A stretch of DNA of 64,000 nt from Ascidiella aspersa (lineage: Eukaryota). Shown here piece by piece: positions 1 to 64,000 of the stretch (its first letter is position 1; every line of letters begins with the position of its first letter). The notes under the pieces are model-generated. The model was not told the origin of the DNA. It did no database searches and was given only the letters and a program-made list of their open reading frames with translations. The stretch is from positions 38,254,001 to 38,318,000 of the forward strand of contig OZ004608.1 of the NCBI GenBank assembly GCA_963924565.1, read 5' to 3'. Made by a program: the position numbers and the translations under genes.

Positions 1-3000
1 ACGAGTTTGTTCTTATCTAAGTTGGGTCGAAACGTCGGTACTTTAATAAAATTTTGCCGGAAGAACAATTTACAATTGAGAATGAAAAATGATAAGTGTT
101 TTTAAGCACTTTACTTTTTAAGCAAAGGCATCGTTTTTAAATGCTGAGTTTCAAGTAATAATAATGTTTAGGAGCATTTAATTGTAGTGTGCGTCTAAAG
201 TAAACAGCACAACTTACCCGGCGAATTTCAAGGCAGCCTTGACTTGCTACTTTCATTTGTCACGTAGTAAGTATTTCGACTTAATGGTGTCTTGGCATAG
301 TCCTTATATTACAATCTAATTTTGTTTGTCTCTTGGTTGTCAGTTTTTCGATTGGTAGATTTCTTGATTCTAAATCCTCTTTTACCCTGGGGTCTCTTGG
401 ACTCTTGTAGTCTCTTTCACAGTTCAGTTATTTGGACGTCGTACTTGTTTTTCGACTAACTTAAACATCCATTGCTTCTCTAACCATTCTACTTTCTTAT
501 TTTTATCGCCAATTAATCGTATCGTCGCAAAACGCGAAACTTTTACTGTCAAACGCGCTTTAAAATATTCTGTTATCCACACAAAATACCCAAATCACTA
601 TTCATGTTATTTTCTCCTATACTACTGCGAGTTAATTTTTATGTTTGGTTCAGGTTTGGTTTAGTTTTACTTGATTAATATAAGGTTACATGCGCAAGTT
701 ACGTGTAAATGTAAAAACAATTTCGCAATTCCACTAAATAAAGTGGATTTCTACAACTATCTCGATAGGTTTAGAACCAAGGGGTACTTGCCCGGGGAGT
801 TTGTTATGGATATCAGGAACCTGAACCAAAAATATGTGTCTAAATATCTATTAAAATAACAACAAAAAAAAAGCTGTAGCGCAGTTTGTTTTTAAATATA
901 TTTTAGCTATGCAAGAAATTTGACGGAATTTCCTAAACTTTGTATCGAAAAAAAATTTTTGCAGGTTATCCAAACTCATGGTCAACTTCGATTGAAGGAT
1001 ATAGTCAATGAAAATATTATTAATTGAAGACAAATGTATTGTGGTACTGTTTTGCAAGCGTCGCGTGGCGTACCGCAGATAACATTACGAAAAAAATCGT
1101 CAGTTTTCGCGGAGCGTGAATTAAAAGATGCACAATAAAAGCCACTAAACGAGGCCGCTAAAATCACCGCACTAAACTGACGAATCTAGCAATTCCTATT
1201 TGATCAATCTATAAAATACAACAGCTATTAAAATTGTATAGCTGTGTGACACGCATGTCAAGATACACATGGCAAAACATGGAACTTTTGCAGCAAAAAG
1301 GTGCATTGTTCCAGCAGGTTATTAACAACTGCTTAGATTTGGAAAAAAAAATATTTGTCAAGGTCCTACAATCGAAATTGACGCGCTACAGCCATAGCAC
1401 TAAATATTTTACATCACTTGGTTATATACGAAGATGAAAACTTCTTAGGCACTCTCTTCAAAACATGGAAGTGTAGTTGAAATGTTGTCGTGGTTGAAAT
1501 GTTCGTTAGAGATGCTTGAAACTGTACAATAAAAAACGGAATTAGCTTGCCTTAAAATTTGTTATGTGCGTATTTCTATAGATAAGATATCTCTTAAATG
1601 AAACCAAATAGACAACGTTAGGGAGGTAAGGAAACATTGGTTAATCTAATTACTAAGAAAACACAAGAATTGATCGATGGGTTCCAACCTGTTAAGCTAC
1701 CAGATTTTAATATCACCGAATCGTAAAGAAAATGTTTATTGATTACAAAATATATTATACTATTAATTATGAAATTTTGATTTTTGTCATAGTCTTGTAA
1801 CAAAACCCACACATGTAGCCTATACACAGGTAAGTAAATAAGAAATAATACTTCTATATCTAAAAAACATACTTATTTCTAAACATATACAGGAATAAGA
1901 CAATTTCGCCAAAAAAAGTTTGCCAGTAATTTTAGAGTCCAGCAAAAAAACGAGATAAGAACCACACCAACGTCAGAATAAAACACAATTCGGAAAAAGG
2001 AATAAGGCCGAAATAGGACTAATACCCTACTCTCCTAATAATTTCAACACTAACCCATTTTCTAACCCCACCCATTACCCACCAATAACCCCAAAAAGGA
2101 CCAAAAATCCGGTGTATTTTACCTAATGAACCAGCGCACCGATTTTAATAATTTAGAAAAATAGCTGAAGCTAAGTTAAATCGTTAAAGTCTGATATTTT
2201 CCTCTCAAATAATAAATAACTCACCGAAGTGTTGAGTTATCGTTTTGAAGATGTTTCTCTTTCGCAGACCAGATGTGTAGATTGCTCCTGCTCCTATTAA
2301 AAACTTGTAAATTAAATCTCCAACAAACTGTAGGACATTAGGTTGCCAATATATGATTATATATATATATATATAAACAAGACCACTTGCACTAAAGCGT
2401 TATGGTTAAATGGTACTACATATTGTTTAAATTAAACCTATGCTGAATTCATAAGAATGGCAATTTTAATGCTTGAAATTACCTTGAAGGATCCAAGATA
2501 ACTTTTGACTTCTTCACCTTAGGGTATTCCCCATCCAAACGCCGTTGGTGAATCTTCAAAAAAAAAATTAACTAAGTTCAGGTAATAGACGAAAATATTC
2601 CACATTCGATTTCACATAACGTAATACAAGTAGTTATCAATTGTGAGGTCATCAATCTATGCCCATTTGTTTATTATATCACGCCGATTCGAAATGCGAA
2701 TGCATCTTCTACTCAGATTTGATAGCGCTAGCACCGACTTGACAGTAACTAAAATTGTCGGCAAAGCGCATAAATTTTAAAAGGCACAAACTACCATTAC
2801 AACTGATCTAAGTCATGACTATTTTGCTGCAAATCAATAACAATGTAGCCTAAACTAAAATATTGTCGAAAAATTAAATGATATTTAAGCCCATACCGGA
2901 GTAGGTATCAATTTGAACGTTTCGAATAACTTTTTTTTTTCATGTTGCAAATGAATAAAGAGTTATTCGAAACGTTCAAAATGTTACCTACTTTTGTATG

Positions 3001-4044
3001 GGCTTTGATATTCTTATTACGTCTACAACCTCCAACCATTATGCTCGAAAATGATATTTGAAATTAAGTATATACTTGACAACATAAATTAAATGTGCAA
3101 CTATGCTATCGACTAATCAACTGAGTTTTCCTAATATCATCCTTAACTAATTTTACAAGAGCTAAACCTATACAAGCAAAATTCTAGGACTGTTTCAATT
3201 TCTCATAGCCTGACACACCTTGAACTGAAGAATGTTTTTGTCTAAAATGCTTCAATTAAAGTTACCTTTTTTCACCTTCCCCGATTTTTTTGTCGCAATT
3301 TGCCTCAAGAAACGCGCGGCCAATTAGCCATAAATTAAAATGGCCACAGGTTAACTGCGCCACGTTTTATTTTCCAAATTTGTTCCAGAATTGAAGACTT
3401 CGGGTTTTTTAGTACTACAATGTCTGCGAATATCTTTCGAATATCTTTGAGGCTAGCAGTTGATAAACTACCGCGACTAGTTAAGTGATTTTGCTTATGC
3501 GATGCGTTGCTTCCTTATGCGCGTGTAAGAACGAACAAGAATATAACGGAGACAATAAGTTAGTAACACTTATTAAACTTGAAAACAACACAAACAAAAG
3601 AGTATGACTGCCAAAATATAGCCAAATATATAAACTGAAAAAATATATAGATAAAAAGTGAAAATGTAGCTTAATTGAATGTCAAAGCCTAAAAGTTATA
3701 AAAATCGAGATCAAGAATAAATCAACATCGTCTTGCTTGATAAAGACACGCATTGCTGAAATCGTTTTCCATAGGATTTACTCAACCGTTTCGGCTTTGA
3801 ATTTTATTTTTAAGCTACATTACAGATCCGTGCATAGCGCACCAAATGAAAGTGTGTCTTCTAAACAAAACAATCAAACCTTACAACCAGTAGCCGACAT
3901 TACACAAAAAAGCAAAACAAAGCAAACAAGCTGAAGTGAGAACAAACTAACATCCAACCAAGCTGAAACGGCGTAAAGGTTGCCGCCCTTGCGTTTAATT
4001 TAAAGCAAGTTTAATCTAATCACAGAGAGCAAAGTAGTATAGAG

Positions 4045-4286
4045 CAGTGTTTCTTAATCAGGTGAATGGTTCACCCCAGGGTGAATAAAATTTTTGCGGG
4101 GTTGAACCAACCAAAAGGGGTGAATAAAGGTGAACCGTCAGAAATGGATGATAGCCTGCCAAACAACTTAAGTCATTTTGTGCTGTTATATATAGATGAG
4201 ATTTATTATATCATGAGACAAGGGTGAATGAAATCTTAAGATACATGCTAGGTGCAAATAAAACTAAAAAAGTTTAAAAAGCTCTG
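4045..4286. mobile_element. hAT-type MITE
   Basis: Imperfect TIRs cagtgtttcttaa / ttaaaaagctctg, with perfect 8-bp TSD gtatagag (4037-4044, 4287-4294). Confidence 0.8.
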
Positions 4287-4434
4287 GTATAGAGAACAGA
4301 GGTCTTATTTTTTTCCACTAGGCTACATCGGTTCTTATATAAAAACTATAAAAAATCTTTAGCAAGAAAAAATCTACTAAGATCATTTCTATTAATGGGC
4401 GAATTAACTAGTTAAACCGCATTTCGCCGGTTCA

Positions 4435-4635
4435 TTTTAAAGCAAACATCAAGCACTTGTTTTTAAACGTCGAGTTTAGTTAATCATTATACATTCTCAC
4501 ACTGTGGCATGTTGTTGCGTGGAAACCGAAAAAGCTTAACCTATGCCAGACAATAAACTGGCAGTAGTACGTTTATTGTAATTCTACTATGTAACAAGGA
4601 TATTTGTTTAATTTAGGAAAGGCAGAATATTACGT
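4435..4635 (+). promoter_or_regulatory. Conserved upstream block (putative promoter or first non-coding exon) of the MARVEL-ART paralogs, with IRF-element-like GAAACCGAAA at 4522-4531
   Basis: Aligns to 13632-13842 upstream of paralog 2 despite divergent flanks. Confidence 0.45.
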
Positions 4636-5411
4636 GATGTTAAAAAACAAAACGTTATACAAGTATAGGCTAAATGTAGAGTTAAAATTTATCTAAAACC
4701 TAAAAGTTTGGCAAAAAAATGCTAAGTTTAACATACAAACAGAAACAACATTTATGAGTGTAGAACTGTGTCAATTCACAAATTGACACAGTTCGTCAAG
4801 GGATAACCCAGTTAGGTCCCGAGGTCTGGTTAAGCAGATGTGATTTGAGTTTAACATACAAATGTAGATATAACTAGACGGGGTTGCGGTTGTTGTATAT
4901 TTTGTCAGGGGTAATTTTCAGGGCCTTATTTTTAAGTGTGAATTGTGAAGGTAATTGGGTCATTATAAATAGGATTATTTACGCAACATATTACAAGCAA
5001 ATTGTTTTTTGTGCAAAAATTTCGATATATAACCCAAAATTTTAAATACAAATAACTACTTCATTTCAACCCATGCATTTATTCAAAAGATTTAAGTCAA
5101 GTCACGTAATTTTGCCCAAAACGCTTAAGTCAAATCAAGTCATTTAAAAACAGTCACTTAAGTACACTTAAGTTAAGTGTTGACTTAAGTCATTAAACAA
5201 CACTGATCCCTAGCGGTTATCATGACAATGTTAAAGGTAATGACTTTGGTGTCAATTTCAAACAAAAATTGGGAAATGTTATGCTTTATGTTGTACAGCT
5301 TGATTGAAAGTGGAACAACTCCTGTAAAGTAAACCAGAAAAGTACTCATCAAGCAAACAGCTAAATGTCTATTTGTTTATATTAAAAAATTATAGCTTAT
5401 GAGAGATTGCG

Positions 5412-8400
5412 ATGACTGATGTTCGTGGACTTAATAAAAGTTTTTTCAATTCTAAAGAAGGCGTATTTGAAACAATTCAACTGGTAAGAATTTTTTCGTA
5501 TTGTAGGCCTATGTGAATCTTTTTCCTATTGCTTCTACTTCGTGCATTTTAATTGTTTTCACTTCTACTTTAACCTAATACGAAAGCTTGTCGAGAATTG
5601 AACACAATTTGCCTTTATATGGCACCACCTTATTACGGTACTCTAGTTAGAATTAGACAAATACGGCCATTTACAAAGATTTGTACTGTTAGTTACTTTA
5701 ATTTAGGTTCAAAACCATGACCTACAGGTTTATTATGTGGAGTCTGTGTGAAGACATATGCATTTAAAACAAGTTGCAATACACAGTTTAACTAATTGAA
5801 GCTGTATGGCAAAAGTAACTGTCAATTCAGTTTGTCCCATCCGTTTCATATTTAAAACGCTAAAACATAAACCACGATTAGTTAATGAAAGAAATTGTAA
5901 CGTCAACAAATACTAAAGTATTTAACGGATAAACTAAAACATTAAAGCCCATACAAAAGTAGGTAGCATTTTAAACGTTTCAAATCAATCATAAGATAAT
6001 GGTTGGGAGTTTTAGTTAGACGTAGAATGAATATCAAAGCTCATACAGAAGTAGGTATAGCATTTTGAGAACGTAGTGCCTTCTCACTAAGCTGAAAATA
6101 AAAAAAAGATTTATTCAAATGCTAAATCTAGCTCTGTATGGGCTTTGATAATCGTACTACGTCTTACTCCAGCAATTAAGCTCCTAAACTAAAATAAATT
6201 TTGAATTTAGGTGCTGAGTCTTATGATTCTAATTCTGTGTTTATCGAGCTCATTTTGGTCGGTGGAGGGCGCCAATGCAATGAACGCTGTCCTTGTATTT
6301 TCTCTGCTTTGTTTCCTCATCCGAATACTAAGTTGGATTGTCTACTATTACCAGCTTAACAACGCATCAACCATTGAGCTAAAACTATGGCACACCTTTG
6401 TAAGTACTTGTCTTAAACTAAGGAAATCACAACAGGTACAATGAAAGATACATACAAACACACACACGTGTTCAACAACTGTGATCAAACCCTTCTGAAG
6501 CTGCTTTTTGACAAACGTTTACGGCTTACGTACCTAAGTACACCGAAAGCCATTGCACACTCCCCGAATTTATCGAACAATAATGCAAGCAAGGCAGGCT
6601 AGAAAACAGGAAGCCTGCAGTGTGGTTCGAACTCACTACCTCGGACATACCAAGACCGTCGCTCTACTAACTGAGCTACAAAGGTTCAGAGGGAGTTTTG
6701 CTTTATTAAAAAATCTTTACAAGAATAAATGTTTAGTGTTGCATAGTTAACCTACGGAAAGTATAATCCGGGGATTGCGATAAATCCTTTTTGTCGGGTT
6801 GTTCGATTTTATAAATTTCTAAGCCAAAAAAGGTCATCATTTCAATTAAGATGATTTGAACTTATTAACTAGAAATGTGTATTTTATACAATCTTAAAAT
6901 GCACAATCGTAATTATTTAAGAGAACAATTGAAACGTCTTAATCAAGATGGTGTCGATACACTCAATCTTTTTGGCTTTGCAATTTATTATAAAGCTACA
7001 TTACAGATCCGTGCATGGTGTACCCAAGCTTCATCAAGGCGTTTTTTTAGGAAACATATTTTGGAATTCTTGGTGGTTCATTGATGTTTATCAACATGTG
7101 CATTTCGGCTGACATGGCGAATCATTTTAAACACTACGAACAATTGCCAGCAAACTTCCATGGTTTATTGACTTCTTGTGCGGTAAGTTGGCCATCAATA
7201 CATTCAAGTAGAATAGTAGTGACGGGATGGTTTGGTGGAAAAATAACAACAGGTTCGGCGCACCAGCGAAAATTACTTTACCAAACACTCTGTTTTTACT
7301 TTTACTTCTGCAACTCGGCAAGTTGTTCGTTTAGCACTTGATATTATTGTCAAATGAGGAATTATTTAAACCACAACTTTCAAACGAATACTTGTCATGA
7401 CTAGGGCGATTATTTTTTGACCTAAAATAATTTATTTTGACAAAAATTTGACCTGTTAGAAATACATTGATTTAAATAATCTAGGCGTCGTTGTTTACAC
7501 ATTTTTTATACTGTGTATTGTTCTAATGAAGATATAATACAGTTGAAATGACTTTGAATATAAATCAAAACTAATTTTTTTTGATACTTGAACGATAAAT
7601 TGCAAAATAACTGAACGACCACTTTCAAAAAGCTGACTTTAGTTTTTTTCTAATTTGTTAACGATTTATGTGCATTTCATTCAATTTTGAATTAAAAAAA
7701 TTTTAACAAATTTTGACCTAACGTGTAAATGTTGACAAAATTTTGACTTTTTTTGACAAGTCAAAAAATAATCGCCCTAGTCATAACCAAACCGCTTATT
7801 AAACCTGTTCGTTCGAAACAGAATAAGTTGACCAGAAGAGGTTTACTCAGTATTTTAATGATGAATTCCTAGTTTTTGCTCAACTTAGCTATCTTTTCTT
7901 CATTTTCAGGTGTTTTCAGCGCCTGTGACGTTGGTCTTCTTTGCTTATAGTTTACTACTTACTCAAGAAAACAAAGTGACCAGCTCCGCAATAAACGTAC
8001 CAGTAAATACAGTTATTGTTGTTAAACACACCTTATTTGGTTAGTTATATAAAAGGGCGTTTTTACGCGTGTTAAGGACTGCAAATTTACAATAACACTT
8101 GGGTATACGATCTATATGTACATTTTGAATTAACGTCTCGGTTGAGTAATTTGTAAAACCACTCAAGTCCAAGTCAAGTCTCAGTCAAGTGATAATTCGA
8201 CCAAGTCAATTCCTAGTCAAGTCCTTGTCAAAAAATCGTTAAACTATTAAAATTAGTACAATCGACCGAATACGAGCAAAAACGCAACTAAAAAATAATG
8301 TAAACGCATCATATAGCAAGCAAATTGTTGTGTAAACAGTTAGATAAATGACTCTACAAAAAATTCAATACAAAAAAATGTGCTTAATGAATCCTCTGTA

Positions 8401-11400
8401 TTTCAACCCAAGTCATTTGTCCAAAAGATTTAAGTCAATGCCCAAAAGTCAAGTCAAGTAATTTTGCCAAAAGGACTTTAAGTTAATTTATTTAAAAAAT
8501 GTGACTTAAGTGCACAAGGGAACACTGATTCTGAGTTTGGTACTTCGCACCTCGTACTGTGGACTGTGGAAGCTTCGAATAGTCTTACTCTAGAGTCTAG
8601 AGTCCTATTTAAAGCAGGTATCCGACTTCGCCGAGTCCCGAATCCAGATACGAAAGTCGAAGTTTGCTTTTTTCATCTCTGGGTTCACGAGGCAACTGTT
8701 GGGTGGCCGTTTTTTCTTAATTATTAATATTGCAATAGCCAAAAAAAAGACTTTCCCAGATAACAATCGCTGCGTTGTTTGTAAAGTATGGCTGAAATTT
8801 CTTTAACAACTCGATATCGGATCGGCACCGATACCGATACCACCCTAGTATCGGGCAAGGACGGACAATATTACTTGGTATCGGGTATCGGCCACGGTCC
8901 GATATTACACTTGTAATACCCAAGCGGACTTGACTACCAAACTCCTCCCATTAATGAAAGGCCATACCTGGCCGCCGACTTTGTATTTTACACTTGAGAT
9001 ACCTAATGGGTTTTATGTTTCTTGTATTTAATTAATGCTACAATAGCATCTTTATCATTTGTTAGAAGGGTTTAATGAGAAAATTTAAAGAAAATAATTT
9101 AAATAAAATAAAAATCACAACATGTCAACATTGCACTCCAAAATGAAATCACAAAAACTGCAAGAATTTGTGATGACGTTTATTTGCACGAAGCCCCCAA
9201 TAACCGCCTAAATCAAATCAATAGTGTCAATACCGGTAATATGCTGATGCCGAGAAAAAGTTATAAGTATGCACAGCATGGTCGTTTCATTTTCTAAGTC
9301 ACATAAACGTTAACAACAATTCCTATAAAACACTGTTGTAATAAATAGTCACAGTGACACTAATATGCACGAAATTTCTGTCAAGTGACCCTTCGGGTAC
9401 ACGGACACCTGTTTGATAAACACTATGTACATAACAACACAGGTTTCGACCTATGTTAAGACCTATGTCCAGAGCCCGATGTACATCGGCGTCACAGTTC
9501 TTCAGGGGAGTATTATGTCAGCCAATTGTGATGCAATAGTCAACTCGACGCAATATTTTGACATGTCAGGTGTGTGAATACTGTTTTAAACTGATTTTTG
9601 TAAAAAGATTTAATTGCCATCATTATTCGGTTGAGATAATGTTGAGCTCTTTTATTCGTTAACCTCCAGCCGAAATTGGAAAACTGCTTGTGGCCAAAGG
9701 TGGTCAAAGTATTGCTGATGATTGCGCCAACAACCCACTGTACAGGTCAGCCAGCCTTCGTATCACTAATGCTGGTACTTTGTCGTACAAGTACATCTTT
9801 CATCTGCATGTGACCAGTGATGTAACTTGGCTTGAAAATACGTTGCGGGAAATGTTAAAGGAAGCTGAGGAACGTGGAGTTAGATCGCTCGCAATGCCTC
9901 CAGTTGGAACAGGTAGACGATAAGTGTTAGGCGAAATATTTTTGATAATCATTTGCAAAGCCATAAAGGTCAACTAGAACGACATCGTCTTGAAGTTGTA
10001 ATACGAGCTTGCATCATCTTCAGTTAATGTGACTGAATAAAAGGGGTGGTTGTTAGCAATATCTACTCGATCCTTTTGGCTTTGCAATTCGTTATCAAGC
10101 AACATTACAGATTCGTATACAGTGTACAAAAGGATTTTTGTTTCACAAATATGTTAAATTGTGTGTATGGAGCTGTAAGCTATTACAGTAGACTGCTTTT
10201 AAAAAATAAATATTTCCTAATATTAACTCTTATTTAAACACTTTTTATTGCTTTACTTAGGCGGCATTGGATTACAAGCCCAGGAGGCCGCTACATGCAT
10301 CAGAAAAGCCATAATCAGATTTGAACATACAATTCCCAACTATCTGCAAAGCATCTCGATTTATGTGTTTCAACAAGCAATGGTGGCAACATTTAAACAG
10401 GAGTTCCCACCATCGCGAAATCATGTCTTTGGTTCAGGTTAAAAATTTTTGTACAAGAGGCTAATTATACTTTCAAGTAGCATTTCGCCCAGTAAACCAT
10501 CTTACAAATTGGCAACAACACTGAACCTATGAATTCAGTTATACACTTATATTTCCGTTTACTGTACCTTGGCGAACATTTCTACTCGATTCATTATTTT
10601 GCTTCACCCAATCCTCTTTTTATATTTTATACAGTTTATCCTCACCTTCGACTTAAACGCCCGTTTACACAACAGTTGCGCTGAGCTGAGCTAAGCGTAA
10701 TTTGCATTTAATTTCTATTGTTTCGAGATTTTCACGCTTTGCTCAAACTCAAGGCCCGCGCAGCTATAGAAAAACGTTACGTGTTCGAGCGGCTTTTCCA
10801 CTCAGCTCAGCGCAGCTGTAGTGTTAACGGGCCTTAAAACTTGATTTGAAATGTTTTTTAGGTCTTCCATCCCACTGGGAGAGCATGGAAGGACAACTTA
10901 AACGAGTAAATCTTCTAAAAACCTCTCAGGAATACCAACATGTTCTGGCACTCTTCAATAACACTCTTCGAAAAAATGTTTCAAAGGTATGTTGAAAGAA
11001 TTTAATGGTTACTTCACTCCTATATTATTGCTATTTTAACCTCTTTAAAAGTAAATCCGCTTACATTTTAATGGTTGTCAGATTGAACGCATCCAAAACC
11101 CAACACTCTACAAACAATATCAAGCCCAAAAAGTAAAGGTTACTGACGTAATAGCTGGATGTAGATCAATTATAACAAGAGAATTATTTCATGGAACCGA
11201 TGCTAGTAAATGTGATAGCATTTGTAACCAAGGCTTCGATAAAGGTCATTCTGGCGTTAATGGTAAGTCAAACAAAATGTTAACATCTGAACAATATTTT
11301 ACGACCAAAAGTTGTGTTTTTATGTAAATTATAGCTGCTAGACACAATCGTATTTAATATGCTAAAATTTGTTAATCAAAAGAGTCTCTAAATACCACTT

Positions 11401-11733
11401 ATTACAAAACATATTCAATAACTCTGTGTATAAACTTTACTCGAGATGTATTTTATATCCATCTCTTCAGGTACTGTGCATGGGAAAGGTGTGTACTTCG
11501 CTACAACTGCCAAACATTCGAATTCATATGCAAAAGGAAACCCCAAGCATATGTTTCTGGCTGAAGTTATAACTGGAGAATATTGCAGAGGCAATTCTTC
11601 TATGAATGTTGCCCCGAATCAACCAAATGGCTCGCCTTATGATAGCGTTGTAGACAACATGGCAAACCCATCTATGTTTGTTGTGTTTAAAGATACAAGC
11701 GTTTATCCCGCTTACCTTGTAATTTACAATTAG
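5412..11733 (+). CDS. MARVEL-like 4TM + macrodomain + PARP14/15-like ART fusion, paralog 1 (10 exons, 523 aa as modelled)
   Basis: Exons 5412-5483, 6211-6399, 7051-7182, 7910-8002, 9473-9569, 9670-9912, 10261-10437, 10862-10986, 11082-11262, 11471-11733. All are GT-AG and phase-compatible (1572 nt). The N-terminus FFNSKEGVFETIQLVLSLMILILCL plus four hydrophobic segments resembles MARVEL/CMTM. Macro motifs: VTVLQGSIMSANCDAIVNST and AMPPVGTGGIG. ART motifs: LPSHW, IERIQNP, LFHGT, GKGVYFA, YDSVVD and FVVFKDTSVYPAYLV. The 8002-to-9473 junction is inferred. Confidence 0.75.
6458..6692 (-). mobile_element. tRNA-derived SINE, near full length
   Basis: The reverse strand has an A-box-like tagctcagttagtagagc, a B-box-like gttcgaacc, a conserved body and a (TG)n tail. 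It is homologous to 22434-22810, 23981-24335 and 29857-30023. Confidence 0.75.
7402..7779. mobile_element. hAT-type MITE
   Basis: TIRs tagggcgattatttttt / aaaaaataatcgcccta, with TSD gtcatgac / gtcataac. Confidence 0.85.
9473..11733 (+). CDS. Macrodomain-PARP catalytic region of paralog 1 (secure whether or not fused to the upstream TM exons)
   Basis: Six phase-compatible exons carry macro and PARP14/15-type catalytic motifs. An in-frame ATG at 9479 could serve as an alternative start. Confidence 0.92.
10653..10837. mobile_element. Palindromic MITE (PIF/Harbinger-like)
   Basis: Long TIRs gcccgtttacacaacagttgcgctgagctgag / ctcagctcagcgcagctgtagtgttaacgggc, flanked by ttaa. Confidence 0.65.
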
Positions 11734-11894
11734 TTTTGACAAATATGTACAACAATGTAATCTAATTTTTTTACCACGTGCGCAGGTGGCCAAAAATTTT
11801 TATTTGAGCTTTAAAACAGTGCACAAAGTGCACAAATTTTGAAACTTAAAATCGTCTAAGGGAGTTTAGCGAAAGAGGTTTTGTTCTTTAACTA

Positions 11895-12000
11895 TTAACC
11901 CACTAATATCTTTTAACCCACTAATATCTTTTAACCCACTAATATATTTTAACCCACTAATATCTTTTAACCCACTAATATCTTTTAACCCACTAATATC
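11895..12000. repeat. 19-bp minisatellite (ttaacccactaatatcttt), ~5.5 copies
   Basis: Direct tandem units visible. Confidence 0.95.
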
Positions 12001-12205
12001 CGCGGCAGATGATTTATCTATACACTTTTGCTTTCTAGACATATAACCTTTATTAACCGTTCAGACATGACATATGTATTTCTTCTAATGTAATTTACCT
12101 AAGCTTGTTTTTTTCATTTTTTATCGCACTTTTTGCTAAAATAAAAGGTATTTTGTAGTTTTAGTTACACATAGTTTAAATAAACTCATTTAGTCGCTTT
12201 TTTCG

Positions 12206-12590
12206 TACGTAGTTTATATAAAACTTATTTAGTCACTTTTTGTACTCATATACGTAGTTTATATAAAACTTGTTTAGTCACTTTTTGTACTCATATACGT
12301 AGTTTATATAAAACTTATTTAGTCACTTTTTGTACTCATATACGTAGTTTATATAAAACTTATTTAGTCACTTTTTGTATTCATATACGTAGTTTATATA
12401 AAACTTATTTAGTCACTTTTTGTACTCATATACCTAGTTTATATAAAACTTATTTAGTCACTTTTTGTATTCATATACGTAGTTTATATAAAACTTATTT
12501 AGTCACTTTTTGTATTCATGTACGTAGTTTATATAAAACTTATTTAGTCACTTTTTGTATTCATATACGTAGTTTATATAAAACTTATTT
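12206..12590. repeat. 45-bp minisatellite, ~8.5 copies
   Basis: Unit tacgtagtttatataaaacttatttagtcactttttgtactcata, with no unique spacers. Confidence 0.95.
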
Positions 12591-15510
12591 GAGAATTCTT
12601 TGCTTGCATGTAGCTTAAACATAACTAATGAGAAAAGTATTTGTTACTGAAAGTGTTATATTTCAATATTGTTGACAAATAAGGATCATGTGGATTACAT
12701 AAGACGTTTTGCGTTCGAAATTTGTCAAAACAAACATTTCAATTGTTTTACATTTTAATCTAGTTGCGCATTTTCTTGAAAAAAAAGAAATATTAAATAA
12801 TTAATTCATTACATTTTTTTACTCTTTTTTTTAATTTTTTCGCCGTGCAAAAAAAATCGCGATTGCCGTTGAAAGTTGTTTTGTTTAAAAAATAGGTTGA
12901 CCAAATGTTAAGTCCAAGGCAGGATAAAGTATGACGTAATGCTTAATGCAGCTACTCGCAACGATAAAAATTGTTTAAATAAGATTATGTATTTTTCAGT
13001 CGTATGTTGACATAGGAGAAAAATGATACATTACGTCATACCTTATCCTGACTAATTTGGTCAAAGAATTTTCCGTTTTGTGTCGTTCTAACGGTTTAGC
13101 AATAAACTATTTCACAAAACAAAAAGTAGGCTATTATAAAAGCAAGATGTCTAAATACTCGATCTAGAAAATTTGTCTCTTTTTAAAAGTTTTCACCTTA
13201 CAGAGCATAATATGAAATAATTACGAAATAACTTGACTTGACTTAATTGCCCTTGTTTATTTTTAAAGCCATTTAAAAATTACTTATTTACAACACTAAT
13301 AGAAACATCCAAAAGCAATACATTGACGCATATTTGACAATAAAAAACATCAGAAATTTAATGTCCTGGGACCTAGCCTACAGTACCTCAATAGAAACGT
13401 ACAAAAACAAAAAGACAATTCATGACGAGACTTAGACGAGCATTTTAGTATCCAAACTTCACTTCAATCAACCTTATCGAAACTCGTTTATTTATAGTTT
13501 ATCTGGTGCTTTAAACAACCACCAGGGTCATTTTTGCACCTTGCTGGGGTACAACTTTCAATCTTGACTGAAAAATAATATATCTGAAATTAAGCAAACA
13601 TTTAATTACTTAATCCGCATTGTGCCGCAGCATTTTAAAGCAAACATTAATTGCTTGCTTTTCAACTTCAAATCAGGTTAATCATTGTACATTCTCACAC
13701 TGTGATATGTTGTTGCCTGGAAACCAAAGAAGCATAGCCCATGCTGGGAAATAAACTGGTAATAAGCCTAAGTTTATTGAAGTTTTATTTTGAATAAGGA
13801 TAGTTTAGTCGATTTATTTTGTTAAGGCAGACTATTACGCATGATTGAATTTGTAAGACCTATAATATCTCAGCTATACAGTTGAAATAGCTGGAAAAGA
13901 AGTTTGTCAAAAAACAAAGTTCTGACTTTATTTTGGAAACACTTATGTCATCAGATTGACAGAACTTATCTCTTTACAATACGTTAAAGCCAGGGCTTCA
14001 CTTTGTAGCTCATTCAAACAAACTAACTAAAACATTATTCACATGTGTGTAGAGAACTGTGGTCTAGCCCAAGAAGTCACCCAACTAATTCTGCCGGCCC
14101 GGGAAATAAATGTAAATAACTTCAGTTGAAATGTGGTCGGATTCTTGACTAAGTTTTATTAAAAATTTAACTAAACGACATTTTCACAAAACTCAGTACA
14201 GTTTATGCTAACTAAACAGTCAATTTCCTTCATTAACGATAAGCTCAAGTTAATAAAGTTTGAAGCAAAATTTCTTATCCAGCCCGCCATTATGAATTTT
14301 TAAGGTTATTAAGTCCATGAGGTAAATAAAAAGTTTGGTGACCATGCACTGGGTCTAGTCCTTTAAGAAGTCATTGTTATCAACGAAACTACAGCAAACA
14401 TACAAATAGTACAGCGAGTTCACGGGTGCCTGGTTTAGTACAGGCATGGTATAGTTAGAAAGGGTTGCACTAAAAACCCTTAAAGCAAAATGTTAGGTTT
14501 AGTATTCTTTTCGGCAAAATTCTAGCTTGAATAAATCCATTGCTTCACAATGCCGTATTGTTACAAGGTACAACTAATATTAATAAGAGGTTAGATTTTG
14601 CAGTGTTTGCTCAATACGTAAATTATATTAGGTTAGAAAACATTATTACTTTTAAGATTGACAAGATTATGCAGCGATTTATTCACACATAAGCTTCGCG
14701 AATAAACTTAAAGGTTTGAACAGTTTCTCCGCATTTTCAAATATCATAAAGTCTCTAGATATTTCGTGTCAGTGTACAAAAAAGCTTATGCCCTGCGTCA
14801 TAAAGTTCGATTGATATTAGGAACACTGCTTTAAGTTGAACAGATAAAACTGAAAACAAGTGGCAATGTAGTTACTTTGTAGGTCTGTTTATAACTTTAT
14901 AATGACAGAATTCCTAAATGTGTTGTATCAATCGCCTTTTTCTTGTGTCTGCTTATATGATTGTATCTACTCTTTTGGTGAGAGACCTCTCTGTCAATCA
15001 ACAGAGACCGCTCTGTCACTTGCTAAGGCCAGATCTCTCTGGTCTCCGTTTATTTCCCTTGACCTTTTGTTTTGGAATAAACTTTACAAGCGAACAGTAA
15101 CATATAGTAGTCGGCAATGTGGTTTATAATATGTCCTACAGCAATGCTGACAAACAGTATTTACCTGTTGATGAGTTTTTAGTTTACACAAACGTGCTTC
15201 ATCAGGAGTAAGAACTATTATTTTATATCATCTGTGTAAGCATTTGTCACATTGACGTAACTGAAATTATTGGCGCAAAGTTCACCTACTTTTCTTCTTC
15301 TGAACGATTCTTGCTCTGACCTGATGAAGCACGGTTGTGCAAAAGCTTGTCAACATTACTTAATAATTATTAAAAGTGACATTACTTTTTAATTGTTTAA
15401 ATAAGACAAATACGGCTATCAATCAAGATTAAAACAGATAATTTTCCATCTCCAGCAAACAGCTTATTTTGTTTAATATATTTCAATGTAAAAACGTTAA
15501 AGAGATTGTT

Positions 15511-18500
15511 ATGTCTGGTGCTGGACCGGATAAAAGTTTCTTTACATCTAAAGATGGTGTATATAAAACTATTCAACTGGTGAGATTTTTATTATTGTTG
15601 GTTAATTTAATTTAATTTCAAAACCATAAATGAGTTAATGTTTGTGATTTTTGTATACCCTAGTACTAGTGCGGTGCTTCCCAGTGTTGTAAACAAGTCA
15701 TTTTAAAATGAATTAAGTCCCACTCAAGTTATTTGCAAAATAACTTAAGTCCAAGTCAAGTCTTTTTGAACAAATACCAAGTGAAGTCCCAATCCAAGCC
15801 ATCAGTTGCGCAAGTCAAATCCCAGTCAAGTCATAATTAAAGTCAACTTCAAGTCACGTCCTTGTCATAAAAATAAAGCGTTAAGCTATACGAATTTTTA
15901 AACTAGCATGATTATGAACAATAACTGAACTAAAAACTAACGAAAACGGAACATATAGCAAGCAATTTGTTTTTTGTCCAAAAATTTGGACAAATAGCTC
16001 AATTGTTTAAAAAAATACTTCAAGTCATTAAAAACAGTGACTTAAGTGCCTTAAGTCAAGTGATTGACTTAAGTCATTACAACACTGGTGCTTCCCAACC
16101 AGTGATGGGTCGCGAAGCTATTTCTGAGTGTTACAGTTTTCTAGTAGATCGGGAAATGAATGCATTACCATTAGGTAGCATTTATGCAAGAATATCACAA
16201 ATAGCTAACAATTAGATGTGTTGTGTCGCAATAACTATTTCAGTAGGCTACGTACGGTACGCCACTAGTAAAGATGCAGGTTTTATGTAACTTTATTTGT
16301 GTGGTCATATCTTATTGTAGGTCACTCACAAAACTTGCTGTAAATATGGGTCGCGAACTGAGGTTGGGAAGCACTGCCCTAGTGTAATATGACTCGGTCT
16401 GGGATTTGACTTTCCAGTTGTCAAAAATTAATTGGAATTAAGTTAATATACAAATGGCTTGACTTGCTACTTGTTGAAAATGACCTGACTTGGACCAAAG
16501 TTGTTTGCAAATGACCTGACTTTATTTTAAAAATGACTCTTTTCCAACACTACAGTGCAATTTATATGCATTTTAAACAACGTGAGACATAATCGCACGT
16601 TGGTTAACAGTTGGGATGTCCGATAGTATCGGATCGGAGCCGATACCCGATGCCGAGTTACAGTAGCAGTATTTGTCCAATACTAGGTTGGTATCGCTGC
16701 CAATCCGATGTCAAGGTAATACAGGAACCCTGAATCGTAAATTTGACAAAAAGGTTAAATAACTGAAGGAAAGAAAACTTCTTAGGGTTGGTGGAAATTT
16801 TGACTAAATAACCTAAAACCTTTCCACCTTTTTTGCTTGTTTAGTGATGACATCGTTTAGTAACTGTTCACATCGTGATATTTTTTCCAAAATATAATTA
16901 TTAAGTTTAAGGACATCCTCCCTAGTTTACGGTCATGCTTTACTTATAATATACTCGATTACATAAAGCACGTATTCGTAAAATATTACCAAACCTCTGA
17001 AGCAACGAATCGGTTATTAATTTCAACAGGAAACTAAAAAAAACTTTAAATTTCAGGTTCTCAGTCTTTTGGTTCTAATTCTGTGTTTATCGAGCTCATT
17101 TTGGTCGGTGGAGGGCGCCAATGCGATGGGTGCTGTTCTTGCATTTTCCCTGTTTTGCTCGGTCACCATAACATTAAATTGGATTATTAACTTTTGCCAG
17201 CTTTACACCGTAATGAGCTTTAAACCAGAAGCTTGGAAAACCTTAGTAAGTTCATATCTACTATTAAAGAATTTTAAGCCAATAAGGTCATGTAAATCGA
17301 CATCATCTTGGTTAATTCGATACGAACTTGCACCATCTTCAGTTCATGTGACTGACAATTAGTTCAAAGCATCACTTATGAAAGATGGGACGAAATTAAT
17401 CGCAAAGTCGAATAAAACTGAAAACTTTTAGTTTATGTTTCAACGCTCGCTGCCAGAAAAACGCAATTAACAAAGAAAATGAGATTTTTAACGAGTTTAT
17501 ATTGAAAAAGCAGAACGAAGGTTTAGCAGGAAACTTTTTAATCGTGTAAAACCATGAAAAGTGTCACTACACCATTACGTCATATACAGCAACATACGTC
17601 ACAACAAGGATTTGCTTACAATTAATTATATCCCAACTTTTGTGAAGATTAAATTTCTTCTCAGTCACATTAACTAAAGATGATACAAGTTCGTATCGAA
17701 ACGTCTTTATCAAGATGCTGTCGATCTACTCGATCTTTTTGGCTTTGAAATTCATTATAATCCAGCTACATTACAGATCCGTGCATAGTGTAAATATTAA
17801 AGAACAAGTGTTGTTTTTTTCAGTGCCTTTGTTGCTAACTTACCCCCAAATATATGCGAACCGCGTAACATTAAGGCCCTGCGGTCACTGAGAAGATCAG
17901 CATGACACCAACGTCCTATAAAAAAGTTACGCGTTTTACTTAATATGTTCGCCAGCCAGATCTTTGTGTGGGATTTAATTGACCAATTTTGTTTTTTAAA
18001 GAGTTTTTAGGGCCGGATTCCAGTGGTTTAAGTCCCCCATAAAGGTTTTTTTGCCTATGTTAGCTGTAAAATCCTTTAGCGTTCTGCGCGGAATTGCCAC
18101 AATTTTATAGTCGTCATAAAACAAATAACCAACAAAACAATAAAACAAACGAAAGTCAACTTTAATCCAGTCTAATCGCGTTAATCGCGAAAAAATGTGT
18201 TTTTTGTTCAACTTTGCCAAACTTTTAGATTAAAAATTTATGTAACACATTAGACGCATCAATGAGATTCGCATATAGCTCGCATTTATAGTCCAAATTT
18301 GCTTTTTTGTATAGCTTTTTTGCAAAACTTGTTAGTTACTCGGCGTAACATGCTAGAATATGATAGCGCCTTTGAGCTAGATTTTCTTTATACTTTTTGA
18401 AAAAAACATCACGTAAGCCACGTATAAATGGGCTGAATCCCAAACCATTGACATCACCTTTCATTCGATTTAAGTAACTGAATATGCTGTTTTAGGCGAA

Positions 18501-21500
18501 ATATATTTTTCTTTTAACAAAAATTAAGATGCCGTCTTTTACTCGGGTTTAAACTTTAAGTTTTACTTGTTTATAAGCCTGTGTATTAATTTTTCTAAGC
18601 GAATGATTATTCATTGAATTTAAACTAGAGAATAAGTTAAACATAATCAATAGTGTTGTTTCAGGAAGTAAATTACGCCCTGTTTTGTGGTTTATTGATG
18701 GTGTCCAACATGTGCATTTCTGCCATCATGGCCAAGGTGTATAGCAACTTTTCGGGATATTCTGACGAACCATTGCCAGCAAACTTCAAGGGTCTGTTGA
18801 CTTCTTGTGCTGTAAGTTGGCCATCTCTTCTATATTTTTGACCCTTTTTTGTTTGAAAAGGTTGAGCAGTATATATTGTTGCTTTTAATATATGGTTGAT
18901 GTGCTTAAAATGTTTAAGGGCTCTTTTCCTTATTCTTATATGCTCGCAATCCGTCCGTTTGCTCGTAATATTATTCAATACAAGTTATTTTAAACCAGGG
19001 CTGTGTAGTCGGTATCCCGAGTCTGACTTAGATTTCAGAGCACTGTTTTAAACTACAACGTTCTAAAGAATATTGTAACTTTGTTTTTGACAACCTCGTA
19101 AAATAAACCAGTATCACGAACAGCAAAGCTACCCTTGAGGTTTTAGTTTTGCTTTAAAAAAATTAAGGTGTTGTTAAATAGAAATGTATAATTTCGAGTT
19201 TTACCTTTTTGCATGACGTTTTTAGGCGCGAATGTTTTTAATCAGTCATTTTTTCTACCTTCAGGTGTTCTCAGGGTTTGCAATCGTTTTTTTCGACGTT
19301 TATATGTATATTATTCATAAGGACAAACCGATCAGCACTCGGAGGCTTCTAAAGCAAAAACGTCAGAATAATGGTAAGAATTTCAGGATTTTATGCTCCT
19401 CTAGTGCAACCTTTGCCTTATGTCACATTTGCAGATACAACATTTATAAGCGTTAATCGGAAGGGGTTCCACGATGTTGTTTGGGAGCGCATAACATTTA
19501 TTAGAGATGTTAGGTCTTTAAACAGCTTATACTAAATCGCTTGTTGTTATCTAGTGCGCAAATGTCCAGCTGAAATGCAGTCTAGTCACGCGAGGCGTAA
19601 AAAATGGGCTCTTTTTGTTTAAATTGGCAAAACTTTCAATTTAAAGATAAATGGATTAGCATATTGGTTGATATAATGGCACTTACATTCCAATTAAACA
19701 AACTGAACTTGCAAAGTTTACGAGTTCACACGGCGCAACATGGCATATAAGTCTTTCAACTGGACAACATAATAATACTTACTGCAATGGACAAAAACAT
19801 ACTAATAACCAAAAAAAGTTTGCACTTACATAGCAAATTTGACAAAAAATATAGTTTAGGGACTATTGCCCTGGTTTTAACACAGTTTTTCAATTACCAG
19901 CCGCCGGACGAAGTTCAACTAGCCACTCCTTTACCAGAAGTTCAAGAATAGCGCCCATGAGCATGACAATAAACTTATCAGTAAGTGCAGTTAGACAAGC
20001 AGGGTTGCCAGATGGCAAAAATAAAAAAACCAAGCTTACCTTAAAAAGAAGGCAAAAAGCCAAATCTACTACAAACTCATGCTTGAACATTGAATTTCTC
20101 CTTTTGTGGCAATTTTTCTCAATTTTTTTGTCGCTTTTTGCAAAAAAATTTGGCAATTTTTCTCTTTTTGTGATTTTTTTGGCATTTTTTTATTTTGTGT
20201 TAGTTTGATCTCTACTTAACATAACACTAATGAATTTTTCCAATTAAGCCAAAAAAAGCCTAAAATAGCCAAATTTCATTTGGATTTTTTTTGAAAAAGT
20301 AAAATCCAGAGAGGTCCAAAAAAACCTAAATTTTTTAATTTGGCTTTAAACAATCCTAACTGGCAACCCTGTAGACAAGGTCCGATAAATTACTAGTAGT
20401 TTGGCTTAAGACTTAGTACAGTTCACCTGCAGAACAGTATGACCTGGTATTGGTGCGTTTGCCCATTTATGCAACAACCTCGTGTCCTTAGAAAACTAAC
20501 TTGCTACATAACTTTTAAAACGCATTCTTACCATGCGATTTAAAACAACTCGACTCCGACAACCGACCTAGAAAATAAAGTAAATTTCCGGCTCCGTTAA
20601 GCAAACCGATTTATCAATCTCATGTCCATCTCCGACTTTAACGCCATGTATTTCATGTATACTGTCACCACATTCACTTACCCACCCACAGCGTAATGCT
20701 GTTACACCCTTACGGTCTACCATGTGAAGTTTTAATCGATTTCAAGCTTGCTTATGCGCATGTCGGACTCGGCATTCTAGTAGCCTTACGTAGTCTTGCT
20801 CGAGTCCCGATCCGACTTTAGGCAAATAAACCGACTTAATCGAATTCCGAGTCCTGTGTCCGACTTTGAGTCACGGATACCGAGCACTTTGTTTCTTAAC
20901 TGGGACCAGTATCGGCTTAACTGGGACCAGTACCATGGAACATTCCTTACATGTACATTTTATACAAATACTTTTAAAAATGCCATCATGACTTAAATCC
21001 CTTTATAAATTTTGTATTGAATCCGACCCGATATTGTTGGTTAGCCTTGCAATATTCAAGCGATTTAACTTCCAACCTTCTGTCAGTCTCCCAGAAAAAA
21101 TAACAGACTTACTAAACACTTTAGTATAGTTACACCCGAGACACCTTATGGGTTTTATCATTTTTTGTATTTATTAATGTTAAAACAACACAATAATACC
21201 TTCATCATATTTTATACATTGTCAAAATTGCCAAAAAAAATTCAACTAACCTTTCCGTGTAAGCTTGAACCACTGACCAAAGCAATTTTTGTAGAAGTAT
21301 CTTAAAGTTAATACCATTAGACAAAGCTTGTAAAATGCCAAAAAGTCAGTTTAGGAGACTTCAATGCGTATGATTTTTGTTCAAACATTCATACCCAGGG
21401 CCCGATGTACATCGACGTCACAGTTGTTCAGGGGAGTATTATGTCAGCCAATTGTGACGCAATAGTCAACTCGACCAACCAATTCGACATGTCAGGTGGG

Positions 21501-23788
21501 AAGAATGTACATCAAAACTTTAGCCTGGCATGCGATTGCGACAATGTTGAGCTTTTTTATTTGTTCACCTCCAGGTGAAGTTGGAAAGCTGCTTGTAGCC
21601 CAAGGTGGTCAAAGCATTGCTGATGATTGCTCCAACAGCCCACTGTACAGCTCAAACAATCTTCGTATCACCAAAGCTGGTACTCTACCGTACAACTTCA
21701 TATTTCATCTCAACGTGCCCAAAGATGTAAATTCACTTGAAAACGCGTTGCTGGAATTGTTTGAGGAAGCTGATAAACGTGGAGTTAGATTGCTTGCAAT
21801 GCCTACAGTTGGAACAGGTAAGCATTTACATGATAAGCGAAATTAGTTTGCATCGACTAGCTCAGTGGTTCTGAAACTGCTGTCCGCACAACATTCTCTT
21901 ATTAATAGGTTAATAAGTTAGACCGGAGAATTTATTTCGTTTTTCTTTTTAATGTTAACAACTTTGTTGACAGTTTGTCTGAACTAATTATCAGACTAAT
22001 TATCCTACCAGAAAATTTTACTGTATGTCGTTTTAAACATCAAAGGGGTCGTCCTTTATTTGTAAGAAGGTGAAAAGGTGAAAAAGTTGTAGAAGCACTG
22101 GACTAGCTGGTACGCGAAACTCTTAAGATGAGACATTTTAAAAGTGAACATATTCAACTCTATGGCATGATTTGAACACTTTGTTGCTTTACTTAGGCGG
22201 CATTGGATTACAAGCCCAGGAGGTAGCTATCTGCATCAGAGAAGCCATCATCAGATTTGAACAAACCAATTCCAACTATCTGCAAAGCATCTCAATTTAT
22301 GTATTTCAACAAGCAATGTTGGCAACATTTAAACAGGAGTTCCCAACATTGCGTCATGATGTCTCCAATACAGGTTGAAACTTTTGTTTGGTATAAAATG
22401 ATACAATTAAGTGCATCCTGTTCGTAAAACTAACCTGTGGTGAGGTTTGGACTGACGACCTCGGTCATACCAGGACTGTCGCTCTACCAACTGAGCTACA
22501 CAGGCTCAGAAGGGAGAAAACAACAACAGCACTGTTGCCTGCTGCATCTTTTCGGTAAAACTAGTCTGTTGTGAAGTTCGAACTCACAACCTCGGTCATA
22601 GCAGAACCGTCGCCAGGCTCAAAGGGAAGCAAGCTGAAGACAACCATTAAGTCTGCGTAATCTAGGCCTTCTGAAGTCCCAGTTGACCAATTGTTGGTAG
22701 ATCCCGGTATGGCCGGACGTTGTGAGTCCAAAACCCATCACAGACTGCTTGTTTTTCTAGACGGCCTTACTTGCATCATTGATCGACAGAATCGGTGTAT
22801 CTGCAATGGTTTTTACTTTTTTCTTTTGATTCACTAAAAACGTTTCATATTTGACTTAAAATTTCTTAAATGTTTTTTTAGGTCTTCCGTCCCACTGGGA
22901 AAGCATGGAAGGACAACTTTGGAAACGAGTAAAGCTTCCAAGAATCTCGCAGGAATACCAACGAGTTCTGGCACTCTTCAACAAAACTCTTCAAATCAGA
23001 GTTTCTGAAGTATGATAAAATGTTTTAGTGAGCTATTTTACTACGACATTGTTGTTCTGTTTAACTTCTTTTAAAGTAATCTCGCTTATATATATTATGT
23101 GACTTCAGATTGAACGCATCCAAAACCCGACGCTCTGCAGACAATATCAAGCCCAAAAGATAAAGGTTACCGACGTTTTGGGAAAACGTAGGACAATTAT
23201 AACGAGGGAATTATTCCATGGAACTAGCGCTCAATCATGTGACAGCATTTGCAAAGACAACTTTGATAGAGGTCATTCCGGCATTAATGGTGGGTAAAAT
23301 GACAACAAAATCATTTAAAAACATATTTCACTGCAAACAATGAACTGCTGTGTATCTTCTCAAATACATTATGCCCTCCGCTAAATATGCTTAGCTAGTA
23401 TTTGTTTAATTTTGCTACCTTTATATTTTGAAAATGCCCCAGTACCAGTAGACTAAAAATTCATTTTTTTACCCTACATATAAAATAAAAACCTGATAAT
23501 GAGACATTCACATTCTTTTCTCCAGGTACTATGTATGGGAAAGGTACGTACTTTGCTACAACTGCCAAATACTCGGATTCATATGCATCAGGAAATCCTA
23601 AACATATGTTTCTGGCCAAAGTTATAACTGGAGAATACTGCCAGGGCAGCAAGTCTCTGACAGTTGCCCCGAATCAACCAAATGGCTCGCCTTATGATAG
23701 TGTCGTAAATAACATGACAGATCCAACTATGTTCGTTGTGTTTAAAGATACAAGCGTTTACCCAGCTTACCTTGTGATTTACAATTAA
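15511..23788 (+). CDS. MARVEL-like 4TM + macrodomain + PARP14/15-like ART fusion, paralog 2 (11 exons, 560 aa as modelled)
   Basis: Exons 15511-15579, 17057-17245, 18665-18811, 19265-19373, 19901-19980 (alternative in-frame acceptor 19886), 21399-21495, 21575-21817, 22197-22373, 22882-23009, 23109-23289, 23526-23788. All are GT-AG and in phase (1683 nt). Exon sizes match paralog 1 (189, 97, 243, 177, 181, 263). Motifs: QGSIMSANCDAIVNST, PTVGTGGIG, LFHGT and YGKGTYFA. Confidence 0.78.
15672..16376. mobile_element. hAT/Charlie-type MITE interrupted in its left TIR
   Basis: Reconstructed TIR cggtgcttcccaacc / ggttgggaagcactg, with degenerate TSD tactagtg / ccctagtg. Confidence 0.75.
15682..16087. 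mobile_element. hAT-type MITE (aagtc-rich family), nested in another MITE
   Basis: TIRs cagtgttgtaa / ttacaacactg, with perfect 8-bp TSD gtgcttcc. Related fragments occur at ~4985-5206, 8150-8528, 13220-13278, 16390-16552 and 40575-41325. Confidence 0.88.
17272..17790. repeat. Dispersed repeat with long internal inverted repeats and the conserved end gctacattacagatccgtgcatagtg
   Basis: Related copies lie at ~3685-3842, 6805-7023 and 9955-10127. Confidence 0.6.
20000..20371. mobile_element. hAT-type MITE
   Basis: TIRs cagggttgcca / tggcaaccctg, with perfect TSD tagacaag (19992-19999, 20372-20379). Confidence 0.9.
21399..23788 (+). CDS. Macrodomain-PARP catalytic region of paralog 2
   Basis: Six exons homologous to 9473-11733, with an in-frame ATG at 21405. 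Confidence 0.92.
21863..22100. mobile_element. hAT/Charlie-type MITE
   Basis: TIRs cagtggttctgaaact / agttgtagaagcactg, with perfect TSD gactagct. Confidence 0.85.
22434..22812. mobile_element. Cluster of tRNA-derived SINE fragments (two minus-strand heads, one plus-strand copy)
   Basis: Matches to the SINE head (gctctaccaactgagctacacaggc) and body (cttgcatcattgatcgacaga). Confidence 0.7.
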
Positions 23789-23980
23789 TTCTGACAATAT
23801 ATTCTTTATCACTTATATTTCAACGCATAAAGGTCTCCAAATGTCCCTAATTGAACTTTGAAATAATGCGTTGTCTTTCGAATTTTGCTCGATTTTGTAA
23901 TTATATTTAAACCTGCTTTAATTTTAAAGCCCTTACAGAAGTTAACATTCAAAATGCTACCTACTTCTGTATGAAAAAAT

Positions 23981-24335
23981 ACACACACACATGTGTTCCA
24001 TAACTGTGATCTAGCTCTTTTGAAGCTGCTTTTTGGCCAGCGATTACGGCTTACATATCATCAGTACACCGAAAGCCATCGTAGACTCACCGAGTCTGTC
24101 TATCAGTGATGCAAGCAAGACAGGCTAGAAAAACAACCAGCCTGAAGTTAGGCTAGAACTCACGACCGTTTCGACTTGCTTCCCTCTAAGCCTGTGTAAC
24201 TCAGTTGGTAGAGCAACGGTCCCGATATGACCGAGGTCGTGAGGTCGAACCTCACCACAGGCTGGCTGTTTTTTGTTCCTGCCTTGCTTGCATCATTGAT
24301 TAACAAATCCTGTTAGTCTGCGATGGCTTTGGGAA
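23981..24335. mobile_element. Head-to-head pair of tRNA-derived SINEs
   Basis: Minus copy ~23981-24170 has a (CA)n tail. The plus copy starts at 24190 with a cloverleaf-like head at 24190-24262. Confidence 0.78.
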
Positions 24336-25716
24336 AACTTCTGTATGTTCTCTGTATGCTACCTAACTTCTACATGAGCTTTATTTTCACTTTGTCTTAC
24401 TACAAACTCAAGCCATTATCTTAAGAGTTAAGTAAAACGTTCAAAATGCTACCTACTTATATGGGCTTTGATATTCTCACTATGTCTTAGTAAAACCACC
24501 AACCATTATGCTCCACTGTGTTAGTTTCCTTAAAGGACTTTTGAGAAAATAAATGTGACAATACTTGCTTGTTTACCCTAATAAGACCACGTTTACATGT
24601 GTGGCAGTTTGGTCTTCTCTTAGAAGTTGCCATGTTTGTTGCGGTAGGCGCTTTCTTTATAAAGAAAAATGATGGGCTTTCCGGGAAAAAGCAAAGAAGA
24701 GGTTTTCAACTTTTGTCAAGGACCTATTTTAAAATTTATCAAGCGTACAGGCCCATCTTTTTTAAAATTGTTTCCGACCAATTTGTTTGCTACACCACGC
24801 CCACATATTTGTAAATATACTAGCGTGTACTGTATATTGTAGTCGAATTGGAACAAAACATAATCGAACAGACTTCGAAGATCTGTTGTCTTACATTAAA
24901 CCAAACGGAAATAATTAAAGTTAAATCTGCAATAAAAGTAAACCTATGCCAAAATAAATTTTCGCCTCATTGGCGCGAATAGAACTTTCCTAATGAACCC
25001 TGGCTAACATGATCTAGTGCCGTTTATTTGGACGAAACGGACAATAACCTTCTATATCTAATAAATGGTGTCAATACAAAAGGTTGCTTAAGGTGGAAAG
25101 AGTTAATGTATTTGCAACTTATAATAGCATTCAAATAATTGTTGATGCCTAGCAAATAAAGTCATAAATATGCACAGTATGACCAGTGGTCTGGAAGGCC
25201 AAAAAATACCCTTTTAAAACAACTGACGCATACCCGGTAAAGCGGCAGCTGCAGTTGTGGACCGACCTAAAGAAAATAACCTATGGGTTAAGTTTGTCAA
25301 ACTTAGGCTGCAGTTTAAGGCAAATCACAGTGAACTCCAAATAATATAATCACAGCAAAGCAAACCAAAAGCCAAATCAGCAAAGTAAACTAACAATGGG
25401 ATTACTTTGAATAACATCAGTCCTTATTATAAAAACTATAAAATAATTGTTAACTAAATTAAACCCCTTTGGCTAATGTTCATTGGTGGGCTCAGATAAA
25501 TTATTGTCTGTTGCATTGCAATTGGTTACATCATATAAAAAAATACGAAGAAAAGCAAAGAAATTAGTAGCCTAATTCGGAATACCACGCTTCCCTACAT
25601 CAAACCTACTACAAGCATCGCCTTTGTTGGTCGACAGTGACGTAACACACTAGCAACAAGAGCTCTTTGTGGGTTGTTATTTGAAACTTTCGTGGCTTGA
25701 TGGGAATTTAGCAGTC

Positions 25717-25727
25717 GGGAAATCCCC
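25717..25727 (+). promoter_or_regulatory. kB-consensus site GGGAAATCCCC upstream of the BTB-BACK gene
   Basis: Matches GGGRNWYYCC. This is a motif match only. Confidence 0.3.
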
Positions 25728-27996
25728 TGGTGGTAGTGGTGCAAAATCTGTATTTACGCAATCCCCGGTCAACACAAAAAAGTAAAACATGAGTTAGGCT
25801 GTACAGTGCACGCCGTAAATATGAAAATGGCTTAATGTGGTTCAGGGTGGCCACGCCAAGGCCATGCCCCCCCTAAAAAAAATTGCTTACCTGATGTGGG
25901 TCTTTAACCGGATCACTGTTGGGTTTGCGTCCTGCCATTTTTTACTGGGTAACACCGGGTTTTTTTCGGAGGAAGGTAAATACTAAAATTATTACTTACG
26001 ACTGACACTTATGCTTTACCTACAGTCGTACACCATAAACAAATAGGCGAAATTTTTGACCGTCTGCCGAAGCGCAGTTTAACTCTGGCCCTACCTCCAA
26101 GTGGCGGCACCGTCTTCTTATAGGAGAATGGTTGTCCTGAGGACTGGGTCTGAACAATTACTGACGCTTCAGGCATTCCCGACCTAAATTTTAACCAATG
26201 GAAAGAAAACGCCACTACACCTTTACCACTTATGTTATATCTACTTTCTTTTCGTAAGACAAAATAACAACAACCAAAAAAATTGGCTGTTTTGTTGTTA
26301 AACCGTACCGGTAAATTCAAATACATTTCGCGCTCGGCTCGGATAGATAGATAGATTTTTGCCATTCAACGTTTTTTTCTTTTGTGAAAGTTTTGGAAGC
26401 AAAGCAACCTGGTTGTCCAATCTCAACAACGTGTGGAAAGCACTTTTAAAATGGCTTGTCAAGTTTCTTCTTTAGTGGCCAGGCGACTCAGAGGTGGCAA
26501 GCACTTGGTGCAACGCCTGCCCTGCTGGTTGTGCATATAAATGACTTTTTTTTATTAAAAATGGGCTAAAACAAATAAATACATGTGACTAATAACGTAT
26601 GTCGGTTGCATCACAGATAAACAAAACGCTTTCACTCCCCTAAACTCAGTTGGATAGTGGCTTATCAAGTTTCAGGTGTTTTGTTGACGTGTAATGACTG
26701 TAAACCTTTTACAACATTTTTTTATATTGTTGTGAAAACAGTGTGATGCATTGTGTAGTCTGGATTCATCCGATGAATTGACAAAGGGAGAAATCAGGCT
26801 GACTACCCTTTGACGCCGCCTTAGTAACATCCAGCGGTAAATTTTTCTTTGTAAATACAATACCTATAAACATGACACATGATACTCTTTTCTTTACTCT
26901 TTGACAATGTTAGGTTTGGCGAAAGCTATCGTTTCTATTTTGTAGCTCGAAGTATACAGCCGGGGCTCAATTAAATGCTCTCATACATTTGATTTTCTTT
27001 TAAATTGTTAGGATTATACAGAGCTAAACTAGGTTTGTATAAGGGCTGATGCTAGTCTAGGCTAAGATTGAATCCGACTCCATTTGTTAAGGTTGCATGT
27101 TCCAACAGCTTAGCAACATCAATGTTTTAACGTATCTGAGTTTATTGAAGAACATCAGAACGGCAATGAACTTACAGGAATAGCTTAAAGTCCATGGTAC
27201 AGTACTAACAGTCCAGCTTAATAACTTCTGCCTGTTAAATTATGTTAGTTGGGTGAGTTGAGCAATTTGTCCAGTTCAGTTAAATTACTTTGGCATAGTC
27301 AACCCTTTTGTACACATCGCTTTGCCTTTGAATTATTTAGCAGAGGCGTGTTAACGGGAGGTAAATAACATCTTAAGCTTGTTACTTTTAGGCGGTCAAT
27401 GTTTTATGGTGACGACGAGGACTGCATTGGGTCAGGTCATAGATTTCGTTGAAAAATTTAGCTTCGAATAATAGCAACAAATAATAAAACGTCCAGTACA
27501 TATTCAATACTTTGTTTAAAGTTGCGGTTTGTTCAGCTTAGTGTCAAGTCCCTAGACAGGTTTGTTTTGGGGGCAAAAAAAACGTAATAAAACACAGTTC
27601 GAAATAATACCAAAAGGAGACCAATACCTAATATAAAACCGCCATAATAAGACATAGCAAGAATAAAATCTAAACAAGATTTTACCTAATCCCAAACCCC
27701 ATCTGATATTATTTCGTAAATAGTGCTAAACTATAACATATTATTTCTACGCTATTATGAGCATCTTAATTAAGGTACCCATCTCTTTAACTTTTACTTG
27801 GCGAGGCTTATGTTGATTAAAAATTACAATTAATACAGCAATAGTTTGCCTGGTTAAAGCTATTACTTACTTTCAGTTACTAGGTTATTTCTAAAACTTT
27901 CTGAACATTTTGCGGAATTTAAAACAGTTCCATTGCTTCTTTCTATTGCTTTGTGTCATAAAGCCCAACAAAAAGATACGTCACTAGTATGGTAGC

Positions 27997-30900
27997 ATGC
28001 AACGTTTAACAAACTTTTTAAACGAGTAAGTTGCTTATAATAGCCCACGCTATTGTTTTGGTGAGTGCTAGTTAGAGCAGTGGTTCTCAACCGCCGGTCC
28101 GCGTCCACTTTCCTGCCGGTCCGCCAAATATATTACAATTTTTTATCTCAATTGCAAAATTTAAGATTTTGAAGGCTTATCTATCAAATTTAGAACTTTG
28201 ACATCTCCGCAATTTGCAGCATTGTCACGTAACATAGAGTTAATGGTTTACTTTGAGCTTCATTGTACGTCACAATGCTGCAATTGTTTTGGCCAACTAT
28301 TTAAAACTAGGCAGCAATTCGTTTAAATCTTAAACTTTAAGACCAGCTGTATGTGAAAGCTAAGAAGTGTTTTAGTTGCATACTGTTGCGTTATTAAATT
28401 TTGGGTTTATTTTGATTATTGAAGGTCCACCGGTCCGCAAAACTTGTTTTGAAATTTTACCGGTCCGTGTGCTGAAAAGGTTGAGAACCACTGAGTTAGA
28501 GCATAGTGTTGCATTACTACAACCACAAACAATTTATTTAGCTAATTATCCGATGTACGTATTTAGGGTTGTCTGATAGTATTACATTTCGATACTATTT
28601 TCGATACCCGACATTTTTTGCAACTTGTATCGCGGTTTGATCCAATACTAAATAACGTCATTATTATTTTCCAATAATAAATGTAATTAAACGAGGAGGG
28701 TTACTGGCAATGAATTTTAGGTTTTTGATCAAAAATGTGAAACGATTTATAAAACAAAATTATCTCCGCTTTTAAATGTAACTTTTTTTAATATACTAAC
28801 CTTTTAAAATACACAAAATTGCATTAGATTACACATCATGGATAAAACGCACAAATTAATTTTGCACCGAATGAGCACTTATAGCATCTTAGTATCGGAC
28901 AAGTACCGATAAGCCACTTAACACTCTCCCCCATTTTGTTGATTTTTGTTGACAAAAATTGTCATCTAAGTGTCATACGGCTCGTCGACACCTTCCTAAG
29001 TTTGACTTTTGCCCGCGACGAGTAAAGAGTTAACGATCCCTGTCTCAACAACGTATTACTTAAAGTAAACGAACAAAATTAGTTTTTAAACATATTTCCG
29101 TTGATTTTTTGCACGGATAAAGTTATTCTACTGTTTATATTATACCTGCTTTTGGTAAAATTTCGGTATAACGAGCGCATAGTTTTAAAATCTTTTCTTA
29201 TTGAAACTTATCACCTGTTCTGCATTTCCAGACAACGTAAACATGATCGCCAACGATGTGATGGCTTTATCTCGTGGTCTACATCCATTTTGGATCGGGA
29301 AAACGGTATCTACGTACACAGCAATATAGTTTGCGAGGCTTCTCCAGTTTTAAGAGATAGATTTTATAGATCAGAAAACAGGTCAACGGTACTTTGGAAG
29401 GTAAGACAAAATGGTATAAAAAAAACTTTGTTGTTAGTTAAATTTTGTTCAGCTCGATAGTTCTTGTAAGATTTGATAAAGACGCTAAAGTAAACGGCCT
29501 CCAAACATGGCGTCATAGCTTTTACTTTAAAGCAAGGGCGGGCAATTATTTTTAAATGGGAGTCGCGTAAAAAACAAAATATGTTGTGTCGCGACATAAA
29601 AATTGTAATAAAAGCTGTGATTTCTTTTTCAAAATAAGCTGTAAATAACAAACTGGGTGGAGTACGGAAATTAAGTTGCCTTACAAGTGCAATTTATTCA
29701 AAAATATTTCTAAAATCAAGGAAAAAAACATGAAGGGTTATATTTACTGGAAAAAAGTTTTTTTTTAAATGAGCCACGGGCCGCATTTAACTGTTTGGCG
29801 GGGCATGTCTTGTACATGTCTTTCATGAGTCTAGATATAAAAAGTTTGAATTTACGCCGAAAGTCATCGCATACCAACCAAATCTGTCGATCAATAACGC
29901 AAGGAAGGCATGCTAGATTCTAGCCGCTAGAAAAACAACCAGCTTTTGGTGAGGTTCGAACTGACGACCTCGGTCATACCGGGACCTTCGCTTTACCAAC
30001 TGAGCTACACAGGATCAAGAGGGTTGTCTTATGTTTGATTTTAACATGCCTTTATAAAATCAGGGCTGCGGAGTCGATTAAAAATAACCGAGCCCGACCC
30101 CGATCAAAAGATTTGTGCCGAATCCGAGTCCCGAGTCCGACCACGTTGCTCTGGCTAAAATCTCAAAACATAAAATTGTTTGGGGGTCGATGTAAACACA
30201 AGTTCAACAGTGACAGACTCGATTCTTAGTGGCGCAATGTACGCCAGAAATAACATAAGAAGAAGAATGCCTGCACGCCAAAATATTTGTAGTTGATCCC
30301 GGTCGCATTTTTTCTCACGTCCCTCTTTTTCGTTCTATTTGGTTAAAATTAATCTGCCTTAAACACGGCGCTCTGCAAAAGTGTTCCGTTTTTCGCTAGT
30401 TTTTGCTTGACGGACCAAACAAATGTACGGTCGCTGCAAGGCATTGTATCAATTTTAAAATTGTTCTTTAGGCAAATTTATTTTAAACTTATCGACGTTT
30501 CGATAACCTATGGAGCAATTTTTCACCAGGGCAACAATGTATTGCAACATATATACAGCAGTCAAACAATAAAGACCGTGTTCATTGTGTTATTCTTTAC
30601 TCTTTGGCTGCTTTAACTCTTTAAACAGCGTCAGTTCAATGACGTTAACCGATTAACATGCGCTAAGTTTCTAACCAATATTTAATTTTTACTCAAAATT
30701 ACTTTTTAATCGAAAAAAGCCACAGAACTAACCCAGACAAATGTTACATTATATGTACGTATATAAAAATATAATCAAAATATTCTTTCGAATAGCAAAA
30801 TCTGCCTGAATCCGTATGGTGAAAAACAAACGATTCTGGTTACACATCAATGATAAAGATTAAACTAAGTACAGAACTAAGTGAACCGAAAATCAGTTTG

Positions 30901-33900
30901 TTTGTATGTTATAAAAAGAAAAATATATTTCGCTATAAAGCATCATCAGTATCTAAAAACCTAATACAACATAAGTCAAGAAGTACGCTAATAAAAACCT
31001 AAACCAACTGTTCTACGCAAGTGGTGCGCTACGCAAGCCGCAACTGCTGCAACTAAATGACGATGCAATCAATAAAGTGACGTAAACTGATAAGACAGAT
31101 AAAAGCGCGCCATGAGGTGATAAATAAAAAAGAAAGGGCAAATAGAGAAAACTAAACAAAACAAAGTAAAACCGCAAAATAAAACACTATTTAAAACGAG
31201 GTAAAATCATTTTTTGGATGTTTATGCTAGCATTTATAAGGTTAAGCCATTTGTCCTGGCACAGGTCTAGTTGGTTGACCTCGGGTTGCTCTACAAAAGT
31301 CACTTTAACACAATTACTTAAAGGTGGCTTGGAAGCAAAAATGTGGGCATGATATATAAAAATATTAACGAACTTGTAGGGCACTACAATAGACGTAAGA
31401 GATCTAGGGATTACTGAGGTGCGAGTCGGGGTGATACTGGATTATATCTATGGCGGAAAACATGCAGTAAAGTTTACTGATCAATTTCGAAAAGATGCGG
31501 AAACACTTAAAATTGAATGTAAGTGAAATTATTTAGGTTGGCAACCCATTACAATTGTGTTCAATATATTGGAATATTTTAATATGCAGTGAACTTTGAT
31601 GAAAAAGAAGAAACACTTGAGGATAAAAATAAACATCTGAAGAGCGAAGTCTGCGAATTGAAAACCAGAATTAAAAATCTTGAAAGGGAACTTTACAATA
31701 CCAAACAAAAATGGGTAGAAAAGTTTTTATGATAAATATTTTAGGAATTTTTTACATTTGATAAGAACTAATAATTTTTAATCGATTTTTGCATGTCCTA
31801 ACATTATGGAATTTTTTAAAGATCTCTGCTAATGCCCTGTTAGTTTTGTTTACAAAAACTTATTTAATAAACTGAAAGTAGCCGGTAAAATAAAACAACG
31901 ACTTTAAAATTTGCTTACATTAGTAAAAGTTAACTAACAATTTTAACCATTTTTTCAGACACCATTTACTCAATTACTTCAAAACTTTGTTGAAGGTTTA
32001 ACAAGCGATTCAAGGCCCAACAGCAACTTAATCCAATCTTTAAATAAAATACAACTCTGGGGTATTTCAATAGAGGATCTCAAAAATGCAGCGGAAAAAA
32101 TAGTAAAAATTATGTTAATAGAAAAATTTTAACATAGATAAAGTTTACTAATAATAAAGGAATTATTGTTTGCTATATCTTATTCTTTTCCTGCTTGTTA
32201 GAAAGACTTTTTTTGTCTTCTATAATTTGAACAATATAGTTTGTGGCTGGACAGGCTAATAAGTAGGCTATTCTTGGACGAGATTTGTAGTGATAAAAAT
32301 TTAAAACCTTCATAGTGAAACAGCCATAATTCTTTATCTTGAATTCTGTTATCATAATAATTTCTAAAAAATGCCCTTAATTTTTAGACGCTTGACTTGT
32401 TTTAAAAGTTTTTTCCCAAAAGTTTAACAAAAGGTACCTATTTCTGTATAGGCTTTGATATTCATTTTACGTCTATCTAAAATTCTACAACCTCCAGCCA
32501 TTATCTTAAAGTTTATCGAAACATATCACAAAATGCTTCCTACTTTTGTATTGGAGTTTGATATTTTTTTTCCTCTTACTGAAACCTTTAACCATTATCT
32601 TTATATTTATTTGAAACGTTCACAAATAACTATTCCTGTATGAGCGTCGATATTAATTCTACGTTTAACTAAAACCTACAACCATTATATTAAGACCTCT
32701 AAAGTTTTTAGCTTATTTTTTATGTTTTCTAATACGAAGTCAATGTTGATCACAGTGTATAAATTAATTTTTATTTTAAATCAGAAAAAAAATTGAAGCT
32801 TTAGGTTTCTCACTTTTGCAAGCGACTTCTCCCTTATTATCCGTTAGTATTTTATTCACAGGAAACGGCACACCCTTTGTTAGCAAATATCATAAATGAA
32901 GAAATAAAAAAAAGAATTGTTGTAAAGGAGGCGGACTTTTCAGGGTACTACCTAAAAATTGCTGGTATGCATATAGAAAAATGGTAATATTAAACATACG
33001 ATATGCTGGTTCCATCATATAATAGGCTACATGCAAACAAGCTCTTTGGCTGCATTTTATGTAGTACAAATAAAGTGCGTCGTCTATATAGGTGTTATGT
33101 TAAATAAAGGTTTTTTTTATATTTTCTGTTGTTATAAGAGGTCACACTACTCTGGTTTATTTTCTCAGATAGAACCCTTTATTTCTTCAAATCCCTAAAA
33201 ACTTTAAAATATACTTATGGTATCCCTTTAACAAGATTTTAAAAGTTTGTTTATGAGCTTAAAATATTAAAATAGCAATATATATTTTTGTTATTAAATA
33301 ATAATATCATAGCATGCATCTTTAATTCAACAACTTTATGCTAGGAAATAACGTTCAAAAATCAAAATTAAATAGCTGATAAAACTTTTTTTAGAATTGA
33401 AGCTGCACTGTGCAACATGTTTAGAGAAATACCTAACTGATCAAAATTGCTTGACTTTTCTACGGGAATCGCAACAGTATAATTTTCAAGAAATTGAGAA
33501 ATTAATTAAAATATATATTTTTAAAAACATTGCTTCTGTGCAAAATCAAGCAGACTTTTTACAACTGGGGTATACAGATGTTAAATGTATACTGGAAGAA
33601 AAAAATGTACAAGTAAGATCACATAATTAAAGCAATTAACGGGTACCACATAAAAAGTCATAACTGTATGTTAGAATAGCATTTTTTAATCAATAAAAAA
33701 CAGTTGAAAAATGGTTTACTGCTGGACCCACAGGAAAATACTGAAGAGACGGACCAAAACTTATTTGAGGCCTTACACAAGTGGTGGGAACAAAATGCAG
33801 CAAGACTTTACAACGAAAATTTTTTATTTTTCTTCTCAAAAATTAACCTTGAGCTGTTTTCCACAGTTTACTTGAAGAAGATTAAAGAACGAATTCTACA

Positions 33901-36900
33901 AGCAAAGGTTTGGCCAACAATTAAAATATATTTACACTTACTGGTGTTGTTATAACAATTCTGCCAAAACGTTTAACTAGTTGTGCAATATATTTTTTTA
34001 TAAAAAAAATAACTTTCATTATAAAATCTTTGGAGCATAATGGTTGGAGGTTGTAGTAAGACGTAATAAGAATATCAAAGCCCATACAGAAGTAGGTTGC
34101 AGTTTGGACTTTTTAATTAATGTTAATAAAGAATAAAGAGTTATTCGAAACGTCCAAAATGATACCTACTTCTGTATGGGCTTTGATAGTCTTATTATAA
34201 AATCACATCGCAAAATGAAAGTAAATTGATTGATCGCAAAACAAATTAACAAAATGTTAAAAAAAGAAAAGCTGTTTTAAAAAAATTGCATAACAAAATA
34301 TATTAGGTTCTAAAAAGTTCTTATTTTAAATTTCAATGTGAAATTAGGTAAACCCGCATTAAAAGGGAAATTGAAATTTAAGTTCAAGTTATTTAACATT
34401 TTTTTATAAAATATTTTTTTATAGTTTTAATGATTTATTCCTGAATGTAAAAATAACTCTTTGATTTTACGACAATAAATTAGATTACTTTAGATGTTAA
34501 AAATGAATAACGAGTTATTCGAAACGTTCAAAATGATATCTACTTCTGTATAGGCTTTAATATTCTTATTACGTCTATTTACAACCTCCAACCATTATGC
34601 TCCATAGATTACATTAGTTTTTTTATATCTTATATTTAGAGCTTTCTATTTAATACTGTTTGTTTTTTAGTACAAAGATAAACTGGAATGTTTGGCCCTT
34701 GTGGTTGACGAATTGTTGAAGAAACATATCCCAGACAAACAGACTTCTTCACCAAAATTGAATCCAGAAAGGCCATCAGCAAGTATTTCCTTAAATATGC
34801 TTTACATTTATCCAAAAATGAACTTTAGCGTTTAAAATTGCTTTGTTTGATTAATTAATTATGTTTTCCACTTACAGATACGCCAGGTACATTTAAAATG
34901 GAAGGCTCTGGAAGCTATTTCAACCAACAAACTACAACTGTGTCAAACAACAGTGACTTTACACTTAAAGATGCAAATGTGGGAGTTCAACATGCTGGTA
35001 GATTAATATTTTGTTGTTCTGTTAATGTGATCTGTTGTGGCTGTGTTCACTATTAAACAAAATGAAAATCATTTTGTCAATTCCCCTTATTGTAGTACCG
35101 TCCATACGGCAGTTGTTTCACACGTTTGGCACTGGAATAGAAAATGTTTCCGTTTTCATTGCATTGCTTTATTTTACTCTAGTTTCAATTTGATGTTTTA
35201 CTTCTACACAATAATTCAGTGATTATTAGTGGCAATAATTACAGAATCTAATACCTATGTGTGGAAAAATAGATTAGTGTTTATTAAGTTTTAACAGTGC
35301 AACAGATATTCCTTGAATCCATAAGTTACCGAAACTGTCATTAAATTCTATTAATTTGAAATGTTACAAATCTTCCTTAATTAACTAGGTTTAACGGAAT
35401 GTGGTTTAATGTTTTGTCCTTTATTTGTGTTATTGTAGCCTATTTACAAACCAAAACAAACTTTCCTAAATATGTGTACTGTAGGTACATCACAACCAGG
35501 AGATTTAGGTGGCAATAGTTCCACAAACCAGAAAGAAAATGATGCTGAAGATCCCAATAATGAAGTGCAAAATACTGGTAATACAAAATTTATGTTATTA
35601 TCTATTCCTAGCCAATCTCAGTATGTGTATTCAAAGGCCAGACTTGTTCTATTACTGTTGAAAATAAATAAAGAGTTATTCTAAACGTTCAAAATGATAT
35701 CTACTTCTGTATGGGCTTTGATATTCTTACTACGTCTTACTACAACCTCCAACCATTATGCTCCAATGTTCTATTACTATTAATTTACACATTTGAGAGC
35801 ATATTTTTTTCATCCTAAACCAAAGTGCGTTGCAATATTTAATTCCAAACCATTAACACTTCATTTTTTTAGAGGACATCATAGTACACCAAAAATTTTC
35901 TCTTTTGGAGATATTTGGAAATGAAGGTACTATACCTAAAAATGATGTATTAAAAGTAAACTTAAAAACTAAACTTAAAAAAAATGAAATGAAATTAAAA
36001 GCTTGATATTGCTAAAAACTAAATGTGTTCCGTTAAAATGATAATACACACTTGCGTTGGCAGAGTTCAATCGTCAGGCTGAGGGCAAAGAAGGGACTCA
36101 GCTTAGTGATGAAGAACTTGCTTGTAAGCTGCTTTTTGCTTTTATTTAGGCGTAAGTAGATAGTGCTCAGTTGACCCTATAAATTTCTGTATCGTCTTTC
36201 GAAACAAAGTTTAAACAGCTTTCGTTTTGCCAGTTTTCAGTTCAACATTTACCAGTGTATATATTTGTTTGTTTTTTTGATATATACACCTATATATTTA
36301 AATGTGCCAGCATTGCAATGACTATACTAGGGGTCATCAAACTGCGTTGCGCTTTCCGTAATAATTTGAATAAAATACCAATAGAACAAAATAACTAGTT
36401 CAACCATTTTCAGCAATCCACTCATAGGAATCTCATATAACACATCCATCCACAATACATGGTTGGAATTATTTCACCATATACTATTCACCTTTATATT
36501 TTACCAGTGGTGAAGTTTGGCGCATGCCGGACTCAGGTCTTGGGTAGATTTATTGGAGACCCGAATCCGTCTTCGCAGCCCTGGAATTAACTACAATTAT
36601 CTTTAAAATTTCATAAACTTTACTTAACTGAACACACATTTTAGAGTGGTTCTTTAGTACAATGACGTTTCCGCACCTGAAACCAAAATCTAAAAGTTAC
36701 TGCTAACATTTTTGGATGTAGTTTAGTTGTGTGGAGATATGGTTTAGTTGTGCGTACCCTATTAAAAATGCCTACTGAAATGCTTTATCCATTAGTTTAA
36801 CATATTTAATTGCAATCGTGTAGATTATGAAAAAATAAGAGATGGAGCGAGACAACTGTTAATTGATTATGAACAGCACTTGGTTGATGAAGAGTTTACC

Positions 36901-37578
36901 AGCGCTTTTCATAAAGAAGCCCTCCTAAGAAAACATATTGAAGATAGAATTACAACAACAGCGGAGGAATTGGAAAACTTTGCGGCTCAGTGTTGCAGTG
37001 AAGACCTACCTCTCCAGGGGATTTTGTTTTATCAATTTGCCGGGAGGTATTATGCTAACGAAAACCAACAGTTTAGCTTTGCTGCAGGGTGCGTTTATAA
37101 AATAAAAGAAATCTGTTTAAAGCAAGTAGTGTCCAGTAATAGATGGGGCCGAACTAGGTTTTTTAAGGAACACGTTATTTTGGTGATGGACGATTTGCGA
37201 AAACTAATCAAGTTAAGCACTTTAAGTGATGTGTCGTCTCGTGTTTGTTATGAGGCGTGGTGTTACTATCATTCTGCACACTGCTTGTGTGAGGTTAAAG
37301 AATGGTCTTTAGCCAGGACCCGGTTAGAAAACGCAATAATGGCAATGGAAAAAGCGCCTGATGTTTGTCAGTATAAAGTGTATGCTTATTTGCACGATTT
37401 ACTCAGTCAGTGTTTTGTCAAATTACAAAATCTTCGAAAAGCCTGCACGCTTTCAAGAATCGCCGCAGAATCATTGCAAAATGCTATCGATTTTGAAGAT
37501 GAACATCAGAAACAAAAAACGGTTCAGAACTTTTACCATCGATTTCATAAACTAAACCAAAAAGTTGCAGGCTTATAA
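27997..37578 (+). CDS. BTB/POZ-BACK protein with coiled-coil/helical insert and C-terminal TPR-like helical domain (14 exons, ~764 aa)
   Basis: Exons 27997-28025, 29232-29400, 31380-31518, 31590-31714, 31959-32102, 32862-32964, 33395-33612, 33734-33907, 34671-34782, 34878-34997, 35485-35577, 35873-35926, 36064-36123, 36824-37578. All are in phase (2295 nt). BTB: LTNFLNEQRK..RCD..VHSNIVCEASPVL..ILDYIYGG. BACK: LKLHCATCLEKYLTDQNC..DFLQL..LFEALHKWW. The last exon has a TPR-like pattern (AWCYYHSAHC..A..LENAI). The start codon and the small exons are less certain. Confidence 0.75.
28078..28493. mobile_element. hAT/Charlie-type MITE
   Basis: Perfect TIRs cagtggttctcaacc / ggttgagaaccactg, with perfect TSD agttagag. 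Confidence 0.92.
29857..30023 (-). mobile_element. tRNA-derived SINE fragment
   Basis: ggtgaggttcgaactgacgacctcggtcataccgggacc..ccaactgagctacacagg matches the family. Confidence 0.72.
34033..34197. repeat. Dispersed ~100-bp repeat family (core aaagcccatacagaagtaggt), here as an inverted pair
   Basis: Other copies lie at ~2887-3050, 5945-6185, 23925-23972, 24340-24512, 32430-32700, 34500-34605, 35665-35765 and 56215-56300. Confidence 0.8.
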
Positions 37579-38751
37579 AATCGAATTGTAAATTTCTTTA
37601 CACGTTCATTAGCCTTGTACCTAAGAAACGTTTTGTGGGTTATGAATCGTTAACATTAAGAAATTAAAACGGAATTATAACAGTATCTTGACTTGTTAAG
37701 TAAAGATTTTTTATAAGAAATACGCAATTTGAATAAAAATAAAATTTTGTTTACCTTTTAAAACCTAATTAACTAAATTTATTTTGGTCTTTGTAAAATG
37801 TCACAATATTTCACGCTGTATACTTCATTTTATTAAATTTGGTTTTATATCACTGTTTTAAAACCTAATTGATTATTACAGATTAGAAAAAGCGTTATGA
37901 ATATGTAAAACGTAAGTGTTGTATTTTAAGTGGCGTTGCAATAATTAATTGTAACCTTTACTCTTGGTTCTCGTCATTTGAAAGAGTTTCACAACACTAA
38001 ACAAACCAAATGTGTTCGTTGTAGAATGGTTAAGAAACAAAAAATGATATACTACCACTTTACATCGGGCATCGGCTCTTATTAAATATTATCAAACATA
38101 CCTAGCCACAAGCGTATATTATTACAATTATTTATTCAAACACAAATTTGTGATTTTCTTCATGACTTCAAAGATCTACCTTGTAACGTTCCGTAATTTA
38201 TTTTCCTAAAGTGGTAACAACAAATTGTAGAGAGCCACGACCTGTTTACGAAGCAAACCATTGTAAATTATAATGCATATGTTTAAATTGTGAGTCCAAC
38301 CAAGAGTACTTACTAAAGACACCGGGGATATCTAGTTAGTAATGTCTGCTTGTAAGTCGAGAGATATCTGATACAAAATGGCGTCATTGCTAAAATAAAT
38401 TGAAAATTTCAAAGGTATATTTTAGGTTATTTGGGGCCAAATTTGATTTTGCTTTAAAGAAACTTAGATAACTTTTGGTGTTAACTTTTAGTTTTTGATA
38501 AAGTCCCCTTACGTTAAAAACTGCTGCGTTGGAAATTAGGGCTAAAAATTCACACATTAATCGGCACCGAAACCACCTTAGTATCGGACAAGTACAGATA
38601 CCACCATTTGGTATCGGCTTTAATCCAATATTATCACGCATCCCTATCTGCAACATAGGTCAGTACGACCTTAGAACACAAATATGCGTGTGTGCCACTA
38701 AGTAGGGTGTCCAAATTTAAAGACGAAAAAATGATACATATTTTGAACTTG

Positions 38752-41558
38752 TTAAAAATCACAGTCAATATCGAGTAATTCGCGTTCCCTGTCTTTATTT
38801 GATGACCAACGCGACATAATCCTTTCCTGGATCTGTAGTTTTGTTATGCAATCCGGTGAAGCTTTATCTTCATCTGTTAAATCTTCAGGCACGAGTACGT
38901 AACACAGCATTACTTCTTTTGACACTGTAGTCGCAAGTCGTAGTAATGCGGATATTGTTACCCAGGAAAATGTTCGGTTGGAGACTCCATTGAAATCAAT
39001 GAGCTGTAAAAAAGAAATCATCTTAATATGAAAAACTAGAACGCCACACAAATATTAGTTTTAAAGGTAACAACAACACTCCAAGTACAAAAAATCATTA
39101 ACACAGTCCAATAAAGACACACAGCTATATTCTGTCCCATTATAAAGTGTCCTAGCCCATCATAAATAAAATAAGGGTCTAACTTAAAACTAGTTCAAGT
39201 AACTAAGTTAATTTGGCATGAATTTTTATATGGACAACATTTCGTTTATGTGCTTTAAATGTAAAAGTGTAAGATTGGCTTATAAAGGAACAGACAAGTC
39301 AGCAGGGTATTAGCGTTTAACTAATGCTTAAACAAATAAATGGACAGCTCAGAGCCACAATCTATTTAACCAAAAAAAAATTATTTCAAACATTTTGATT
39401 AAAAAACTTCTAACTAAGAAGATATTAAAGGCGTAAATAAATACCTGCAGTGTCTTTTGATCGACCACTTGTATTGCAACAATATAGCTGGAATGATAAA
39501 AGGGAGGACCTCTGCGATACAACGTGTAATCTGCTCCGTACCTAATTCCATCGCGCGGAACCCAACCTTTACTACGGAAATGATGGTAGACTGCGTACCT
39601 TATCGGAAAAATAGGGTCCTTGTCACAAAAGATTTTCCATTGCCTGCAAATAAAAACACTTTAGAAATTTTTAAACTCCTAAATATAACATATAGCAGCC
39701 GTTGCAACAGTTAAAATCATTCCACCATAAAGGCTAAAGTTGTACCAATGTCATTATTGGAGTACAATTTTGTAAGGGTAACATACAATGAATTGAAACT
39801 TTTCTTATTAGTTTCTGCCCAATATTAATACATACATAGTAACATATATATATATATTTGTTGTATTAAAGGTTCTCTGATGATTAATAAGAATCATTTA
39901 AAATCAGCATTTTATTAGGTTAGTTTTAATATAAATTTGTAACAGAGTCACTATTTTTAAATGACTTTACTTAAAGTTCTAAAATTGAATATGTTTAGGA
40001 AAATTGGGGTATATAAGTTGATGATAATTTATAAAAAAAAAATTAATTGTAAATAAACCTAAAGCTTTTTGTTTTGTTTCTGATGTCAGCTATGCAAAAT
40101 ATAACCTAGAATGAAATCATTTTTTACGTCCATTATTTTTTATAGACAATAAAGTGACTTGGATTATGTAATATTCTTTCACCCACTCACTGTGATAAAT
40201 CAATCTTAGTTGAATCTTGTGAAAGCACAAATAAACAGCCCAAAGCATATGAGAGAAAAAAACTTTCTTCAAAGCTCAATTGAGAATGGATTTCACCAGT
40301 TGCAAATTGTTGTTTAATTTCAATATATTTGTCGCTTGATTCTTGGCTTATTTCCATGAGATGTTCATCCGATAAAGTGGCAATACTGGATTGTGCATCT
40401 TTAAGAGCTTCATCATTATCTGTAGTGTTTTCAATTTCAAGATTTTCGTCATTCTTTAAAACCCTTAGAAGTTTTCCGAAGAAGCCCTACAAAAAAAATA
40501 ATACCCAGTAAATGATTTTACCTTTAGGCCAAAGAATATTCCCCTTTTTTAATTTGGATTTATTTTACTAAGTTTGGGGCTGTGTTGTTTGCAAGTTACT
40601 TTAAATTACTCCAGTAATAGCAAGTATCTTAAGTCCAAGTCATGTCATTTGCATCCAAAAAAAATTTTAAATTATTATTGTTCTTGGGTAAACTCGTGAA
40701 ACTTTGATTAGCATAACAAACAAAACGAAATTTGCGAGTGATATTTTGATTAGTATAACAAACAAAACGAAATTTGCGAGTGATATTTTGATTAGTATAA
40801 CAAACAAAACGAAATTTGCGAGTGATATTTTGATTAGTATAACAAACAAAACATAACATTTTCAAAGGAACCAGTTTTACAGGAAGAAAATTGGTAAAAA
40901 CAAACCCTGTTGGGTATCTTACAGTGTATACTGATGAATACCAAGTGTCTGTTTTCTAAAAACATTGTCTGTTTTCTAAAACCACTACAAACATGCAAAT
41001 AAAATATATCTATCTATCTTCTGTTAGCTTGGTTATTTCATACAGGAGTTGCAAAATAGAAGGGTATCAAGGAAACCCAAAGTGTCTTTTCTGGCCTGGG
41101 CAGAAAAAGAGCATGCAAACACAAGAAATGCGATTAATAGAATATAACAGAAATAACGTTTGACAGATAAAGCAACCACCATACAGAGTCGCTACACATT
41201 ATTTTACCAAAAATTGTTTAAAAACAGGGTTAAGCTATTTGACTAAACAAAAGTCCAAGTCAAGCTTTATCCAAAAGACTCAAATTCAAGTATGTTAAAA
41301 ATAGTAACCAAGTCACTACAACTCTAGTGTCATGCATGTTAACTATATAAAAAAAACTTTAGGTACCTGTTGAAATAAATGATGTGCGTCACCACCTTTT
41401 TCAACCAGCACACAATTTTCAGCAAGGTGTCCATCGTAAAAATTCCATTCCCCTTCTGAAGGTGTTTTTTGCGTTATTGTGGATATTGGATTAGGAAAGG
41501 GTTTGTATCCAGGACAACTTCCCTTTTTCTTCTTTTGTGGGGGTTTGAAAGACGCCAT
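38752..41558 (-). CDS. TSEN2: tRNA-splicing endonuclease subunit Sen2 (4 exons, 312 aa)
   Basis: Exons 41558-41367, 40486-40191, 39643-39445, 39003-38752, in phase. Motifs: GFFGK, QLSFEEVFFLSYALGCL, YAVYHHFRSKGWVPRDGIRYGADYTLYRRGPPFYHSSY (catalytic Tyr and His) and LLRLATTVSKE (catalytic Lys). Confidence 0.95.
40702..40852. repeat. 42-bp minisatellite, ~3.5 copies, in TSEN2 intron 1
   Basis: Unit ttttgattagtataacaaacaaaacgaaatttgcgagtgata. Confidence 0.92.
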
Positions 41559-43214
41559 TATTGTGATTATGAATTACACAAAATTAAAGAAGCTTAAGAA
41601 CTAGTGACTTTGTGTGAAAATTACTACGCTTTTTCGTTTATTAAAGAACTCCGTAATCTTGTATTTTCAATTTCAAATATTATCATTTTTTTAAACTGTA
41701 TATAAGAAAATGTTATACAGTTATGGTCTGTTCTAATAATTGTCGACAAACGAATGACTTTTTGGAAATGTATAGGTTTTTCAAGTTGACACTGGCCTAC
41801 AGTTCTACCATAGCAATAAAACAAATATTAAAGCAAGGCACAATATTTGGGTTAGGGTTTCAGTTAGTGTTTGGGTGGGGTAGGTCGGGTGTTATTATTT
41901 AATAATATTGATTAACCCACCCTAACCCAAATAATGTTTGTTGTGGCAGGATTCTAGACCAGCGCCTTCAAAGTTTTTAAACGACTGTGTAGTGTGTACT
42001 GGAGTAGAAATTTAATTTAAACCAGAAATTTAAAATTTAGGGAAAGGTGGTCACACTGTGTTTGCTTGAGTTTGCTTTTAAATAGTCACAAGTTGTGCTT
42101 CGTTGTATTTTATAACTCCATATCGATCAAAAATAAAGACCTAAGTATTTCGTTGGAAAATAATAAGCGAAGAGGTTATTCACCCGGACACCAAAGTACT
42201 TCAAATCACCATGTAATCACCAACGGGTGCAGGCGTAAAACAGTGATTCAGGCAAATACCAAACCAACACCTCCTAGGGCTATTTACCCGGCTAACAAGG
42301 TAATTTAAATCGATTTTTAAAAATATTAAAATTATGCAAAACTCGGAAAATTAAATCCAATGCCGCTCAAACGCTAACCAAAATCGATAAATAACCACAT
42401 ATTGGTGTAAGCGTAAAAATACGATAATAAACTCGCGGCTATGTGGCCAGTGGAGCGTGAAGTAAAGTGCCGGTTGTTGACGTTTGGCGCGAAAAATAAA
42501 GTGGTTAAAAAGTTTTTTATTATTTTGTTTTTGCTAGATTGAGTTTTGTTTTGACGTTTTATTGTGTGGTGGACGGAAATTTTCGAAACAGTGTTCTGTC
42601 CTATCAAATTTTGTAGGTACGTCGTAGCTTACCAGGTTATACAACCCAGGGATGCCTGCGCTAGATTTTTCGGCGCTCTTTCACTATTGTACGTGAAAAG
42701 TTATGCAAAAAACAAAATAATACCGCATACCACAGCACATATTGTTTGAGTTAGGGTGCGGGTTAGCGTTTGGGTGAGGGTGGGTCAAGTAATATTATGT
42801 TTAGTATCAATAATAACTTGATCCACCCTCAACCAAACGCTAACCCAAACAATATGCGTTGTGGTAAGCGGCATTTGAAGAACGTTTTTTTTTATTAATT
42901 TTCTACCTAGATCTGTTTTTTTGAGCTCATCTAGCTTTCTAGTTTTTTTTTTTTGAAATAAAAAAATCTAGATTTTTTGACAGACAAATGTTTTACAATA
43001 TAGCTTGTATCCAGAATTATTAGAGTATTAGATATTAAAAAAGGCCGCTAGTCTAGAATCCTAGTACAACAAACATTTATAGGTTAGGGTGCGGCTTGAG
43101 GTAAGTTAAGCATTATTATTAAATAATTAATATCATGAAGATTGACCCACCCTCACCCAAACACTAATTTACACCCCAACCCAACATTCCCAATTATTGT
43201 ACGTTGATCACAGG

Positions 43215-43860
43215 ACCTGGTTTGGTCTGATTTTTTTAGGATTGTAAAGAACAGTTAAGGTAAACTTAATATTGAAACATGTGACTTGGTGTAATTGCAG
43301 TATAATTTTTATATGTACATCTAGCTATAAAAGATCAATGAAATGTGTTTCAGATTTTTAATAATATTCAGAGTTATAGCTGTTCATCTTGTAGAGAAAA
43401 TTTTATATATATATATACATCTGTAAAACAATAATAAACACTTTAATATCATGAGCGATGCAATCAATATATTTTTGCTTTTAACCATGATAACCTCAGG
43501 GTTTTTTGATCTGATTATTCTAGGATTGTAAAGAACAGTTAAGGTAAACATATATAATATTAGACTGATGTGACTCGTTGTAAATGACAGTATTTGTAAT
43601 AGTTAATTTTTATTGTGTTGGTTCTATTCACATGTTAGTGTTTAGTTTTTTTTCTTGACTTGTAAGCAAAAAATCCTAATACAGTAAATATATGTTATGA
43701 ACTGTAGTGATGCATATGTACATCTAGCTATAAAATTAAATAAAATGTGTTTCAGATTTTTATAAATCAGAGTTATTGCTGTTTATGGAGTAAGCAAAAT
43801 TTGATGTATATGTAAAACTAATAATAAGCACTTAAATATGATGAGCGATGCAATCCGCAA
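43215..43860. repeat. Degenerate local tandem duplication (two units)
   Basis: Repeated blocks taggattgtaaagaacagttaaggtaaac, atatgtacatctagctataaaa and atgagcgatgcaatc. Confidence 0.75.
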
Positions 43861-45508
43861 TCTTCATCAAAAATAACTCGCTTGTAATCCAGGCTTCGCC
43901 ACAAAAAGGTGAATAAAATTATTTCTTGCTGTATTTTGTGCTTTGTGAGATTAAAAAAACATACGATTTTAAGTAATTTGTCGATCAAACTAATCACTAA
44001 AACCGATTTTCTTTTTGTTTTCCACAAACATTGTTTGTAAATTTTGAAGATGTCCAATAATATTGGATCCAAATGGATGCCCAATGCCAAGTAGTAGTAT
44101 TGGTACTTGTCCGATACACCGGCCTTATTACCGATCCGATATCAAACTAATATAATTGTGCATTTTAGCCATGGTTGGAAAACTAAATGATCGTTTCCAC
44201 CTAAGTCAATTATGTGTAGTTACTTTTTTCATTCAACTTAAAGTGTAAAAAATAGCATTGTAACAATAAATGAAAAACATTTTTCCAGGACCTTTTTCTT
44301 AACAACCTGGACGTCTTTGTGTTCTGGATGTCATTATCCAATTTTGTCAAATTTGACGATTTACATATAACTAAGCAGTTTGTACTAAAAACACTCCCTC
44401 GATTTTTTAAAGGTCGGTGCCTCTGATAGTAATGACATTATTAGGTTTTGGATCAGACCGGCGTTACTATTGCGAGTATTAATGGTAAATAAAATGCAGA
44501 TGATTGTTATCACTGGTTACTTTGCTTTATTGACTTGATAAACTACACCATTTCTAATAATATACTAAAACACTATACAGTATATATATATATATATATA
44601 TAACCAAAACAGATTTGCTATTTGTCATAAAAGGTGACTTCTATATACTCCTAATCAGTAAACAAAACATTTCTGCTACATTTTTTGACATTGAACTGTA
44701 ATGGTTAGGGAAGTTCAAAGTAAAATATTAGATACTCAAAACTCAAAAGTTGTTGGTCGTAAGAAATAATGAAAACCTATCCAATTTTTGTCTCAATTAT
44801 TTGTTTCGATTTACTTTGTGTTTTGTTGTTACATTTCCTGATGATGCATCTTGTATCGAAAACCTTGGATAAATAATTTAATTACCAGAAAAACATCGTT
44901 TCAGTGCATGTAAAATATATCTCAATTGGTAAACATAGCGAGCCAGAAATGCAAACTTATATTTATATAAAATTAGCTTAAGGTTATATTCGCTTGCGGC
45001 CTACTACAAAGGCTTGACACTTTACCTAAAATGATGATACCGTACTTTTACTACCCAAAGAGCAACTAAGATTTTTATACTGTTTAATGCCTTTAAAATT
45101 CTGTCAAAGGGCAACCCTGCTATTAGAAAAGTCTGATGGAGAGCGCAATAATGCTACACCGCACACCATTCGCGAAGCACTGGTTACTCATTTCATGACT
45201 GCATTTGTGCTACAGATAGCAGCGCTATTTATATTGTGGCTTTGTATTATGATTTAGTTGGCGATGGGCAACTTAAAACATGTTATTCATCGAAAAGCTA
45301 TAATTTAAAGCAGTGAGTTCTACCAACTGCTATGTTTTTCACAGGTATAGGCCAGTATGTTAGGTCGTGCCTTTGACTTGAAAATCATTAAAACCAACTA
45401 ATTTTGGTTAGCACTTAGCACCCCCCCCCCCTCCCCTCGCCAAAACAAGTTTTTCAGTAAAAATATATTATTTAAAGCAATAAGTTTTACCCACTGTTTT
45501 TTTTTCAG

Positions 45509-45609
45509 GTATAGATTCGTCCACAGTTTGCAAGTCTGGGTTTGGCTCAGTTCATTACAGGAAGCTGAACAAGAAATTGACGCGACACACCGTGATGTGA
45601 GTCATTATG
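45509..45609 (+). other. Orphan 101-nt exon-like block (duplicated at 59060-59160)
   Basis: Polypyrimidine-cag acceptor and gtaag donor in both copies, with 6 substitutions between them. Confidence 0.55.
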
Positions 45610-46624
45610 GTAAGTCTTGTTGAAATTAAGCTAAAACAGTGAATTTTAAATGTACTTAATTACCTAAAAATTTATCAATTTCACTTTTTAATCGTTTTTT
45701 ACTTGTACCTAGTTATGTTGAAAGTAGAATATCCTTGGATTTGAATCCAATTTATTTGTTTATAGCGGTATTTCGGACTGTCAGAAATTGGTTACTTAAT
45801 AAAGGTTGCGCTTTATTGTACATTCGCGAGTGGCAAAAGTGCTTGCTTTAAATGTAGCCATGTAGTACGGCGTCAACGTTTTTCTGAGCCACCAATGTTG
45901 TTGAATTTATTTAGACTTCATTACAGTTTCACATTTGTTGAAACATCAGGTTTTTTATGTCTGTTTGTTTTATGGAATCAAACGACCCTGGTTCATATAA
46001 AGTTTTCCGCTTTAAAACAATTTACCACTGGGTTTGCATTGCGCTCTCATAAAAAAACTATTTTGAGACTTCTACAGATTATATCAATCATAACTATCAC
46101 AAACTCCCAAAATACTTGCAAACCTAATGTTTTATATTTATTAAATTATTTTTTATTTTGCTTGCGGCGCACCTAGCAGCCTTCTATGACGCACCGGCTG
46201 TGAAGTGCTGGCTTACACTTATATCATTTTTTTTCTAATTGAAACGCAATACATGTCATCCATTGAATAAAAATGGTTTTATTTTGTAAATCCTAATGTT
46301 TCACCTTTTTTTCAATTGGTTAGTGTATCAAAGAATCACAAGGTTTTAAAATGCTATATGGTTATATTGTTAAAATGCACACATCACACATATTGAATAT
46401 AAAGTCTACAATTTGATTAAATTCAAACTACCATATTTAAAACAAACTCACTGATAAACAGAAACATAAAGCGATAGTTATTATATAGGCAATAAATTAG
46501 CATTGAAGATTTTATAGTATTTAAAAGTATGTGGGGGATAATTCAGTCAACTTTCGTGTGTTTATATAGTTTCCTTTAATTGAAATGGTATTCATATGTT
46601 ACAATATGTTTTTTATTTCTGGAC

Positions 46625-49567
46625 TTAAAGTTGACTTTCTGCTATGACATTCCCTTCTTTATTTCTGCTTAAGGCAGGAATCGTACGTTTTTTAAGTTTC
46701 TCTAATGGAACAGTGCATTTGTCTATTAAAGTAGAGTAAAGCAAGGGGTTCAATGCACTGTTAATGGGAAGCAAAATACCAGCACTAATAAGATAAACAT
46801 CATTGGTTAGTGGAACACCAGAAACAGCCAAGTAAGCAAGCACACACATTGGGATCCAGCAACAGAAGTCAGTGATAAGCAAGCGAGAAATTCGTTTTTG
46901 CATTTCACTGTTGGGTTGCTTGTTTCTAGATTTAGCCATTTTGTTACTTCGTATGTAAATAAGTATATAAGCAACAAGCATGAAAATGAACAGCAGGAAG
47001 TTGAGTGTGATAAGAAACATAGAATATTGCCAAGAAGCGTCATTTGCAGAAGCGAACAGTCTGGGCATGCAAACACTAGTTTCACCATAATAACCAAATA
47101 TTCCTTTTATCGGTTGATTGGGGAAGGTTATGCTCATTAGCTGAGTGACGTCATGCCAATAAAGTGACGTCATGTTATGTGGTTTTATTTTATTGGCTAA
47201 AAGCACAATTTTTTGTTTAATGACTTGATCAGTTTTAAAAAATCTACTTGAAAACCAAACATGAGAAACAAAATATCCTGAACTGTAATCAAACAAAGGC
47301 AGAAGTGAAAATAAAATTGCAAACAGCCAAACACATGCACATGAAATGTAAATCCCCTTTAACTCCATCGTTCTGGTGATAAATGGCTTGTAAACTGTTG
47401 CAAGTCTAAACGCTGTCATTACAGCCATAGTACCCGAAGAGGCCATGGTAGCTACCACACACAACACCCCAAGAATGGAGCAAGTGCTACTTGTACGCCA
47501 AACTGCGTCAAACGAGCAATAATCCCCCGAAAACTGTACACCTTTTATGCTTATTGCAATAAGATAAATGCCCATGAGAAAATCGGCAAGTGCCAAACTA
47601 AGCAAAAATATGTAGGTGCTTTTTGTGAAGTTATCTGCATTCTTGTTATTTAAAATGTCCCTTATGGTAATAACGACAACCGCTAAATTCCCGATACAAG
47701 CCGCCAACCCCATTAACCAAAAGAAGGCTTTGTAAACAGGGTTAGCGATCATTTCCTTTTGATTTGAGAAAATGGTACTTCGCCTACTGATTGGCGGGCA
47801 TTCGTCACTTCCGTCCGAACATTGAGGAAATCCATCTTCAACCAAGTTTATGTCGACCGACATGGGCTTTCCATTGCGACAGTAAAACCTTGTTTCGCTG
47901 CATCGCGTCGTATCCTCGTCCGACCCGTTGTCACAGTCTATTGTTGCGTCACAAAGGTTGGTGACATCGATGCTGGTGAGCGTTCCACTGACGCAATCGT
48001 GACGCTTGGGACAGAATCCACGTTCGCCGCATGGCCACTTAATCCCCTTGCATGCTATTCCAATCCTGGCTCTTTCAATCATGCAATCCTCACCGCAGAA
48101 CTTGGGTCGAGGCTCACAACTATCACATTCATCTTCCATGTGCAAACATTCAGGTTTGCCATCGCATTTAGTTGCTCGTTCAGGGAGTGAAAACAAGCCA
48201 GTTTTGCAATATATATGATCTACCTTACTTTCATTCTTAGCTAGTCCGCAATATTTCGTGTTGGATTCTCCGACACAACTGACTTCTGGGTTGCAAAGCA
48301 CTTTGTTCATATCCACGCAGTCCGTTGCATTGCGGCAATGCATTTGGTTGGGTGAGCAAGTGTGTCTAGCGTCGCCCAAGATTGCCTGGCAAACTGTTTG
48401 GTTGTCGCACAAACATTCATCGGAAAGATCATAGCAGTCTGGAACCCCGTTGCAAACTTGCTGTTGAGAAATAACCAGTTGTTTGTCCAAACACAAGAAG
48501 CAAACGAATTGTCCATTAACAAAGCAAATATCTGACTTATCTGCGCATTGAGCTTCATTGTCGTAGATGTTTATTTGTGGTAAAACGCAAATTGCTCTTC
48601 TGCTGGATCCTGAGCATTTAAATCCCAGCCCGCTTTTGATTTCGTCATCATTGCAACGAATATGTTCGTGGTCGCAATATTCATGGGTGGGAATGAGATT
48701 ACCGTTACTGCATTGTGACACACTTGTGTACCTTCCCTCCTCACAAACCCACTGTCCATTACAAACCCTGTCTCTCCGCCCTTCACACGGCCCCATAAGT
48801 TGGCGGCAAGTCGTGTTGTTGTGGATAGCTTCGAACTTGATTTTACTTGTTTCGTTTGAACAATAAATTACATCAACGAACTTATCTTTGACCAACACAC
48901 GCCGACCATCGCAAGGCTCCTTTCGTCCGACGCACTCGATCCTACCGTCAGCCACTTGTTGCTGGCAAGCTCTGCAAAACCATTCGTCGCTGCCGTCCAA
49001 GCATTGAAGCCGACCATCACATATGTACAACTTACTAACACACTGAAGCTTATCGTTGCAATGCACATATCCACTTCGACAACTGCTACCATCGCATGAC
49101 TTACTCTCAGGAACACACATTCTCCGATCATTGCACATTTTTGCTCCTGGTTTGCAAGTTGTACAGTTCGTCTCATCGCTCAAATCTCCACAATCCTTAT
49201 GCCCATTGCACCACAAACTTGAGGGAACACACTTGCTGCCATCATCGCACTTCCTAGCTCCTGGTTTGCAAGTTGTACAGTTCGTCTCATCATTCCCATT
49301 GAAACAATTATCCCACCCATCGCACCAGCCACTTGCGTCAATACATTGCTTCCCACCATCGCACATTTTCGCTCCTGGTTTGCAAGTTGTACAGTTCGTC
49401 TCGTCATAACCAAACCAACAGTTCTCCCGCCCGTCGCAAACTTCAGTTTGGTTGATGCACTTCACATCTGGCCTTCTGCATTCGAACTGGTCCTTAGAAC
49501 ATCTTGCTTTTACTCCAACGCACAAGACAAGCAACACACAAGCAAAAGTTAACATTCCCAACTGCAT
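46625..49567 (-). CDS. Intronless LDLa-repeat class A GPCR (GRL101/RXFP-like 7TM, no LRR), copy 1, ~980 aa
   Basis: Single ORF; the start MQLGM at 49567 was chosen from the paralog alignment. It has a signal peptide and many LDLa/Cys-rich repeats (CDG..DC..GSDE). The 7TM region shows W.MG...IGNLAVV, LALADFLMGIYL, WRTSSTC, CMP, TDFCCWIP and LPINSALNPLLY. Confidence 0.93.
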   Translation of the reverse strand: MQLGMLTFACVLLVLCVGVKARCSKDQFECRRPDVKCINQTEVCDGRENCWFGYDETNCTTCKPGAKMCDGGKQCIDASGWCDGWDNCFNGNDETNCTTCKPGARKCDDGSKCVPSSLWCNGHKDCGDLSDETNCTTCKPGAKMCNDRRMCVPESKSCDGSSCRSGYVHCNDKLQCVSKLYICDGRLQCLDGSDEWFCRACQQQVADGRIECVGRKEPCDGRRVLVKDKFVDVIYCSNETSKIKFEAIHNNTTCRQLMGPCEGRRDRVCNGQWVCEEGRYTSVSQCSNGNLIPTHEYCDHEHIRCNDDEIKSGLGFKCSGSSRRAICVLPQINIYDNEAQCADKSDICFVNGQFVCFLCLDKQLVISQQQVCNGVPDCYDLSDECLCDNQTVCQAILGDARHTCSPNQMHCRNATDCVDMNKVLCNPEVSCVGESNTKYCGLAKNESKVDHIYCKTGLFSLPERATKCDGKPECLHMEDECDSCEPRPKFCGEDCMIERARIGIACKGIKWPCGERGFCPKRHDCVSGTLTSIDVTNLCDATIDCDNGSDEDTTRCSETRFYCRNGKPMSVDINLVEDGFPQCSDGSDECPPISRRSTIFSNQKEMIANPVYKAFFWLMGLAACIGNLAVVVITIRDILNNKNADNFTKSTYIFLLSLALADFLMGIYLIAISIKGVQFSGDYCSFDAVWRTSSTCSILGVLCVVATMASSGTMAVMTAFRLATVYKPFITRTMELKGIYISCACVWLFAILFSLLPLFDYSSGYFVSHVWFSSRFFKTDQVIKQKIVLLANKIKPHNMTSLYWHDVTQLMSITFPNQPIKGIFGYYGETSVCMPRLFASANDASWQYSMFLITLNFLLFIFMLVAYILIYIRSNKMAKSRNKQPNSEMQKRISRLLITDFCCWIPMCVLAYLAVSGVPLTNDVYLISAGILLPINSALNPLLYSTLIDKCTVPLEKLKKRTIPALSRNKEGNVIAESQL

Positions 49568-51578
49568 TTTCCAACTTATAATGTACAATATCTTGTTTTA
49601 AACTACGCATGTGCAAATATAGCGGTTTAATTGACGTATAATATTAAGGAATATTCCGTAACTAAAAGTCAGCAAAGTGTACAACATCAATATGGCAAGA
49701 TTACCTCTCCATTTTGTGTCACGTAACTTCTCGTAACAAACATATTAAATATTGTTAGAAAAATTATTTAAAAAGTAAAAAAAAAATTTGTTGTAGTCTA
49801 AAGTCTAAACCTTGCACTACGCAAATTAAAGTTGGTGACCATCTTTTGCCTTATTTGTAAACAAGATGCTAAATTAAATGATTCTTAAATGATAGAGCTC
49901 GCATTTTAACTACACTGAATAAAAAATACAATGTTAACTCTAAACACTTCAACTAATTACATCAATTCATATAAAAAAATTAAAATTTCACTAAAATTGC
50001 TGCACTAATGTGACAAAGGTAAAATATCCTTTCAACCCAAAACCATAGCTACAACAAAATAACTCGTTATAAATATTTTTTCAAATGTTATCTTGTTTTG
50101 CGAATATTTACTCCTGACTGCAACTTTAGATACTGTAAATAACAAATCCCAAAAGTATGAAAACAGAGTCCAAAATAATTAGAATACAAACAGCGAATTT
50201 GAGAACACACCGACTACTATACCAACTTTTGTTAATATATTATAACCCTCTGATAATTATTTATTTAACATTTGCACGGTTAGCAACATTACATTAGGAG
50301 ACTGCCTATATACATACAAAGCGCCTTTTTACAAAATAATACGCTACCGTTTAAGTAAAGCGCTTTCTAAACCTCATATTATATTTTCTTGTGTTCGTAC
50401 TGATGAACAATAACGGCATACATGATAACACTTGGCCTGTCTTTTAGTATTTTAGAAAATTAACACATTCTTGCATACTCTCCTTAGATACCTGACCCTG
50501 CAAATATCACCCTCAAATTTAACCTTATATAAGATGTCAACAACAAACGTTAGGGTAAATTACAGTTTTGAATTTGTACTTTTTTTACTACAGTGATAAA
50601 TTTTCGTTTTCAAGACAGCCAGCATTGAGGAATTTATAATTAGTAATAAATTTGTGGTCCTTTTATTCAGATAAGAAAATAAAACGTTTTTAAGAATGGG
50701 GAAAAGTGACTACTTTTATGAGATGTCAACAACAAACGCCTCAGCCCACTAAAGACGTCGCGTTAAAAGAATGTTATTTATTGTGAGGTCACACAGAGGT
50801 ACTCCGGATGTTCCTGTCGCGTTTTGCGTCGCGCCAAGCAAACTTTTATTCAAATAATGGAAATTATGCATTATCGGTGACGTCATCGATTAACTCAGCC
50901 TTTTGGCTTAAAGTAAGTCCGGGCACAAAAAGAAAATGTTAATTTTTTTAGATTGAACACGTTTAAAAGACGTCACTCATCGAATCTAGTAAGTATTGGA
51001 ATCCTTGCAAACGCAAGTAGCATTTTGTGTACAGGTTTCAAAACCGACTATTTTTTAGTTTCGATATTGATATTTAGATTATAGTTTTTGCCCTTTATCT
51101 AAGTTAACTTTGACGAAAAGGTTTGAGTTTGATCTTTCCCCTCCTTCCAACACAGACACACATAAACACATCGATACGGACACCAAATTATAGTGTATAA
51201 TTGGGGTTGGCAACCATGAAATAAACGATGTGCTTTTATGCTAAAAAGTTTTCTTTAAAAGACTAGAAAACAAAATCAAGGCAAACAAGAATCGCGCAAG
51301 GCGAAAGTTTTTCTAATTATATGTGTGTAAATCGCTTCTATGTCTTTTCAGTATGAACTTAGTTCGTTTTCAAGAGTCTTTTTAGTACAACTGGATTTTT
51401 TGCGGTTCCCGCTTCCATTTGACGTGATTTCTGTGCAGAGGTGAGATCAATGGCCATTACTACATATTTGCTCAAATCACACTTATAAATGCCAGTATAT
51501 CTCTTAATGTGCAAATATTGATCGTATGCACAATGAATCGTCAATGTCTTCTAAATTAAACATTTTGTCGATTTGAAT

Positions 51579-52083
51579 CAGAGGTTACCCAATATTTTTG
51601 TAAAGGGCCAAATAAGTGCATCAACTGCCGGTTTTGGACCGAATGGAAATGTTGCGTCTAACTTAATTGATTTGATTATCCCTAAACAAAAAAATATTAA
51701 TAACTTACAACAATAATTGTAGTGAGGTTTAATGATTTGTAGTTCAAATTTAGTTTAAAATTTGCATTTTGACAACAAAACACCTAATTTTCATTAGGGT
51801 GCAAGTTAGCGTTTGGGTGGGTTAAGTATTATTAATATTTTACCCACCCTTACCCAACACGCTTTAACAATCGTTTCAACAATGTGGTAAATATTCCTTG
51901 ATCTACCCAAACCCCGCAACCTAATATTGTTAGTTGAGGTGGGATTCTAGACCAGCGCCAAACTACAAAAACAAAACACACAAATGAGCGTCCCTTGCCA
52001 GTATTTAAGGAAACGCGTCGTGATTCAGTTGAATTAACTCTGCGGGCCGGATCTGGCCGTTAGCCGTTGTTTGGTCACCTCTG
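51579..52083. mobile_element. hAT-type MITE containing an internal hairpin repeat
   Basis: TIRs cagaggttacc / ggtcacctctg, with degenerate TSD atttgaat / atttaaac. Confidence 0.65.
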
Positions 52084-52782
52084 ATTTAAACCAAATAAAC
52101 GCAACCTTTTCAACGCATTGCCGCCATCTTGAATATATTTACACCTAATTTCAGTTGCGCATTTGCGCGAGTTCAACCGTGAACAGGAACCGCTTAAGGT
52201 TACTTGTATCATGACGTCACGTTACGACGTAATTTGTGACGTCATCTATGAAATTTTCGCGCCCAAATAAAATCCTAGAACCGCCCTGGGCTACATTAAC
52301 ACTAATCTGGCTAAATACACTATTTTTCACAATAAACCACTCAAAACATTCCATAAAATAAAAATAAAGATTCTTGAGAAAAAAAAGCAAAAAATCATTT
52401 CATTTTTAAACATACTTTTAAAATATTCTTTCAAAAATGATAAGCACCCCAATTGGCTACTATTGATACATATGCACAACTTGTACCAACATATTTGCGT
52501 ATATATAGGTTTTTTAGTTTTATCTTATTTTAAAAATATTCACTCCTATCGGCAACTGTTATTATCTTATAAATACCAAAATACCCGCAATATTAAAAAA
52601 TAACAACTGCTTAGTTTTTCTAAGAACACTATACGGACATGTTTTCAAACTAAATTTATTTGTCCTTTCTATTCACTTTAAAACTATTAACTCTTACATA
52701 TTCTCCATATACATCCCGAAAATGTACATTAAAAAAAAGGAAATATCTTATTATACGGGCCACCAATTTATTTTCAATACAT

Positions 52783-55098
52783 GGTTTTAAAGTTGTTGTG
52801 ATAGCTGCTCTATCAACTTTTAAAAGTTCGTAGCTGTATAGTAAACAATGTTTTTGATTCAACACACATAGTCTGATAAATAAATTTTAAAGCGGTTTTT
52901 AAACAGCACCAAAAGGAGCAATAAGTTCGTAAGAAAACATATTGATTTCCACGAACGAAACTTTTACTATGTAAGATTTTAGCTCAATTAGCATAAATTT
53001 GCAACTAAATTTAAAAGAACGTATACGCTATTATCTTACGGCTACAGCACACCAGTTAACCTTTGCACTCTGTAAGCAACACTTGGTCATATTAGCGTCA
53101 TAACACGCAAGCAACGGCAAGTTATGGTATACGCAATTTCTGCTCGATCTTTAAAAGCCATAACGTGCATAACGTCATATGCCTTCTGCCTTGTTCATTA
53201 CAACCACGCTTAAACGGAAGCCATATTAAAATGTGAGGCAGTTTGACAATAAATTGCTGTTTGCAAACCACTGATTGCTTGGTGCCAGTTTTGCCGGCAT
53301 TAAGGAGTTCTGTCGATGAGGTGAAAGTTGATGATGAGTTAAGCTTAATAACCTAAATTGCTTGATAGCATTTGCTACTAAATAATACAATTCACATACA
53401 ACAGATAAAACAACTCCTATATGAAAATGTGAAATCAAAACTATAATCAAGCTGCGTTTCGTTTCTTTGCAGTTTTCCCTTTCTGCTGGCAACCTTTGAC
53501 TGAAACTAACAACCCTAATACACTCGCACGTAAAATCCACGCACAATAACTTTGCAGCGATTTATTATCACCTTGCTACCTTGTTATCTCGATTGTATTT
53601 TGATGCATTATTAAATTTTTTTAGCCTTGCTTTAATTTATACGCGGGGAATAATACATTGTGTATATACGCAATTATGACGCAACGCGTAAAAACTCCAA
53701 AACTTAACTTTAAGCTAAAAACACATATGCCTTGCTTACAAGTTGTTTTTTCGTAGGATATACAAAAGTCACAGAAAATGCTACCGAAAAAAAATACTAT
53801 ATGCAACCACTAAATTAGCAAAGCTCATTTTTAAAATACAATCAATATAACAAGGTAGCAAAGGGCTAATAAATCGTTGATTTTTTTTGTGGAGTGTACA
53901 TTCTTTTTTGGTTTGCTTTGTTTGTTGCTTTGCGTAACAATCGTTATAGTCACAATTCGGTGGTAAACATGTAATATTTGGTATTGGCAAGGCCATATAA
54001 TAAAGTTCCACCTATATAGTATTTATTTTAAAGCATTTTCTGTGACTTTTCTATATCAAACAAAAAATGACTTCTAAGACAAGGCAAACGAGTTTTTATA
54101 TCAAATTAGGTTTGGAAGTTTTTACTCGTTGCGTCATAATTGTATATATATACATAATGTATTATTCCCTGCTTATAAATTAAAGCAAGACCAAGAAAAA
54201 GCTATTAATGCATCAAAATATAATCAATATAACAAGGTAGCAAAGTGCTAATAAATCGTTGAAATTTGATTTGTGGATTGTACATGCGAGTGTATTAGGG
54301 TTGTTATTTTCAGTCACCAGCAGAATAAGAAAACTGCAAAGTAACGAAACGCAGCTTGATTATAGTTATGAGCGAGTTTTGATTTCACATTTTCAATTAA
54401 GAATTATTTATCTGTTGTATGTGCAATGTTTTACTCAGCAGCAAATGGCATCAAGCAATTTCGTGTATAAAGCTTAACTTTTTATCAGTTTGACTAACCC
54501 CAACTACAAATACCCATAATGCAGGCAAAACTAGCACGAAGCAATCAATGTTTTGCAAACAGCAATTTATTGTCAAACTGCCTCACAATTTAATATGGCT
54601 TCCGTTTAAGCGTGGTTGTTATGAACAAGGCAGAAGGCATATGACGTTATGCACGTTATAGCTTTTAAATATTGAACAGAAATTGCGTCTACAATAACTT
54701 GTCGTTGCTTGCGTGTTATGACGTTAATACGACCAAGTGTTACTTAAAGAGTGCCAGTGTTAACTGATGTGCTGTAGCCGTAAAAATAATAGCGTATACG
54801 TTCTTTTTAAATTTAGTCTTAAATTTATAGAATATGAGCAAAACTATACCCAACGAGTTAATTTATAAGTCTTCGTTTATGAAAAAATTATATTTTTTTA
54901 TAATCTTATTTCTCCTTTTGGTGCTTTGTGAACCTAAACATTGAACGTTTATTTTTAAGTAACATATTTGTGCGGTTGGGGCCGGAATTAAATTATTTTA
55001 ATAAAATTGGATTTAAAAATATGGCTTGAATGAAATACGTGGTTTATTGTACAGCTACGAACTTCTGGATAGAGCAGCTATCACAACAAGTTTAAAAC
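52783..55098. repeat. Large inverted repeat (foldback) with ~1-kb arms and a ~250-bp spacer
   Basis: The left arm ~52783-53782 is the reverse complement of the right arm ~54032-55098. For example, 53221 ccatattaaaatgtgaggcagtttgacaataaattgctg matches cagcaatttattgtcaaactgcctcacaatttaatatgg at ~54560-54598. Confidence 0.88.
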
Positions 55099-58000
55099 TA
55101 GACGGGGTTACGGTTGTTGTATATTTTGTCAGGGGATGTTTTTTAGGGCTTATTTTCATGGGTGGTTCAATAATTGGGTCATTATAAATATTTACAAGGT
55201 TGTCCTTGTAATATTATATATTACACTTTGTTTTGTTGATTGTTGGGTGCATATTAAGTTTCCTCGAACCAGATATGCGCCGAAAATTTCCTGCCTTCAC
55301 AGTTCATCTACGACCTTACAAATGCAAAGTTAGTCAAGGTATAAATTTTCTGTTTTTTTGTAAAGACTATGCTCCTTTAATAGACAAATACATACCCCAA
55401 AACTTTTCCTTGACTTGTTTCTGCAAGCAAATACATATATGGGCTGAAAATTCCCAGCCTTTTTCCATGACTTTACTGATGCGAAGGAAGCAGTTTACTA
55501 ACGGATACAATTTAGTTCTTCAAGTAAAAACTAAGCATAATTGCGTAATAGCACAAATATATATGCGTAACAAAATAATATTTGTTTTAACGATTATTGG
55601 AATACAAACCCACTAGGCTGCACTACACCGAAATTCCAAGAACGAGTCTTGTTCACAAGATATTGCTACCGTTTGATAGGGGTGTCGAATTATGTAAGGA
55701 TGTGGTAATGGTCGAAAAAATTAAACTCTAACCTATTTGTCAGATTAACTTAGAGGAAGGCAAAAACGGTTCAGGTTTTTTCAAAATATTCGCTTCAGTT
55801 CCTGTTCAGTTCTTTCAAATCCTGCAAAAAACGGTTCAGGTTAGGTTATGGTTCGGGAAAAATGGCTCAAAAGCGGTTCATAATGTTCCGGTTCGGTTGG
55901 ACTCCCTGGAAGAAACGTATAATAAAGTGAATAAAAACTATACATTTTATAATTCGACACAGTGTATACGCATTATCTACATCAAATCTATTCATCAAAT
56001 TTATTTTTCATTCCTCAATTACCTCGTCTTTATTGAATTTAATGCGCGGGAATAATAAAAAGGCGAGGCCATATATAAAGTTCCACTCATCGTATAACAC
56101 AGGGAAGGGGCTTTTAATAAAATACGCTGCTGCTGTTGTTGGCATTAAACATTACACTTTTGCCTAAGAATTTCCGATGGTCTTCCTTTTGTCGCCCGAA
56201 TTCGCTCGCTTCCTTCCAAGGTTGTAGTAAGAGGTACTAAGAATATCAAAGCCCATACAGAAGTTTAAACGTTTCGAATAACACTTTATTCATTTTCAAC
56301 ATAGCTAGCTAGTTTATAGCTTTGGCAATTTATTTAACGTTTTTATTTCAAGATAATGGTGCATCTCATGAAGGAAATTTATCCGACTGCAAAACAAAAT
56401 CCCAAGAAGGGTGGGTAGACAAACAAAGGGGGTTGTTGTGTTTGTAAACGAAACAAACAAACAAAGTAACGTGTTTCTCCTAATGATTCTTTCTTTTCAT
56501 TCATAAAAATGTATACATCAAAAGCGTTAGTTAGACGGTTAGAGCAACATGCCAACTTTCTTGTACTTAGATAACTTCGCTGGTGTCTCTCCACCTTTTG
56601 GCTCAAATGGGCCACGAAGACCAGATCGACAGTCCCCGATATAAATGCGTGGTTTCACTCGACGTCATCACCAACATCGCCAAGTAAGTTGCCTGAACGC
56701 AAAATTTAACTATTTCTTTCACAGAAATATCACCTTAACATTTTCGTTTTTTCATTGACAACTATTTCACATATTTTATTTCTTTATGCTGTTTATTTTA
56801 CTGGATTTTATTCTTTATGCTATTTATTTTGTAAAACTTTATTTACAACTAAATTTACTTAAAATTCACCTTAATTGTTTTGCTTTAGGTTTTTTTTTTA
56901 GATTTATTAAAATTATTTATTTTAATGAACAATTACTTTTTTGGTTCTTATCTTATCTCGCAGAACCGTGAGTTTCGATGTCTTGCAATATCTCTACGAT
57001 TTCGTATGATGCATCCCTGCTATGACGTCACAATGATGCATTACCGCGTCACAATCTCCCAAAGTGTGGTGTGAGTAATTCCTTACCAAGTTGTTTTTCT
57101 TCCTTCACTGCCTGTGTTACATTTCCATTTATTCCAATAAAATCTCTACTTTCAATGAGTTCTGTTCCACTTTAGGTTTGCATGGGGCACCCAGTTCTTA
57201 AGTTGCTAAAGTTTGTGTAGAAAGTTTCTTTTTTGGAGAATCGTGAGATTTCAAGCAAGAAACATATGTTCAACTTGCTCTAAGACAGTTGCTTTTAAAG
57301 TAAGTTTTTATTCTTGTTTTTAGTTAGTAGTTACAACACTTTTTGCTCTGTTTCCTAAATTTATATAATAAAATTATTTTAAAATGTTTGTGGACTAAAA
57401 CGTTACGATTTTTTTGAAAATAAATCATTAAATGACTGAAAAGGCGTAAACCATTCTTAACTATGAAAAACGCCGATAAATATAAAAAAGCTGGATACAA
57501 TGAAAATTAAAATAATCTATTATTTTTTTGCGAGGGCATTAGCTTAATAAATGCCAGAAAAATACCTGTATTAAGATTTTAACTCACGATCCTAGCCCTT
57601 TAAATATATTTATTCCTGGAAGCAGACGCGTAGCGCGGCCGTTTTAAAGGGATCAGCAAACTGAAATCACCTAGTCCTTTCGGGGTGTATGATATAAACA
57701 CCCCTAGCTGGTACGGGCGGAGACTGAAACTTTTACGTTTCGTATATTCTAGAACTGAAAAAGGCGATTTGTAGGAGCTTAATTAAAACATTGTCTGTTC
57801 GACGCTAGAAAAACGCAGGAAACTGCGAACTCCGCACCTGGCATTGCACGTTAGTCGCTCGCCTAATAACGCTTGATTGACGCTTAATTATTAGGCGAAG
57901 GTTATCGCGAGACGTAATTGGTCGCCCGAAAAACGCTGACACTGCACAACAAAAGGCTATACATTTAAAGGAAGCAGTATAAATGCAAAACCTCGGCCTG

Positions 58001-59059
58001 TTACAACTGCGACGACCGAGCGATTCTTTTCGAGATGAAGGCAAATAACAACGTTCAATAGAGCGACTTGCGGCGAAGAGCGCTTGACCGGCCCAACCCT
58101 AATGAACGTACAGGGATATTAACTACTTCGTGGATGATATTATACGGAATACAAAAAAAAAAGTTTAAAATGTACATTACTGTAGCGTACACGCCTGTTT
58201 TGTCTACCTCGTTGAGAAGTCTGTTGGTTATATATATATATATAAAATATCTTTACGTTATCAGGCCTGATTACTTGAGTCGGTGACAGGCGAAATGCCA
58301 GGTGAAACAACGATAACGAGCGGTGATTAAGCACCGACCTGTCATCGGTGCCAGGTGCAATGTTGCCGATGTAACATCACAGCAATTAGGGGTTTAGTTT
58401 TGTGATCGTTGTTTACTGAGATTTCAAAGGAGAGTGTCTAGACTTCTATTGCAAAAACCCAAACGAACTCATTTCGATAAATTTCAATCTTATTAAAGTA
58501 ACAGTATTTTCTTATCCTGAGTAATATTTTGATTTGCAAATTATAAAAAGCAATGAAACTGTTTTAGCAGAAATTAGGGTGAAATACGTGGCGTTGCCCA
58601 GCAGGTTAATTAAATAAAGATATTCCAGTTTAATTTAAGCTGGTAAATGACTAAAGATGTTGTAACAGCGATGTAAATTAATTACACCTACAATAACCAC
58701 GATAGTATACCTAATCTACCTGAATTATGTCTGGTTGAACAAAATGAAACAATCCATCATACTGTGGACTCTTTCTCACTATTACACATTACATTGTAAC
58801 ATGTTAAATGTGCTAGCCTCGTGTTTCACCCGATGATAATGAAAAATAAATGTGACAGTCAGGGTACACCCAAAACTCAATGTTACGGATAGCGTAAGAT
58901 ATTCTTCAGAGGCATAAATATTGCGAAAAATTTGTTCAAGTTGCATAACACTTTACTTATGCATAAACGTTTGCACTACGTGTCAGTAAATAGAAATTTC
59001 AAATCATGTGATGTGTTTTTAAGCTTCACGCGGTTTTAATCACTGTTGTGCTTCCCCAG

Positions 59060-59160
59060 GTATAGATTCGTCCACAGCTTGCAAGCCTGGGTTTGGCTCA
59101 GTTTATTACAGGAAGCTGAACAAGAAATGGACGCGACACACCGTGACGTGAGTCATTACG
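59060..59160 (+). other. Orphan 101-nt exon-like block, copy 2
   Basis: cttccccag acceptor and gtaagg donor; homologous to 45509-45609. Confidence 0.55.
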
Positions 59161-60489
59161 GTAAGGCTTGCTGAGGTTAAGCTACCATCGGAGCCAAAAT
59201 GTGAATCTTAAATGAACCCAATTACCTCGCGGCACCCTTGAGCATTCCAAATGGTACCCCAGGGTGCCGCGGCGCCCCGGTTGTAAACCCAAATCAACCC
59301 AAATATATTTAAAGCAGATTAATTAAATAAATGACAAGTCCTTTGTTGGAGACACACTGTTGTGTTACTCGGCAATTTTTTCAGCAAAATATCAACAAAA
59401 CTTTATTTTATTAGAAATTTCAGTTTTATATAAAACTGTATTTTAACGAAAAATATCACGTTTACATAAAAGTTTGTTTTCTTGCTTAAGTAAGATTTTC
59501 CATTGGGCACTTGACAGGGTTTTTCGAGGAACCAGAGCCCCTAGATGTGCGGGGGGAGGGGGTACTGCCGACCCTCTGAAAGTGGGGGCAACTATTCCTG
59601 CAGGTGGGTTAATATAATGCTTTGGTGCCTTTTTCTGGAATGTATCTAGCCAACATATCATTTTACGACCGATAAGCAGGTTTCTTAGTTCTAGTTCGTT
59701 TTTAATTCATGACGACCCTGGTCAACGTGAACTCAAAAGCATTTTCGGGGCCTCATTCAAATTTTTAGAACCCTGGCTTAAGTGTAGCGCTTTCATAAAA
59801 AAAGAAGTTTTCTCGCAAAAAAGGTTTTGAGATTAAAACGAGTGATATTAAACCAGAGTTGATTATTTATTTTTTCCAAGTTTTAATAATTTTATTTAAT
59901 TTTTCAAAACCACTTTTATTGCCAAGCTAGTATCTAAATGTAAATATATGGCGCCAAATATAATACAAAACTAAACACTTCCCGGTGTATAAGGAGCATC
60001 GCTATACGTTTAAAGACAGGAAGCTTTGATGGAAAACCTAGTCAGAGAGTCTCTATAGGCTCGCGTGGTAAACAATGGCTTACACTAAGGTAGCTTTTCC
60101 CTATTCCTAACACTGGGCATAATGGTTTTATTTTGTGAATCCTAATGCTTTCACTTATATTTTTTATTGGCTTGTGCAAAAAGAATCACAAGATTTTAAA
60201 ATAATATATGGTTATATTGTTAAAATGCACACATCACATATATTATAAATGAACATAGAGACTACAATTTAATACAATTTGAACGACAATATTTACACTC
60301 ACTGATAAACAGAAAAATAAAACGATGGTAATTTCTGATTATATATGCCATAAATTAGCATGAAGATTTCGCAATATTTTAAAGTTTGTGAGGGGTGATT
60401 TAGTCAACTTTCGTGTGTTTATATGGTTTCCCTTGATTCAAATGGTACATAAGTGGTCCATAATTACTATATATTTTTTATTTTTGGAC

Positions 60490-63400
60490 TTAAAGTTGAT
60501 TTTCTGCTATGACATTCCCTTCTTTATTTCTGCTTAAGGCAGGAATCTTACGTTTTTTAAGTTTCTCCAATCGAACAGTGCATCTTTCTATCAATGTGGA
60601 GTAAAGCAAGGGGTTCAATGCACTGTTAATGGGAAGCAAAATACCAGCACTAATAAGATAAACATCATTGGGTAGTGGAACACCAGAAACAGCCAAGTAA
60701 GCAAGCACACACATTGGGATCCAGCAACAGAAGTCAGTAATAAGCAAGCGAGAAATACGTTTTTGCATTTTGCTGTTTGGTTGTTTATTTCTAGATTTAG
60801 CCATTTTGTTACTTTCTATGTAAATAAGTATGTAAGCCACAAGCATGAAAATAAACAGAAGAAAATTGAGTGTGATAAGAAACACAGAATATTGCCAAGA
60901 AGCGTCATTTGCAGAGGCGAACAGTCTGGGCATGCAAACACTAGTTTCACCATAATAACCAAATATTCCTTTTATCGGTTGATTGGGAAAAGTATTGCTC
61001 ATTAGCAGAGTGACGTCATGCCAATGAAGTGATGTCATGTTATGTGGTTTTATTTTATTGACCAAATCAACCATCTTTTGTTTAATGACTTGATCAGTTT
61101 TAAAAAATCTACTTGAAAACCAAACATGAGAAACAAAATATCCTGAACTGTAATCAAACAAAGGCAGAAGTGAAAATAAAATTGCAAACAGCCAAACACA
61201 TGCACATGAAATGTAAATCCCCTTTAGCTCCATGGTTCTAGTGATAAATGGCTTGTAAACTGCTGCAAGTCTAAACGCTGTCATGACAGCCATGGTACCC
61301 GAAGAAGCCATGGTAGCTACAACACACAACACCCCAAGAATGGAGCAAGTGCTACTTGTACGCCAAACTGCGTCAAACGAGCAATATTCCCCAGAAAACT
61401 GTAAACCTTTTATGCTTATTGCAATAAGATAAATGCCCATGAAAAAATCAGCAAGTGCCAAACTAAGCAAATGTATGTAGGTGCTTTTTGTGAAGTTATC
61501 TGCGTTCTTGTTATTTACAATGTCCCTTATAGTAATAACAACAACCGCTAAATTCCCGATGCCAGCCACCAACCCCATTAACCAGAAGAAAGCTCTGTAA
61601 ACAGGGTTAGCGATCATTTCCTTTTGATTTGAGAAAATGGAACTTCGCTTACTTATGGGCGGGCATTCGTCACTTCCGTCCGAACATTGAGGGAATCCAT
61701 CTTCAACCAAGTTGATGTCGACCGACAGGGGCTTTCCATTGCGACAGTAAAACCTCGTTTCACTGCATCGTGTCGTATCCTCGTCCGATCCGTCGTCGCA
61801 GTCTATTATTCCATCACAAAGGTTGTTGACGTCGATGCTGGTGAGCGGTCCACTAGCGCAATTGTGACGCTTGGGGCACATTCCACGTACGTCGCACCCT
61901 GAAACATTCACCCCCTTACATGCAGCTATCAAAAGAATGCACTCCACATCGCAAAACTTTGGTCGAGGCTCACAACCATTACATTCATCTTCCATGTTGT
62001 CACATTCAGGTCTGCCATCGCATTTAGTGGCGCGTACGGGGGGTGATAAGAAGCCAGTGTGGCAATACATGTGATCCACTTCACCATCATCCTGAGCTAG
62101 TCCGCAATATTTCGTGTTGGATTCTCCTACACAACTGACTTCTGGGTTACAAAGCACTTTGTCCATATCCACGCAGTCCGTTTCATTGCGGCAATGCATT
62201 TGGTTGGGAGGGCAAGCGTATCTAGCTTCGCCCAAGATATCATGGCAAACTGTTTGGTTGTCGCACAAACATTCATCGGAAAGATCGTAGCAGTCTGGAA
62301 CCCCATTGCAAACTTGCTGTTGAGAAACAACCAGTCGTTTGTCCAAACACAAGAAGCAAACGAATTGTCCATCAACGAAGCAAACATCTGACTTATCAGC
62401 GCATTGAGGTTCATCGTCGTAAATGTTTATCTGCGGTAAAACGCAAATTCCTCTTCTGCTTATTCCCAAACATTTCAATCCCAGACCGGTTTTGATTTCA
62501 TCATCATTGCAACTAACCATGTTGTTGCAATATTCAAAGGTGGGAAGAAGATTACCGTTAATACATCGTAACAAACTTGTGTGCGTTCCTTCCCCACAAA
62601 CCCACTGTCCATTCCCACACACCCTGTCTTTCACCCTTCGCACGGCCCCATAAGTTGGCGGCAAGTCGTCTTGTTGTGAATAGCTTGAAACTTAGTTTTG
62701 CTTGTCTCGTTAGAGCAGTGAGATGATTGGCTGATGTTTGTGGGTGCTACGTCAACATACATATTATCGCAAGGCTCCTTTCGTCCGACGCACTGGATCC
62801 TACCGTCAGCCACTTGTTGCTGGCAAGCTCTGCAAAACCACTCGTCGCTGCCGTCAAAGCACTGGGGCCAATCGTCACATATCATTTCCACTGTAACACA
62901 CTGAAGCCCATCGTTGCAATGTACTGCGCCACTTGCACAACTGCTGCAGTTCGTCTCATCACTCTTATTGTAACAATTCGTCCACCCATCGCACCACATC
63001 ATTCCTAGAACACACCGCATCCCATCATTGCACATTTTCGCTCCTAAGTTGCAAGTTGTGCAGTTCCATTCATCACTCAAATCCAAACAATTATTCCACC
63101 CATCGCACAGCACATTTGCGCGAACACACTGCTTCCCATCATTGCACATCTTTGCCCCTGGTATGCAAGTTGTGCAGTTCGTCTCATCGCTCCTATCGGA
63201 ACAATCGTTAAATCCATCACACCACTTGCTGGCGCGAACACGCTGCTTCCCATCATCGCACATCTTTGCTCCTCCATTGCAAGTTGTGCAGTTCGTCTCA
63301 TCACTCAAATCGTTACAATCCGCAATCCCATCGCACCGCGAACTGGCGTGAATACACTGCTTCCCATCATCGCACATCTTTGCTCCTCCATTGCAAGTTG

Positions 63401-63920
63401 TGCAGTGCGTCTCATCACTCAAATCGTCACAATCCGCAATCCCATTGCACCACCAACTTGCGCGAACACAGTGCTTCCCATCATCGCACATCTTTGCCCC
63501 TCCATTGCAAGTTGTGCAGTGCGTCTCATCACTCAAATCGTCGCAATCCGCAATCCCATCGCACCACGAACTGGCGTGAATACACTGCTTCCCATCATCG
63601 CACATCTTTGCTGCTCCATTGCAAGCTGTGCAGTTTGACTCATCACTCAAATCGTAACAATCGATACCCCCATCGCACCACCAACTTGCGCGAACACAGT
63701 GCTTCCCATCATCGCACATCTTTGCCCCTCCATTGCAAGTTGTACAGTTTGTCTCATCATCAGCATACCAACAGTCCCTACGCCCGTCGCAAACTTCAGT
63801 TTGGTTGATGCACTTCACATCTGGCCAGCTGCATTCGAACTGGTCCTTAGAACATCTTGCTTTTACTCCAACGCACAAGACAAGCAACACACAAGCAAAA
63901 GCAAACATTCCCAACTGCAT
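60490..63920 (-). pseudogene. LDLa-repeat GPCR copy 2, split by a 1-nt frameshift (pseudogene, truncated secreted form, or assembly error)
   Basis: ORFs 63920-62631 and 62664-60490 are collinear with copy 1. Copy 1 reads ggg cgg aga gac and copy 2 reads ggg tgaaa gac (1 nt shorter), giving TGA at 62633-62631. The rest of the 7TM ORF is intact. Confidence 0.8.
62950..63770 (-). repeat. 117-bp (39-aa) LDLa coding tandem array, ~7 units
   Basis: Repeated TTCNGGAKMCDDGK.C..AS.WCDG..DC.DLSDET.C units in the ORF translation. Confidence 0.9.
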
Positions 63921-64000
63921 TTTACCAACTTATAGTGTGCAATATCTTGTTTTAAACTGCGCATGTGCAAATACAGAGGTTTAATCGGCGTATAATATTA

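What the first reader, a model, noticed from the sequence alone, without database searches (positions are those of the whole stretch)
5412..23788. Tandemly duplicated membrane-integral MARVEL-macrodomain-PARP (ART) fusion gene
Seen in sequence: in both paralogs, four exons encode a 4-TM MARVEL-like domain followed by a phase-0 donor. That donor is homologous between copies (ataaacgtacca|gtaaat at 8002 and ataaacttatca|gtaagt at 19980). The next recognisable exon begins at a homologous phase-0 acceptor (ccag|agcccgatg at 9473 and ccag|ggcccgatg at 21399) and opens a macrodomain and a PARP14/15-like catalytic domain. Joining them gives uninterrupted ORFs of 523 and 560 aa. Established knowledge: vertebrate macro-PARPs (PARP9/14/15) are soluble, immunity-linked proteins; PARP16 is the membrane (tail-anchored) PARP; MARVEL domains have cytosolic termini and act in vesicle trafficking and membrane apposition. 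Inference: this is a polytopic membrane protein presenting an ADP-ribose reader and writer on the cytosolic face, possibly a lineage-specific innate-immune or trafficking enzyme. I do not know of this architecture being described, but I cannot search for it.
Basis: partly seen in the sequence, partly recalled or inferred. Interest (0 to 1): 0.92.

Follow-up and report, generated by a model that had tools for sequence, protein, structure and literature searches.

The report
Four-pass membrane anchor fused to macro-PARP
Two neighbouring genes in a sea-squirt-like genome each appear to join a four-pass membrane anchor to an ADP-ribose reader and a PARP14-type ADP-ribose writer; I found this arrangement in no public protein or paper I searched, but no RNA read yet proves the join.

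Summary
Both copies have canonical splice sites and compatible phases. They give open models of 523 aa (10 exons) and 560 aa (11 exons): four hydrophobic helices, a linker, a Macro domain and a PARP14/12/15-like catalytic domain with an H-Y-Met triad, which predicts a mono-ADP-ribosyltransferase.

The pair belongs to a larger family. At least six loci in this genome carry the same membrane exons upstream of macro-PARP exons on the same strand. Five lie in a ~115 kb cluster on contig C2 and one on contig C5.

The fusion is supported by comparison, not by transcripts:
- Exon e4 keeps length ≡1 mod 3 and linker exon 4b ≡2 mod 3 despite different lengths.
- Copy 1 has merged e4 and 4b in frame.
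- The first macro exon lacks any ATG in four loci.
- Two stand-alone relatives of the membrane gene end in a stop codon in e4.
- Macro-PARP relatives without membrane exons carry a second macro domain upstream instead.

The one RNA run laid showed zero depth on all exons of copy 1 that were laid.

The "MARVEL" label failed every sequence test, so the anchor is an unclassified 4-TM domain.

Verdict: a probable lineage-specific exon-shuffled gene family, and a new variant of a known kind.

The parts
5412..5483 (+). copy 1 exon e1: start codon and cytosolic N-terminus (24 codons), phase-0 donor
   Evidence: An in-frame TGA lies 9 nt upstream of the ATG. Donor is GT. Homologous to e1 of copy 2, locus F and stand-alone gene G.
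6211..6399 (+). copy 1 exon e2: TM1 and TM2
   Evidence: Two hydrophobic segments. AG/GT, phase 0. Paralogous hits in own genome.
7051..7182 (+). copy 1 exon e3: TM3 and start of TM4
   Evidence: aligned with paralogs
7910..8002 (+). copy 1 exon e4: TM4 plus short linker. It equals e4 and 4b of the other copies merged in frame. Phase-0 donor.
   Evidence: 93 nt, mod 3 = 0. The other loci have e4 (mod 3 = 1) plus 4b (mod 3 = 2). Donor context is homologous to the 4b donor of copy 2 and locus F.
9473..9569 (+). copy 1 exon e5: first strand of the macro domain, phase-0 acceptor
   Evidence: Aligns with Ciona macro-macro-PARP P0153 from residue 143.
9670..9912 (+). copy 1 exon e6: core of the Macro domain
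   Evidence: Pfam PF01661, 36.1 bits. PDB hits include PARP14 and PARP15 macro domains.
10261..10437 (+). copy 1 exon e7: end of the macro domain
10862..10986 (+). copy 1 exon e8: start of the PARP catalytic region
11082..11262 (+). copy 1 exon e9: PARP catalytic domain with the triad His
   Evidence: Pfam PF00644, 27.9 bits. Best PDB match is PARP14, with the His motif aligned.
11471..11733 (+). copy 1 exon e10: PARP catalytic domain with the triad Tyr and a Met at the third position; stop codon
   Evidence: Pfam 38.3 bits. Aligned with PARP12/14/15/ZAP/10.
15511..15579 (+). copy 2 exon e1
17057..17245 (+). copy 2 exon e2: TM1 and TM2
18665..18811 (+). copy 2 exon e3: TM3
19265..19373 (+). 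copy 2 exon e4: TM4 and basic tail, phase-1 donor
   Evidence: 109 nt. The donor G|GTAAG is shared with locus F.
19901..19980 (+). copy 2 exon 4b: Ser/Thr/Arg-rich linker, phase 1 in, phase 0 out
   Evidence: 80 nt. Homologous linker exons in F, A, B and D all have mod 3 = 2. An alternative acceptor at 19886 also fits the frame.
21399..21495 (+). copy 2 exon e5: macro start
21575..21817 (+). copy 2 exon e6: macro core
22197..22373 (+). copy 2 exon e7
22882..23009 (+). copy 2 exon e8
23109..23289 (+). copy 2 exon e9 (weak GTGGGT donor)
23526..23788 (+). copy 2 exon e10 and stop codon

Best explanation
Each copy is one gene. Its product is a four-pass membrane protein with a short Ser/Thr/Arg-rich linker, one macro domain and a PARP14-like catalytic domain hanging from the last helix.

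Origin (inferred): exon shuffling in this tunicate-like lineage. The first four exons of a small stand-alone 4-TM gene came to splice, through a new linker exon, into the internal exon that opens the second macro domain of a macro-macro-PARP gene. They replaced the first macro domain. The fused gene then multiplied into a cluster on contig C2 and one dispersed copy on C5.

Proposed working (inferred):
- The basic residues after TM4 put the C-terminus, and with four helices the N-terminus too, in the cytosol.
- The enzyme therefore sits on the cytosolic face of a membrane.
- There it mono-ADP-ribosylates nearby targets or itself (H-Y-Met triad).
- Its macro domain, which resembles the binding type rather than the hydrolase type, reads ADP-ribose.
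- The family's copy-number turnover and fairly high dN/dS fit a conflict or immunity role, as for vertebrate macro-PARPs.

Shown here: exon structure, domains, family and phase conservation. Inferred: transcription as one mRNA, topology, enzyme activity and biological role.
For: 1. Both models are open with canonical sites: 523 and 560 aa.
2. The same arrangement, membrane exons 3-7 kb upstream of macro-PARP exons on the same strand, recurs at loci A, B, D, F, c1 and c2. Locus F is on another contig.
3. Frame is conserved across length changes. e4 is 109/109/88/100/100/88 nt, always mod 3 = 1. 4b is 80/101/77/101/101 nt, always mod 3 = 2. Copy 1 merged the two into 93 nt, mod 3 = 0. The e5 acceptor is phase 0 in all.
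4. e5 has no ATG upstream of the macro core in A, B, D and F, and none at all in A and F. 4b has no ATG in A and F. e4 of copy 1 has none. The macro-PARP frame therefore needs the upstream membrane exons for its start.
5. Stand-alone relatives G and H share the same intron positions and phases but carry a stop codon in e4 after TM4. The fused copies have a donor there instead.
6. Macro-PARP paralogs without membrane exons (contigs C6, C9) have a further macro domain upstream of the e5 equivalent, like Ciona P0153. The fused copies match P0153 only from residue 142-143 onward, with no relic of the first macro.
7. The TM-linked copies form one group in a tree of the last exon (support 83/87, 80% of bootstrap trees).
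8. dN/dS is below 1 in both halves: TM exons 0.43-0.68, macro-PARP 0.38.
9. Domain identity comes, and the four hydrophobic segments.
Against: - No transcript evidence. The only RNA run of the species showed zero depth on every copy-1 exon laid (e2-e10), with about 6% of the run read. No RNA run up to 2025 held the stretch.
- In copies 1 and 2 an ATG sits two codons into e5. A separately started or trans-spliced soluble macro-PARP is therefore possible for these two.
- Loci B and D have a GC rather than GT donor at e4 and an acidic tail. Loci C and E are rearranged or broken. Part of the family is therefore decaying.
- dN/dS of the TM exons between copies 1 and 2 is only mildly below 1.
- The frame-conservation argument rests on few independent length variants (rough chance about 1 in 200-250).
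- The joined protein was never run through Pfam, a TM predictor or a structure predictor, so fold and topology are unverified.
Confidence: 0.72

Rival explanations
1. Two separate genes kept side by side: a small 4-TM gene and a soluble macro-PARP gene. They might form an operon-like pair resolved by spliced-leader trans-splicing at the e5 (or 4b) acceptor, as is common in tunicates. On this reading the open joined frame is a by-product.
For: The 4-TM part alone (about 160 aa) has the size of the stand-alone relatives G and H. In copies 1 and 2 an ATG lies 6 nt after the e5 acceptor. An AATAAA hexamer sits just before the 4b-type donor in c1, c2 and F. No junction reads are available.
Against: e5 has no ATG upstream of the macro core in A, B, D and F. 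4b has none in A and F. Reading through the donor gives no nearby stop in copy 2, where the frame stays open for about 75 codons, and non-conserved tails in the others. e4 and 4b keep their phases through several indels. The e5 acceptor is an internal cis-splice site in the TM-less paralogs.
Confidence: 0.12
2. The fused gene is real, but copies 1 and 2 also make shorter products. One would be a soluble macro-PARP from the ATG at the start of e5, through an intronic promoter or a spliced leader. It is not exclusive of the best explanation.
For: The Met-Tyr at e5 codons 3-4 is shared by c1 and c2 only. Other loci have His/Thr-Ile there. Tunicates use SL trans-splicing (general knowledge).
Against: Not conserved outside c1 and c2. 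No RNA data. A stand-alone 4-TM product from these loci would lack a conserved stop.
Confidence: 0.2
3. A decaying, unexpressed family: the fusion arose, but the copies in this window are silent or on their way to becoming pseudogenes.
For: Zero RNA depth. Neighbouring loci E, C and C2:38200628 carry stops, deletions or inversions. dN/dS of the TM exons is 0.68 between c1 and c2.
Against: Copies 1, 2 and F keep fully open frames, canonical sites and catalytic His/Tyr after divergence of dS about 0.4-1.0. Macro-PARP dN/dS is 0.38. Only one RNA sample was looked at, and only in part.
Confidence: 0.07

Closest known systems
Vertebrate macro-PARPs PARP14 / PARP15 (clade 3 mono-ARTs)
   Same: A macro domain lies N-terminal to a catalytic domain that matches PARP14 best on e9 and PARP12/14/15 on e10. 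The triad His and Tyr are kept and the third residue is hydrophobic.
   Different: Only one macro domain. No WWE, KH or RRM modules detected. A four-helix membrane domain at the N-terminus. Met instead of Leu at the third triad position.
Ciona macro-(macro)-PARP proteins (H2Z3G6_CIOSA, F6U0A7_CIOIN)
   Same: Closest public relatives: 63% identity on the last exon. They are collinear from the second macro domain to the C-terminus.
   Different: The Ciona models show macro domains upstream and no hydrophobic N-terminal domain. They are partial models.
PARP16
   Same: A membrane-bound mono-ADP-ribosyltransferase whose catalytic domain faces the cytosol (established knowledge; PMC4245714).
   Different: PARP16 is tail-anchored by one C-terminal helix, belongs to clade 6 and has no macro domain. 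Here there are four N-terminal helices and the protein ends with the catalytic domain.
Sponge PARP12-like protein with an N-terminal transmembrane domain (Perina et al. 2014, PMC4245714)
   Same: A clade-3 PARP domain behind an N-terminal membrane segment. This shows that membrane anchoring of this clade has arisen elsewhere.
   Different: No macro domain and no four-pass domain is described there. Independent origin.
MARVEL-domain tetraspan proteins (MAL, CMTM, plasmolipin; PF01284)
   Same: About 160 aa with four helices, short loops and probably both ends cytosolic. The N-terminal flank before TM1 is reminiscent (my reading, not a test).
   Different: No profile or sequence similarity was detected by any test here, although the same HMM finds other MARVEL genes in this genome.

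Membership tests
MARVEL domain (PF01284) | Significant match to the family profile | tested here: not met
   Tested exon by exon only. No Pfam hit at E<=1 on e1-e4. The PF01284 scan of the whole genome at E<=10 hits 15 other places, none of them the TM exons. hhalign of e2, e3 and e4 alignments against four Pfam-validated MARVEL ORFs of this genome gave probabilities under 6%. The joined domain was not tested.
MARVEL domain (PF01284) | Four transmembrane helices with cytosolic N- and C-termini | tested here: inconclusive
   Four hydrophobic segments were found. The basic tail after TM4 in c2, F, A and E suggests a cytosolic C-terminus. No topology predictor was run, and many tetraspan families share this layout.
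Macro domain (PF01661) | Profile match above the gathering score | tested here: met
   e6 alone scores 36.1 bits against a cut-off of 22. PDB matches include TTHA0132, PARP14 and PARP15 macro domains.
Macro domain (PF01661) | ADP-ribose-binding residues: the Asp before the IVN motif and the glycine-rich loops | tested here: inconclusive
   The Asp is present in c1, c2, F and B and replaced by Tyr in locus A. The first glycine loop is degenerate in c1 and c2, and the second loop is kept. Binding cannot be judged from sequence.
PARP catalytic domain (PF00644), clade 3 mono-ART (PARP14/15/12/10-like) | Profile match above the gathering score | tested here: met
   e9 scores 27.9 bits and e10 38.3 bits against a cut-off of 26.7. 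PDB best hits are PARP14 (e9) and PARP12/14/15/ZAP/10 (e10).
PARP catalytic domain (PF00644), clade 3 mono-ART (PARP14/15/12/10-like) | H-Y-hydrophobic triad in place of H-Y-E | tested here: met
   The His aligns with the PARP14 His motif. The Tyr of the G-x-Y-F-A motif is present. Met aligns with the Ile that precedes F-V-I-F in PARP12. The residue roles come from established knowledge of the family.
Macro-PARP architecture (PARP9/14/15) | Macro and PARP domains in one polypeptide | tested here: met
   Exons e5-e10 are phase-compatible and open in both copies. They are collinear with Ciona macro-PARP. This is a gene model, not cDNA.
PARP16-type tail-anchored PARP | Single C-terminal transmembrane helix after the catalytic domain | tested here: not met
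   The ORF stops at the end of the catalytic domain, and no hydrophobic segment lies in e6-e10.

The most novel reading that the evidence does not exclude
A tunicate-lineage gene family encodes the first multi-pass (four-helix) membrane-integral macro-PARP. It arose when the exons of a small orphan tetraspan gene replaced the first macro domain of a PARP14-like gene. It places an ADP-ribose reader and writer on the cytosolic face of a membrane, possibly as a membrane-localised antiviral or self/non-self effector.
Probability: 0.55. Interest if true: 0.65.

Novelty: new variant of a known kind. Interest (0 to 1): 0.55.

Why it matters
Macro-PARPs are known as soluble, fast-evolving enzymes linked to immunity. 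The only well-studied membrane PARP, PARP16, is tail-anchored and unrelated in clade. A family that bolts a four-pass anchor onto a macro-PARP would show that this writer/reader module can be moved to membranes by simple exon shuffling. It would also give a natural system for asking what membrane-proximal mono-ADP-ribosylation does. The locus preserves the parts of the event in one genome: stand-alone 4-TM genes, macro-macro-PARP genes and several fused copies. That makes it a clean example of how a new domain architecture is born and then expands.

Tried and rejected
- RNA evidence. One RNA run of the species, with about 6% of it read, gave zero depth on all exons. Its reads landed only on intronic repeats. 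Runs X1 and X2 cover the introns and are DNA.
- MARVEL or any other named family for the 4-TM exons. Negative or blank: Pfam per exon, the MARVEL HMM over the genome, hhalign against own-genome MARVEL ORFs, a PDB profile search (only chance-level hits), a word-indexed protein search with the stand-alone gene's e2 frame (nothing) and the ESM Atlas (no usable hit).
- Public proteins with the architecture. The best 150 relatives of the last exon were listed and ten were scanned with Pfam. None has an N-terminal membrane domain before Macro-PARP. Eleven relatives of the Ciona protein P0009 were listed, and the three read residue by residue have no hydrophobic N-terminus. The look-up of encoding contigs for P0009 found no record.
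- An independent macro-PARP gene starting in e5. Rejected as the general rule because e5 lacks a usable ATG in four loci.
- A relic of the first macro domain in the e4-e5 intron. None found.
- All searches were exon by exon, by reference.


Full report
WHAT IS THERE. The window is AT-rich animal DNA (GC about 0.29-0.47). It sits at C2:38254001-38318000 of a 308.6 Mb assembly. The closest public relatives of the PARP part are Ciona proteins, so the genome is most likely a tunicate's. That is an inference.

I rebuilt both models exon by exon.
- Copy 1 has 10 exons between 5412 and 11733. Every internal boundary is AG/GT, no exon has a stop in its frame, and the lengths sum to 1572 nt, which is 523 aa plus stop.
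- Copy 2 has 11 exons between 15511 and 23788 and sums to 1683 nt, which is 560 aa plus stop.
- The two copies share 44-80% amino-acid identity per exon. At the DNA level they align only over exons and a few repeats.

DOMAINS, EXON BY EXON.
- Pfam finds Macro on e6 and PARP on e9 and e10, each above the curated cut-off.
- Against solved structures, e9 matches PARP14 best, with the His motif aligned.
- e10 matches PARP12, PARP14, ZAP, PARP15 and PARP10. The Tyr of the G-x-Y-F-A motif is present, and a Met sits where PARP12 has the Ile before F-V-I-F.
- This gives an H-Y-Met triad. By established knowledge of the family that predicts mono-ADP-ribosylation, not polymer synthesis.
- The macro core matches a bacterial macro protein and the PARP14 and PARP15 macro domains. 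Its first glycine loop is degenerate, which resembles binding-type rather than hydrolase-type macro domains (my reading).
- Exons e1-e4 hold four hydrophobic segments of 18-28 residues. The macro and PARP exons hold none.

IS THE MEMBRANE PART MARVEL? Every test I could run says no, or at best unproven.
- No Pfam family at E<=1 on any TM exon.
- The MARVEL HMM scanned over the whole genome finds 15 other places, including three full single-exon MARVEL frames, but not these exons.
- hhalign of eight-member exon alignments against four of those MARVEL frames gives probabilities under 6%.
- A PDB profile search gives only chance-level hits.
- A word-indexed protein search and the ESM Atlas give nothing.

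The domain is therefore best called an unclassified tetraspan domain with a MARVEL-like layout. A fold prediction of the joined domain could still change this.

IT IS A FAMILY, NOT A PAIR. Searching the genome with e2, e6 and e10 and mapping all exons on fetched loci gave the following.

Loci with membrane exons a few kb upstream of macro-PARP exons, on the same strand:
- A (C2:38163001-38176000)
- B (C2:38175001-38185000)
- D (C2:38231501-38241500)
- copy 1 and copy 2
- F, on another contig (C5:5906501-5915500, minus strand)

Broken or rearranged loci:
- Locus E, just upstream of the window, lacks e5 and e6 and has a stop in e10.
- Locus C has an inverted fragment where the membrane exons should be.

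Stand-alone 4-TM genes:
- Loci G (C2:38548001-38558000, minus strand) and H (C5:25990001-26000000) carry only the membrane exons.
- Their introns lie at the same positions and phases as in the fused copies.
- Their e4 ends in a stop codon after a conserved tail.

Macro-PARP loci on C6 and C9 have no membrane exons. They carry another macro domain upstream of the e5 equivalent, as in Ciona P0153. The fused copies match P0153 only from residue 142-143 onward, and no relic of the first macro remains in the intron. In a maximum-likelihood tree of the last exon, the TM-linked copies fall on one side of a branch (83/87 support, 80% of bootstrap trees). That fits one fusion event followed by duplication. 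The tree rests on only 93 columns.

ONE GENE OR TWO? There are no transcripts to decide. The only RNA run of the species gave zero depth on every copy-1 exon laid, with about 6% of the run read. Its reads fell on intronic high-copy repeats only. No RNA run up to 2025 held the stretch.

The comparative evidence favours one gene.
1. e4 ends at a phase-1 donor in c2, F, A, B, D and E. Its lengths are 109, 109, 88, 100, 100 and 88 nt.
2. The linker exon 4b enters in phase 1 and leaves in phase 0. Its lengths are 80, 101, 77, 101 and 101 nt.
3. e5 always begins in phase 0. The indels that separate these lineages all came in multiples of three, in an exon whose sequence is otherwise poorly conserved.
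4. Copy 1 has lost the stretch between mid-e4 and the end of 4b, and the merged exon (93 nt) is in frame. It keeps the 4b donor.
5. e5 has no ATG upstream of the macro core in A, B, D and F. 4b has none in A and F. e4 of copy 1 has none. The macro-PARP frame therefore cannot start downstream of the membrane exons in these loci.
6. The stand-alone relatives carry a stop in e4, which the fused copies have exchanged for a donor.
7. Reading through the donors gives unconserved tails. In copy 2 there is no stop for about 75 codons.

A rough chance estimate for the phase pattern alone is about 1 in 200-250. That is supportive, not overwhelming. dN/dS is 0.38 for macro-PARP and 0.43-0.68 for the TM exons. 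This indicates purifying but relaxed selection, as is common in fast-turnover immune families (Daugherty et al. 2014, PMC4038475, found).

WHAT REMAINS OPEN.
- Copies 1 and 2, and only these, have an ATG two codons into e5. A soluble macro-PARP isoform from an internal promoter or a spliced leader cannot be excluded.
- An AATAAA hexamer lies 7-12 nt before the 4b-type donor in c1, c2 and F. It may simply be coding sequence (Ile-Asn).
- Loci B and D have a GC donor and an acidic tail at e4, and several loci are broken. The family is turning over.

HOW IT PROBABLY WORKS (inference).
- The tail after TM4 is strongly basic in c2, F, A and E. By the positive-inside rule the C-terminal macro-PARP then faces the cytosol, where NAD+ is available. 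With four helices the N-terminus is cytosolic too.
- The product would be a membrane-resident mono-ADP-ribosyltransferase with an attached ADP-ribose-binding module. It would act on itself or on membrane-proximal targets.
- Which membrane, and which targets, is unknown.

COMPARISON AND NOVELTY.
- The catalytic and macro parts are ordinary members of the PARP14/15-like clade.
- Membrane anchoring of PARPs is known for tail-anchored PARP16. A survey also reports a sponge clade-3 PARP with an N-terminal TM segment (PMC4245714).
- I found no paper and no public protein with a four-pass domain ahead of Macro-PARP.
- These searches are limited. The protein library is represented at 50% identity, Pfam cannot see this TM domain, and most tunicate genomes are not in the libraries.
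- I file it as a new variant of a known kind, with moderate interest. It is a neat, probably lineage-specific exon-shuffling product whose parents survive in the same genome, but it still lacks transcript proof.

Noticed in passing
window 46625-49588 (-) and 60490-63920 (-): Two tandem, apparently intronless genes encode many LDL-receptor class A repeats followed by a rhodopsin-type 7TM receptor. The first is one 987-aa frame. The second is split into frames of 429 and 724 aa that overlap by about 30 nt, so there is a frameshift, an intron or an assembly slip.
   Followed up: partly
G000 C2:38548001-38558000 (-) = L009; C5:25990001-26000000 (+) = L010: Stand-alone four-exon 4-TM genes (about 165-170 aa). 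They have the same intron positions as the fused copies and a stop in e4, and are the likely parent type of the membrane part. No public relatives were found by word search.
   Followed up: partly
window 11895-12000 and 12206-12590: Two minisatellites lie just downstream of copy 1's stop codon: an 18-nt unit x 5.9 copies and a 45-nt unit x 8.6 copies, both with 97% matches.
   Followed up: no
window ~5940-6170, 6400-6700, 6800-7200, 7400-7800, 8000-8600, 10000-10200, 10600-10800: Intronic stretches have word depths hundreds of times higher than the exons in both DNA runs, and partial RNA reads land on them. They are high-copy interspersed repeats. Some recur inside the window, for example 6458-6694 matching 23983-24333 and 22434-22613.
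   Followed up: no
window 7990-7995, 19967-19972; L008 (locus F) just before the 4b donor: An AATAAA hexamer is conserved 7-12 nt upstream of the 4b-type donor in c1, c2 and F. It may be only coding sequence (Ile-Asn), or a latent poly(A) signal next to a 5' splice site.
   Followed up: partly
window 5401-5411 and 15500-15510: The motif AGAGATTG directly upstream of the start codon is shared by copies 1 and 2. It could be a conserved 5' UTR or a trans-splice acceptor close to the ATG.
   Followed up: no
L001 (locus A) e5, region coordinate ~7147-7240: The macro domain of locus A has Tyr where the other copies keep the Asp that precedes the IVN motif. ADP-ribose binding may be lost in that copy.
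   Followed up: no
window 36880-37578 (+): An open frame of 232 aa with no Pfam match. Not examined further.
   Followed up: no
G000 C2:38499220-38499615 (-) = L011: A single-exon frame of 163 aa is a bona fide Pfam MARVEL match (49 bits) about 50 kb from stand-alone gene G. It shows no detectable similarity to the 4-TM exons studied here.
   Followed up: partly
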